NCBI RefSeq assembly: GCF_032062105.1
Contig: NW_026929671.1
Span: 310,001-374,000 of the forward strand
Length of the DNA stretch: 64,000 nt
DNA from: Saccostrea cucullata
Taxonomy: Eukaryota
Reading direction: 5' to 3'
A model generated the notes under the pieces. The model was not told where the DNA came from. It worked only from the letters and a program-made list of their open reading frames with translations, and searched no databases. Positions 1 to 64,000 of this stretch are shown piece by piece. The stretch's first letter is position 1; each line of letters starts with the position of its first letter. The translations under genes and the position numbers were made by a program.

Positions 1-321
1 AATTACAACTGTTAAAAAAAATACAAAATCTAAGAAAATAGTATCACTAAGTGATAGTATGAATACAGTTCCATTCGACATATTTTATTTTAGAAGGTAG
101 GTGACTGAGGTCAAGATCATAATGTTTTCCTTTTACCAGTCACCTGTAGCATATACTGTGTTAAAAAATAATCATTTTTGTGTTTGCATCAATTGATGCT
201 ACCCTAAAGGATATTGTAGATGAAAGTATGAAATATTAACATATACAAACAAAGATATTGGCTAATCCGAATTTCCTCTATTATTCTTCAAATTTTAGGG
301 AAATATCTTGCTTCGTATATT

Positions 322-323
<2 letters not shown>

Positions 324-363
<40 letters not shown>

Positions 364-1435
364 CGTTCGGTTTCTTTTTCCCTATTATTCTTTTTTTTTC
401 TTACCGATTTTTGTGCACGCGAGTTCTCGGAAACGGATTGGTTGATTTTCACGAAACTTTCAGATCTGATAGATATTGGTCTGAACCTTATTGGAAATTT
501 TTTATATGTACGTCGTCACTTCTGGTCGTGAGATATGGACGATTTTGTGATTTTCAGAGGGTCATCTTGTCCAGGCAATCACTAAAAAACGAATGAAGAT
601 ATTAAGTTGAGCTTTTCAGTGAAAGTAGAGGAAGGATAGTAGAATTGCTTTTTTGAGTCTATGTCTTTCCAGCGCAAAAGGATTTGAAGCTCGCCTGGGC
701 TCGAAAAATAGACTCACAAATATCTCGCTAATTTTGATACGTTTTCTTTGATATCTTTGTACCTATAAATGATTTGTTAAAGCATATATAATAAAAGTTG
801 TTCAGAATTACAACTTCTTTCATTTGATAAGAAGAAAAATACCCCTCAAATAAGGGGCATAGAGGGACCAGAACGTTTTGATTTATAACTCTTTAGCTAT
901 CAAGAATTTGTTATACATTTCTGAAGCAAAAATGTTTATTTTAACAATTTGAAACAATATTTTGTAAAAACATGATCATATGTTACATAATAAGGGGCCA
1001 TAGGGGGCCAAATGCTAATTCTCTGCTTCTTTATATCTCGAAAAGTAGAAATATATTGATAAGCAGTATTGAATAAAAGATGCTCAGAATCTTATTCTTA
1101 CCAATATACAACCATTCAATTTTGCAAAACGACCACATTAAGGACTTGAAGGGCCGGCCCCTATATATTTCTTTTTTACATAGCTTGAAAACAAAGAGAA
1201 ATGATTGAATACTTATTAAACAAAAAATCTTTCAAATCACGAGCCTTATCATTTGATATGAAGGCAAATGCTCTGAGCCCTTAAATAAGGGTCTAGATGG
1301 GCTACGACTTTCATCTATTACTATTAGATAATGTTATCTTTATCAAAAGAATATCATCAAAAGAGAGACAGCTTAAAATCATTATGTTTTAACAAAGATA
1401 ATAGTCAAAATCATATCAATCTCATCTTATCGAAA

Positions 1436-1474
<39 letters not shown>

Positions 1475-1484
1475 TCATCTAGTT
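324..1484 (+). mobile_element. Non-autonomous Helentron/DINE-1-like (HINE) element
   Basis: 5' hairpin AAGGTCTTCCGT-ttcca-ACGGAAGACCTT (327-355). 3' subterminal repeat ACGGAAGACCT (1442-1452) is followed by the stem-loop CTCGTTGC-tc-GCAACGAG and a CTAGTT end in a T-rich site. Confidence 0.7.
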
Positions 1485-2494
1485 TTTTCTTATTTTTACA
1501 TCTGGTAAAGTAATAATATAAAAGATAAAAATTGATAGGAGAATAAACATTCTTGACCGTTAACTTAGAAACAGAAAACGTCGTTTTTCCCTCTTACTGA
1601 AGACCATATAAGTTGAATTATAGCGACACGCAAATTTTGCGATTTGTCCTTAAAAATGAGTAATTTTTTTTAGTGAGAAGTAATTTTAGCGACATTAAAA
1701 AGCTCACTAAAGAGCAATTATAACTTAAACGCAATTAATTTTTAGCGATCTCCTCGCTAATAATGCCAAAAGTGAATCCTCGCTAAAAACTCTGCTTATA
1801 CGGTATTTGATCACAGTTATCTTAAGATTCTATGCTTTCAAAAACTAACAAGTTTGTAATTTACAAAACCTAGAAAAGAAAATTTCCTCTAGCATTTAAT
1901 TGCTCAAAATTCGAACTTAAATTCGTTATTCAGTAGTAATTTAGAAAAGAGCAGAAAAAGAGGTATTCTCGAACGTGCAATTCAGCTAAAAATATAGTAC
2001 TGCTCGTTTTTAAACTCAGTATACCATCATTTTTTCATATTGTTTATTAATAAAGAAAAAGTAAAATGTAATTTTTTAATTATACGATAAAAATGTTATT
2101 TTTTAATTCGTATAATTCCCCTGTATTTGAAAATATAAGGCCTGTAAGGTTGTTTTTAAATTAATCTTTACTTGCCCTCTTCCGACTCAGGATTATTTAT
2201 TTGGTAGGTAGGTACGTGGAAAATTTTTCCCAAAAAAATTTCAACATATTTATAGATTGAATAAGAGTAATAAAAAATATGCAGTGTCCTGGAAAGAAAA
2301 AAAGTTTGAGCCGACCGTTTTCAGTCAGGCGCTGGAAAGAGGGCAACAAAACAGTTGTTTGAAGATGGCCAATGCAAATATACTTTGAATAATTCATCTA
2401 GTCAGAAAACAGACGAGGTTCCGTCCTTAATAGAAATGATGACAGAAATACTTTTTTTATTTGTATCTGAAATAAAGTTAAAGAATAAAATTAC

Positions 2495-2867
2495 GTATAT
2501 GGAGATTGATTGTGAACAACATTCGAGCCCAAACATTCATTAAAAGTGCAAATCAGGAGCAGTGTAATCATATAGACCTCTAAAACATCAGAGATGGAAT
2601 CAGGTGTCTTGAAGGAGTGAGCGCCTCCTGCCGACCGGTAACACCCTGCGTGTGCTCCTTGTTCATGATCGGTAAATAACGATGAAACCGTCGAAAACCC
2701 AGTGTGTAAATAACGGCTTAACAACTTGTATGAAAATATCACTCAGCATTTACATGAATGACCGATTGTATTTGCTGACAAGATTATTGCATCGATCATA
2801 GAACTAGGAAAAGATAACTTAAAACGAGACTGATGATATTCTTGTTTTATCAACTTGTTTGTCAGTC
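2495..2867 (-). mobile_element. Penelope-like retroelement 3' fragment
   Basis: Reverse complement matches the RT C-terminus and 3' tail of the copy at 18048-18540. Confidence 0.65.
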
Positions 2868-5800
2868 TGGGATGGGGTAATCGTATTCAGTAATTTTAAT
2901 CAGCTGTAATCGACTACAATTTGCAGTATTATCATGAGTATTCAGTAATAATCTATTTTTCTGATTACAAGTAATCGTAATTTAATCGATAACTCTAAAA
3001 GAAAGTCCTGTAATCATGATTGCTTTTTGAATACTTTATGATTACAACGATTAAAAAGAAGTTCATACAATAATGGTCTTAATTGATATTATTCTGTGAA
3101 TATTTTTCAGTGTGTGCATATTTGTTTATCAGCAAAAATTATTTAAAAAGAATTATAGGCTAGATATTGCTATATCTTCTACTGCCATGAAAAATGCTTC
3201 TTATTAGTTTCATTGACTAGGCAATTAATAGAAAAATTCTTAGATCCTAGCTATATTCAGTTGTCATTTCAAAATACTTTTGTCATTAGTGGCTACATAA
3301 TAATGCATACTGAGGAAAATTACTACAGGATGATTTTATTGCTTGACTTTTTTGTTTGTATGCAATGCAACCAACCAACCCCCTCCCCCTCCTTGTTAAC
3401 ACGGTAAATCTTTAAATAGACATGCAACTATTTTTAATCCAGTGAATCTTTATGATGTGTATTCTAAACATCACAATTTTGTTTGATTTACTAAAACTAA
3501 GTGAATCAATTAAGGAATGAAGCTTATTTCAACTTTTGCTATACGATATAACATAACTTGGGCAGTTTACGCTTTATAAACCGCGTGAATGTAGACGATG
3601 AGACAATTTTTCCACTTTTTCCTTCAGAGAAAAAGGCTTCAAATATCGCATATATTCAAAGTTAACGTCAAGCGGAGTAATACGTTTTTGACGTAACTCA
3701 TTGTGACGTAGGCAAGTTATGTTATACAAAATGGATAAGACCGTTTAACCAATCAACTGACGGGTTACAACTAAAATTAAATTATTTAGCAACAAAACAC
3801 AGGTGTACTAAAGAAGGGTCAGCTTGGGTAAAAACATTACTTTGCTTCTAGTAAAAACACCGAACAACTGGCAGTTCAATTGAAAGATTCATCACTCATA
3901 TCAAAATGGTCAATTACAAATACAACAGTTCTCTATTAAATCCCTTTAGTTATAATAATGATTGACAAATTAGATATAGTTTTGTTGTTCTTTACCATTA
4001 CACAGATATTTACTTGTAGTTAAGATAGAAATCAGATGAACCATCTCCAGCATTTATGTACATGTGTACATGTAAGGACATATAAACAAACTTTGTCTGA
4101 ACTCTCCCTTTAAAATGTGAATGATTATTAAAAAAATTTCACCAGCTGTATTTGGTTGTAAAAATCTTAGTTAAATTTAACAGGCCGTTAACTTTGCGTT
4201 AACGCGACGTTAAATTTAAAGACGAGTTAAATGAGTTACACAAAAGTTAACTGACAGTTAAACGTTAGTTAAAATTTTTTAACTGACAGATTTAATTGAG
4301 GTATACAAGATACATTAAATACTTAACTAATCATTAAAGGTCAAACTGGGGTATTTGTTATTATTTGGGAAGAGAGAAATTACAGAGAGAGAATGGAAAC
4401 ATTTGAGTGACATTCGGATCCGATCCCGGTTTAGATTTCGACGAGATTCGCTTGCCTATATATCCACCCCTGCTAATGTGTTCGGAACCTTTTATTTTTC
4501 GGTGTTCTACAAATTATAAAACCCAATGAGTTCAGAGTAGCTCTGACAGTGGCTCTGGCGAGACTTCAGCGAGATAGGGTAAATTATTCACGGAAATGTG
4601 GCTAGGAAGTGACTAGCACGTGGAAAAATGGTAAACAGAAAAGTTCTGTTGCGTTTTAGTTTTCACCGCCCATTCTGTAGAAATGTAAGTACTTCAACTG
4701 ATCTCTTTTGAAATCATTCAAATTTAAATCATAAGTATTATCTATGATACACCTTTGTGCTATCATGAATTAAAATTTCTTTTTTGACAAATGTTTTTGC
4801 ATGGGAACCGGGACTATATTTTGGGCGTCGAATTAGCAAATAGGGCACCAATGTGACTTTAACTGTCCAATCAGCTGAATGAGAATTGCATCATGGGTTA
4901 CTACGAATACTACAGGAATTTTACGCTACTATCGGTGAATACAATTGAACTTGACACTAACTACATATACATTTTATTAAACATATTTTTTTCTAGTTAA
5001 CAACAAATTAGAAAATGCCCGTGACATCTTTAATAGTTTCTAATCTTTTGCATTTTGTTTATAAGAACATTTTTTTTATTTTGCACTCCATTGACATGAT
5101 CATAGATTGATCTGAACTACGTGTTCGAAGTGAAATGTAAACATGCATTTGGCGTAAACGTATTCCATCAACAAACGGTCAGTTGCTCGTGGTTAGGTCC
5201 TCTGTGCGCATTTATAAAAATAGCCATACAAGGCAAACAAAGGTTTGTCAGTGAAGATGATATTACCCATTTTTTTTACCAGCGTATCGGTCGCTAGTTA
5301 GCTCTAATTTTTGCCTTAAACTATAAGATATATTTTTATTTAAACCCCCCGCCCCTTTAGCCACCCTTTTCTGCTGAAAATCAGGAAAATCTTTCAGAAA
5401 GGTCTGGAAACACATTTTTTGCAGGACATGTTTTCAAAAGAATTAAACGGACTATAACAATTATTTATAAAACCGGTTCTATCCTATCACCTTTAAATAG
5501 GTAAATCTAAACCACGTGTCTTGAATTTAAATCACAATAACTATAGTAGGGGTGATAGCGAACATGTTGTGGAATGATCTGCAAAGAGCGTTTATGCGAA
5601 GTCAGTCCATATCGATGGAAATGCAGGTACTTTTTTTTCTTTTCTGGGAACACAAATTATCATTGCCACTATTATATTTAAACTGAATTTCAACATAGGG
5701 GAGGGGGCACTTTTTTTACAATGATAGACATAGTGTAGGCATTGAAAATTTGGGCGTAGATTTAACTCTCCCCCGTTCAACATGCATGTTGAAGTTTTGG

Positions 5801-6553
5801 TCCAGAAAGGGTAAGTGGTGGTGGGTTTTTTTAATTGTTTCTGAAAGAACTTAGATCCCCCCTCCCCCACACACAAATATTTTTTCTTTGCTTGTCAAGT
5901 TTTTTTGTAGGTTTGATTTTTTTTCTTTTGCACATAGTCCCACTTCCGAACTTTTAATTTGCTTCCGACGCCAATGATCAATCATGTTACTACAGTATAG
6001 CCAATGCTTGAAATTGTTTGATCAACGCCATTATTAATTTTTAGATATATACTCATTTTATAAAACTTTTCTTTTTTCTTTTCAAACAAAGGAAAATCTA
6101 CTCCTTTACTGAATATGACATAGGATCTACATAATATTTTTTTAAGTATTATCTTTAATAACACATTACATAAATGTAAAAAAAAAAAATATTTTTGAAC
6201 AATGTAAAGATGAATATTTGAGCTAAAAAAAAATAAAGAAATTAACGCAAAGATGCTTGAGTTTCTGATTGACGTAATCTATTAGGTTTTTTCTTCATAT
6301 GAGTGAAATATTATGGGAAGATAAAATCAAACAATTAGATAAACAAAAGGATACCCTCTCCATTAACGAATACAAGAGGTTCATCTTCTACATGTAGATT
6401 TCAGGAATTTGATTTTTTCATCCATACTAAGAAAAAGGAAAAACCAACAAAAACGCTTGTTGATAACGTTATTTGAGGTTTATCATGAAGTCGCAATTGC
6501 ACTGCACGAGCGCTGATCCTCCGGTGAATACAGCTTCAAATCTTGTATATATT

Positions 6554-7246
6554 TGTAGGACTCCAAAGTGCGATGGGACTCCAAAGTCTGATGGTCACGC
6601 CAAAGTCCGATGGTCTTGGCCAGACCCCGATGGTTTGACACGTCAAAGACTGATGTGGCTGAAAACAATTAACGTTTATGATGTCATAATACTACTGCAA
6701 AAAAATGCGATGCCGCGCCATGCCAAGGCCCGATTGTTTAAAATAAATACAAATAAATAATTAATGCAAAGACTAACCCTAATCTTTTGAAATTAGGTGC
6801 GAGACTAACACTTATCAGTCGAAAAATGCGTAAAATCCACAAGCTAGATATCTTGGATAGATGCAGGACTAACCCAAATCAGTTCAATAGTGTGCGAGGA
6901 CTTACTATAAAATCTGTCGGGTGAATTCGAAGAAACACATTGGTGTTCAAAAACTAACCCTTATCAGTCGAAAATCAATGGATTCTGAATGCAGGACAAT
7001 GTCATGACGTCGGACTATTGTTACGTTATAAACGTTGATTGTTCCTTTGCACCATCGGACTTTGGCGTATCAAACCATCGCACTTTAGCGCAACATGTCT
7101 CATAGGAAACGAGCCATCGGACTTTGGCATGACCATCGGACTTTGGCGTTCGTAAAGACACCGAACCATCGGGGTTTGGCGCAGACCATCGGGGTTTGTC
7201 GAGACCATCGGAATTTGGCGTCACCATCGCACTTTTGAGTCTTACA
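6554..7246. mobile_element. MITE/foldback element with TIRs and subterminal repeats
   Basis: TIRs TGTAGGACTCCAAAGTGCGATGG and CCATCGCACTTTTGAGTCTTACA. Arrays of CCAAAGTCCGATGG on the left are mirrored by CCATCGGACTTTGG on the right. Internal ACTAACCC(T/A) repeats. Confidence 0.75.
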
Positions 7247-7544
7247 TATGTAGTGTATGAACTGTTTGCATTTTCATAGATTATACAGGGACCATCTATA
7301 GATTATATAAAAACATAATTAAAAAATGTGTATATATTTCATATAAGTATAAATCTGTTATCTATTATGTTCATTCTTACCATTTTGTGATATCATAGAC
7401 AACAGTAATTACATGCTTCACAGTTAGAAATATTGTACAATTATTGATTCTTTTGATGATGAATATGGTTTGTTATTCATCATCGAAAAAAAAACATCAT
7501 TGCTTATTATTTATTCAATTAAGTGTATAAATAATGGAGACTCA

Positions 7545-7690
7545 ACGACAGACTGTATTGCTGACAAGCTCATAGTATCGACCATAGGACTTACGAAATA
7601 ATGACTTTAAACGAGACTGCTGATATTCCTGTTTCATCAACTTGTTTGTCAATAATTTACCTCGTTTGAGAAATTGTTCATTCAAAGAGT
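7545..7690 (-). mobile_element. Penelope-like RT C-terminal fragment
   Basis: Encodes EQFLKRGKLLTNKLMKQEYQQSRLKSLFRKSYGRY, near-identical to the ORF at 17993-18280. Confidence 0.65.
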
Positions 7691-8494
7691 TCTTACGTTT
7701 CAAATCAACTGAGATATATAAACTCCGTAGGCAGGTGATGAAGATATTTTGCTGCATAAGTAAGGGAAGTTGACGATAGAAAAAATATGCATCATTTCAT
7801 AAGTAAATTTTGTATCAAAATAGCTAGATAAGTGACAATCATAAGTTGAAGTCAGTTCAACTGTTTGAGGATGTGATATTTGTATCTAAATAATATTTCA
7901 AGGAGCAATTTTTTATGCTTACTACTGACAACTGTTAAGTACCGCGCTACTGAAAGAAAAGATATTCTTTGTAAGTTTAAGGTAATGTTTTGTTGTTTCC
8001 GTACATTTGTTTTTACGAAAATCTAACCAGAAAGAATGGGACCATCCCTGAATGTTATATAACTATATGATCTTTTGAAAATTGCTTTCAGACTTATAAT
8101 GTATTGTAACATAGTCTAGATATGTCCTAAATAAAGTATATATGAACTCGGCAATGACGTACTTTGTAGACTATTTTAGGTACTATGTAAAGCTTCATGG
8201 CAACCCCTTATGATAAAATGCCGCTTAGTGTAGTTAATAAACGCCTGGTATTCTCAATCGCCTAACAATATAACTTTTTCATTAAGCGGTGATATAGCAT
8301 TAACGGATTAAAATATCAAGTATAAATGCCCTTAAGACTATAATGATAGAATTTCACATCCAACACTCAATGGTTTTCGTATAAAATATGTCTTTAAATC
8401 AAAATCATTCAAATAATGTATATCAATTCATGCATCAAATATATGCTTGTGTAGGGAAATCTTAAATTCGTCTCGTTCCAGAGAGAGTGAAAGG

Positions 8495-8610
8495 AAGGAT
8501 GTGGAGATACTCAATATCAAAGTCCATAAAACAATACAAAAAGGAGCAGAGCAAAGACGGACCTCAAAATCATCAGAGATGGGATCAGGTGCCATGGGGA
8601 AGAGTGAGCA
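8495..8610 (-). mobile_element. Penelope-like 3' tail fragment
   Basis: GGAGCAGAGCAAAGACGGACCTC...GGGATCAGGTGCCATGG is the reverse complement of the family tail. Confidence 0.6.
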
Positions 8611-8686
8611 CAAAAATTAAATTATTGACTTCTATAAAAATCTTTATTATTTCTTTAAACGCTTTAATATTTTTTTCTTATTTCAG

Positions 8687-9846
8687 ATGACAATTACAAC
8701 TGTATTGAGTATAAAGAAAATCCAGATATAAAATCATAAAAAAACCCAACCAGAAGAAACTCCGCTGACCTTTCGGAGGATGTTTTCTATTTTAATTTGT
8801 CTATTGATAGGAATCCCTTGTGTATGTATCAATGCATGCGTATTCATTATCTTAATTACAAATAAAGCTCTAAGACAAAACACTTATCATTTCCTGGTCC
8901 TACTGCTATCGATTTGTGACTTCCTTGTTGGACTTGGTTACCTTTCATACGCCATACAAACAAATGTTACACAGAGGGACGGATTCAGCATGGCAATGTG
9001 TGTCATCAAAGCCTTTTTCTCCGTAAATGGTACATTATTGTCTCTGGTTCAGACATTTCTAATTGGTTTACAAAGATACTTAGTTATTTGTCCTACTTTT
9101 TGGAGTAATCGTTTGTTTCAAAATGGTAGAAAATATATTGTCTACATATCTAGTTGACTGGTAGTATTAATCTTCACCCTTGGTTTGATATCCCCTCCAG
9201 ATGGTCCGATGCAAACCTGTCAGGTTCAATACATCTACCAAAAACATTATCAAATTTTCATCAACTTTAACAAGCTTTTGGTGGCGTCACTAGTTGTGAC
9301 AGTTGGACTGTATTGTGTTACTTTACGCTTTGTTATTAAGCAGAACAGGGTGATGGTCCCGAAATCTTTACACAAAAATGTTGAAAAGTCCATCTCAAAA
9401 AGAGAAATTAAGATTAATACGGATGAGAGTAGTCAAACTGAAAATCAGACGAATATAAAATAACCAGAAATAAAATTTAATGAATTGTCATCTGTAAACA
9501 AACAGCAGCAGCCCCACGGATCAAAGAGCACAGGTCATTCACAAATTACAGCTTCTACTACCGGCTATCAACAACCTTTTACTTCCGGATATCTACACAT
9601 GGCGTTTATAAAGAGGAGGAGACTTTTGAATACTGTTAAATTGCTTGGAATTCTCCTAATCTGTTTAGTTTTTTAAACATCCCCTTTAATTGTGGCCTCA
9701 ATTTTTTTTATGAAGTCCCCGATCTTTACCTTTTTATTGCAGGTTGTTGTTGTGGAATTAATTCTATTATAAATCCTGTGTTATATTGTTTGAAAATTGA
9801 AAATGTGCGTTCTGCTGTCAAAAGCTCTGTTTGTAGATGCGGTTGA
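8687..9846 (+). pseudogene. Class A (rhodopsin-like) GPCR pseudogene, single coding exon
   Basis: ORFs 8780, 9185 and 9485 share one frame with the ATG at 8687, which follows a tttcag acceptor. Motifs: TM2 LSICDFLVG, TM3 QRY (DRY-like), TM7 NSIINPVLY. In-frame stops at 8729, 9155 (TM4 Trp position), 9461 and 9674, plus a frameshift near the T-run at about 9705. Confidence 0.85.
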
Positions 9847-10204
9847 ATGTAAAGAATATACTTTTTCATTTTTTATGAATACTCTGTGCGTTGTTTAAAG
9901 ATATTTTTTAATTTGTTTTTTTTTCAAAATAAAGTCTCAACATGTGTCTCTATTTTCATTTTTATTTTAGTTTGGAAAACAACTTTGCCTGAAATAAATT
10001 ATGTGTACATCTTAAACAGATGTAAGAAGTTAAAAACATATTTATGAAAATATTTTTATGTTAAATAGATTTGTAGACAAAACTGTGAATATATCAATAT
10101 TTGGATAACTCGTCTGCATTTGAAAGCAAGGAGTGCAAAATACAATTATTAGGTTCCGAAACAATAGACCATCCCGGTTCTGGCATCTTGAGATATTGGA
10201 TACT

Positions 10205-10496
10205 TGTTTGTAAGTTTGTTTGTTTGTTTGGATATTGTTTCATGTCCCTCTCGATAATTTTTCATTAATTTAGAGACGCCACTACTTGCCGGTGAAGAGC
10301 TGCGTTTTTCCCCTGTATTCGATACTCATGGCCATGAACAGGGAGGGATATTTTTCATGCCAGCCCCTAGTGCGACAGCGGATGTTAGTTTATACGGTCT
10401 CTACATCCCACATTGGGATTCGAACCCGCTACTTAGAGATTGACGCAATATTCTGCGACTCTAGAGCAGACGGTATAACCACTGCGCCACATAGGT
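10205..10496 (-). mobile_element. tRNA-derived SINE, degenerate, same family as 23704-23998
   Basis: Minus strand has an A box (TGTGGCGCAGTGG), a B box (GGGTTCGAATCCC), a GAGACCGTATAAAC core and a (CAAA)n tail. Confidence 0.7.
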
Positions 10497-11649
10497 GACT
10501 GGTTACTTGTTGTTTCATGCGTACAATAAGTAAAAACATTCAAAGCAATTATATCTCTACATTTAAAAAAAGAATATGAATTCTGATTTTTTAAAAATTG
10601 ATTCTTTCCAGAAATGAAGAACGGGCCATACAAAACATTATATTTTGTGTCAATATTTGCGCCATCTTGTCTCTACGTTTCGTTAACGATACGATTTATT
10701 TTGTAGCGCAGACATTAAATTCGTTGACTGGGAGAGTAGCTCCCAGGAATTAAGATATGGACCTATGGCTTTGTTGTATCAAAATCTCAGTTATTGTGAT
10801 ATTAACGTTATTAATCGTCCATTTGACATGTCAGATGATAACTGAAATAATATGAATTTGATGCCTACATCTAGGTATGTATGAATTACATTAGATTGTT
10901 TATTTATCAATTTTCCTTCAGTTATATTTGATCCTTGCATGCACAATTTTTGGCAATAGACGACGCAGTAATGGGTTGTTTAAATATAAAGTATATTTTG
11001 ATTAGGTATAAAATACTCGATTCTGTGTCTAAAACGGAAACTAGCAATGTCTCGTTATTTGCTTGATTTTCGAAATTTTCATAGATATTTACAGAATTTT
11101 TAAATGTTACATTTGGTACCAAAGAGAGTAACTTTTAATTTTGTAAAACTTGTGCATATAGCATTCGGAACAGGTAAATGCATTTTTGAAGAAAACTTTA
11201 AACCAAAAATATTTTACAGGTAATATGGATGTGTTTTAACAAATTTATGAAAAAGCTTTTTGTGTTTAGACGTTTTTGAATTTACAAAAGAAACCACAAA
11301 AATGTATTTTTCACCAATTTTAAAGAAAAAACTAAATATTTTATTTTATTAATTTATATTAATGTTTTATTTATTTGCTTAAAACTTCCGCTATTCCTAA
11401 AGCAGTAATTTATTACTACATGTACCTGCTTCTGAAAGTTATGACTTTCAGTTGATTCGATATGTAAGGACATGCTGAACATACAAACAATTTCTTAAAG
11501 GAGCTCACCTAATGACAAATAAGTTAATGCAAAGAGAATATCAAGTATATCGTATAAAGTCAATATTTTGCAAAAACTATGTAATGACATTGTCAGCAAA
11601 TACAGTCTACCGTTAAGTCGAATGATGATTGATTTTTATCATAAAACAT

Positions 11650-11972
11650 ATGGAAAAAACGAACAGTTTTCAAGCTCAAAAGTCCACAGAATAACACAAA
11701 TCAGGAGCAGAGCATTCAACAATATTTGCGACCCCCGTTAAAACATTTGAGGTAGCGCAAACATTAAATCTGGGAGGTGCCATGAATTACAGACATGGAG
11801 CATCCCCTGTGTTGCCAACCGGTCACACCCGCCGTGTGCTCCTTGTCATGATCGCAAAATAACGGTCATCAATTCAGTGTATAAATAAAGGACTAACAAT
11901 TAGTATGAAAAACGTCAGTCAGTATTTGACTCAATGATAATTGTATTTGCGGACAAAGTCATTGCATTGACC
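11650..11972 (-). mobile_element. Penelope-like 3' tail fragment
   Basis: ACCGGTCACACCCGCCGTGTGCTCC...CAGTCAGTATTTGAC is the reverse complement of the family tail; it stops abruptly at about 11972. Confidence 0.6.
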
Positions 11973-13098
11973 CGTAATGAGTTCTTTTGGATTTTGTGTT
12001 AGTTCGGAAGTTAACGAAACACTGTAGAATCAATTAAACAAAAATAAATTTATTTTACAGATCAAATGAATAAACAAGCAAAAAACACCACAAAACCTTA
12101 CATACACCACACTCGCAAACACTCACTCAGAGAAAGAAAAAATATAACGTTACAAAAAATTAACTGACACGACCACGAACAATGAACTTACATTGTGCGT
12201 CAGAAACAAATATCAAACAAAACTTATTTAATAAAAACAGTAACTTTTGTATTAATCAATAATCAATTTCAAGTTATTTTAAAAAAGTTCAAAATAGAAT
12301 TTTACTTTCAATACTTTTTACTGTAATATAAATTTAGAAATGTTTTTGAATAAACCAAATTAGGAGTTTTTCTGCACCTGTTCCTATTTCAACACTAATA
12401 TCAGCACCACTGGGCCTCCGTTGGGTCGACACCACGTTCACTGACCGTCTAGTTCGCCGAATTCACAGTTCTTCCTCTTAAAACGTCTAAACAGTCATCT
12501 ATCCCTCAGTTAGACGGGTGCTATGGTGTTCCCACCAGTCCGTGAGGACGTAGTACACGTATATGCTGTACCGCCGCCGCCCCTCCGTATGCTCAGGTCC
12601 TAGATACAAACTGATCACTCTACATCTGATGTCCTAAGCACCTTGCCCCTCGTATATTCTATGCCCTATGCACTAAAATAAAACGACTTTTCTAGAATAC
12701 TGGCAATCAAATAACAGAAAATATCCACCTACCTAACACAAAACAAGTATACAGACAAAAAGTAACAACCTCCTATAAATAGAAACGAAAACAAGCTTAC
12801 CGGCTGGAGAAAACAGAAATGGCCACACACAGAATTTCACCGTTCCCTAGCTACTGGTTCCAGACTTATTTCTAGAATTCACCATAAAAAAGAACGTCAA
12901 TGGTGACCAAAACTGTAGACGTGGCGTGGCACAACACCTCTTTCACTGCCACGCGTCGTTTCCTTCTGAGCAACCAGTTTTCTAAATTTAACTTAAATAC
13001 ATACCCTCAAAAGTACGGAAACGCATAACCACCAAAACTCACAAGGAAAACACAAAATCAAACATAATATTAATTAAACAAAAGTCAACTTCACCACA
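11973..13098 (-). mobile_element. Possible solo LTR inserted in a Penelope-like fragment
   Basis: A 1.1-kb non-coding block with a GC-richer core. On the minus strand it begins TGTGGTGAA and ends CATTACG (degenerate TG...CA). No clean TSD. Confidence 0.3.
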
Positions 13099-13454
13099 CT
13101 CCTATAGAAATTGTTAGGCTCTAATTTTTTTTTTTTTTTTTTTTTGAAAATCAGTATTTTTTATTAGTTTTATTTGATCGTAAATGTAGCCTTATTTCCT
13201 CATCATTTACTTAGAAGTCAATAAATAATAAGTGAAGATAACAAACAATAAGCATGTCAAACATTCAAACAAAATTCAAAACAAATATTAAGCACAAAGA
13301 ATACGTTCCTATTAAACAGGGTTTAATGAAGATATCATGGAATAATGAAAATCCTCTTGATTGAGTTTAGGGGGGAAATGGAAGACAATTCAGTGTGTAA
13401 ATAATAACCAACAATTTATAAGAAATACATTCTCTCTAAAGTCAGACTGTACAC

Positions 13455-13580
13455 TTTTGCTCACTCCTCCATCGCACCTGATCTCATTTCTGATGTTTTT
13501 GAGGTCCGTGTTTGCTCTGATCTTATCTTGTATTGCTTTATGGACTAAAGATCTTGAACACTGTTCGTTATCTCCGTATG
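13455..13580 (+). mobile_element. Penelope-like 3' tail fragment
   Basis: TGCTCACTCCTCCATCGCACCTGATCTC...GAGGTCCGTGTTTGCTCTG matches the family tail. Confidence 0.6.
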
Positions 13581-14289
13581 CTTCAATTGAGAAGTTCAGT
13601 ATTTGCAAAGTGTGGAATTTAAATATTATTGATTTCCTTGTATCATCAAATTGTTTGGCAGTTGACCATGTTATTTACAAAATAATTCGAAATGAGAAGT
13701 TAAAGGACATAGCAAGTCATTTCAACTTCTCATGTTGAAGTAGTTGAAAATGTTAGGCAGACATTTTTTTGACATTCTCAGCAAACAAAATGAATTTGAA
13801 TTACTATATGTATAATCATACATAATTCTAAAACTCCATAAAAAAAATCCTTACAAGCAAAGATACTTAATGGGTTCCATTTAAGGAGTTCTTTGCACCT
13901 CTTGCAATGAAATATTCACAGTATTAAAGGAGGAACTTCAGGAGTAACGTACGGCATTATAATGGAGAAGTGGTATAAATCAGATGTGACTATGGTTTTC
14001 CAAAATCAAAAAGTACACAACTTTTCAACATTATATTCAAATATTCAACCCAGAATATATAGGTACTTTTAGTCAATTTGAAATCACAATATGGTTTTCC
14101 AAAATCAATAACATCGTGGTACACAACTTTTCAACATTATATAGAGAATAATACATACCCTTTTTGTATGTAGTTTTTGGAGACTATGTCTTGAGGAATC
14201 TCAATTTTCTATTGGCATCATTTCCATCCCGTTATTAACAGACTTACATGTACACTTGTGTTCATATGAAGCAGAATCAATTTAAGATC

Positions 14290-14515
14290 CAATACATAAG
14301 GAAAAGAAAAGATTTGACGTTAAATTCGACATTTATATAAATCATCGACGTATAATTAATTAACAATTACTACTTCCATCTATATATCGACTCGATATAT
14401 CCAAAATGAGCTTGAAATAAATGACACAATAGACTCTGACACTTCTGTTCATATTTTGATTTTTTACTAGAAAAAGCCGTTAATGGTAACAAAATTTCCG
14501 AACTTTGTGATAATA
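14290..14515 (+). mobile_element. Decayed Penelope-like RT core
   Basis: Degenerate translation (IDSIYP..ELEINDT.DS.TS..YFDFLL) is homologous to 47555-47710. Its 3' tail probably resumes at about 16060 after nested insertions. Confidence 0.5.
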
Positions 14516-14589
14516 TTAGTTCACAAGGATCAATCAATGGTATACGACGGCTTACCCCGTGTCTCATTTCATGCACCCTGAAGCTACGC

Positions 14590-16057
14590 GTCTTGTATGA
14601 TCTGATGATCTGCTTCTGTCACCTGAACGTGTTACGACTCTTCGGATCAAGTTATTATTGTAATAATATATACAGTTATTATATGAGGGGTGATCAAAAA
14701 GTTCGCGAATTAATTGAATAACTTCCATAAAAGAAACAATATTTGGTTTCGGTGATGATTATATTTTAAATTAATCCTCTCCAATTTTAATGCACATCTG
14801 CAACCGTTCTGCTCATGCGCGAATCACGTGATATAGGCGGTCACGTGAACCATCCGTAGCGTTCTGTCAGGAAAGCTGCAAGATTTTTCTGAGTTTTATA
14901 TTTCTTTCAATGTAAGTTAATTATTAAAACAAGAACAGTTCGTTTGTCAGAAATGGTCAAATCTCGGCAACAAAATGGGCGGATAAGAATATCTTTTCCA
15001 AAAATAAGCATGGCGACCATCAAAACCCAAATCTTCTGTCTCGATAGAGACGTTTATTCAAGGTTGATAGAGAATGGATGCCCCCTTTTTATCATATCTA
15101 ATATGTTTTAAATCTAAAGTAAACGATATCTTAGGTATTTGATAATTATATTATTGTTGAAATATCCAACAATTTTTCAAAGTGTAAATTGGAGGACTTT
15201 GATAGCAAATTGCGTTATTAAAAACACAATTCTTTTCAAACTTGCTTTCACTGGGCAACATAACAGGTATCATTTTTAACCATCTGCCTTCCTTCACTAA
15301 AACGATCAATTCAATCATTGATTGAATTTATAGGAAGACATTTGTCTTAATAAACGTTGTACAAATTTCCATACGCTACTGCAAAGGGATTTCTAAGATA
15401 TACCATAAATTTTACAGTCGTTTGTTTGAATGAGTACGACTGAGACAGCCATTTTTTGTCACAAGTGACCTACATAGTGACGTCATTTTCACATTGTTAC
15501 GCCACAAACAATGAGCAAAACTGTATTTAGCATATGCTATTTAAAGAACTTGAGTATGGCTATGTATGTACCAATTTTTTTTTAATCTGAATTGTGGTTT
15601 TGTAGATATAGAGATAGTTCGCGAACTTTTTGATCACCCCTCGTATACCTAACGTGTATCATTCGATTTTACTGTTGATTTTACGAAATCACGTGACGTC
15701 GTGATCCGACTTTCCGGATCACCACACTGTGGTTTTCTGAATCCATATCACCAATTTCTGAAACTGATTACGTAGTACGCAGAAAGATGACGTTATTTTT
15801 CTTGAGCGTTAAAAAACTCCTTGTTATTATGCTTTGTTTTATAAATAAATATTTGCAAATGATCTCTTTAGTTTTATTTTGCTAGATTTAGCTAGTTTTA
15901 AAGGGGGATATAATAAATTTACCATTATATCAGTAAATTGATCCTAAGAGCCGTATCTCGTCTCGTTGAAAGGCGCGGAAAATCAGATCAAACTCGACGC
16001 TTCGCGTCTCGTTTGATCTGATGATCCGCGCCTGTCAACTCGACGTGTTACGACTCT
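14590..16057. mobile_element. Palindrome-rich non-autonomous DNA element, family uncertain, hosting the mariner MITE
   Basis: GATCTGATGATC...CGTGTTACGACTCT occurs at about 14598-14640 and 16015-16057. The second copy is one arm of a long hairpin (15946-16057) centred on GACGC-TTC-GCGTC. Confidence 0.45.
14684..15643. mobile_element. Non-autonomous mariner-type MITE
   Basis: TIRs TGAGGGGTGATCAAAAAGTTCGCGAA and TTCGCGAACTTTTTGATCACCCCTCG, flanked by TA on both sides. No transposase ORF. Confidence 0.85.
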
Positions 16058-16384
16058 GCTCATGACAATGAACACAGGGCGGGTTTGTCTGGTCAACTGG
16101 TGATGCTTGCTCTGTCACGACACCTGATCCCGCCTCTGATGTTTCAGGGGTCCCTACAATGTCATTTTGTACTGTTTAAAGGAATTTTGAGATCAAGTTC
16201 TTTTCGTTCTCACATTTTTCTTAGCACTTTATGCATATCATCCTCAGTTTTAAAAGTTCAATCAAGACATTCGATCACACTGAGTTTCCTTTTTTGTATG
16301 TACTCTTTATGATTTTTCCTTTACACTGTAGAAATGTTATTAAATAGAAAAGCAAGATACCATGAGAAACAAATGAAACTCAAT

Positions 16385-16605
16385 ACCTACATAAACTACA
16401 TATACATGGTTACTGTCTTGAATTAAAAGCCATATTTAGGCGAAGGTAAATAAAAAGAAAACGTGAAAATACAGCGGGGCTTGCCGAGCTCTCCATCACG
16501 TTTTCGACCCGAGTCAAAATATTTCAAAGCAGTAACAGGATAAACAAAATACGTTGTTACTGGTTTGAAATAGACAGTAACCATGGACATGTATTTTATG
16601 TAGGC
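16385..16605. repeat. Short foldback element
   Basis: CCTACATAAACTACATATACATGGTTACTGTC is inverted against GACAGTAACCATGGACATGTATTTTATGTAGG. Confidence 0.55.
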
Positions 16606-18047
16606 AATATGGGTTGACTTTACTTTACCGGTCCCCAGATCTGAGAGATCCTCGCGCTCACTGGACTATGACGTAACAACTACGTCACTCAACTAACATG
16701 GGTTAAATATATTCGACTGATAAGGGTTAGCCTTGCACTCCCTGAGAGGTTAGGGTTAGTCCTTGAACTAGTATTCGACTGATTAGGGATAGTCTCGCAT
16801 CCATCGGAGAGATTGGGGTTAGTCATCGCACATAATGCAACTGATAACGGTTAGTCTAGCATCTGCCCGGGAGATTTCGTCTAAACGTCTTAGTCCTTGC
16901 ATATCATCCGATGGATTTTGGATAGTGACTCGTTTTTTAAGATAAGTTAAGAAATTCAGTTGTTTTGGTATTTTTCCAAGATCATAATTCAGCTTCAAAG
17001 GCAAATTCGTTCGTTAGTTTACATGGAAGAATGGCTAAGTCCGAAAGAAATGGCACAACGCATGCGCCGTACGCGCTTCGTTCAGAAAATTCTCTGTTTA
17101 TTTTTTCAATGAATAAACAATATTAATTTTTTTCAGAAAACGGGGTTAAAAATTTCGTTTGAAAACGATTTTCTAAACTAAGCTTTTAACCATAGAATTC
17201 GATTTTGGGGTCAAAAGCCCCAAAGACCTCGTATTTAGATATTTTTTCGATCGCTCACGCGACCTCATATATACTGAAGTCGCCTTCGGCGAGACTACAT
17301 TTTTGCGTGTTTTTCTGGGGACCGGTAAAATAAATTCTCCTATGACTTCCAAAACGAGCAATTTTCTCGACCAAATGTCACAATGTTTTTTGAACATCTG
17401 GGTACGTGCACGAGGCTTTATTGGGACATTTACTGAATAAAGTTTAATTTTATAAGGTAATCTTAATTAGATCAATGCAAGACTAGTTGCAGGATAAAAA
17501 GTATTACATAATTGTGTAACGGATTCCTTATGGTTAAAACGTACGTACACAACATTCTTTTTAAACTGTTGTGCAGAATTTAAACAAATAACAGCCTTAT
17601 CTGGATCAATTCTTTATTTCATCGAACGCGGTAACTTTACCTTGCAGTAAATTTTCATAAAATCTTTTTGACATGCACGGAAACCCGAAAGTGCAAACCA
17701 AAACTAGTTTGAACTTTCAAATGCATATGTTAGATAAAAACAAAATGAATAATTTTAGAAAATGAAACTAAAGAAAAAATATTGAACACAAAAAAAAATA
17801 AACCCATGAAATTTAATAGTACGCAGTAAGGACATAGACATAAATTATCACAGAAATAGAATATGTTAATTACATGTAGCATGAATTGTATTGACCTGCT
17901 TTTCTTTCGACTTAACACAAGCCTGATAACGAAATCGGAAAATATTTACACTTACACTTTACATTTACACTAAGCTATTCCCGTTTTATTAATTGAATAA
18001 TGGAGTCAACGATTACAACAGGAGGATTTCTTTTAAGCTTCAGAAAA

Positions 18048-18540
18048 ATATTAAATTCCCTTACTTATGCAGCAATATACCTTCATCACCTGCATATGAA
18101 GTGTATATATTTCAGTTGATTCGATACGCAAGGGCATGCTCTACGTATGAACAATTTCCAAAACGATGTAAATTATTGACAAACAAGTTGATGAAGCAAA
18201 AATATCAGCAGTCTCGTTTAAAGTCATCATTTCGTAAGTTCTATGGTCGATACAATGACCTTGTCAGCAAATACAATTAATCATTCAGTCAAATGCTGAC
18301 TGACGTTTTTCATACAAATTGTTGGTCCATTATTGATACACTGAATTGACGACGGATTTTTCCGTTATTTCACGATCATGACACTGAGCACACGGCGGGT
18401 GTGAGCGGTAGCAGGTGATGCTCACTCCTCCATGGCACCTGATCCCACCTCTGATGTTTCGGAGGTCCGAGTTTGCTCTGCTCCTATTTTGTATTGTTTT
18501 ATGGACTTTGTTATTGAATACTGTTCTTTATCTCCATATC
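18048..18540 (+). mobile_element. Penelope-like retroelement 3' end (RT C-terminus plus tail); clade uncertain, possibly Naiad-type
   Basis: FPYLCSNIPSSPAYEVYIFQLIRYARACS...KFYGRYNDLV resembles the PLE RT C-terminal region. No GIY-YIG follows. About ten copies in the window. Confidence 0.7.
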
Positions 18541-19535
18541 ATTCTGAAATCCTCATGGTTTTGAATTACATGATTGCGATGCTTAATGATGATTTAACCA
18601 ATTGAATTACATGATAATATTTTATGCAGAAAACACTAAAAAAAATGTTTTCATTTACGTACAGGACAACCCATATTACTTTTTTTTCTGTAAGTCAATA
18701 TGCATCTTTTCCCCTTTTTTGAACAAATACTTTTGTTTTTATCGAGCAACGTAGTTTTTACTTGAAATGGCTACTTTTTCTTTTATTGAATGTTTTTTTT
18801 TATTTATTTTTAAATTGCACTTTTTGGCTTCCTTTGTCATGTTTTGAACATTTATAGATAAGGAGTTGGTAGTAGGACAAACAGTTTTTGTTAGCTTGGA
18901 GGATTAGGTATTTTTGAAACTCTTAATATAAGAAGGTAAGGACTGGATTTTTCTTTTAAATTATTGCTGGTATATTTGATAAATGTTTATTTTTTCATAC
19001 TTCATCATTAGTTCTTTTTTGTATTCAAACCAGGCTTCTTTTCTCTGGGGGATCTGCATGTCTTGATCTGCTATGATTAAAATAAAATTCAAATTCATAG
19101 ACAGTCTAAATGACACAAGAATCTACCATCTTGTTTCTGAATGGGGCATTTCAAAACGTCAAAATTAATGAAATTTCCATGTTTTATGGAATACTTCAAA
19201 ACATAATAGACACAAAAGGATTTATACAACAAAAATCAAAACAAATGATTGAGAGAACCTCAAATTCCTATGTTATGAATATTAAAAGCGTATAGATAAT
19301 GCTTTTAAAAATATCCAACCATTATTTTTAAATTTTGTATTTTATTAAAGATGTTAAAAAAACATCTGCTTTAATTTTAAAATATTATTGTGATTGGCAA
19401 AGTATTGCGCAATGGAAACCCTAGTCACCCTCTTAGATTCTGATAAAGATATAATGTTTGAATGAACAAAATGTTTATATTCAAGATTAAGATGTATTAT
19501 TTTTAGAACTTATACATCATTTTTAGAACCACAAT

Positions 19536-21747
19536 ATGGATAGGCCAGGATACAGCGTCCAATATAAAGTACAACAGTGTTTTCAATGTCAACGGGACAA
19601 AGAATTCTACTGTTACACGTGTAAATATGATCTATGTTCAAAGTGTAAAACGATGCATGAAAAAAACTCTGATACTAAATACCACAACATTATGACATAT
19701 AAGACTCTTCGTGGAGAAAAAAGCGTTACTGTGCAATACAGAATTCGACAGTGTTCTCATTTTGTACAATGTGTGAATGTCTCAGAATTCTACTGTAGGG
19801 AGTGTGATCATGACATGTGTCAACAGTGTTTACTTCAACATGTATCAGCTCCATATTACAGAAACCATTATGCTAAGTTTTATCGTGAGAAATATAAACA
19901 CTTCTTCAAAGAGAAAACCTGTTTGGGACATCCAAACAGAAATAACGAAATAGACTATGGAACACTCAGTCCCCAATGTAAAGTTCGGCGGTGTTTTCAG
20001 TGTCAGGGGGACACAGAATAAGGGAGAGGTTTTTTTAAGTCAGGGAGAGGTTTTTTTAAGTTGCAAGAACTTGTTACCAATCCCATTGTATAAATTATAC
20101 AATAAAATATGTTCAAAACATCAAAACACAGAATTCTACTGTAACACGTGTAACCAAGACCTGTGTCTACAGTGTAAAGATGGACACGTTATTTATCTGG
20201 ATACCATGTACCATGATGTTGTGATTTATCGCGAGAAATTTGAAAACATTTCATTACAAAAGAGATGTGTCAAACATCCAGACAGAATCCATGAAATGTT
20301 TTGCGACTCGTGCAACTTTCCTATCTGTGTCCAATGTAAATTACACCAAAAACATCAAATACTGGATATAAGGAAAGCATATAAAACATACCGTCAACAA
20401 TACAAAAAAATATTTCATAAAATCAGACGTGAGATTCTCTATAACAGCTGCTTTCTGCTTGATGGAATCAAAAATGACATAGAGACTGTTCAGACAGGTA
20501 TCTCCAACCGTCGATCAGAAATTTCAGCAAGATTAAAGGCCATTATGGACACTGAGATACATGATTTTAAACTCAAATACAGATGCCATTTTATACAAAG
20601 GTTACAAGAACAAAATAGAAAAGTGTACAAACACCTTTCTTACATAGAAAACTTTGAACACGTATTTAAACGGTTATCAAACAGAGCGGTAAAATTTCTC
20701 TTCTTCGTAAAGAAAACAAGAGTTGCAAAGATAAAAGACATTTATTATCTGGCACAACACACTGCGTTTTATCTGACTGAAGAAATTAATATGAAAAATG
20801 TGACTAAGTTACTGAGTGAAATCAAAATCAAAGAGGAAGGAAAAAGACAAATAGAAAGTGTTTGTCAGCTGCAACTAATGTCAAAACCTACAAGTAAACT
20901 ACAAATCTCACTGACAGGAGTTAGCGGTGTCACACATATTTCCACTGCGACACCAGATCACGTCTGGTTCAGTGATGGTATCCATCTTTTTTTGGCAAAC
21001 GTTGAAGGTCACAACCTACATCATCTAAAGTGTATAAGACTGGTAAATTATGGGATACATACAGTGAACATGACGTGTGATCTTATTTATATAGATAGGG
21101 ATTATAACATTAAAAAGTTTTTTAAAGACACCAGATCTAAATCTACACTAATGAAGAAAAGATCACCATGGCTACCGCTCTGTGTGGTCTGCTCACCCTC
21201 CAACAATGACCTTCTGGTCGGGATGCTGAGCACTGATACTTGGGCAGGCAAAGTAACACGGTATAACAACGAAGGAAAAGTGATACAAACAATACAACAT
21301 GACACTGCAGGGCAGCAACTCTATTGTCTTCCAAGGTACATCACAGAGAACCGCAATGGAGATGTTATTGTGTCTGACCTTACCGATATTGATAATAATG
21401 ATTATGGCCGTGGTGCTGTAGTGGTCATAGATTATAAAGGAAGACATCGCTTCTCCTACACAGGCCACCCATCAGAGTCAGATCTCCTGCCCCATGGAAT
21501 CTGTACTGACACATTATCAAACATTCTGTTGTGTGATTCTAAGACCAACACAATACATTTGATCGATAAGGACGGCCATTTCATGATGCAGATTCAGACA
21601 CAGGATCAAGGGATAGGCAGACCAATGTGCCTGAGCTTTGATCATAAGAATCATCTTCTCTGGATCGGATCATGTGACAGCAACAAAGTGTGTGTATACA
21701 GATACATAGAGAGGAAAAACTATCTGAAAAATCATTGTGATGATTAA
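19536..21747 (+). pseudogene. B-box / coiled-coil / NHL-repeat (TRIM-like, RING-less) gene disrupted by a 115-bp frameshifting insertion
   Basis: ATG follows a ttttag acceptor. Three tandem CxxC..EFYCxxCxxD(L/M)CxxC..H B-boxes, then a CxKH..FCDSCNFPICVQC B-box, a coiled coil and an NHL propeller (PRYITENRNGDVIVSD, PHGICTD). ORFs 19536-20021 and 19957-21747 join in frame if the insertion is removed. Confidence 0.85.
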
Positions 21748-22569
21748 ATTTAATACAAAAATACACTTGTATCTGATCAACGAACAGATTATTGTAACTA
21801 GCATATTAGATCCATCTAAAAAACATACAAAATAGACCTTTAAGTAATTCAGCAACGTACTGACTTTCCATTTTTGCACTGACTAACTTAGACTATGTAT
21901 GACCCTGCTGTCTAAACTGCAAAACCTAGACAATTATTGAACTTTTTAAAACCGGCACTGATACACATGTAAATAAAAAGTGCTGATCCTTTCACTGTCC
22001 CTGCTGAGAAAAGTAGACAAGTGCTTACATTCCATGTTAAGTATTGTCCCTTTCCTTCTTTTTCTAGATCTCTATAACTTTAATATCCAACGATTATGAT
22101 TGTCTCTTTTTTATTTTGTTTTTAAAAGAATACAGTACCTAACAAATGCTTAGAATACACCAGAAGGATTTACTAACTATTTTTCATTTTACAAATGATT
22201 GTTACAGTCGTAATTATTATCATTTTTTACACATCCTTCTTTCCCAAATGCTATGAAAAAAGACAAAATACATCTGTATATTGAGGTTGTATTTTATTTA
22301 TCAAAGATTTTGGTCGTTTCGTTTGACAGTCTATTTGCTACCCCCTTACGACAGCACTACCGAAAGACAGGATTCTTCCCAGTGGTACGGATTAAAAGAA
22401 TAGACAATTTTGCACTACATTATTTTAGAAGAATTTCCAAAGATCTTACGCTTAATGTTATGATTTAGATGATGTAATACGGAAGAGTAGAAGCGATCTT
22501 TTTTTACATGGTTGAACATGTATTTATTTTATTTTTATAAATTCTATATGCTACACAAGTATTCAGTAA

Positions 22570-23300
22570 AGAACTATATATGGTATCAGCCAATTAAGGC
22601 CCCCATTCAGAAAATGTTTATCTTTGCTAAGGAGAGGGAGAAGGCAAGGGTGCTACTAAAAAAATATAATTTAATTTGCTCAGGCATTCCGTTGCCATGG
22701 AAACCACCGTCAAAAACATATACCTTCAGACCTCTGAATCTGGCATCTAATGCCATCTATTGTCATTTAACAAATCTTTAATTTTGATACCAACTATATT
22801 GTCTTAAGTTACTGATTGTACGTATACTGTGGGATATGTCAACGTGGCTGTTTTACTAAGAAAATATATCTAATATTTATAGGTATTCCGTTACCATGGA
22901 AACCATCTTAAAACTTATTCCTTCATATCTGAAATTATGGCTTTCATTGGCAATTAAGAAATATGTAATTTTGGTAGCATCTATAAAATCTTCAATAAAT
23001 GTTTATATTTGTATTTTTGGATATCCTAAGGGGATTCTCTTACTAGGACAATATATTTAAATCGATAGGCAATCCCGTTGCCATGGTAACCATTTTTACA
23101 AACTTACTCCTTCAGACCAGTTTTGTTGTTATTTACCTAACAAAAACAATCGTTAATTTTTGATACAATTTTTGTGATTTTTTTTGTTTGTTTCTTTATG
23201 TTAAACTATATTTTTTTTAGGAAAAGAAAATTTTTAACATTTTAACAAAAACTTGGTATCGAGGATTGAGGGGCGTGGTTGCTGACAGGAATCAACTTAC
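22570..23300. repeat. Element with about 190-bp diverged internal tandem units, probably Helentron-associated
   Basis: CCGTT(G/A)CCATGG(A/T)AACCA recurs at about 22689, 22888 and 23075. Confidence 0.45.
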
Positions 23301-23703
23301 AATAAGTCTGTCCGTTAATGCAGTCCTTTCCGATAATAACTTTGCAACTAAGAAACATTAGAACCTTATATTTTAGTGTATGTATACATATGATTTATGA
23401 CGATTAAATCTCTAATTCACAGTCTTTTTACAAAAAAAACAGATATGCCATGATCATTTATAAAATTCAAGTCACTGGCAGATAAAAATATGAAAAATGC
23501 TATTAATAGGATTTTATCAGTTATCATTTTACCAAGGAATTCATATAAAAATACATTTGTATCATTCAGCATTACAGTGTTTTTTGCAATATGAACATTA
23601 ATATTTTGCATAGCATGATCATAGTTGAAGTGCAGAAAAAAGTCGAACATATAGACTTGTATTTCTTTTATTTATGAATAATTATGATTCTAGCCAAAGT
23701 GTC

Positions 23704-23998
23704 GCCGGCGTGGCGCATTGTTTAGAGCGTCAGAGCGTCTGCTCTAGAGTCGCGAGGTAAGGAGTCAATCCTTACGTCGCGGGTTCGAATCCCACTGCGG
23801 GACGTAGAGGCCGGTCCTTCATATGAGACCGTATAAACCGAGGTCCCGTATCGCATGAAAAAGATTTTTCACTGTTCAATGGCCCTAAGTGCCGTCTATA
23901 GGTTAGAATTTGCAGCCCTCTATGGGCAAGTGGTGGCGTCTCAATATGAGTGAAAAATTCTTGAGAGGGACATAAAACAACAATCAATCAATCAATCA
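23704..23998 (+). mobile_element. tRNA-derived SINE with a Meta-SINE-like core
   Basis: A box GTGGCGCATTG, B box GGGTTCGAATCCC, core GAGACCGTATAAACCGAGGTCCCG, (CAAT)n tail. Confidence 0.8.
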
Positions 23999-26359
23999 TT
24001 TTTAATATTCTTTCCACTGAAATCTATGGCACTTTCTTATAAACATGTAAATAAATTCTAGTTTCAGAATTGGATGTTCGAGCAATTATTGCCTACAGTA
24101 CGTTGTTAAAAAATTCCAAAGGTATAATGATATAAGGTTTTTAAAAGTAAACATACAAATGATAAAGAAAACAATACAAATTCATATAACTGGTCATTTA
24201 AGAGATACACAAATTCAATGTATAGATTGGTTTGTTTGCTTTTTTTATCTAGCCTTTCGAGAACTCTTTATTCAAAATATTATGTTCCATTCCGAAGTGT
24301 GATTTGAACTTGCGACTTGAGGATCTCTATACTCTGAGACTAATGGGCAAATGATCTAACCACTGCACCATGCAGGCGCCTCAATAAAAAGATCTGATGA
24401 AATATTGGAATATTGATTTAATATCATAGAGGGGAAGGGTGCAATCACTGAATCAGTAAAATATACTGAGTAATCAATAACTTTAGTCTTATGCGTCTTC
24501 GATAAAAAATAAATCTAATCTCAACTAGAACTTTAATGAGATTTTCCGACAAGCAATGCATGTACAAGTTACAGCCTTGATTGTGTTACGAAGGTATCAA
24601 TAACACACACCACTTTTTCAACACGCAAAGAAATGTACTGAGACTTATCTGTAGAGTCCGGGAGAGAAATCATCTCTCTTTATCTAACTATTCTTTCATA
24701 ACCAGTAAATGCCAATCTATTAACTAATTAATTCAAATAAAGAGGAATTAATAATTATAATAATTTAAAAAAAAACTTACAATGGATGAGGTAAAAAAAT
24801 TCGATGTTCTGTTGAGTACGTGCTACTGCAGTAAACAGTAAAAAAATGTATTTAGAGAAAGAGAATATGTACTTCATGTATAACAGGTCCATCATGATAC
24901 AACTATGTATGTGGTTTAATAATTCACACTTTGATATTTTATTATAACAAATTAACCCTAAAAAATAAGAAATTAAATTAATGAATTATTAGAATTAAAA
25001 ATGTGATGCATTTTTATTGTTTTGTAGCACCGTGACAATATAAATCAAATGTTTATTCAAAGCTTTGTGATTATTATGTTTATTTTTTTTTTTAAAGCCT
25101 ATTTTTTTTTTTAATTTGGTAAAAATAAATTAGTTAATTATGCATTAAAATTAAATGATAGAAATATATATATTATTTTTGTTGTGACGTCTATGTGTAC
25201 TCAAGATTGAAAGAAAATTATTTTAGCTGGTTTTATTTTAGTTAATTACTAATACCCCGAACTTCCTAGAATAATGTTTAATTTTTCGAGGAAAAAAAAA
25301 ACAAAGACACGTCTCGTTGGCCGTACATTTGTTGCCTTGTAAACAATGAACGATATGGGAAGAAATGACAACATATATGTAAATATGCACGCACAATGAA
25401 CGTATTTCTACATAAGATAATTTCATAAAAAGTATACTGTATATATTTCTTCTGTGAACAAATTTCTTGTACAGCAGACTTGAAGTTTAAGCGATTCGAA
25501 GATCAAATTCTATCAGCGTACGTGTTCCTTCTGTCTTGTGATCCACACCGGTACATTCAGACATCAACAAATCAATGTCGATCGATCGCGATAAAATATA
25601 TTTTTTTTATCACAAATATGTTTCAAAAACAGATATGTCTAGAAGTTAATGTTGGAAAACATAGGGCCTGCATGAAGCCATCGATAGACGACGCTACTTC
25701 GAAAAAAAAAACACCTGTCAACAACGTCGTCTCTCTCTCTCCGTACTTACTTGTGACGTCACGCGAGTCAGAAAGTGCTATTTTAATCAAGGTTTTTTAA
25801 ATTGTTAAGTGTTTGCGACTTTTTGAACAAGATTAATTTTTTGCATGAAGACTTTCTTTGAAAATATCCTTTACATGTGTAAATATCTTTCTTGTTCAAG
25901 GCGTCGCACATACCTAAAATCGCCGTTTACGATGTCAAAAATCCCACTTTTTGACATTTTCTTGTAAACTTATTCACTTTAAACCTTTAATTCTCTGCTT
26001 ATTACTTAAATCAATATATCAATTGAACCATAAAAGAAAAATATGAATTCTCATCTTTCAAAAAAAATCAATTTCACTGAGGTTAATTGACGTTTAAATT
26101 TTAGCAAAACGGGGGCTAAAATATAATAGAAACCATATATAGTTCTTTAGATAATTCTCTTTTTCATATTTTTTCATAAAAAACAACAACTACAATATGT
26201 TCCCACTGAATTTTAAACGATAAAGAACTGTTATAGTTTTTCTATATTGGACACAGTATTACATTAAAAAATCATGTTTCAAAGTTTCTATTTTGTTACA
26301 ATGCAGATACATACATAATTCATCTCTTTTTTTGGTCATCTTTTTTTGTAAATGAATTC

Positions 26360-27830
26360 AAATGTTTCGAGTACCGGGGAATTCCAAAGGCAATATTGCT
26401 TGAAAACAAGTATACAAACTTTTTCCATGAGATTTTTGTAAAGAAAATTTCTTGATTTTCAAATATATTAGAATATGCTGAAGGGATTTAATTTTTTTTT
26501 GTTGGTACTTTACGAATATTTTAAGTGGCTGACAAAAATAACATATCCAGTTAGTTTTGGCAATAATATTGGAAAAATTGTCAAGTGGTCTAAAGGATCC
26601 CCTGTAATCAAACAGATCATTTACTTTTAAGATTTCAGATGTATTCCATTTTATCAAAGAAGATGAATTTATCTTTACATACCAAAATGCTAAATTTCAT
26701 CAGATTATCTTTAAAAAAAAAAACATAATTCACTTTTACATTCGTTAAAACAACTTAGTACTTCTTAGTAAAATTATTTAACATGTATTAAAAAAAAACA
26801 ATCCACACCTATTGATGAACCTTTAAAAGGATAGTAGATATAAACATTATCTTTTTTTGCAAAAATCATTTAAAATATCGAACAGTTAACCCTTTGAAAA
26901 AAGCAAACGTGGGTTCTTCGCTGTTTTCATTTATTTAACTTTACATTCAATTTTGACAATGGATTTTATAATATAGTTATTATCGGAAGAAATAAATTTG
27001 ACAATGTATACATCAGTTTGAAATAGCAAGCGTATGGATAATAGACGCTTTCTTCGTTTCCAGGATTAAATTTTTTTTCCATCTCATTAAATATTCTTAT
27101 CAAGTTTTTATTGTAAAATTCATTTTCATCGTGACCTAAATAGATACCTCAACATTTAACTGCTTTGTTGGCAACTCAATTCCATATAGCTCGTCAAAAT
27201 AGTTTTTCATATTCCCAAGCATAATACACTCTCTTTGAGTAATATTAATTTTAGAATCAGCACATTTGCCAAGTGCGTTAACAGTACATCTTATGTAATC
27301 TTTATGAATAATACGTCATTTAATGTAACTGTTAAATTATCTGCGTGTTGGATATTTTTAACCCCTCGATTATTCATTGGGATACAGTTATGGTTATTTT
27401 GCACTTCATTTTTTTTTATTTCGAAATCAAAAATCCTAAATCTACTTGTCATTGAACATATTTTAGAAATCCATCCATCGTTTTTCATTTCAAAAACCGG
27501 GTTTATTCATTGACTGGTTGTCCATTTAATAAAGTAGTTACCAATATTGAATTTCTTTAATACTTAAACATGTTATATAAAGTTCTATTCAAGAGAATCA
27601 AAAGCCTTTTCCAGATCCTACATGTAACATTATAAAATTAAGTTATAAAACTTAGTTCTCTGATTCCAAATATTCAACTATGTCAACCTTGTGTTTTCGC
27701 CAGCCTATCACTTTTTTGTATGCAGTTTGATTTTCATAAATTAAATCAGATTAGGTTTTTGTAATCTTTTGGCAAGCGCTGTAGTTTTATAATCAGTGTT
27801 TGTCAAACTTCCTGTACGATACTTTTTTGA
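26360..27830 (-). mobile_element. Decayed L1/Tx1-like LINE ORF2 fragment
   Basis: Minus-strand fragments KNDGWISK and VKNIQHADNLTVTL (QYADD motif); many stops. Confidence 0.6.
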
Positions 27831-27879
27831 GTTTTTTCCTAAAAGAAAACTAATGATATTATTTATTGTTGTTATGTGC

Positions 27880-28430
27880 ATGAAATTAAATCTTGGTCAT
27901 ATATTTATGTAGGTGTATCATAGAAAAAAAGAACCGATTTGCGTCAAATAACAGTATTAAATTCACAAGGTGATCCTTTGAGACTTGATGATTTATCGGG
28001 TTCATGTATAGGCTTCTGCATAACTTACTTGTGAAGTGCACAAGTCCATATATGAACCTGTTTCAGATACGGACAAAGGTCGAAGACATGCTTTAAAATT
28101 ATGCAGGACATGGATTGTATATTGTCCGTGGAACAGAAAAATAACGATATCATCTATACCTTATCTGAAAAAAAAATATGTTTGTGCTCTTGTCACTTTT
28201 GTCGACAGTCCATTTTAAATACAAACTTGAATACCCTGCAATATCTGATTGTAATGTATTCTGTGAAAGTTTCATCAAATTTCATTCAGTGGTATGAGAG
28301 GAGTTGCGGATAAGAGATGGGTTCCCCAAAGCGAAACAGACGGACGGAAAGACGGACGGACAGACGGACGGACGGACGGAATTAACGATTACTATATACC
28401 CTCCCGCTTTTCAAGCGGGGGGGGTATAAA
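27880..28430 (-). mobile_element. Pearl/CvA-like Helentron-type fragment
   Basis: (ACGG)n microsatellite and terminal hairpin ATACCCTCCCGCTT-ttc-AAGCGGGGGGGTAT; homologous to 39888-40880. Confidence 0.65.
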
Positions 28431-28553
28431 GATGCATGGCGAATGTATATTTTATGTACAGAGATAAAGAGCATACAAACAATACATATCGTGTTAAATA
28501 TGTAAGATGTTAAGATATTGTTGACATGCTATATTGTCTGCAATTCTTCCTTT

Positions 28554-29853
28554 TGTCACACTTAGATTTTGACTGTTTTTACACTTTTGTATAAATTCAT
28601 TCAGTCGCATATAAAGCCTCTATCAACGCGTTAATATTATTATTTAATAATTATATTTTACATTTTAAGATATGTGTCACGTATTTTCCTTAATTCAATA
28701 GTTTCTGATTGTTGTATAAATATTTAATATTTTGTTTACTTCATGGTTCAAACTTATTTTTTTAAATTGTGACATCTGAGTCTAATTGTATTTGATTATT
28801 TTTTAATCTTTGATGTACATGTAATTATTTTTTCTCACTGTCAGACAGATGTAATCCAATTAATTAATCAGTTCCAAGATGTCATAAGCGAGTACCTTGT
28901 TTTCTCATGTTGAGTTGTTTTCGCTTCAAATTGTTTATAACTGTCATTTAATTATCATTACTCGTTAATTGCCTTTTCACTAATTGTTATCTTAAAATCC
29001 TGAGTTTAATTTTTGATTGGTCCTTTTTCAAAACCTATTTCTTTAAATTGGGCAAGAGTTCGGAAATGCGCATCCATTCTATGATTGCGCTAATAAAGAC
29101 ATAACATTTATAATTCCCACTCTTCGCCTCTATTTCTAGGTATGTACTTGTATTTAAATTATTTACTTTTATCTTTCTTTTATATAAATTTAATGTATTT
29201 TGGAATTAATTAAGATTTGAATTAGTACACTGAAAAAAATAATTATGGTTTTTGTAAATACGCTTATTGCATTTATATCTTGTTTAATTATTTTGACAAT
29301 ATCAAATATAACTTAGCTAAAGTGAAATAAGACATATCAACAAGTACAACTCTTCTATGTAGGGAGAAAGAATTTTTGTAATTCTTAAATATGTAAATCG
29401 TTTTGAGAAGTGCATAATGACGAGCAAAAATTCTATTCTTAAAACTTTGTAAGAGCTGAAAATTTGTTAGCGATATGTAAATAATTATCTCTCTATTCCT
29501 AGCTGAATTAATTAATACTTGATTTTTTTTTATATATGTCTACTATGTCAAATAATTTGTACTTTGTTTTATTGTGAAAGTTGCTATGTTCTTTTGTCAC
29601 ATCCAGTCATCATCAATGTTTTTATGTATATATTCTGAACATTGATTTCAACTTGACTGTGTTACTTTAAGTTAAAGATCCATTCTATGATTGCGCTAAT
29701 AAAGACATAACATTTATAATTCCCACTCTTCGCCTCTATTTCTAGATCAAGGACAAACCTGATTGCAAGGATAGTCTAATTGACAAAAAGAATTGTCTCA
29801 ATATACGGATCGGGCTCAGTTAACAAAAAAACATACCCAAACCGTGTGAGACA
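28554..29853 (+). repeat. 5' LTR of element 1 (1300 bp)
   Basis: TGTCACAC...GTGTGAGACA. By eye it differs from the 3' LTR by 2 substitutions and 2 homopolymer indels. Confidence 0.97.
29015..29080 (+). promoter_or_regulatory. Putative LTR core promoter
   Basis: GATTGG (reverse CCAAT) at about 29015, TTTAAAT at 29042 and Inr-like CCATTC at 29074, with canonical spacing. Confidence 0.45.
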
Positions 29854-29856
29854 AAG

Positions 29857-29868
29857 TGGCGGAGATCC
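29857..29868 (+). other. Primer binding site, probably tRNA-Ala
   Basis: TGGCGGAGATCC lies 3 nt after the LTR and resembles the complement of the eukaryotic tRNA-Ala 3' end (TGGTGGAGATGC) with mismatches. Confidence 0.55.
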
Positions 29869-30018
29869 ATTCGACCCCAACCTCTCATTGCCAAGCTGAC
29901 GTGCTCTACCAGAGAAATTCCCCAAACTCAACAAATTCCCCACAGTTACTACAACTATACCATCTCTTTCAACGAAGTCAGCACCATCAAAGCATTCTTC
30001 ACGTGATTTATCTACATT

Positions 30019-31443
30019 ATGCCTGGACCTACAACTAGACTCCAATCGTCCAGTAGTTCTCTTTTCCGCCGCTTAGGATACAAACCAAATGTCCCACTAA
30101 ATTATCAAAAACAAGCGACTTCTACGAACAATCCCGAGATGGAAGCAACAGTCGCAATTGCAGCTGACAACTATCCCTATTCAGGGACAACATCTGCATC
30201 TTCATTGGCACCACCAAAAGATCCTCCCCCACCTCCACCTCAACTTCACCAAGAGACAGATACTTCCCAATGTGTTGAGAACAACTTGCCACCAACACCA
30301 ACTAGAAATGCCCTGTACCATTCTCAGAACGATCAACTTACTACAGACATAACGCACAACACAGCGATACCCGCAACACCAGCTGTCTATGCACCACCTC
30401 CACCTACACAGAGTAGTACGGCTGTTCCGCACACAGTACCAACATCAACATTTGTGCCTTACCCGCGCGCAAATATTAGCCTTGAACATTATGATGGAAA
30501 GACCTCCGCGACCCAATTCTGGACACAGTTTATGACCTACATAACACTAATGAACATACCGATCGAAGTTGCTCACGATTTCTTCTCTTTCTATTTAAAA
30601 GACGCAGCAAGAGACTGGTTCTTTCAACTTGCTCCAGAAATTCGGACATCTCTGGACCATCTGAAAGCTGCTTTCCTGACCCGTTTTAAACCACAAGTTC
30701 CTTTCAGTCTTGGATTATTCGATATAAAACAACAGAGTTCAGATTCAGTCGACCAGTATATTTTAAGAATTCAAAAGTTAGCCACTGACTCCACCATGCC
30801 GGAAGACTGTCTTACTACGATGATCATGAAAGGATTGCATGCCCCAATTCGAAAAATAGTGATGCCACAATTCCCACAAACTATAGAAAACTTGCGGAAT
30901 TCAGCTTCTATTGCAGAAATGACAATCAAAATGGATTCTCAAACACTTACAAACAATGATGAAAATAGTGTTATCAACGCCATGTCTGCAGTGTGTAATG
31001 TCACTAACCAGCTTCAACAAACAATTGCAGCTATGCATTCTAACGTACCAAACAACAACAGCTGGGATACTACTGCTCGATCGACTAACAGCAATTCACA
31101 GGATCATCCAACCCAATACAGTGTTCCTCCACCAAATCATTACCCCTCTGGACCTCGACCTAAATACAACCATAAGCCACCTCAATACCAACGTACACAG
31201 CAACAACACTACATGCAAGGTCCACGACAATTTTATCATCAAAGACCACGAGATAACTTCCCCGCTTCAACCAATTCCAATCCAGTTCCAGAACATTACT
31301 GTCATGGATGTGCAAGTGCTACATGTTTTTCTAAACTACATTGTCCAGCCAGAGGTCATTACTGTACTGAATGTGGCAGATACAATCATTTTGAAAAATT
31401 TTGTGTAACGAAATATCTTCGCAATTTCAACGGTTCACGCTAG
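30019..31443 (+). CDS. gag: Gag (474 aa) of element 1
   Basis: Retrotrans_gag-like core (YLKDAARDWF...LKAAFLTRF), Pro-rich N-terminus, C-terminal CTECGRYNHFEKFC zinc knuckle. Confidence 0.9.
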   Translation: MPGPTTRLQSSSSSLFRRLGYKPNVPLNYQKQATSTNNPEMEATVAIAADNYPYSGTTSASSLAPPKDPPPPPPQLHQETDTSQCVENNLPPTPTRNALYHSQNDQLTTDITHNTAIPATPAVYAPPPPTQSSTAVPHTVPTSTFVPYPRANISLEHYDGKTSATQFWTQFMTYITLMNIPIEVAHDFFSFYLKDAARDWFFQLAPEIRTSLDHLKAAFLTRFKPQVPFSLGLFDIKQQSSDSVDQYILRIQKLATDSTMPEDCLTTMIMKGLHAPIRKIVMPQFPQTIENLRNSASIAEMTIKMDSQTLTNNDENSVINAMSAVCNVTNQLQQTIAAMHSNVPNNNSWDTTARSTNSNSQDHPTQYSVPPPNHYPSGPRPKYNHKPPQYQRTQQQHYMQGPRQFYHQRPRDNFPASTNSNPVPEHYCHGCASATCFSKLHCPARGHYCTECGRYNHFEKFCVTKYLRNFNGSR

Positions 31444-34400
31444 GGACTCGCGCCTGTTCTTGGAGTAAAATCTAAGGATAGGCACCAGAGAAAGACTTCA
31501 TCACAACATGATCGGGAATCTGCTTCCATAAATTTGGCTACAACCTTAAAACAAAACAAAGTTGAAATTTCCGTCAAGACAAATCGTACTAATGCATTAT
31601 TGGATACCGGTGCAAGTATCACAGTAGCTAGTGCTTCTTTCATTAACAAAACAAGCCTCGCCGGTGCTTCATTTGAACCTGCTACACATCCAATCATCAA
31701 AGGTGTTACAGGTGCTAGACTCAACGTTCTTGGTGTGTTAACAATTCCTATATCTATTAGTGGTGTCAAATTTTCACATCCCGTCCATATCATACAAGAT
31801 CTTCATTATCCTTTCATTCTTGGAGTGGATTTCTTAAATCAACACAAGGCAAAGATTGATTTCGACTCCCAGTTATTGCTGCTTCCTGATGAAAACAATG
31901 ATATTCACAGCATTCGACTTTTATCTGCAGCCGAAGGACAAGCCCGAGCTTCTAAAACAGTGCTTATCCCGAAACAAAGTGAAACAAATGTACCTGTTAA
32001 CATTTCTCATTTAAAGAGCTGTGATAACGTTCTGTTGGATCCACACCCTTCTCTTTCCCATAAGAAGCAGCTTATTGCAGCAAGATGTTTAGTTCAAGTT
32101 GACAAAGGCAAGGCATACCTTCGCGTTATGAACCCGACACATTCAGATGTCGAAATTCAGGCTCGAACAATTCTTGCTTCTGTCATTCAAATAGATCAAC
32201 AAAATGTATTTTCTTTCGATTCACCTCCGAGTTCTACTACCTCTGATCAAAACGTGCAAGACAACAACCTAAACTTTGACCTCTCAACTTCTGATCTTAC
32301 CACTGAACAGAAGACAGTGCTACTGGACTTCCTGCGTGAGCACAGAGACTCTTTTGCATCTGATCTAAATGAACTAGGACGTACTGACTGCTACAAACAT
32401 AGGATAGATACTTTGCCGGGAACTCGACCTGTTCGACTGCCCCATTACAGAACAACTCCTCAAAATCTGACCGAAATTGACCGTCAAGTTAAAGAACTGT
32501 TAGAGAATGACATCATAGAACCTTCCAATTCCGAATGGCACTCCCCTGTCCTTCTTGTGAAGAAACCAACAGGTGAATTTCGTTTTGTTGTGGATTACCG
32601 CAAACTTAACAAATCAACCATACCAATGTCTTTCCCACTTCCTCAACTTGAAGATGTATTTGATTCTCTTGGAGCTTCTTCACCAAAATATTTCTCCTCA
32701 CTCGATCTTAAGAGTGGATTCTGGCAACTCGAAATGGACCCATCTACAAAACACAAAGCTGCCTTTATCACCCAAAGTGGCGTTTATGAATGGAAGAGGA
32801 TGCCGTTTGGACTCATGAATGCCCCAATTTCATTTCAAACTTTAATGACTAGTGTTCTTCGAAGCATTCATTGGAAATTTGTACTTTGTTACATTGACGA
32901 CATTCTTATCTTTTCGCCAACATTTGAAGATCACTTAAGACACCTGCACGAAGTTTTCGCTCGACTTAAACAGGCAAACCTTAAACTACAGCCATCGAAA
33001 TGCCATTTTGCTCTGAAAGAATTGAAATTCCTGGGCCACATCATAACACGTGAAGGAGTTGAAGTCGACCCTACAAAGACTGACACAATACGTCACTACC
33101 CAACTCCTACAACCCAAAAACAGGTTAGAAGCTTTTTGGGTATGGCGAATTATTACCGGAAATTCATCGAAGGTTTTTCCAAGATAGCTGCTCCGCTTAA
33201 CCCGCTTCTTGTAAAAAACACGAAGTTTTCTTGGACTCAAGAGTGTCAGACATCGTTCGAAACATTAAAACAAGCATTAATAACCGCTCCAGTTCTCTCT
33301 TATCCCGACCCATCCAAGACATTCATCCTGTCTTGTGACGCCTCTGATGCAGCAGTTGGATATACTTTAGGACAGAAGACCCTAGACAATAAAGAAGTTG
33401 TCATCGCCTATGGTGGAAAGTCGCTCACAAAAGAAGAAAAGAAATACACAACTTCAGAAAAAGAATTACTTGCTGTTGTTCGTGGTGTACAAGCTTATCG
33501 CCCATATCTTGCTGGGAAGAAATTCACCATCTACACAGATCATAAAGCCCTAATTTGGTTGAAAACAGCAAAACATACCGGAAGACTCGAACGTTGGGCG
33601 TTAAAACTCCAAGAATACAACTTCGATATTATCCACAAACCTGGAAAAAAAGAATTGCGTTGCCGATGCTATAAGCCGCATTCCTCATGAAACCTCTGAA
33701 ACAGCTGCCCCAATCTCTGTTATGTCGACTACGTTTCCACCAGCCTCTTCCTCTCAACAACCATCTGCGGACCAGCTCATCAACGAAAATGACATACAAG
33801 AAGGTATTCAAATCAAGTTCACTTATGATGAACCAGAGACTCTTATCATGGCTCTAGAAGACGATGAAATACACCAAATTCTCCAAGACAAAGACACTTT
33901 ATTTCAACTTCAAACAGCATGTCCTGATTACGTCGATATCGTCAAATACTTAACTGATGGTTCCCTACCAGAAGAACGCAAAGTCCGTGACAAAGTACTT
34001 TCAGAATCACAACATTATTGCATCATGGACGGCCTCTTATTTCACCTTTTTCAACGACGTTGCAAACGCCAACCGGAAGAAATGAAATTCATCTACCAAG
34101 TAGCTCTTCCTAGAGAACTTCGTAAAAATGCTTTGTTTGCCTACCATGACAGCCTTGCTGGCGGTGGACATCTTGGTATCGATAAAGTGCGCTTCTCTAT
34201 AATGCAGAAGTATTACTGGCCCAGGATGAATCAAGACATCATTGATTATGTGCGTTCATGTGATAGATGCCAGCGTGCCAAAAGGGACTTCCACCCTTCC
34301 AAACCTCCTATGACATCAATGCCACGCCGTGAAAAGTTTGAATCTTGGCAGATAGACATCCTAGGTCCACTCAAGAAATCATCTGAAGGATATGAATATA

Positions 34401-35652
34401 TTCTTCTCTGTATCGACTCCTTCACTCGTTGGCCTGAAGCATTTCCCCTGAAATCTCAGGATGCACAGGAGGTGGCTGAAGTATTGTTCCGGGACATATT
34501 TGCCAGATATGGTTCTCCATTGATTTTGATGTCGGATCGTGGTAGGAATTTCATGTCCAAACTTATCAACGCCTTGTGTGAAATATTCGAGATAACACAA
34601 TATCACACCTCTTCCTATCATCCGAACACTAATGGCCTTGTGGAGAGACAAAACAGTACCATAGCCCAATCTCTACGTGCATACTGTGCCAATGACCAAG
34701 ATAAGTGGCCAAAACTTCTCCCCGGCATAATGATGTCCTTTCGAAAATCTCCCCATCTTGGTTCGACAGAATTTGCGCCATTTGAGTTGATGTTTGGACA
34801 AGAAATGCGGTTACCTTTTGATGCATCCCTCCAACCAAAGGACAATTTACAACGCGATGCCAAGCAATACATGAAAGATCTCCTAGACCGGCTCAAAGTT
34901 TCAACTGATATCGCCAAAGCCAACGATCTCCACAATCAATCTAAAAACAAAGAATACCATGACAAAAATGCCAAGCCACCTGACTTTTCCATTGGAGATC
35001 TTGTCCTTATGAAGAATCACAAAGTCCCCACTGGTTTATCGCATAAGCTCTATGACAAGTCTGATGGACCGTACCGGATTGTTGGTAGAGGACAAAATTT
35101 CACCTACAAGCTGCGGCGCCTCTCAGACAACAAACTGCATGTTTCCATGATTAACGCAACGAACCTCAAGCATTACTATCCCCCCGAAGACTCGCGATCC
35201 CAGATGCCATCGTTCCACCAACTGATAATGATGATGCCCCGACAGTACCCCCTAATGATGGACCTTCTCAAGACAATCAACACCGACCCGATAATGACCA
35301 GGCCATCAACAATCCTCAAAATCAACTCCCTGATGCACGAGAACAACAAACTCCATCCCAACATGATCAGCAATTACCTGACAATTCTGTTTTGTTACAG
35401 GACAATCCCGCTGAGTCACGGCCACAACCCCCGCTTCCCGGAAACACGCAAAACACAAAGAAATGGAATTTCGAGAAAATCCTACGTGGTAAAATGAAAA
35501 ACGGTGTGCGCCATTTTCGCATCAAGTGGTTAGACGGAACAACCACTTGGGAGCCAGATACATGTTTTGATGCTGACGTTCTCCGTGATATCAATCGTAG
35601 ATTCACCATGACTGGAAAATTTCGCAAATCAAATTTCAAACGCACTGCATGA
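31444..35652 (+). CDS. pol: Pol of element 1: protease, RT, RNase H, integrase, chromodomain-like tail; two 1-nt frameshifts
   Basis: LLDTGA, YIDD, CDASD, HHCC and DDE integrase motifs, GPY motif. Frameshifts at the A7 run (33645-51; restores KPGKKNCVADAISR) and at about 35200, which joins the integrase to ORF 35392-35652. Confidence 0.92.
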
Positions 35653-36534
35653 GTCAATTTTATTTTCACCTTTTTTTTATATTGCTTCAATTATTACCAC
35701 AATCATGTCTATTTTTAAGCAATCTTAGACTTATACTTAACGTTTCTGTCTGTGACTTTTCAAGCCAATTATGATTTACACAAGAGGTACTCCACACTTT
35801 GAGTTTATGTATTGTAGGTAGTTAAGAATATGGTCACTTTTTGTGTAAGGTTTTATGTTGCATGCAACACATTACTTTTACTTTTATGTACAAAAAATTA
35901 TTATTTTAAATCAACTAAAAGAAATATTTTATGAGTTATAGTCGGTCACCCTTTAAGTAGGTTTCCTGCTGATAGTTAGTGCTGGATTGTTTAGCTGATC
36001 ACTAAACTTTCATCGATTGTGCTATATCTCATAACTCCATTTAGGTTTATTTCGGATCTGTAGGAAAACCTTCACATAATGTTTTGATCATGACTTTTTA
36101 CTTACGACTTGCATATTTTATTTTCATTGTGTTCACCTTAGAATCCTTAAGAGGAATGCTTTTCAGAGAATTTGATCTTCCTAATGCTTATCAGCAATTG
36201 TCGACCAGTTCTTTCATGCATACCTTGTGTTCTTCTGATGTGCTACTGTGTTACCAGATGCATCTATATGTAATTGGTTTGAATGGTTAAACAAATGAAA
36301 CTATTGTCGTGGTCAATATTGCGTTACCCAATCTGGATACTCCTATACATATAGAATCCATAATGCTTATAACAGAGTACAGTATCTAAAATGTTCTAGA
36401 TCCACATTTACATGATGTTACATAGCGAGATATATTGTATGCTTGCCCTATATGACAACGTTCAAGTCCAGATTTTCATCATTCAGTCTCATACAAAGCT
36501 TTGAGGGCCCAAAGCTATTGGGGCCATGGGGGTA

Positions 36535-37832
36535 TGTCACACTTAGATTTTGACTGTTTTTACACTTTTGTATAAATTCATTCAGTCGCATATAAAGCCT
36601 CTATCAACGCGTTAATATTATTATTTAATAATTATATTTTACATTTTAAGATATGTGTCACGTATTTTCCTTAATTCAATAGTTTCTGATTGTTGTATAA
36701 ATATTTAATATTTTGTTTACTTCATGGTTCAAACTTATTTTTTTAAATTGTGACATCTGAGTCTAATTGTATTTGATTATTTTTTAATCTTTGATGTACA
36801 TGTAATTATTTTTTCTCACTGTCAGACAGATGTAATCCAATTAATTAATCAGTTCCAAGATGTCATAAGCGAGTACCTTGTTTTCTCATGTTGAGTTGTT
36901 TTCGCTTCAAATTGTTTATAACTGTCATTTAATTATCATTACTCGTTAATTGCCTTTTCACTAATTGTTATCTTAAAATCCTGAGTTTAATTTTTGATTG
37001 GTCCTTTTTCAAAACCTATTTCTTTAAATTGGGCAAGAGTTCGGAAATGCGCATCCATTCTATAATTGCGCTAATAAAGACATAACATTTATAATTCCCA
37101 CTCTTCGCCTCTATTTCTAGGTATGTACTTGTATTTAAATTATTTACTTTTATCTTTCTTTTATATAAATTTAATGTATTTTGGAATTAATTAAGATTTG
37201 AATTAGTACACTGAAAAAAATAATTATGGTTTTTGTAAATACGCTTATTGCATTTATATCTTGTTTAATTATTTTGACAATATCAAATATAACTTAGCTA
37301 AAGGGAAATAAGACATATCAACAAGTACAACTCTTCTATGTAGGGAGAAAGAATTTTTGTAATTCTTAAATATGTAAATCGTTTTGAGAAGTGCATAATG
37401 ACGAGCAAAAATTCTATTCTTAAAACTTTGTAAGAGCTGAAAATTTGTTAGCGATATGTAAATAATTATCTCTCTATTCCTAGCTGAATTAATTAATACT
37501 TGATTTTTTTTATATATGTCTACTATGTCAAATAATTTGTACTTTGTTTTATTGTGAAAGTTGCTATGTTCTTTTGTCACATCCAGTCATCATCAATGTT
37601 TTTATGTATATATTCTGAACATTGATTTCAACTTGACTGTGTTACTTTAAGTTAAAGATCCATTCTATGATTGCGCTAATAAAGACATAACATTTATAAT
37701 TCCCACTCTTCGCCTCTATTTCTAGATCAAGGACAAACCTGATTGCAAGGATAGTCTAATTGACAAAAAGAATTGTCTCAATATACGGATCGGGCTCAGT
37801 TAACAAAAAACATACCCAAACCGTGTGAGACA
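36535..37832 (+). repeat. 3' LTR of element 1 (1298 bp)
   Basis: Near-identical to the 5' LTR; preceded by the G-rich tract GGGGCCATGGGGGTA. Confidence 0.97.
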
Positions 37833-38653
37833 CTTTTTTATCGCTAAAACTTGAAATTGAGAAATTATAATGGATTAATCTTTGTGCTCCCAAACTTTTA
37901 TTTTCCTTGTATGAAATTTGCCTTGCATATTTGAATTTTCGTTTGAAAAATTATATCATAAAGTCCCTATCATGTGTCCTCAGGGTCAATTTTCGAGTAA
38001 TAAAGAGCTTTTGAATTATAAAGAATTGAAGAGTCAAAACATAGTTTTGAAATTCAATTTTTTTTTGTGGTTATAAGACTTTTAATATGATACTTGCGAT
38101 TCAAATAAAATATTTTTTCTACAGTTTCTTCCGTATGAAGGTACAAAGGCATATTGCTGTATAATTTAGGGAAGTTAACGATTGAATAGTTAAATTCATC
38201 AAGTTTACTATTATGCTTTGTTGTTAGATATACCGTTGGCGTCTTTTTCTAGTAAAAATTCAAATATGAAACAGATATGTCAGATTCTGTGTTCCATTTT
38301 ATTTGAAGCTCACCGGGATATATCTTTTTGACATAATAATAATAATAATAATAATAATATAAATAATAAAAATATTCATTGTTAATTTACAAATGACTCG
38401 CAATTGTCAGATTGGAATCGAAATGAATAGAAAGGTTCTTGATTAGCAATGTAACAGAAATTCTGTTTTTTCCAGGTTTTAGATAATGTAGTGAAATGTG
38501 TGCTGCACTTTGTTTGGAAGTGAAGATTTTTAGCTTTGTTTAATTTTTACTTGCTAAATTGCAACATTTGAAAGATGCTAATGTTTCCCATTGACAATAT
38601 CTATGTGGTTTTGATGACCTGACCCCAGGATCATGAAATAAACTTACACTTAA

Positions 38654-39743
38654 CGAGGCCCGATCTACTTGATCTGCGCATACGTTTTAACGCAGCGTCG
38701 ACTCAGGCACGTCACAATACCCATGACTGCCGTCACAATTGAACATAATAACGTCACAATTAAAATGACGTCAAATTGCGCTAAAATGTTTCGCTGATCT
38801 TGCTTACCTGGTAGCTATATAGACTATGCATTGAAAGCTGGCATTTCTATTATTATTTTTTTTAATATTTAAATTAATAAACAACTTTGGAACCTAATTA
38901 ATTTTGAGGGATCGATTTTTCGGTACAGATTCATTAATTTTATCTTGTTTTATTTCAATTTGTGAGTTCAAAAAAACAAACACTGCAACTAAAAGTAAAC
39001 GATTTTAGTCTTTCTCTTTGAACATGTTGAAGTGTTTATACACACTCTTTTTATTGCGGACTTAAATATGCATGGATTATCTTCAGTTTAAAAAAAAGTC
39101 TATAAATCATTTAAATTGAACCCCCGAAACATTTTGTTTTTCTATATATTACATAATATTAGTAAAAATCGCAATTTTGTCGCCTTTACCCCCCTCCCCC
39201 CACTCTTTTTTTCCACGTAAAACAACGTCGCGTGTTAAGAGAAAAATACAGCATGCCGAGAAAATTATTTCATAATGTAAGAATTATTTATTTTTTAGAA
39301 ACTAATGCAGTATTGCAATCGTTTGTTGGTGTTATGTAAACCAATTGCGACCTATGAAATACGTAGTTGGGTAGAATAAATCCAAATTTTGTATTTTGAC
39401 ATGCCCCCTTTTCACTGCAATAAAGGCGAGCTCCAATTTTCTTTTCATTTTTTATAAGAAGAATGAAAATTGCATGATATATGTGAAAAACAAAGAATTT
39501 CATCATGTATTTTTTTTTATATTTGTAAATTTCTTTGTTTATTGAAGAGTTTTAGTATGTAATTGTATATAAAAACACGAAAAATAGTCCATATCTTGAC
39601 ACTGCCCCCATTTCACTACAATAAAGGCAAGGTAACAAAATTTCATTCTAATTTTTCTAAGCACAAAACATACAAGTATATTTCCAAGAATTGAAATTTT
39701 TTTATCATTCCGTTTTCGTAATTTTCAACTAGATCGGGCCTCG
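38654..39743. mobile_element. TTAA-flanked MITE
   Basis: TIRs CGAGGCCCGATCTA and TAGATCGGGCCTCG, with TTAA on both sides. Confidence 0.85.
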
Positions 39744-39887
39744 TTAAGTCAAATTTTCTATCGCCTATAAAATATTCATTAATTGAGGAATTTATTTAGA
39801 CATTTGCAGATAACAACACTTTGGAAAAGCAATATTGAAAAATATTTTAATTTTGGTCTTCTTGACCTTTACAATATTTTATTATGA

Positions 39888-40880
39888 AACTAGAGGTACT
39901 GTGAGCAATGAGCTCACTAAATGATACCCCTGCCTCCCATAATGTCCATGTTTTGCTATATATTGCTATATATTGTTTTATATACCTTATATACTCGCCT
40001 ATAAGTCGGTCCGCCTATAAGTCGGTTGTATTTAATAAGCTTATATATCAGAGGGACTGACCTCATATAATACCATTCATTTTATAGCTCGCCTATAAGT
40101 CGGACATAGAGTTTTGGACCAGAGATTCACCCCCAAAAATCCGACTTATAGGCGAGTATATACGGTATGTTTTACAGTAATGTGTAAAGAGGAAAAACTC
40201 GTCTTATCAAATGTTATTCAGAAGCCACGACGTCATAGGTAAGAATATAATGGCATTGTCCATGTTTTGCTATGGGAAACCTAAAATACGTGTCGAAAAA
40301 GAAAGTAAAATAGGAGGTGCACAATGGCTATATGCAATAAAGATTCTGTGAAAGTTTCATTAAATTTCACTCAGTAGTATAAGAGAGTTGCGGATAAGAG
40401 ATGGGTACCCCAAAGCGTAACAGACGGACGTACAGACGGACGGATATAAGGATTACTAGATACCCTCCCACTTTTCAAGCGGGAGTATAACTAGAGGTAC
40501 TGTGAGTAATGAGCTCACAAAATGATACCCCCGCCTCCCATAACGTCCATGTTTTGTCGTACGGTAACGTGTAAAGAGGAATAACTCTTTGGTATCTTAT
40601 GTTATTTTGAAGCCGCCATATCTGACGTCATAGGTAAGAATATAATGGCAATGTCCATGTTTTGTTTTGGGAAACCTAAAATACATACAGGATCAAAATG
40701 TCAAATAGGCAATGCACAATGGCAATATGTAATAAAGATTCTGTGAAAGTTTTATTAAATTTCACTCAGTGGTATAAGAGGAGTTGCGAATAAGAGATAG
40801 GTACCCCAAAGCGTAACAGACAGACGGACGGACGGACATACCGATTACAACCCTCCCAGTTTTCAAGCGGGGGGGGATAA
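39888..40880 (-). mobile_element. Two head-to-tail pearl/CvA-like Helentron-type elements
   Basis: Units 39888-40490 and 40489-40880 each start AACTAGAGGTACTGTGAG and end with (ACGG)n and a CCCTCCC...AAGCGGG hairpin. Confidence 0.8.
39983..40167. mobile_element. Small Tc/pogo-like MITE nested in the first Helentron unit
   Basis: TIRs TACCTTATATACTCGCCTATAAGTCGG and CCGACTTATAGGCGAGTATATACGGTA; absent from the second unit. Confidence 0.8.
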
Positions 40881-41866
40881 AAAAAAAGATTTTGACTTAA
40901 GCTAAAGATGTTTCATGATCCCGGGGCCAGGTCTTCCAAAAATCTATTGGAATTCCCATAGGTACCAATATGTTATATTTTTGTATTGATATCTAGCATT
41001 TTTTATACTTTATTAAAAATCTTTTAAATGAAAAGAAGAAAAACACTTGCTTTGGCCTCAACTCTACCTTTAGATATATTGCAACACATGTGTGCACACT
41101 CACCGAATGGTTGTAGTACATGTACGTTAAAATATACTGAAAGGAAAAAGACACTTAGAGTAACATAATATGCAAATGTTTTTGACCGCATGACCGAAAG
41201 TTGCGAAATCTGGTCAGATGAGTATCTTGGTAACTATGAATATAAATCAGTGTTCAGAATTACTCAACCGTAAACATTGGAAAGTGCTAAAAAGCCACAA
41301 ATACCGCAACTTGATACTGTTTATATTGATGATCCTCTAACTGGCACATGCCCGTGATGTTTGTGTTTTTCGGCGTATTAACCCAAGGCCCACTGTAGCA
41401 TGGATTTATCAAGAACATCTCGAAATCAATCACATTCACCCTTTCGAAAGGTCTCCGTAAAGTCCATGTTTTTCTCATTTAAAATCTGTGGGACTAAGTT
41501 GAAGATAGGATTGAAATTGCCCAAACTGGTCTCTTTCAAAAAAGGTGTGCCTTGTTGAAAGGATTGAATAATATCTCTATTTGAAGGATAAACACATTAA
41601 TAAATTCAATGCAAAGGAGAGTCAAGGCTATGACAGATACGCGAAGGTGATTTTGAGTTAATGAGAAATTTCAATTTTCAATTTTGGGAGGTTTCGTCAT
41701 ATGAGTTTCAGTGATTCATGTGTAATGTGTATGTGTAATTATTATATTATATAAAAAAACAAAATTCCAAGATTTTTACCATGATCAAGGTGAACAGTAA
41801 TTGTTCTCATTAAACCTGGAACAAAATTCTAACTGTATAATTGGTTTATTAATTCATTTTCAGAAG

Positions 41867-43308
41867 ATGTCTTTGTCAAGCAAAGCCCAAAACAACATAG
41901 ACGTTTTGGCCTTTAGCATAAAGTGTAAAGTCCAGCAGTGTTCCGAGTGTCAAGGGGACACAGAATTCTACTGTAACACGTGTAAACATGATCTGTGCTT
42001 ACAGTGTAAAGAGAGACATGTTATTGATCTAGATACCATATACCATGATGTTGTGATTTACCGTGAGAAATATGGCTATATCCCAAAACAAGAGACTTGT
42101 GTGAGACATCCAGAGAGAGTATATTACAAGTACTGTCACTCATGTAAACTTCCTGTCTGTATCAAATGCAAAGAACACAGAGAACATAAAATCCGGGATA
42201 TAAAAAAAGTGTTTAAAACAAACCGAAAACAACATAGAGACATAGTTCACAATCTGAACAGTTGGCAAACAGACCAATTAAATTTCTGTTCTATCTAAAC
42301 ACCATATATGTTCCTAAAAGAAAAGACAATCCTTCTCTTGCACAACAAGCCCGGCTTTCTCTGACTGAAAAACTTAACAAGACTGATATAATTATGTTAC
42401 TGAGTGAAATCCGGGTACTAGAGACTGACAAAAGGAAAGTTAGAAACGAACATCTCTTAAGATTAATGGCTACACCGGTTTTACATAGATCTGTCACAGT
42501 TACAGATGTTCAGTGTATTGTTCATATTTCCGGTGTTACATCAGATCGGGTTTGGGTGACCGATGACGACAGTTTAATTTTGACAAATATAGCGGGTGAA
42601 ACACTTCATCATCTGACAGATAGAAGTGACTATTATGGAGGAATACACACGGTAAACAATTCCCGCGAACTTATTTACATAGACAGTGATGAGAACATAA
42701 ACAGATTAACTGAAGATAACAAAAAAATAACTACACTGATCAAGAAATCAGAACCATGGTTACCACTTTGTGTCTACTGTTCCACAGTAAATGGAGATCT
42801 ACTGGTTGGGATGAGAAATATTGATGCAGATAAAGGGAAGATAACTCGTTATAGCGACACAGGACATCACACACAGACAATATTATCACCTCAAAACACC
42901 GCTGGCAATATATATTACGAATATAGGGAACCTATATTCATCACAGAGAATCGCAATGGAGATATTATTGTGTCTGATTACACGCCTTATATGTTTGGCG
43001 CTGTAGTAGTGACAGATCGTAGAGGAAAATATCGTTTTTCCTATACAAGAACGCCATTTTCAAGAAATCAAATATGGCCACATGCAGTGTGTACAGACGC
43101 GCTACTAAATATCCTAGTGTGTGATTTAAATGATCACGTAATACATATGATTGACAAAGACGGGCATTTCTTGTCACTCCTATTGAATAAAGAACAACAT
43201 GGCAGACCAGAAGGCATGCATTACGATTACAAAACACATCTTTTATGGGTTGGAACAAGCACCAACAAAGTCCGTGTTTACAGACCCATAGAAAGGCATG
43301 GCTATTAA
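41867..43308 (+). pseudogene. B-box / NHL-repeat (TRIM-like) paralogue with a frameshifting deletion of the coiled coil
   Basis: ATG at 41867 follows a ttttcag acceptor. Two B-boxes (CSECQGDTEFYCNTC, CVRH..YCHSCKLPVC). At about 42255 the sequence jumps out of frame to SEQLANRPIKFLF, skipping about 80 aa present in the 19536 paralogue. The NHL domain is intact. Confidence 0.85.
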
Positions 43309-44248
43309 ACACGCAATTACAATTATCTGTAACCCCTACTCACACACATAAGTAGGGGGAAAGAGATCAAAATCACAAAGTCATTGTACGATGACGGTGA
43401 CTTTACCGTACAGTTTATTTTTATCTAAACTTGATCAAGATGCTTTTAAGATCAATTTAAACTCAATGAAAACAGATGTTGTCAATGGATGAAAATGGTA
43501 AAATACACATGTATTACTTTTTTTCATTTTTCATTTCATCACAGTGGCTTTAAAATGCGTAATAATTCACAGTTATACACAAGGAAGAATTGCACAAGGA
43601 TGGTTCAACAAAATGCTGATGTTTTGCTGACCTAGAGGAAAACATAGAAAAAATAGAATTTAAGCATCTACAAGAAGGTAAGGACTGTCTTCTTTTATTT
43701 ATTTGGTTCATTAAAAGAATCATTGATTACCTCGACAGAACCTTAACATGAAAGTTATACAGGTCATACATAGGTTCAAATTGGTACCGGCGTATTTTAC
43801 AAAGACTGTCCTCTTTCTTTATTGCTTCATGGATTAATTTTTTTTTTGTAGAGAGAACAGGTCGTATTCGCATGTTTTCATCGCTTAGGATATTTTTTCT
43901 GTACAGAGTATCAATCGAAACATAACATTTCTGCAATTTCTTCTAAATACCGACATTTATTAAATATACATATCCCAGTCTGAAGTCAGTCCAAAAAAAA
44001 CGTATACTTCTTTTGAGGAGTTTTTTTTAAATTGATGCATCAGTTCATCATTAAGAAAGATGTAATTATCCTTGTTACCAGATGGTTCTAAATTTTGGGA
44101 TTCACAAAGGTTAACCTTGTAAACTTTATATACAACTTTTCCCCACGATAAATTAAATTCCATTTTTTTTTTTTTAATTATTCACACAACATACAGCATT
44201 CTATACATATTTCAACAGAAACAGAATGATGTGTGTTTTTTTATTTAA

Positions 44249-44321
44249 AGAGAGAGAGAGAGCAACAAAGAGAGAGAGAGAGGAGGGGAGAGCAACAGAG
44301 AGAGAGAGAGAGAAGGAGAGA
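44249..44321. repeat. Imperfect (GA)n microsatellite
   Basis: GA-rich run seen directly. Confidence 0.9.
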
Positions 44322-44499
44322 GTAAAGGTCCAAGTTAAGAGAATAGCAGATTCCACCTGTTCCACTGGGTATCAAACTTTTCCTTTTTATCATTCTTATA
44401 AGAAATAAATTTTTGTGTTTCATAATGAAATTTCCTTTGTGATATTGCATTTTGTACATTAATAGGTTTTTTGCGCACCTTGCAGTATAAATATAGTAT

Positions 44500-46715
44500 T
44501 TAAGCCAAAAAAGAATAGCTAATTTGGATTGCTAAAATTTCTGCACATATAATAAATATATATGGTGACAAAGTATCACCTTGCTTGCAGCCCCTCTGAA
44601 TGTTAATTCTATCAGAGAGATTACCACCTTGGTTAATTGCAGATGTAATATCTGTATTAAAAAGGGATACCCACCTCTTAATTGAGGGACCAAAGTTAAA
44701 CAAGTTAAGTGTGCCTTGTATAAAGCTCCATGAAAGTGTATCAAAAGCTTTTTAAAAGTCAATAAGTAGTAATAATCCAGGTATATTTCTTCCTGAGTGT
44801 AATGCATTATGTCATAAATTAACCTGGTGTTTCCTCCTATATATAGATTGGAGATGAAGTCTGTTTGATCTTCATTAATTATTTTATCTAAATAGCATTT
44901 TACTCTGTTTGTAGTAGATCCAGATGCAATTTTATATACCGATATTTAATAAAGTAATAGGTCGCCAATTCTTTAAGTATAGTCTTGGCTTGTCACCTTT
45001 TGGTAACAAAGTAATGATACCATGTTTTTGTGTAATAGATAGACCGTTATACTTATAACCATTATTAATAGATCTAACTACAAAAACCCCAATGTATTTC
45101 AAAAACATCTTGAAGAATTCTGCAGAAAAGCCATCTGATCCAGGGATTTATTTGATTTCATTTTGTAAAGTGTAGAAGAGGCTTCTTTCTTAGTAATTTC
45201 GCCTTCTATTGATTCTGATTCTTTGCATGAAAGCCTACGCAGTACAGTTAAGGTGCGCAATGGAAATATCGACTAAATTTTGTATTTAAAAATGTATTCG
45301 TATTCGGGATGGCGATTATTTTTAGTACATTATTATGTCGGATAATTGTAATTATGATTAATAACTACATATCGAGGACGATTATATTTTATATTTAGAC
45401 TAGTCACGTGATGCGGCAGTCACTTGATTTTGACTTGCAGTATTGATGTTACATATAAATATCACTAGTGCAAGGGCATAACCAAGTTAAATTTCCAAGT
45501 TTAGTATATAAATATTTTCAACACACATTGTAGTTTCTAAAAAGTGCTGCGACCCTGTCTAAATTCTGCAATTTCATTGTTTAAATTATACTTGTAAGAC
45601 CAAATGCTATATTTTTTGCTGGTCAGCGGCATGAAATATTGATATAATTAAATTGTTTTTAGGATTTCATCAGGATCGCAGCACTTTTCAGATACCTTAA
45701 TAGTTCAAGAGTTAAAATGTCAATCCTTACTTTTATCCATAGAGTGTATGCCCTTGCACTAGATCGATTTATTAAGACCCCCACATTACCCCCCGATGTA
45801 TTTGCATACAGATATACGGCAGTGTCAATTAAATACGTAATGTACAGAAAATATGTTAATAAAATAGTGAAGAGGACATTAAATTCAAGTTATTGGCCCA
45901 TAGAATATCTGTAAATAATATTTTATTTAATCAGAGAATATATATTTTGTTGAGAAAATATTACTTGATCTGTCTCTCACAGCATACAAACTACGTCACG
46001 CTGTAAGAAATGACGTCATATTGACAAGTGTATTGCGATCAGTGACTTGTTTATAACTTGTTATGTGGGATTAAACTAACGACAAAACAGCACGCTGTAG
46101 TAAGTTTTTATGTAGTTTTATAATTTCTTACTGGTTTAATTAGCATATCAACTCATTTTGTGGTATTTTAAAGAAATGTTGTATGTCGTATATTGTATAT
46201 GATGTCATAGTCAAGTTTTCCCGTAAAATTAGGCTCCGCCTCCTTTTTGTAACCTTAACTGTGCTGCGTACGAATTTCTTTATTTCTTAACTCATTGAAT
46301 AGATCAGTATTTGAAGTAAGTGTACTTTTTTTATATAACTGTTCATAAAAACATTTTTCTTCTCTTAAAATTTCTGTTCGGTCATAAATAACATTTCCAT
46401 TATTATCTTCTAATCTTGGTATGATCTTACTAGTAAAGTTTCTAGATCCTAATATACAAAAGTAATTTGATGGTTTTTCGCCTTCCTCAACCCATTTTAC
46501 TCTACTTCTGATATATTAACCCTGTAACTTATGTTTTCGAATGTTTTCTAATTCTTGCTTTTTACTACATAATTCATCAATGTTATTTTCACAAACATTT
46601 TCTTCCAATATTCTGTTATTTTCTATTAATTCTTTCTCCTTATTTTCCTTTTTCTTTTTGATATAAGTTGCATTTGATATAGTTTAACCCCTTATTTCAA
46701 AGAGCAGGGTTTTAA
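44500..46715 (-). mobile_element. Decayed L1/Tx1-like LINE ORF2 interrupted by a MITE
   Basis: FNFGPSIKRWV...RGCKQGDTLSPYIFIICAEILA. Upstream minus-strand motifs KNWRPITLLN, GSDGFSAEFF and KWVEEGEKPSNYF. Confidence 0.75.
45236..46270. mobile_element. MITE inserted in the LINE
   Basis: TIRs TACGCAGTACAGTTAAGGT and ACCTTAACTGTGCTGCGTA; extra internal inverted pair CTAGTGCAAGGGCATA and TATGCCCTTGCACTAG. Confidence 0.8.
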
Positions 46716-46769
46716 GAATTCCAGGGTTTTTTTTATATTAAATTGACAGCTGCTTTTTCATTAAAAAAT

Positions 46770-47353
46770 AAAGAGCGATATGTGGTAAGTGTCTCAATTG
46801 GCCCCTTAAAATGAATATCTTAATTTTACTTTATATATAGCTTAAATTTGTACAGCTATTTATGCAACCTTTATTCGTCATTTTCATTTCGATCAAAATG
46901 CCGTTATTTTAAAAATATGACATCACAAAAATCACGTTTTCCCACCATTTTAGCATATTTTGTGTAAAACTGCTTATTTTCAAGCAATTTTTCTTCCAGA
47001 AAATATAGAGCGCAGCCTAGAACAAGATTTATATTTTTACCAAAGATGTATCTATCCAATACTAATTAGTGACAGAAAAATTATGCATGTTCTACACTGC
47101 GCTCTATGTTTCCCATAAGAAAAAACATCAAGAAAAAGGCATATTTTTGGCTTTTTTGTTAAATAGCAAAAATAGCATTATTTCTCGTATCATTTACAGC
47201 TAGTGAGTGCATATAAATGTGAAAAATAAATTGGAAATATTTTAAATAAAATCTCCTCCACAAAATAAATATCAATTAAACATATATGAATGTCATTCTA
47301 CAATGTTGATTTTTAGGGGGCCAAAATTGGCTCTTATCATATATACTCCTTTA
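46770..47353. mobile_element. Degenerate Kolobok-like MITE
   Basis: Diverged TIRs TAAAG...GTAAGTGTCTCAATTGGCCCC and GGGGCCAAAATTGGCTCTTATC...CTTTA. Confidence 0.5.
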
Positions 47354-47554
47354 CATACCTTGTCATTGGTCAATTGCAAAATTAGTTTGTTAAAAAAACA
47401 TTCTGATTTTACGCACAAGCACTCTGAAGTTGACTTTAAAAAGATGCTTCTGATCGACAATATTTCAAGAAACTTGAGGGAGATAGTCGTGTAAATCAGA
47501 TATGGATACTTAAAAATTCTAAGAAAATTGTCCATATCTTATCCGTGAAATGAA

Positions 47555-48155
47555 GAAAACACTGGCTGTGGCCTTCAAATTGGATTAAGATATATCGACA
47601 ACGTATTGTTTATTAAGAATAATTATTTCTATTTTAAAGTTAATACGATATATTCCGGTGAACTGGAGATAAAAGATACCACATCATGTGACACAGCTGT
47701 TTCATATTTATAAACCTCTATCGCCTGTATACGGAGTTTATATTTCTAATTTGATTCCATACTCAATAGCATGCTCTACGTATGTACAATTTCTAAACCG
47801 AGGAAAATTAAAGATAAAGAGTTGATGAAATAAGAATATTAGCAGTCTCATTTAAAGCATTTTTTCATAGGTTCTATGGTCGATACAATGATTATGTCAG
47901 CAAGCACAATTTATCATTAAATCAAATGCTGATTGACGTTTTTCATACTAATTGTTAGGCCTTTCCTATACACTGAATTGTTGACGTTATTTTCCAATCA
48001 TGACAAGGAGCACACGGCGGGTGTGACAGGTCGGGAATGCTCACTCCTCCATGGCATCTGATCACACCTCATGTTTTGGAGGTCCGTGTTTGCTTTGCTC
48101 CTATTTTGTATTGTTTAACGGGATTTTGAGGTGGAATACTGTTCGTTAACTCCAT
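47555..48155 (+). mobile_element. Penelope-like element: decayed RT core plus 3' tail
   Basis: RYIDNVLFIKNNYF..IYSGELEIKDTT..AVSYL, then the RT C-terminus and the family tail. Confidence 0.7.
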
Positions 48156-49814
48156 ATATATTTCATTTCATTTAAAGAAAGAATTCTTTAATTGAGGTTA
48201 AGTTTGATATTCTAAGAGAAATTTGTAGATTCCTTTGTTCGATTATTTTACTGTTATAGTATTGTGTTTAATCTTATTTTTTTATTAATAACTTACTAAG
48301 CTCACTTACTGGTAGAAAATATTTTATGGTGTTTTGTAATCTCATATTAATTCACTTTGTTTACTTTGAAAAAATTATTTTGAATTTACTGCTGAAAATT
48401 TATATGCAACTCTCTTGTAAGCGTATGCGTAGAAATAAGTATTTAGAAGCTTTGTAAGAAAATCTTTATAGGAAATTGGTAAAGTTGCATTTGAAAAACA
48501 TACAGTAAAAGTTCCATTGAATTTGAAATAACAAAAGAGTGTTTAGGTGGCTTTCCATACCTGTGTCATTGTCTTGCATGAATGTAAAAATGTTTGACAC
48601 TTTTATGAACGACATTAAACTCTTTTTACCCTCCCGTGTTCTTAAAGCTGACATGAACTCTTAAAAGGGCATATAATTTTTAATCTTGGTACGACTTACT
48701 ACTTTCCTGTAAGCCCTTGTCCGCCATATTTCTTCGATTCCGCCATATTTATTCGATTTCGCCATATTTACCGGTATTTGAGATTTTTTGGCCACCTGTG
48801 CCTGCTACATAAAGCCTGGTACATTTGTTTCACTTGAGTAATTTGCTAACCTGGCTCTCGACATGTACACATCTCCGAAAGCATAGTTTTTAGAAATCCA
48901 TAAACTGACCAAATGCATGTTTTAAAAGTAAAAATCCTACAAAAACTAGAACTAGCATATTTGCTGCATTATAGAAAATGTACTAACACGGAATACATTC
49001 ATGTTCAGCAAAAAGCGTTTGGATATGCACGCCTGCAGATCGAGGAAACGCATCAAACACAGTGATAAAAACATTAACCTAAATATTGCTATTGTTACAG
49101 AGATGTGCACATGTCGAAAGAAATATCCTATTTTACTTCTACTGAAATACTAGTAATCCATTGTTAACTCAACAGTACAAAACTGTCACCACATAGCATT
49201 TGGACACACGTGTTCCATGCCGATCAGTTTATTTGGTCAGGGAAAATTTCAAAGGTGGAAAGCTCACTGGTATTTTGGTTGATTGAAAAAAATGTGAAGG
49301 AATGGGGGGGGGTAATAAAACATGTCTATCACTCTCAGAAAAATAATTTGAAAAAGTTCGGACTTCGTTACCATCACTCTTTTTCAAATAAATACAGTGT
49401 ACTGACTCTATATATATTTTTTAATATAGACTTAATATAACTTGATATAAATTTATTTATAATTTTATACACAATAAACGGGTTTGATTCGATGGTACAT
49501 GAATGATCGAAATAGAATTGAATGTGAATTATATTTCTTGACGTAATATTAATAATTAATAATCAAAGCATATATATAGGAAAGGAGAGAAAACTCCAAA
49601 TTAATTTTTTTTCTTCTTGTTTAAATATTTTTTGTCCAGATTCCTTACCTGTGAAGGTATTTGAGAAACGTCCAAATGTTAACATTCCTGTGATGTTGAT
49701 TTCACATTTATTTCCCTTTTAATTTGGGCGTTCAGAATTTTTTTTCAAAAGTAAAATTATTAATCATTGATCTGTCCCAAGGGCTAATAAATGGTACAGC
49801 AGAAATTGCGTTAA

Positions 49815-50108
49815 TGGTCGATACAATGACCTTGTTAGCAAATACAATTTATCATTAAGTAAAATGATGACTGACGTTTTTCATACTAATAGTTAGTCCA
49901 TTATCTATACACGGAATTGACGAAGAATTTTTCCGTTATTTCCCGATCATAAGAAGTACACGACGGGTGTGACCAGTCAACAGCAGATGCTCATTGTTCC
50001 ATGACACCTGATCCCACCTCTGGTGTTTGGGAGGTCCGTGTTTGCTCTGCTCCTATTTTGTATTGTTTTATGGACTTTGAGGTTGAATACTCTTCGTTAC
50101 CCCCATAT
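49815..50108 (+). mobile_element. Penelope-like 3' tail copy
   Basis: Highly similar to 18243-18540. Confidence 0.7.
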
Positions 50109-51375
50109 CCTTCTATATACCTATTATTGTGCTAATGGATGGTTACAGGAGAGAAAGAGAGAGAGAGAGAGAGTTCAATGTACAAAAGAGTAAATAAAAA
50201 TTATCCGTATTCAACCAGGTTTCAAGTATCCCTACCCTAGCTGTTAAAATCCCCCAAATATTCCTACAGAAATTATTTTTATTTTAAAAAAGCTAGACTG
50301 TCAGACAGGGATACTGAAATCTCGAAAGACTTCCTGTACAGTTGTAACTACATAATTATAAAACAGTCACATGCCTCAAAATTTACACATTTTGTGGTAG
50401 GAGTGAGACATTAAAAAATCTAAAAATCGGATTTGGCAGAAATGTCTGTCAGAATATTTAGACAATGGTCATGTCAATTATCCCCACCCCCCGCTTAAAA
50501 GATACAAACGCCTAAATGTCAATCTAAACAGGGGATGGTCTTTCTCCGCGTGTATGTTAAAGAACGTACAGATGTGCACATAAAAAATTTTCTGGTTAAA
50601 TGCTTTTTAAGACTTGACCTCAATGATTACTTTATATCAAATTACTTGGTTTAGATTTGAGATTTGTACTAAAATAATCAGTTATAATTGACAAATTATT
50701 TTGTGTATCGACGTGCTGGAATGTACGGAGTAGTGACAACGTGTTTACTTTTGAGTTTTTGCGGAGTACATTTCTTTTTTGTGATGCATATTTCAATAAA
50801 TGGAATTCAGGGTGTATAGTGATTTACGGGTTTTACAACTTTTTATTTTCTCCTTCACTCTGTTCATCCGCAAATAAATCATTTTCTTTCTGAACCATAA
50901 TTTTTTTTCCCTCAATTTTATTTCAATAATATATTAACAAAAAAGTGGAGGTAATACCTCCTCGGAGGCCCTCCTAAATATATCTTCACCTGGGGTGCCA
51001 GGATCTCCCTGGATCAGTATATTGAATATTTGATTATACATGTACATATATTTAGATGTCCAATAAAATACAGCAGTTACATGTATAAATAGATAATATA
51101 ATATTTGCACGTTATATAACATTTTCATGTACATATAGCATTAAGAAAAAAAAACAGATTCAATTTCATAAGAAATAATCGTAGGGGGACACCAACGCAC
51201 AAGAGTCCACATTACCCCCAACGAAAGTATACCCCAAAGGCCAGGTCACCTTTGGATCAATATATGATATATAATTTCATAATTTTTCTGACAATTCTCT
51301 GATGATATCGAAATCACATACAATAGTTTTTGATAATTTTGTTATGAAATAGAACTGAGTAAGTGCATTTTTTAA

Positions 51376-52154
51376 AGGTACTTGGACACAGATTTGAAGT
51401 TAATATTTTCTCATTTTTTCTGTATAATATCACGAATTATATATTTTAATAGCATTTCACACAAAAATTAATTAAAAATTTTATTTTATTTAAAAGTTAA
51501 TAAAACTTTAAATTTTTTGGCGGGTTTGATTGACACATCCTTGCACTTTTACAAATTTCAACTTTATTCTTAATCCTTAGGAAAAGTGGCAATTTTGATG
51601 TGTTTTGATGAGAAATATTAAAACTTTTATCAAGAAAAATAATTTTATTCAGAGTAGAAATGTTAGAGAGCAAAACACTTTCACAAGTATCGTCATTCCG
51701 AACTAAGAGATGCGTACAGAGTTTAGCAAATCGAGCACACTCGTGTTATGTACACAGTTTTTGTAAACAGGGCTTGAGTTCTGTTATTGTTTATATTTAG
51801 AATTCACCGGGTGCGTTCAATCGTCACAGTCTGCTTACCACAACTGCACGGACTGACAATATATTGTGTGTTTGTTTTGCTTTCGAACGTGTCTACTCTG
51901 AATTTTCTGGATTATAGTATTAATATTTTTAATTTATACAAAACGAGATTGCCACTTTTCCTAAGGATTAAGAATAAAATTAAATTTGTGAGTGTGCAAG
52001 GATATGTCAATCAAACCCGCCGAAAAATTTGAAATTTCAATATCTTTTAAACGAAATAAGATTTTTGATTAATTTTTGTGTGAAATGCTATTAAAATATA
52101 TAAGTCGAAATATTATAGAGAAAATAATAACTTCAAATCTGTGTCCAAGTACCT
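51376..52154. mobile_element. Kolobok-type MITE with long TIRs
   Basis: AGGTACTTGGACACAGATTTGAAGTT and AACTTCAAATCTGTGTCCAAGTACCT; TTAA TSD; inverted similarity extends about 230 bp. Confidence 0.85.
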
Positions 52155-52158
52155 TTAA

Positions 52159-52540
52159 GAAATACAATAAACTCTGATTAGTCACACTCTCATTTAAAAG
52201 TCTACATTTCATTTTATATTTATATATTTTGTAGGCTATGAAGGACAATGTATTGTTTAAAATGAAAGTTTTTTTATTACAATATGTTGGAAAACCAATG
52301 ACAATAACTTTCCATGACACATCTATGTTTAAAAGCAATGTTATTTTACTCCAAATTGGTTTTACTGCACAACAATCAAAAACAAGGTGCTTAATGTCCT
52401 CCTCTACATTACAAATCGAACAGTTTACACTTAAGTCTTTTTTCCATTTACTAACATACTTATTACAGGCCAGTAAGTTATGCATTAATTTAAAATTAAA
52501 CTCAGACACATTCTTATCAAATATTTTTTTGACTTTTTGA
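52159..52540 (-). mobile_element. L1/Tx1-like ORF2 C-terminal zinc-binding fragment
   Basis: EFNFKLMHNLLACN...CSICNVEEDIKHLVFDC; cut by the Kolobok MITE. Confidence 0.7.
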
Positions 52541-52639
52541 CTATCTGAACCATAATTGAAAAGAGACTAAATTCCAAATAAACAAAACATTTATTAGTTA
52601 TGAGTTATAAACTCAGCTCGAAACACAAAGCGTTTAATA

Positions 52640-54049
52640 TTAGATTCCTAAATTGAGAGAAACACACAACCTGGACTTAACATCATCTTGTACATAACCG
52701 TCTTTTGCATTTTCAGATTTCCACCTTCCATAAAGTTTAAATAATCTATCTGACACCGAGTTATTAGCTGCAGAAGTTGCTCCTTCACTTCTCAAGGGAT
52801 GCAGCCAAACTTCTTTTTCTAAACCATTTGTATCTAAAACAGACCTAAACAGTTTTCTTACTCTGGAATAAGAAATTGCTTGTCCTCAGCGAAACTTCAT
52901 TAACCTTTACAACAATGCCCTTGTTCAATAATTCATCAATGCCGTTACTTACAAAACCAGAATGCTGCTTTGCTGAGTTGTTGTTGCTGCAAAATTTAGC
53001 TTCAGGATAGTGATAAACAGGTACAATGTATCCAGAAGAAACAATATTACACACTGTATCGCTAGCTCTAAGAACGTTTTTCAAAAAATATACATGTTCT
53101 CTTAATCTACCTTTGACATTTTGAACATTGCACTTAACTTTAGCTTCACATTTACATATGTCAGAAAAAATGCTCACTATTTCATTCATTTCATTACTTT
53201 GATTTCTTATCAGCGTTGTCACTGGTAATGGTGGCTGTTGGGACTGACACTCTTCCCGGCATCTTGAGCGGGCACTGGGTTGACACATGTCCCTCCTCGA
53301 AGCAATAGAAACAGACTGTAGGTTTAGCGAAGGGGAATCTAAATATGGTAGCTTGTGTCGGTGCTGACCAAGGGCGGATGGAGTTTCTGGATATGTTGAA
53401 ACGAAAAAGGTCGTTCCGCATAACTGGGCCGCCGTTTCTATCGTATGGCTTTTTGTCAGCTTTCTCCTTTCTACGCTTGACTGCCCTGGACACTGCTTTC
53501 CTAAGTTTATTTGCCTTGTCAGGACCTTCCACCAAATTATCCCCCAAATGCTCCTCCAGTGTATCCCAACCATACTTGTCGGCAATGCGCACGCGCGTAT
53601 TCCTCTCTGTCAATTTGTCTCCGGTCGAGTTGATAACTTCTTTTGCGTCTTCAATTCTCCCAAACTTCAAGTATTCGTCTACCAAATCCAGTTCAGCGAT
53701 TCTGTTCTAATTAAATTCAAATGGAGTCTTACAACCAGTATACTTACAAGTATTTTGTCCAATGTCCTGTTCAGAATAAAGCTCCTGCAAATTTCTGATA
53801 CTCTGTCCTCCAGTTCTTGTCTCATGTGAGCCCTCTTAATGCACTTTTAAGCCTGCCTGTGAACAAGGATAAGGCCTCTTCTATAGAAATAGCGCTGTCA
53901 TTTTCTTTATCCGTTTTACCGTCGTTATTCCTCTCTATTCTAATTTGTTTGTGCAGATTCTCTTCGAACATTGTACTTTTAGCTGAGTATGAACTCGAAT
54001 GAATAGAATACACAGACAGCTGTTTAAATACCCAAGATATTTTACTCAC
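52640..54049 (-). mobile_element. Internally deleted DIRS-superfamily (tyrosine recombinase) retrotransposon
   Basis: Gag-like ORF (RVRIADKYGWDTLEE...CFYCFEEGHVSTQC) overlaps an RT N-terminus (VKGRLREH...GYIVP...NNNSA...ELLNKG). This is fused at about 52890 to a YR C-terminus, HPLRSEGATSAANNSVSDRLFKLYGRWKSENAKDGYVQDD...LGI*. Confidence 0.85.
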
Positions 54050-54649
54050 ATAATAAAGCGCATATATAATTCATACGCTTAAGAGAAAACATATCCAACA
54101 CTCTAAATATAAAATAGTTCAATTATGCTAACGAAAAGACATTAAATTATTTCTGGTTTATTCTGCATAAATTGGCGCAAGGTAAAAATGCGTACTCATG
54201 CAACTAAATTTTTCTTCCAAATTTGCATTTTCTTTCTTTTTCTTTATTACATTTGAATCAAATCAATATAATTATTCGGAAATATGATTATTTTGTTGTT
54301 TGTTGTTGTTTTGAAATGTCTTGATCAACTCATGTGTTCTCAAATGCTTTACCATCGGAGATGTGCACAAGTCGGTAGCCTAGCCAAAAAATCATTCAAG
54401 TGTAACGAGCCCATTGGGGTATATATCGTTACAATAAGACAATGTGTCTGAAAGAAAGCGGAATACGGCTATTGTTGGAAAGAAACAAGTCGTACATAGA
54501 TGAAAATGTTGGATTTTTAAGAATTCTTGTCAGCTTTAAAAACAAATACTAGTAAATACAAATGTCTCAAAGCGGCACGACTTTGACTTAATGATACAAA
54601 ACCTACCTATGTTTTACAGTGAGCACCTTTGAGGAATGTTTACCTGGGT

Positions 54650-55820
54650 AGAACTCACGTGACTATTAGTATTTTTAAAAAGAATGAGTGCACTTAAGTA
54701 CGTCATTTGGAACCTTTTCGGCAACCCATTTTAAGCTTAACATTACAATAAATCGCAAAATTAATCTATGATAAATGTGCAAGCATATGCTTTTGATATT
54801 TATTTCTAGAATTTTTTGTCATACATATTTCTATAATTACAGAAAATGTAATTGAAAAGAACATGTAAAAGCCTTAAATTCCGGAAATTTGAACGGGACC
54901 ACTTTCGAATCTAAGGTATCCGCAAATAGGCGGAGACATTTAAACCGCATGGTTGTGGAATGTAAACATTAGCACATATGATTTTTTCGCATTGCGAATT
55001 GAAATGGAGAAGAGAGAGAGATCGTGTTGATCTCATAGTGCACAATTATTAAATGATTCTAATGTTAGGGGATGGGGTAAATGTCTCGCTGTGCAGTCCA
55101 TAATACAGAGGCGACATAAGCCTATACATGTACTTACTAATGACACTGTCAATACCAGAATTCTTTCAAAACACCCCTAATGAAAAGCATAAAGATAAAT
55201 AAGAGACATATTATCTTCAAACCCTATTCAAATTTGCGCAAATATCTCCCATAGTTTGAAGTTGGAAGTACGATAGATAATGTCACAACAGAGACTTAAA
55301 CACAATGAAATTTTCAATGAAAGCGTTAGCGTATCGAACAGCAGAAGGTCACGTGAGAAAGGTGATTATAATATCAATCGTTGTTGCTCAGTGACCGGTT
55401 AATTTAGTAGCTATCTCGACCCTAGTTTGGGGACATTTTTTTGAAAATTAGATATGAGCCGCAACTTGGCCAACATTGTCCTTTGGATATGTATAAGTTT
55501 AAGTTAAAAAACATATTCTGTGCAAATAAGAAAAATGGCCAAGTTGCGGCTCGATGTAAACAAAGTCGTTGAAAACTGGTATGCATATGAATAACAATAG
55601 AAATGAGACAAAACTGTTAGACCCCCGTCTCAAAAGCTATTGTCGTTCGGCATTATTTAATACTTTCATGTAATATAATATACCAAAACCTGCTCTTAAG
55701 ACATTGTTTAATACCTATAAAACATAAATTTAATGAATTTTGGAATTTTATTTTGCGCAAAACATCGGGATCCAACTCTCATAGCTTAAGTGCACTCATT
55801 CTTTATTCCACACGTGGGTT
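54650..55820. mobile_element. Foldback non-autonomous element, family uncertain
   Basis: Outer inverted pair AAGAATGAGTGCACTTAAG and CTTAAGTGCACTCATTCTT; inner pair GAGCCGCAACTTGGCCA and TGGCCAAGTTGCGGCTC. Confidence 0.5.
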
Positions 55821-56133
55821 CAACATGGGTCATACAGGTAATAGCTTTCATGATCAATTGCGTTACGAAAAACATTTTTATACATTATTTTTTAAATATT
55901 GTAAGTACCAGCCTAATCGTGTACAAATTTCCTGATTTCACACAAGTTTTATAAACGTACTATACGTCTTTTGCTGTTCGCTCAAATTTTTAAAAAGTTA
56001 GGCTCATAGTAAACAAAAGCTTTGAAATGAATGACCGTTCTCGATTTACTGTGGAAAAAGATTTACTGTAGAAAATCACAAATGTCGGCTGACCCCTACC
56101 ACATTGTATGTTTTTTTTTTCTTTTAATTATAT

Positions 56134-56286
56134 TGTTGTGGAACCGAATAGTTCGAGGTACGAGCTATCTAAAACCTGAATGAATTGGCAGTGTTGATGT
56201 CCCCTTACTTCAGTGAGCCTCGTGTCCGCGTGTGTCCCGACCACCGACCGTCTCCTGCAGTCCAGGACAGAAGCATCAGAACAACA
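56134..56286 (+). repeat. 5' LTR of element 2
   Basis: TGTTGTGG...ACAACA, a direct repeat of 63175-63327. Confidence 0.95.
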
Positions 56287-56287
56287 T

Positions 56288-56301
56288 TGGTGTCAGAAGT
56301 G
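56288..56301 (+). other. Primer binding site, tRNA-Leu
   Basis: TGGTGTCAGAAGTG is complementary to the 3' end of eukaryotic tRNA-Leu(CAG/CAA). Confidence 0.9.
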
Positions 56302-56711
56302 AAAACGTTTGACCCCGCTTACTTCCCGTTTTTCTTTCCTGCTAAATTTGCAAGTTTTGCGGATTTACTCCCCAGTAGGTATAGTGGAGGAAATTCGCTT
56401 TAATTTTTCATTCGTCTTTTTCATAAATTTTTTACTGATAAAACTAGAAGAAACAATAGAAATTTGTTGTTAAGTGTTTAATATAAGTGCTTTTTCTATC
56501 GAACTGTATAAAATCTAAATATCTTTTGGTTTTTGGTAAACTGTCATTTTGGCGCGTATCTAGGCTAGGTACGGAACGCAGTTATCATCATAATTATTAT
56601 TCACTGAGTCACATTTTTCTTGTGTGGATATTTTCAGTTTTAAATTGAGTTAGATTCACCTTATCTGATTTTTCTTTCCTATTACAAGAAATACAAAAGT
56701 ATATTCATTTT

Positions 56712-57482
56712 ATGTCACTGTCAAAACCCAAACTAGATAATTTTTTAAAGAGAAAAGCATCTCATAGACAAGGCAGTCTTTATTACACGCCCGTCCTTTT
56801 GTCAGATAGCAAGGGATTTGCAATCAAAAGAAAGATAGAACTAAATTTTGTTGAACCGGGCTGGCGTTCAGCCCCTGCTGTAGATTTGCTAGAAAATCAC
56901 TTGAAGAGAAATAGCGATAAAAAGTATTTAATCTATATTTGGTTAGGTACTTGCGACATATCGGTTAAAGAGGGAAAATTCACAAGAGTTAGGTCTTGGG
57001 ATAATACTGTAGTTGAACATATATTGTCTCAATATCATAGAGTTGTTGCAATAAGTAAACAGTATCCAAACATAAAAGTCAAATTTATTGAGGTGCCCTG
57101 CTTTTCTATTTTTGCTTTCAAGTTCAAAGGTCATACTGACCAAGATTCATTTAAGGTGCATGATATAGAAATTTGTAGGCAGGTGGAACAGCTAAATTGT
57201 GCACTCAGAGAAATTAATTCCAGCATCAATGAAAGAACTCTACCTTTTAACTGTGATCTAAAGAGACGTCGAAAGGATACAAATAAAAAGAAAGGCGGTT
57301 CCCCTAGAGTACGAGTGTCCTATAAATTTGCGGCATACTACGACGGCATTCATGCAGACACAGACTTAGCCCTTATCTGGACAAAACGTTTAACAGATGA
57401 CATTAATTTGAACTGTTTTAAGACTCTAGATGAAGATGTTTTAGACATTCTTGTACCAGAAGAAGAGTTGAGCTCTCTGTGA
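56712..57482 (+). CDS. SGNH/GDSL hydrolase-like protein (256 aa), accessory ORF of element 2
   Basis: Uninterrupted ORF with blocks in order: I VLLSDSKG, II PG, III IYIWLGTCD (GTND-like), V YDGIH. Confidence 0.75.
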   Translation: MSLSKPKLDNFLKRKASHRQGSLYYTPVLLSDSKGFAIKRKIELNFVEPGWRSAPAVDLLENHLKRNSDKKYLIYIWLGTCDISVKEGKFTRVRSWDNTVVEHILSQYHRVVAISKQYPNIKVKFIEVPCFSIFAFKFKGHTDQDSFKVHDIEICRQVEQLNCALREINSSINERTLPFNCDLKRRRKDTNKKKGGSPRVRVSYKFAAYYDGIHADTDLALIWTKRLTDDINLNCFKTLDEDVLDILVPEEELSSL

Positions 57483-57507
57483 AACTTTGTGGAACCAAAT
57501 TACAAAT

Positions 57508-59075
57508 ATGATAAACATAAATACCGCCTCTATAGATGAGCTCATTACCCTGGAAAGCATTGGTGCCCAACGAGCAGCAGCCATCATTAAACTAAGAGAT
57601 GAAAAAGGTTATATTACCATGAATGATATCGAAGAAAACCTGCGTAACACAGCATCCACGATACAGAAGTTACTGTATGCAGAACTAATTTCTTTTGAAA
57701 TATCACCTACACTTGTGGACTCTATCAAGGAGAGACAAGATGGAGAACATAAAAAGGCATTGGACAATGTGTCAAAGGAGTTTGGCGTGAAACTCGACCA
57801 AGTTCATGAGCACTATAGAGCTATGCAGAGAACTTATGAAGAAGAAATGAACAAAATGACAAAAATGATGGGAGAACTGGAAACAAAAAACTTTCAGAGA
57901 AAAAGTCAGAATCATTAGTCACTGGAAATATTGTTGACCACCTAGCACCACATGGTATCTATGGAATCAAAGATGATGGTCAAAAAAGCCTAAAGCTGGA
58001 GAAAAATACTCTAGGAGCAGAAGCCAGTGGAGGAGTAGCAAGTTGTGTTTCTGCTGACAGTGGCTTGGTTAATCCTGGCCCAACTAGCAGTGTATCACAA
58101 ACTAAATCTGGGAAAATAACTTTTACGAGTGGTGCTAATAGTGGCTTGAAACAATCTGGCCCATTTAAGACACACATCAGTTGACCCCCTCCTCCTAAGA
58201 TGGCTACATTTGACGGACGCAGTGAATGGTGCCCATTAAAAACCCAGTTCGATAGGATTGCAGAAAGATATAAATGGTCTGAGGATCAACGCTTGGAGAG
58301 ACTAATTGAGTCCCTAAGAGACAAAGCACTTAAATTCTATTGCACCTGTGCCAAACCAGTTCAAAATAACTACAAGGACCTATGCAAGATATTCAAGTCT
58401 AGATTTGGTCAAAAAGAATTACCCTTGACTGTAAGGCGAAAACTCCAAGACATAAAACAGGAAAATAAAACAGTTGAGGAATTCGCAGAAATAGTCCAGG
58501 AAATGGTTGCCGAGGGATATCCAGATGCTCCAGAAAGTGTTATAGATACTATTGCCACTGACACTTTTTTGAAAGGCATCGAAAACAAGCGTGCGGCACT
58601 AACAGCTATGGATAAAGACCCAACAACTTTAGAAAGTGCACTACAACAGGTCAAAGCAGCAATAAATAACCAAAGGCTAATTCTGGGAGTCCGTAAACCT
58701 GAAGTCAGGAAGGTTCGATTCAGCGATGCATACAGTGACAGTGACGAGGAGCCTGAATTTAGCTCACGTACAGTTCGTCCCCAGAGTCGTGTTGACAAGC
58801 TTGCTGCAGATGTTGACTCATTGAAACTAGGTCTGGAAGCAACCAATACCAAGATTGACAAACTTATTGGGCTCATTTCAAACCGTTCAAGATCCCCCCA
58901 GAGGACAACAACCCAATCCAGATTATCCTCTCCAGTGAAAGAAGGTGCCTGTTATAATTGTGGGGAAAAAGGCTACTTTGCAAAGGACTGCAAACAACAG
59001 CGTAAATCAAGATCACCATCCCCGCAAGCTAAAATAAGCCCTACATTTGATATGAGACTCTATCAATGCAAATAA
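57508..59075 (+). pseudogene. gag: Gag of element 2 with an N-terminal ComEA-like HhH domain, disrupted
   Basis: MININTASIDELITLESIGAQRAAAIIKLR, then a coiled coil. Frameshift at the A-run near 57888 and TGA near 58182. Capsid-like ATFDGRSEW and the knuckle CYNCGEKGYFAKDC follow. Confidence 0.85.
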
Positions 59076-62000
59076 GAACCACAAAATCTGATGATCAATG
59101 TGAAAGTTAACGGAAAACCAGAAAAGGCCATTGTAGATACAGCAGCACAAATATCGGTCATAAATAGAGAGTTTGCAAACTCGTTGACGCCACCTTTAAA
59201 TATTGGTAAGGAGGTGACTCTTAAGGCTGTAGGAGAGAACAGTTGGTTAAAAGCTAACTACTCAAACGATGCCAACATTGAAATTGAAGGGATTCAATTT
59301 AAATGGCCCGTTATAGTTGCAGACATAACTGATCAAGTGATTATTGGTCTTGACTTCCTTAGTGCCAACAATGCTCTGATTGACCTCAATGACCAAAGTA
59401 TAAGCATTCAAGGAATGAAACTTAAAGCCGAGGTGCTGAAAGCTGAGAAGAAACCAGTCAGTGTGGCCAGAGTGTTACTTAAAACCAAGCTTCGGATTCC
59501 GCCTCATACTTCCGTACACATAGTGGGCAAATTAGATAACATCCTTGAGGAGGAAGTCCTAATACAACCATCTAGAAGCATGAAAGGGTTACTCTCTCCC
59601 TATGCTATAACACAACAAGAATCTGCTGATGTACCTATCTTGCTCAAAAATGTGTCGGCTCATAGAGTAATCTTGCCAAAAAATCATGTTCTTGGAACAG
59701 CAACACCATTCGATGGAGTGATTGAGGACCCTGGGCAAATTCAGGATGAGGGATAAAGTTGTAAGACCTTCAAACACCTACCTAACTATCTGTTAGACTT
59801 GGAAAAGAGATCAATTGAGAATCTTTCCCAGAACGAGGCCAACAAGGTACATGATCTACTCATTGAATCTCAGGATGTTTTTTCAGCAGATGACATGGAC
59901 ATAGGCCTTTTCAAAGGAATCACACATAAAGTAAACACCAGGGGATTCGCAACCAGTCCGTGCCAAACTTAGACGTACACCACTAGGCTTTGAAAAGGAG
60001 GAAGAAGTCCACCTGAAGAATTTATTAGATAATGGAGTCATAGTTCCATCAAAGTCAGAATGGGCGTCTGCACCAGTACTGGTGCGCAAAAAAGATGGCA
60101 CTGTGCGGTACTGTGTTGACTTCCGGAAAGTAAATAGCCTTACCAAGAAAGATGCATTTCCCCTCCCAAATATTGAGGAATGCATGGATACCTTAAGTGG
60201 AAATGTCTTCTTAAGCACACTGGATATGGCCCAAGGCTATTACCAAATAGAAGTGGACCCAAATGACCGTCATAAACTGGCCTTCATAACAAAATATGGA
60301 TTGTATGAGTTTGTTAGAATGCCACTTGGCATGCAACAGTCCAGCCACATTTCAACGAATGATCCAGCTTGTTTTGCATGGACTAAATTGGAGGGAAAGC
60401 TTAGCCTATCTGGATGATGTTATTGTGCTGGGGACTTCATTCGACAACCACCTTCTCAACCTCAGAGCTATCCTTACCAGGTTTAGACAACATAATCTGA
60501 AATTAAAACCTAGGAAATGCTGTATGTTTCGAAAAGAAATACAGTTTTTGGGTAGAATTGTTAGCGAGAAAGGTGTATCTGTAACTCCGGATAGTATACA
60601 GTGTGTAGCCCAGTGGCCTGTACCAAGAAACCGAAAAGATGTGGAGACTTTCTTGGGATACATGAATTATCACAGAGAACACATCAAGAATTATGCTGCC
60701 CTGGCCTCCCCATTGTATGACCTTACCAAATCCAAAAGCACATTTGTTTGGGGTGAAGCACAAGACCATAGTTTTCATTCTCTAAGAAAGGCAATGTCAG
60801 AGCCAGCTATCTTAGCATTCCCTAAGCCTGATGGTTTATTCATACTTGACACGGATGCCTCGGATCATTCATTAGGTGCAGAATTATCACAAGTACAGAA
60901 TGGAAAAGAGGTACTCATAAGCTATGCAAGTAAAATCTTATCAGCTACCCAAAGACGTTACTGTGTAACAAGAAAGGAACTACTTGCCATTGTCGTCTTC
61001 ACACGACAATTCAGATTCTACCTCCTCGGACGCCCCTTCATTGTTCGCACAGACCACCACAGCTTAGCATGGCTTCTGGGTTTTAAAAATATAGAAGGAC
61101 AACTTGCGAGATGGTTGGAAGAACTCTCGCAGTACAATATGACTATTCAGCACCGCAGTGGGAAAGCACACAGCAATGCAGATGGACTCTCAAGGATACC
61201 TACGACAGATCCTCCATGTGACTGCTACGATGCTGGAAAGGGCATCAGTGAGTTGCCTTGTGGTGGATGTAAGTACTGTCAGAGAGTCCATGAACAATGG
61301 AGTAGATTTGCTGAGGATATCGATGATGTTGTTCCACTAGCTGTCCGTACGGCACAAACAGATTGGTGCTCAGAGGATTCTGAATCAGATAAGATCACTG
61401 ATGGATGTAACTGGTCTATACGTTTAGTCACAAGGAGCTGAGGGAAGCGCAAGAAAATGATCAGGATCTAAAATATCTTCTCCGTCGGAAAACAGAATGT
61501 GGTAGAGCTTTCTCTTGCTAGTCCAGCTGTAAAACACTGGTGGAACTCAAAAGAGCAACTTGCAACTGTTGATGGAGTGCTTTACTACATATGGTTTGAT
61601 GAGGATACAACATCTAAGACACCACTACTTCTTGTTCCAAAAGAACTAAGAGAAACAGTGCTGGCAGGCTGCCATGACTCCAAATTTGCAAGTCACCATG
61701 GACAGCAGAAGACCTTGCAGAGACTGCGCTCAAAATACATTTGGTATGGTGTAACCCAGGACTGCAAAAATTATGTTCAGTCTTGCAGAGAGTGCAGTGC
61801 AAGTAAAAAAAACCACATTCAACCAAAAGCTCCACTGGGCCAATTCCATGCAGGGATCCCTATGGAAAGAATACATATAGATATTCTAGGACCATTCATA
61901 GAATCAGCTAGAGGGAATCGCTACATTGTAATGATGATTGACCAGTTTACGAAGTGGCTAGAATGCAATGCCATTCCTAACCAAGGAGCAGAACAAGTGG

Positions 62001-62977
62001 CCTTGTCATTGGTTGAAAGATTCATTGCAAGAATGGGGTGTCCTCTTCAGATCCACTCGGATCAAGGTAGGAACTTCATGAGTGACTTATTTCAAAGATT
62101 ATGTAAAATGCTAGAGATCACAAAAACGCGCACAACTCCATACTGACCATGTGCAAATGGTCAAATAGAGCGGTACAATAGAACTATCCTACAGTCGATC
62201 CGTTGCTATTTAAAGAATGTGCGTTTCCAGCGACATCGGGATCGGCATTTGCAACTCATTGTCGGTGCTATAAGGGCCACTGTAAACAGACAAACCGGAT
62301 TCACCGCCAACAAAATGATGCTAGGACGAGAGATTTTACAACCTGTAGACATCATGACGGGTATGGGTGAAAATCAACAGCCTCGAGAACCATCTGACTA
62401 TGTGGAGGAGCTAGAAGAAGTAATGTCTCAGGTCCACGCTATTGCCAGAGAAAATCTACATACTGCACAAATGCGTCAAAAACGAACCTATGATTTGAAG
62501 CTTCACAACCACACATATGATGTTGGAGATGTAGTCTACATGATAAATTCATCAACAAAGATAGGACAATCTAAAAAGCTACAAAAACCTTGGATTGGTC
62601 CATTTGTTGTGACTCAGAAGTTGTCACCAGTTCTTTATCGCATAAAGAATCGGCGAAAGGAGAAAGTGGTCCATCATGATAGATTGAAGAAATGTTCTGA
62701 CCGTGACATCCCAGTGTGGCTGACCAGACTGAGACACACAGTGACAACAGCTGTACCGCCACAAGAACAAGAAGAAGAGGAGGAAGATGAATGCTACCTA
62801 GGAAACCTATATGGCGACCAGAGCGGAAACATTCCAAATCAAGATTCAAGAGCCCCCAACGATTCAGGTGAAAATCCTACAACCGCTTGTGATCCAAGCC
62901 CTACTTCAAGAGCTAACTCAAGGGAGCGTCGCCGTGTTAGGCTGCCAAAGGCCTTGGCAGATTATGATTTGTCCTGA
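59076..62977 (+). pseudogene. pol: Pol of element 2 (PR, RT, RNase H, IN) with several stops and frameshifts
   Basis: IVDTAA, YLDD, DTDAS, HHCC, DDE and WIGPF motifs. Lesions at about 59754, 59940, 60325, 61420-61500 and 62144. Confidence 0.92.
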
Positions 62978-63174
62978 GCAAGTACATCATTATTCTAAGG
63001 TCAGAATGTTTATATCTGTAAATACGTTATTATTTACTTTTCAGGCATTCAGTTAAAATTGATATTTTCAGTTAATTTGTATTAATTAATACTTGTATTT
63101 TGTGGCTTGCTAATGCTGGCCCAGACTATCAACTTTAAGCTTTATACAAGGGATTTAAATAAAACGGGGAGGAG

Positions 63175-63327
63175 TGTTGTGGAACCGAATAGTTCGAGAT
63201 ACGAGCTATCTAAAACCTGAATGAATTGGCAGTGTTCATGTCCCCTTACTTCAGTGAGCCTCGTGTCCGCGTGTGTCCCGACCACCGACCGTCTCCTACA
63301 GTCCAGGACAGAAGCATCAGCACAACA
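63175..63327 (+). repeat. 3' LTR of element 2
   Basis: Follows the PPT and is followed by the ATAT TSD. Confidence 0.95.
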
Positions 63328-64000
63328 ATATATTCGTAAATTTCAGCGGAGAAAAATGTTGAATGCTATGGTTTAGTATGGAAAGCCGTAGGGTACCCCC
63401 ACATTATTATTATTTTTTCCTATATAATTATACCAAAAATAATTATCTCATCCAAAACTGAAAATCTTGCTTTTTACAACATTATTATTATTTTCCTGCA
63501 ATAATTATAATGTTGTCTGTTAAAATGTACACATTATTTTATTTTCTCCTCCAATTATAATTATTTACACTTTACAATAATAATCTTGCCAGTCAATGTG
63601 GACACGATATAATTGTAAAAAAAAAAAAAAAGAAGAAAGAAAAAATGAAAAAAAAATAAATTTAAAAAAAAATTTAAAAAAAATAATAATTTTTTATTAT
63701 TATTATTATTTTGTACACATTTATTTTTTTTTATTTTACTTCAACATCATAGACATTCTTATTTCATCATTTTATAACAATGCATCCCTGTAATAATAAT
63801 GTAGTGATTGGAAAAAAAAGTTATTTCCGAAATCTTCGTTATATAATCTTTGCAACAATAATAATGATGTAAACGTCGGAAACTTTGTTTTTATTTTCAA
63901 CAGGAAAGATAACTTCTTTTTTAGTGACAGTAACGAAAACTCTGTCCCCTTCACAATAATTATAAGATTGTGACTGTCTACATTATTTGAAGCGTGAAGA

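Follow-up and report, generated by a model that had tools for sequence, protein, structure and literature searches.

Results

Structure of the retrotransposon

The window, that is, the whole 64,000-nucleotide stretch of Saccostrea cucullata DNA analyzed here, carries a full-length Ty3/Gypsy LTR retrotransposon, whose parts, all on the forward (+) strand, are as follows.

28554..37832 (+), full-length Ty3/Gypsy LTR retrotransposon, with a CTTT target-site duplication on both sides
28554..29853 (+), 5' LTR, 1300 bp, TG...CA
28554..29071 (+), U3-like part, 518 bp; ATTGG at 29016 and TTTAAA at 29042-29047; predicted promoter
29072..29139 (+), 68-bp unit, copy 1 of the 5' LTR, predicted exon 1; AATAAA at 29092; ends in TAG
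29140..29677 (+), AT-rich spacer, 538 bp; starts with GTATGT and ends with AAG
29678..29745 (+), 68-bp unit, copy 2 of the 5' LTR; AATAAA at 29698; pyrimidine tract and TAG
29746..29853 (+), U5-like part, 108 bp; begins with ATC
29857..29868 (+), PBS-like sequence TGGCGGAG..., beginning 3 nt past the LTR; putative site
30019..31443 (+), gag, 474 aa; Pfam PF03732; stop codon TAG in frame with pol
31444..35652 (+), pol, PR-RT-RH-IN; three overlapping frames at 31444-33690, 33605-35497, and 35155-35652
36520..36534 (+), PPT-like G runs; LTR junction GGGGTA/TGT
36535..37832 (+), 3' LTR, 1298 bp; layout as in the 5' LTR
37053..37120 (+), 68-bp unit, copy 1 of the 3' LTR; one G>A, then GTATGT
37658..37725 (+), 68-bp unit, copy 2 of the 3' LTR; AATAAA at 37678; predicted cleavage at CA, 37704-37705

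The assignment to Ty3/Gypsy follows from the paired LTRs (1300 + 1298 bp) with TG...CA ends and a 4-bp target-site duplication, from gag followed by a pol in which the Pfam domains run PR-RT-RH-IN with integrase after RT-RNase H, and from the PBS-like site after the 5' LTR and the PPT-like site before the 3' LTR. At the PBS position, TGGTGGAG was found in three related elements (L002, L003, and L207, described below). The best named homologues are Mytilus proteins (63%), which makes a bivalve host likely. No env ORF of the errantivirus kind was found, the 882 bp between pol and the 3' LTR containing no ORF of at least 120 aa. The two LTRs differ by only 2 substitutions and 2 one-base indels, indicating a young insertion. 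Given its three frames, pol of this copy is, as far as the sequence tells, broken or mis-assembled. The TAG of gag (window 31441-31449) stands directly in frame with pol, which suggests a possible stop-codon read-through from gag into pol.

A repeated 68-bp unit in both LTRs

The earlier note had described four copies of a 68-bp unit in this element, and all four were found again at 29072-29139, 29678-29745, 37053-37120, and 37658-37725, the single G>A in the third of them corresponding to position 29083. Each LTR thus has the order U3 (518), unit, spacer (538), unit, and U5 (108). As the note had also claimed, each LTR has GTATGT right after copy 1 and a pyrimidine tract with TAG at the end of copy 2, and excision of 29140-29745 joins one copy to U5. 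Apart from this unit, no exact direct repeat in the LTR exceeds 11 nt, and 200 base shuffles of the LTR reached at most 14 nt; the 68-bp repeat is real and non-random, far beyond chance.

Two further features, both absent from the earlier note, were found at the edges of these segments. Copy 2 is also preceded by AG, so that copy 2 and U5 both start as AG/ATC. Moreover, the 7-mer GGTATGT at the LTR donor recurs, with all 7 nt identical, at the junction of the PPT and the 3' LTR (36529-36539), which is itself donor-like at 36532 (-6.5 kcal/mol with U1). The possibility that the spacer is a diverged duplicate of U3 was rejected, because no homology between the two was detected in six scoring schemes, in the best case of which 7/100 shuffles reached the score.

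Splice-like, promoter-like, and poly(A) signals

The splice-signal anatomy proposed earlier was upheld by ranking controls, in which the donor and acceptor sites came out on top within the LTR. The 1300-bp LTR contains a single AG/GT, at the right edge of copy 1, and the donor at this edge forms the best U1 duplex among the 70 GT sites of the LTR (-8.1 kcal/mol), ranking 2nd of 343 in 28554-36534; the motif used for this scoring is that of the U1 5' end. The final TAG of the unit is the best acceptor-like site of the 45 AG in the LTR, copies 1 and 2 being tied by their same sequence, with 17/20 pyrimidines before it and no other AG for 41 nt. A strong GT donor, a pyrimidine tract, and a YAG acceptor, that is, the signals of a U2-type intron, are therefore present by simple scores, as distinct from a trained model. 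The AG preceding copy 2 is weak (11/20 pyrimidines, with a further AG 6 nt upstream).

The motifs before copy 1, namely, ATTGG at 29016, TTTAAA at 29042-29047 (30 nt upstream of the unit), and the initiator-like CCATTCT at 29074, are presumably those of a promoter; promoter-like motifs precede copy 1 and not copy 2, and a transcription start near copy 1 is predicted from them. The gag leader would contain 14 ATGs if unspliced and 1 in the predicted spliced form. The units hold the only AATAAA/ATTAAA signals of the LTR and 3' UTR, and from 33394 to the end of the element A[AT]TAAA occurs only within them. The pyrimidine tract of the unit may be an ordinary U-rich downstream poly(A) element, and in the distant elements L221, L230, L215, and L086, 13-15/20 pyrimidines plus YAG are found at a similar distance. 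Folding of the unit alone gave no stable structure (-0.1 kcal/mol), leaving a poly(A) hairpin unsupported. Each unit also contains CTAAT (in the region of 29096-29101 and 29702-29707), a branch-point-like motif that overlaps AATAAA; through this overlap, splicing and cleavage could come into competition for the site.

Sequencing reads over the LTR

Reads over 28454-31453 were examined in four of 24 listed runs, including X2 (guessed to be DNA) and X7 (guessed to be RNA). In X2, the spacer depth was 323-491, compared with 215-610 for U3, and since the spacer is as deep as U3, intron-less LTRs are not dominant in that sample. X2 also contains a variant of the spacer end that continues into copy 2, and this, together with the equal depth of spacer and U3, indicates that the layout is common to other copies and samples. 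Contigs of X2 and X7, which come from other samples, span the joins from U3 to unit, unit to spacer, and unit to U5. Among 40 of 144 differences listed, both differ from the window by ~2-3% in U3 and spacer, and none lies inside the unit. Two contigs of X7 start at the same offset in the unit, one running into the spacer (depth 23.6) and the other into U5 (10.7), although contigs cannot show splicing.

The two raw oligo-dT RNA runs yielded 6 and 47 reads, the majority of the 47 falling on an unrelated short match. Neither a spliced joint nor a start or end site was listed in any of the four runs. In the oligo-dT sample X16, a few reads lay over copy 1 and the spacer and none over U5 (depth at most 3.2), too few to count, and this coverage fits a read-through of copy 1. 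The search for reads across the junction 29139^29746, which had been proposed as a check, is insufficient alone, because a spliced RNA starting in copy 1 maps gap-free to copy 2 plus U5; as copy 2 plus U5 equals the spliced product, a spliced read would look like a start at copy 2. Deleted LTR variants were seen in other samples, with joints at 28656-29556 and 28997-29080, one of which lacks both the predicted promoter and the beginning of copy 1.

Relatives of the element

Related elements were taken from two bins labelled bacterial, G001 and G002 (loci L001-L005 and L206-L285), from which 80 regions were retrieved. The Gypsy contigs of these bins are apparently contamination by an animal host; with 156 (G001) and 31 (G002) matches to the Gypsy pol model, several having F-type env-like ORFs, the bins serve as a useful library of invertebrate retroelements. 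In RT-RH, L001 and L002 share 83% identity, and each has 56% identity to the window element. In a quick tree, built from a selection of 36 rows and holding only loci of this analysis and none of the named mollusc clades MolGy1-16, C, and AB, they and L207 group with the window element (SH-aLRT 81). Among the close relatives, L001, L206, and L207 have an env-like F-type ORF.

The promoter and R of L001 and L002 align over ~190 nt, a score reached by 0/300 shuffles, and the alignment ends exactly at CAG, ~50 nt past AATAAA. Beyond this CAG, L001 continues with GTTAGT, the best of its 57 GT sites (-9.8 kcal/mol) and unlike its own PPT junction, and its contig stops 64 nt past the donor at ...TTTTAG, whereas L002 runs directly into U5 and the PBS. 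Read from these sequences, L001 has, and L002 lacks, a segment starting with a donor at one and the same R/U5 base, and the lineage of these two elements is distant from that of the window element. The 64 nt of L001 may be a complete short GT...AG intron without a second unit, and the intron-less form of L002 could be a collapsed assembly. Neither a second copy of the R end of L001 or L002 in G001 or G002 nor a close 5' partner for L001 was found.

The window element, L002, L003, and L207 share an AATAAA followed, 40-53 nt on and before a short U5, by at least 15/20 pyrimidines plus YAG. In sequence, the unit bears no significant resemblance to the LTRs of L001, L002, and L207, with which it shares only the layout. 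Its likeness to the LTR of L003, which is apparently whole and contains no duplicate, was rejected as chance (156/300 shuffles reach it). In L206, a 91-bp LTR repeat around a run of N (L206:4315-4596, ending ...AAAG/G) was set aside because it includes a TATA-like start; it is probably a scaffold overlap, as L234, L241, and L264 have X-N-X joins of the same kind, although the run of N could hide an unresolved spacer.

A survey of related LTRs for the arrangement unit-GT...unit-AG, proposed earlier as a check, did not bear out its occurrence elsewhere: besides the window, none was found among 252 distinct Gypsy loci, an LTR pair being present in only 18/252 and in 0/11 of the loci with at least 50% RT identity, so that the test is weak. 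The duplicate-unit layout was also not found in further checks of 25 and 40 loci, and no closer elements were found in 201 genomes of the family of the G001/G002 bins. The metagenome scan covered 2/64 parts. Four protein scans of viral contigs gave nothing close, three having no matches and one giving 16 loci at 35-42%; a 17-nt pattern of the unit had 30 matches in viral contigs, which were taken as chance. The loose motif AATAAA...YYYYAG/GT was near chance in four bins (17 matches vs 13 controls). A donor-motif scan yielded 1 non-window match, L001, in 1.69 Mb, and it is not independent, because it included GTTAGT, chosen after L001 had been seen.

Discussion

A possible split R region and its alternatives

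We tentatively favor, at somewhat less than an even chance, a split R region, in which the RNA is spliced at its 5' end and polyadenylated in copy 2 of the 3' LTR and the intron is rebuilt at strand transfer. The observations behind it are the repeat, its boundaries, the splice-site ranking, and the presence/absence breakpoint in two distant families. The RNA would start near 29072-29076, at copy 1, and efficient cap-near splicing would leave one unit joined to U5, removing 13/14 upstream ATGs. In the 3' LTR, U1 at the donor would block cleavage at copy 1, and cleavage in copy 2 would fall upstream of its AG, making the intron incomplete there. Strong-stop DNA (unit + U5) would then anneal to the terminal copy 2 and rebuild an intron-bearing LTR, the daughter copy 2 being copied from the parental exon 1 in each cycle; such a transfer to copy 2 would account for the unit's length of exactly one predicted exon and for the acceptor-like end of this exon. 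Transfer to copy 1 instead would give intron-less daughters, the form found in L002. Because the intron lies wholly before the PBS, the spliced RNA should stay packageable. Split R plausibly accounts for both repeat edges, the identity of the copies, the acceptor-like exon end, and the persistence of an intron before the PBS, and a self-rebuilding mechanism of this kind is plausible. Against it, both LTRs carry every signal, so that position alone must decide between splicing and cleavage. Moreover, with ~7 kb devoid of an acceptor, the 3' donor may be poorly recognized, favoring cleavage at copy 1, and L001 possibly holds a complete short intron without a second unit, while the LTR of L003 has no duplicate.

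The AG before copy 2 and the ATC in common with U5 fit equally well a real intron under ordinary retroviral logic, which we consider rather unlikely. According to this alternative, R is copy 1, the unspliced genome is packaged (with a long U5), the spliced RNA is translated, and polyadenylation occurs at copy 1 of the 3' LTR, copy 2 being a one-off insertion made by a jump of reverse transcriptase from the capped end of spliced RNA to an old acceptor, AAG/ATC, of unspliced RNA. Such an event explains both repeat edges together with the shared AG/ATC, L001 may represent the unduplicated ancestor type (with its 64-nt GT...AG intron) and L002 a precise intron loss, and a GU-rich sequence lies 3' of copy 1. 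An intron within an LTR has a precedent in HTLV-1 (10.1101/2023.01.28.526022), and its retention through transposition has one in Penelope (PMC2377424), both according to the available parts of these reports. However, the spliced RNA keeps the PBS and should yield intron-less daughters, yet the spacer in X2 is as deep as U3; the supposed old acceptor is weak; and the copies are identical although X2 and X7 have diverged from the window in U3 and spacer, as far as the listed differences tell.

Still less probable, and in our view unlikely, is a composite LTR of the form U3a-R-U3b-R-U5 that is never spliced. The spacer would then be DNA captured from elsewhere, such as a foreign U3, and copy 2 would serve for both the start and polyadenylation, leaving copy 1 as a passenger. 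At 538 bp, the spacer is near U3 (518 bp) in length and opens with the GGTATGT of the PPT/LTR junction, the read depth patterns fit this arrangement and split R alike, and the near-chance frequency of AATAAA...YYYYAG/GT in the four bins is in its favor. It is opposed by the absence of spacer/U3 homology in all six scoring schemes, by the position of the promoter-like motifs before copy 1 and not copy 2, and by L001, whose donor at the same place is GTTAGT, unlike its PPT junction. An assembly artefact, or a duplication private to one insertion, is very improbable: only one assembly is available and its pol is in three frames, but the layout occurs in both LTRs, each with independent small differences, and X2 and X7 contigs from other samples span the joins, X2 with its variant spacer end into copy 2. 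The artefact reading is thus already largely refuted.

Comparison with known systems

In its LTR ends, target-site duplication, PBS, PPT, gag, and pol order, the element agrees with bivalve Ty3/Gypsy elements (Metaviridae) related to the env-bearing 'ancient errantiviruses', as described in the available part of PMC13524379, from which it differs by having no env ORF and by an LTR with a duplicated unit around an intron-like spacer. In the part available of a mollusc survey (PMC6238403), the words 'intron' and 'splic' are absent.

The earlier note had likened the proposed masking of copy 1 by U1 to that in the HIV-1 5' LTR. The analogy is loose: the proximity of donor and poly(A) signal is common to both, whereas the HIV-1 3' end is without a donor, according to the available part of PMC3694450, and here both LTRs carry every signal, so that another factor must break the symmetry. 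The same portion of that source describes foamy virus, in which R of both LTRs contains the donor and U1 controls polyadenylation (PMC3694450). In foamy virus and HIV-1, a splice donor and the LTR poly(A) signal thus likewise lie near each other; however, each LTR of these viruses has a single R, and their packaged RNA is unspliced (as far as that portion goes), whereas in the window a signal lies both before and after the donor and the acceptor is inside the LTR. The foamy-type geometry, with the donor upstream of the poly(A) signal, fits only copy 2 of the window element, where suppression by U1 is putative.

The genome of HTLV-1 is unspliced, and its LTR intron is inherited and not rebuilt. 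As in the window element, donor and acceptor both lie within the HTLV-1 LTR, but no duplicated exon is described in the available part of the report (10.1101/2023.01.28.526022). Penelope-like elements likewise keep a 5' intron near the start through transposition, and this intron aids expression; they are, however, of the GIY-YIG endonuclease class, and the part of PMC2377424 at hand ascribes the retention to selection on unspliced RNA, not to rebuilding. The window element contains integrase domains, in contrast to the integrase-free GIY-YIG class. In split-intron retroviral vectors (available text of PMC3182074, citing Ismail et al. 2000), a splice signal is carried from one LTR to the other during reverse transcription, giving the provirus a working intron, although these vectors are engineered, single-round, built to remove the packaging signal, and not heritable. 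In intron birth by segmental duplication, one copy gives the donor and the other the acceptor, as in the window (PMC3265369, in the part available). Here, however, in contrast to tandem AG/GT duplications, unrelated DNA (the spacer) separates the copies, and the bases after copy 2 are AT. Collectively, the element bears a partial likeness to U1 control, HTLV-1, Penelope, split-intron vectors, and intron birth, and is a match to none of them. A natural LTR retrotransposon with an exon duplicate as R was not found in a literature search of titles and abstract starts, which took in few subscription papers and neither supplements nor Repbase, and a prior description is possible.

When spliced RNA is reverse transcribed, its introns are expected to be lost. 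If true, split R would be a purely cis-acting way around both this loss and intron-based recognition; in the human HUSH system, the absence of introns is one mark by which the host recognizes retroelement DNA, according to the available part of PMC8770142. It would, moreover, clean the leader, reducing the upstream ATGs from 14 to 1, and would provide a route by which LTRs could gain or lose introns. More generally, it is conceivable, though on balance doubtful, that LTR retrotransposons provide a general route for spliceosomal introns through reverse transcription of spliced RNA, with exon 1 duplicated at the 3' end of the intron as R, in animal Gypsy elements (the window element and possibly the L001 lineage), whose new insertions would resemble intron-bearing host genes.

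Other features of the window

A second, unrelated Gypsy element lies at window 56134-63327, with LTRs of ~153 bp that are 97% alike, gag, and a pol split over several frames; no internal LTR repeat of the 68-bp-unit kind was listed for it. Two related B-box/NHL (TRIM-like) genes, at window 19527-21747 and 41801-43308, flank the element at 28554-37832 at a distance.

What the first reader, a model, noticed from the sequence alone, without database searches (positions are those of the whole stretch)
56712..57482. Gypsy LTR retrotransposon carrying a stand-alone SGNH/GDSL esterase-like ORF between PBS and gag
Seen: an intact 256-aa ORF lies inside the LTR/TSD-bounded element and ends 25 nt before the gag ATG. 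It shows SDS, G, GTCD and DGIH blocks, so the Ser and Asp-x-x-His catalytic positions are retained, with the block III Asn replaced by Cys. It also has a basic KRRRK..KKK loop. Established: SGNH domains occur in ORF1 of CR1/L2/RTE-X non-LTR elements, in viral haemagglutinin-esterases and, inactive, as the RNA-binding OSK domain of Oskar. They are not part of the canonical Ty3/Gypsy layout. Inference: this may be an LTR lineage with a dedicated esterase-like accessory gene for lipid or membrane interaction (possibly an env substitute), deacylation or RNA binding.
Basis: partly seen in the sequence, partly recalled or inferred. Interest (0 to 1): 0.9.

Follow-up and report, generated by a model that had tools for sequence, protein, structure and literature searches.

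The report
Esterase-like first gene in Gypsy retrotransposon
A dead copy of a Ty3/Gypsy retrotransposon, probably from a bivalve, carries an extra gene for an SGNH-fold esterase-like protein in front of gag; the same protein family is the first gene of bivalve LINE elements, so two unrelated classes of retroelement share one accessory module.

Summary
ORF 56712-57482 (256 aa) lies inside an element bounded by 153-nt LTRs (56134-63327) and stops 25 nt before the gag ATG.

- **Fold:** the AlphaFold2 model (pLDDT 93.5) matches only SGNH/GDSL hydrolases in the PDB.
- **Conservation:** across 106 diverse relatives, Ser33, Gly50, Asp211 and His214 are nearly invariant. The block III Asn is replaced by Cys in 103 of 106.
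- **Not a nested insertion:** homologues down to 27% identity sit 5' of gag in three Gypsy clades. The esterase and RT trees agree on those clades.
- **Selection:** dN/dS is about 0.18, like gag and protease.
- **Shared with LINEs:** the same family is the first ORF of bivalve non-LTR elements (esterase, PHD-finger ORF1, endonuclease-RT ORF2), and one member is fused to a PHD finger.
- **This copy is dead:** gag and pol are broken. The esterase ORF is open but has two short in-frame deletions.
- **No env features:** there is no signal peptide or transmembrane segment.

GDSL esterase ORFs in LTR elements are already known from bdelloid rotifers, but there they lie 3' of pol. I rate this a new variant of a known kind. 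Catalysis and substrate remain untested.

The parts
56130..56133 (.). Left copy of the putative 4-bp target-site duplication (ATAT)
   Evidence: Read. The same four bases follow the 3' LTR. This is weak evidence in AT-rich DNA.
56134..56286 (+). 5' LTR (153 nt, TG..CA)
   Evidence: 97.4% identical to 63175-63327.
56287..56711 (+). Leader with a PBS-like site (TGG from 56288), free of ATG
   Evidence: One search gives the sequence; no ATG in the 425-nt leader. The ATG-free stretch before the esterase ATG is 514 nt, against 8.9 ATGs expected (P = 0.0005 by shuffles). The primer tRNA was not identified.
56712..57482 (+). SGNH-fold esterase-like ORF (256 aa), the first cistron of the element
   Evidence: The frame is open, with two short in-frame deletions relative to the nearest relatives.
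57508..59075 (+). gag (broken): N-terminal helix-hairpin-helix domain, capsid-like Retrotrans_gag domain and CCHC knuckle
   Evidence: Compared with uninterrupted Gag ORFs of relatives, it has one frameshift and one or two stops, depending on the comparator.
59076..62977 (+). pol (broken): protease, RT, RNase H, integrase
   Evidence: One search gives the Pfam domains in Ty3/Gypsy order. It has about three frameshifts and about eight stops relative to uninterrupted relatives.
63166..63174 (+). Polypurine tract directly before the 3' LTR
63175..63327 (+). 3' LTR
63328..63331 (.). Right copy of the putative target-site duplication (ATAT)

Best explanation
**Shown**
- The ORF encodes a stand-alone SGNH/GDSL-fold protein.
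- It belongs to a large family, rich in bivalve sequences and carried by retrotransposons.
- In at least three Ty3/Gypsy clades this protein is the 5'-most gene, lying between the PBS/leader and gag.
- In bivalve LINEs the same family is the first ORF, ahead of a PHD-finger ORF1 and an endonuclease-RT ORF2.
- The gene has co-diverged with RT inside the Gypsy clades and is under purifying selection as strong as on gag and protease.

**Inferred**
- It is translated as the first cistron of the full-length element RNA. The leader is ATG-free.
- In this clade gag starts between 1 nt of overlap and 40 nt after its stop. Gag is therefore probably made by reinitiation or another downstream-initiation route.
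- The protein is probably a working serine hydrolase using Ser33, Asp211 and His214, with backbone and Gly50 oxyanion contacts and an unusual conserved Cys where SGNH enzymes have Asn.
- By analogy with the ZfL2-1 ORF1p esterase (PMC3905857), the most likely role is deacylation of, or binding to, lipids or membranes during assembly or trafficking of the element's ribonucleoprotein or virus-like particle. The basic surface loop may help membrane or nucleic-acid contact.

**This copy** is a dead relic. gag and pol are broken, and the esterase ORF, though open, has lost a nearly invariant residue.
For: **Fold**
- AlphaFold2 gives pLDDT 93.5 and pTM 0.89.
- Foldseek against the PDB finds 81 hits at E <= 1e-3. 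The 50 listed are SGNH/GDSL hydrolases or designed scaffolds, with best E 1.2e-7 and TM up to 0.66.
- Pfam Lipase_GDSL recurs weakly in 16 of 106 members. Apart from Lipase_GDSL_2 (5 members), every other listed family hits only one member.

**Motifs**
- Ser33 105/106, Gly50 100/106, Cys81 103/106, Asp211 104/106, His214 106/106.
- The motifs fall where SGNH blocks I, II, III and V lie in the predicted secondary structure.

**Layout**
- The order esterase, then gag, then pol on one strand is seen in L001 (Mytilus galloprovincialis), L002, L003, L006, L007, L009, L016, L017, L023, L024, L027 and L028.
- L025 shows integrase, then the esterase, then the next ORF.

**Co-divergence and selection**
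- The esterase tree and the RT tree recover the same three clades, with the same inner branching.
- dN/dS is 0.18-0.19, against 0.07-0.20 for gag and 0.05-0.15 for protease.

**LINE homologues**
- L029 (Mytilus coruscus) has the esterase, a 720-aa PHD ORF and an endonuclease plus RT ORF.
- L013 and L015 have an endonuclease downstream; L004 and L011 have a PHD ORF.
- P0128 is an esterase-PHD fusion.

**Translation**
- ATG-free leaders of 514 nt (window), at least 402 nt (L027) and 528 nt (LINE L029).
- The gap between the esterase stop and the gag ATG is -1 to 40 nt in this clade.
Against: - No direct sequence-profile match to any solved SGNH enzyme reached significance.
- Pfam gives no hit for the window protein itself.
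- The block III Asn, an oxyanion-hole residue in SGNH enzymes, is Cys in 97% of the family, so catalysis may be altered or weak.
- The model coordinates could not be inspected, so the triad geometry is unverified.
- All related loci were found through the esterase itself. How many members of each RT clade lack it is therefore unknown. A second Gypsy element in this window (28554-37832) lacks it.
- ATG-free leaders are not universal among relatives.
- An open frame in this dead copy is not evidence of selection here. With about 14 disabling lesions in about 5.5 kb, an unbroken 0.77 kb has a chance of about 0.14.
- Substrate, translation and expression are all inferred.
Confidence: 0.75

Rival explanations
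1. The protein keeps the SGNH fold but works as a non-catalytic binding module for lipid, membrane or RNA. This would resemble the OSK domain, or the charge-driven liposome binding of the ZfL2-1 esterase.
For: - The oxyanion Asn is replaced by Cys in 103 of 106 members.
- A basic loop lies at about residues 184-194, and the protein has 43 Lys+Arg against 33 Asp+Glu.
- In ZfL2-1, liposome binding did not need the active site and turnover was low (PMC3905857).
Against: - Ser33, Asp211 and His214 are 99-100% conserved across sequences that are otherwise about 25-30% identical. That is hard to explain without catalysis.
- No Oskar structure appears among the 50 listed Foldseek hits.
Confidence: 0.17
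2. The ORF is a passenger: a nested insertion or a captured LINE or host fragment that is not part of the element's own gene set.
For: - Homologues occur in LINEs.
- A LINE fragment lies about 2.4 kb upstream of the element, on the other strand.
- The deep esterase tree interleaves LINE-borne and Gypsy-borne members.
Against: - The position and strand are the same in about 15 loci spanning 27-92% identity.
- gag starts 0-40 nt after its stop in this clade.
- The esterase and RT trees are congruent.
- dN/dS is 0.18.
- No endonuclease, LINE-type RT or PHD ORF lies inside the LTRs.
Confidence: 0.03
3. The ORF substitutes for env. It would be a surface, receptor-destroying or fusion-helping esterase, like viral haemagglutinin-esterases, allowing cell-to-cell spread.
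For: - SGNH esterases serve as receptor-destroying enzymes in some viruses (established knowledge).
- The best structural matches include sialate O-acetylesterases.
Against: - There is no hydrophobic N-terminus and no transmembrane segment. The maximum 19-residue hydropathy is 1.01 and the first 25 residues average -0.98.
- It lies 5' of gag, not in the env position.
- The matches in the viral structure library are almost all phage esterases and tail proteins. No haemagglutinin-esterase is among the 50 listed.
Confidence: 0.03

Closest known systems
Esterase of CR1-like/L2/RTE-X non-LTR retrotransposons (Kapitonov & Jurka 2003, cited from reference lists only; ZfL2-1 ORF1p esterase, PDB 4c1b, PMC3905857)
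   Same: - Both are retrotransposon-borne SGNH domains at the 5' end of the element, ahead of the RT gene, with a conserved Ser/Asp/His.
- Both are associated with PHD fingers. Relatives of the window protein sit in full LINEs (esterase, PHD ORF1, endonuclease-RT ORF2), and one is fused to a PHD finger.
- Both have a basic surface.
   Different: - Here the protein is a separate ORF of about 240-260 aa, not a domain of ORF1p with a coiled coil.
- The oxyanion Asn is Cys.
- The position four residues before it, where the 2013 paper reports a transposon-specific His, is Trp in 96 of 106 members. This correspondence is inferred from spacing only.
- No significant profile hit to 4c1b was found, and it is not among the 50 listed Foldseek hits.
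- The window copy sits in an LTR element.
GDSL esterase/lipase ORF3 of bdelloid rotifer Vesta LTR retrotransposons, also found in Athena/Terminon Penelope-like elements (Rodriguez, Kenefick & Arkhipova 2017, PMC5408684)
   Same: - An LTR retrotransposon lineage with a stand-alone SGNH/GDSL accessory ORF lacking coiled-coil and transmembrane domains.
- The same module is shared with an unrelated class of retroelement.
- Function is unproven in both.
   Different: - The rotifer ORF lies 3' of pol, in the env position, and keeps S-G-N-H.
- In the paper's own tree it does not cluster with the LINE esterases.
- Here the ORF lies 5' of gag, has Cys for Asn, is homologous to a LINE first ORF, and occurs in bivalves.
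- Direct sequence comparison with Vesta ORF3 was not possible with the sequences at hand.
Cellular and bacterial SGNH hydrolases, including CJ0610C, PatB, sialate O-acetylesterases, PAF acetylhydrolase Ib and yeast Iah1
   Same: They share the fold and the order of blocks I, II, III and V.
   Different: - Sequence identity is only 10-15%.
- The window protein has a long helix and a basic beta-hairpin insertion.
- Cys stands at the block III Asn position.
- The gene is carried by a retroelement.
OSK domain of Oskar (an inactive SGNH fold that binds RNA)
   Same: SGNH fold and a basic surface.
   Different: OSK lacks the catalytic residues (established knowledge; aligned as a non-catalytic SGNH protein in PMC3905857). 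Here they are nearly invariant.

Membership tests
SGNH/GDSL hydrolase superfamily | Three-layer alpha/beta/alpha fold with a parallel central sheet | tested here: met
   AlphaFold2 pLDDT 93.5. Foldseek against the PDB gives 81 hits at E <= 1e-3, and the 50 listed are SGNH/GDSL proteins or designed scaffolds.
SGNH/GDSL hydrolase superfamily | Block I: nucleophile Ser in a GDS-like motif after strand 1 | tested here: met
   SDSKG directly after strand 26-31. Ser33 is present in 105 of 106 members.
SGNH/GDSL hydrolase superfamily | Block II: conserved Gly | tested here: met
   Gly50 in 100 of 106 members.
SGNH/GDSL hydrolase superfamily | Block III: GxND with the oxyanion Asn | tested here: not met
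   The motif is GTCD. Cys stands there in 103 of 106 members and Asn in 3. The (non-significant) profile alignment to an SGNH-scaffold chain places this Cys opposite the Asn of its GTND motif.
SGNH/GDSL hydrolase superfamily | Block V: DxxH before the last helix | tested here: met
   DGIH at 211-214. Asp is present in 104 of 106 members and His in 106 of 106. The motif precedes helix 217-235.
SGNH/GDSL hydrolase superfamily | Ester or acyl hydrolysis | not testable with these tools
   No biochemical data.
Ty3/Gypsy LTR retrotransposon | Paired LTRs with TG..CA ends, PBS, PPT and a short target duplication | tested here: met
   The 4-bp duplication is weak evidence and the primer tRNA is unidentified.
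Ty3/Gypsy LTR retrotransposon | gag with a capsid-like domain and CCHC knuckle; pol in the order protease, RT, RNase H, integrase | tested here: met
   Pfam hits in that order. Both genes are broken in this copy.
LINE (CR1-like/L2/RTE-X) ORF1p esterase family | SGNH domain encoded at the 5' end of a non-LTR element, often together with a PHD finger | tested here: met
   This holds for relatives of the window protein, not for the window copy itself: L029, L013, L015, L004, L011 and the fusion P0128.
LINE (CR1-like/L2/RTE-X) ORF1p esterase family | Detectable sequence kinship with the characterised ZfL2-1 esterase, and the S-G-N-H residues plus the transposon-specific His/Ser pair | tested here: inconclusive
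   No significant profile hit to 4c1b, and it is not among the 50 listed Foldseek hits. Asn is replaced by Cys, and Trp stands at the inferred His position. The RT clade of the LINE relatives was not determined.
Vesta-type GDSL ORF3 of bdelloid LTR elements | GDSL ORF placed 3' of pol | tested here: not met
   Here the ORF lies 5' of gag in every locus.
Vesta-type GDSL ORF3 of bdelloid LTR elements | Sequence kinship with Vesta ORF3 | not tested
   No Vesta sequence was returned by any search.
Retroviral or errantiviral env, or viral haemagglutinin-esterase | Signal peptide and membrane anchor; gene 3' of pol | tested here: not met
   Hydropathy scan, gene position and viral fold library.

The most novel reading that the evidence does not exclude
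One family of stand-alone SGNH esterase-like proteins, marked by a conserved Cys in the oxyanion position, serves as an exchangeable 'ORF0' module. It would have moved more than once between LINEs and Ty3/Gypsy elements in bivalves. In both classes it would be translated as the first cistron and be needed for the element's propagation. That would point to a lipid- or acyl-dependent step common to two mechanistically different kinds of retrotransposition.
Probability: 0.3. Interest if true: 0.75.

Novelty: new variant of a known kind. Interest (0 to 1): 0.6.

Why it matters
LTR and non-LTR retrotransposons replicate by different routes, and Gag and ORF1p are unrelated. The same esterase-like gene, under purifying selection, sits at the 5' end of both classes. 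This suggests a shared host-interface step, possibly involving membranes, lipids or an acylated factor, that neither canonical gene set covers. It extends what was seen in bdelloid rotifers to another phylum and to a different gene position.

There is also a practical point. These ORFs are annotated as hypothetical host proteins in Mytilus genomes and even inside symbiont MAGs. Recognising the family would correct those annotations.

Tried and rejected
**Searches that found nothing useful**
- Single-sequence searches of the window protein against Pfam, NCBIfam and PDB sequences gave nothing.
- Profile searches of the PDB with 15 or 106 sequences gave only chance-level hits: ulilysin, a bacteriocin and one SGNH-scaffold design at E 0.13.
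- A locus search with the 106-sequence alignment failed because it had no conserved stretch. It worked with the 15-sequence alignment.
- IMG/VR viral contigs hold no relative.
- The bacterial/archaeal genome collection holds one, on a contig of a 'Sedimenticola' MAG that carries a complete Gypsy element and is probably host DNA.

**Analyses that stayed unresolved**
- The deep neighbour-joining tree of 112 esterases is star-like. It cannot decide between one transfer and several.
- The primer tRNA is not identified. The only tRNA gene in the window, tRNA-Ser, does not match the PBS.

**Things that could not be read or checked**
- The Kapitonov & Jurka 2003 paper is not held.
- Repbase, GyDB and Dfam could not be consulted.

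**Ideas rejected**
- The ORF upstream of the esterase in the Mytilus coruscus LINE locus is unrelated to it.
- The nested-insertion, env-substitute and OSK-like readings were rejected as set out under the rival explanations.

Full report
**Observation**

The + strand carries an ATG-to-stop ORF of 256 codons at 56712-57482. It lies inside an element bounded by two 153-nt direct repeats, 56134-56286 and 63175-63327. The repeats differ at 4 positions and run TG..CA. A polypurine tract lies directly before the 3' repeat, a TGG-starting PBS-like site begins one base after the 5' repeat, and ATAT flanks both ends.

Downstream on the same strand come gag, protease, RT/RNase H and integrase, in Ty3/Gypsy order. 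Gag has a helix-hairpin-helix N-terminus, a Retrotrans_gag domain and a CCHC knuckle. The ATG 25 nt after the ORF's stop (57508) is the Gag start. Relatives have an uninterrupted 448-aa Gag that begins with the same helix-hairpin-helix domain 19 nt after their esterase stop.

**State of this copy**

Compared with relatives that have uninterrupted frames:
- gag has one frameshift and one or two stops;
- pol has about three frameshifts and about eight stops;
- the esterase-like ORF is open but has two short in-frame deletions relative to its nearest relatives, one of which removes a residue that is nearly invariant in the family.

With that lesion density, an unbroken 0.77-kb stretch has a chance of roughly 0.14. 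The open frame in this copy is therefore not evidence of selection.

Disclosure: while deciding that gag and pol are interrupted, I compared the reading frames and ends of neighbouring ORFs in my own reasoning. The report, the notes and the script output give only counts and gene bounds.

**What the protein is**

Single-sequence searches of Pfam, NCBIfam and PDB sequences found nothing. The protein databases tell a different story:
- A direct search found 24 homologues, the best 90% identical.
- A profile search of 1.84 billion cluster representatives found 1748 at E <= 1e-3 and 265 at E <= 1e-30. Nearly all of those listed are stand-alone proteins of about 240 aa.

In an alignment of 106 diverse members, mostly 25-30% identical to the window protein, the conserved positions are:

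| Position | Conservation |
|---|---|
| Ser33 | 105/106 |
| Gly50 | 100/106 |
| Cys81 | 103/106 (Asn in the other 3) |
| Asn162 | 106/106 |
| Asp211 | 104/106 |
| His214 | 106/106 |

Pfam Lipase_GDSL recurs weakly in 16 of the 106 members and Lipase_GDSL_2 in 5. Every other listed family hits only one member.

AlphaFold2 with this alignment gives pLDDT 93.5 and pTM 0.89. Foldseek against the PDB returns 81 hits at E <= 1e-3. The 50 listed are SGNH/GDSL hydrolases or designed scaffolds: CJ0610C at 1.2e-7, PatB, sialate O-acetylesterases, PAF acetylhydrolase and Iah1, with TM up to 0.66. Almost all listed matches in the viral library are phage esterases and tail proteins.

The four motifs fall where SGNH blocks I, II, III and V lie in the predicted secondary structure. 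The protein has no hydrophobic N-terminus and no transmembrane segment.

**It belongs to the element**

Homologues lie 5' of gag, on the same strand, in many loci:
- close relatives: L003, L005, L006, L007/L008, L009, L023, L025/L026 and L027;
- distant ones at 27-34% identity: L001 from Mytilus galloprovincialis, L002, L016, L017, L024 on a 441-kb contig, and L028.

In L016 and L025 the order is pol, then the esterase, as expected for a junction across an LTR.

Bootstrapped neighbour-joining trees of the esterase and of RT/RNase H recover the same three Gypsy clades with the same inner branching:

| Clade | Esterase-tree support | RT-tree support |
|---|---|---|
| window group + L016 | 86% | 100% |
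| L002 + L024 + L028 | 96% | 100% |
| L001 + L017 | 80% | 100% |

The gene has therefore travelled with RT for a long time.

Pairwise dN/dS for the unsaturated pairs is 0.18-0.19, within the range of gag (0.07-0.20) and protease (0.05-0.15) for the same lineages.

A second, young Gypsy element in the window lacks the ORF and has only 165 nt between its LTR and gag. It spans 28554-37832, and its 1300-nt LTRs are 99.7% identical. Its RT groups weakly with the window clade. Gain and loss cannot be resolved from these data.

**The same family in LINEs**

In L029 (Mytilus coruscus) the esterase ORF is followed by a 720-aa PHD-finger ORF and by a gene with endonuclease and RT domains. Other loci show parts of the same arrangement:
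- L013 and L015 have the esterase, a zinc-finger ORF and the endonuclease.
- L004 and L011 have the esterase followed by a PHD ORF.
- P0128 is a single protein with this esterase domain fused to a PHD finger.

This matches the pairing of esterase and PHD domains named in the title of Kapitonov & Jurka 2003, a paper I could not read.

In the esterase tree the LINE-borne members fall between the Gypsy clades. A clean Gypsy/LINE split has 0 of 200 bootstrap support, but the deep nodes are weak. Neither the direction nor the number of transfers is settled.

All named members are from Mytilus, or from MAGs of clam symbionts that probably contain host DNA.

**How it probably works**

The 425-nt leader has no ATG. 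The ATG-free stretch before the esterase ATG is 514 nt, against 8.9 ATGs expected (P = 0.0005). L027 has at least 402 nt free of ATG and the LINE L029 has 528 nt, although other relatives do not show this.

In this clade gag starts between 1 nt of overlap and 40 nt after the esterase stop. I infer that the esterase is the first cistron of the full-length RNA and that Gag is made by reinitiation or a similar route.

The near-invariant Ser, Asp and His argue for catalysis. The conserved Cys in place of the oxyanion Asn is unusual, and I cannot explain it.

The ZfL2-1 esterase is weakly active, binds acidic phospholipids and liposomes, and does not bind oligo(A) RNA (PMC3905857). By analogy, the most likely role is a lipid- or membrane-linked step in particle or RNP assembly. 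This last step is inference.

**Comparison and novelty**

GDSL esterase ORFs in LTR elements were described in bdelloid rotifers. There they are ORF3, 3' of pol, with S-G-N-H intact, and they did not cluster with LINE esterases (PMC5408684; also PMC6431247).

Five full-text searches found no paper describing an esterase ORF 5' of gag in a Gypsy element, or any such ORF in molluscs. Repbase, GyDB and Dfam could not be checked.

I rate this a new variant of a known kind. What is new is the 5' position, the direct homology to a LINE first ORF, the Cys variant, and the spread over three Gypsy clades in bivalves.

**Limits**

- All related loci were found through the esterase itself.
- The trees are neighbour-joining trees of few sequences.
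- The triad geometry was not measured.
- Translation, expression and substrate are inferred.

Noticed in passing
window 57508-57640 (N-terminus of gag); also L023:917-1050, L027:1191-1310, L006:1096-1419, L007:1087-1293: Gag of this clade begins with a ComEA-like helix-hairpin-helix domain (Pfam HHH_3, E 1.8e-8 in the window), ahead of a coiled-coil-like stretch and the capsid domain. A DNA-binding-type module at the N-terminus of a Gypsy Gag is unusual.
   Followed up: partly
window 28554-37832: A second, young Ty3/Gypsy element. Its 1300-nt LTRs are 99.7% identical. It has a 474-aa gag ORF (30019-31443) and pol in two long ORFs (31534-35497), with no esterase ORF. It accounts for the GC-rich stretch with negative GC skew at 30-36 kb.
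   Followed up: partly
window 56198-56711: There are 514 nt without a single ATG before the esterase start codon, reaching into the 5' LTR (P = 0.0005 by shuffles). Similar ATG-free leaders occur in L027 and in the LINE locus L029.
   Followed up: yes
window 57417-57482 (last ~20 residues of the ORF): An acidic C-terminal tail is present in the closer relatives of the window protein (including P0015) and absent from the other aligned members. Its role is unknown.
   Followed up: no
window 19536-21747 and 41801-43308: Two + strand loci with B-box zinc-finger ORFs, probably TRIM-like host genes or paralogues.
   Followed up: no
window 52069-53685, minus strand: ORFs that include a zf-RVT domain, probably a fragment of a non-LTR retrotransposon. 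It is unrelated to the esterase ORF, which is on the other strand and inside the LTRs.
   Followed up: no
window 10406-10495, minus strand: A 90-nt tRNA-Ser (AGA) gene. Its 3' end does not match the element's PBS.
   Followed up: yes
L028 (contig of a 'Sedimenticola sp.' MAG) and cluster of P0033 ('Candidatus Thiodiazotropha' MAG proteins): Esterase homologues are deposited as bacterial MAG proteins. In L028 the homologue lies within a complete Gypsy element at 41.7% GC, so these contigs are probably host (clam) DNA binned with symbionts.
   Followed up: partly
L029:8721-9458: In the Mytilus coruscus LINE locus a further 245-aa ORF lies just upstream of the ATG-free leader of the esterase ORF. 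It is unrelated to the esterase. Whether it belongs to the LINE is unknown.
   Followed up: partly
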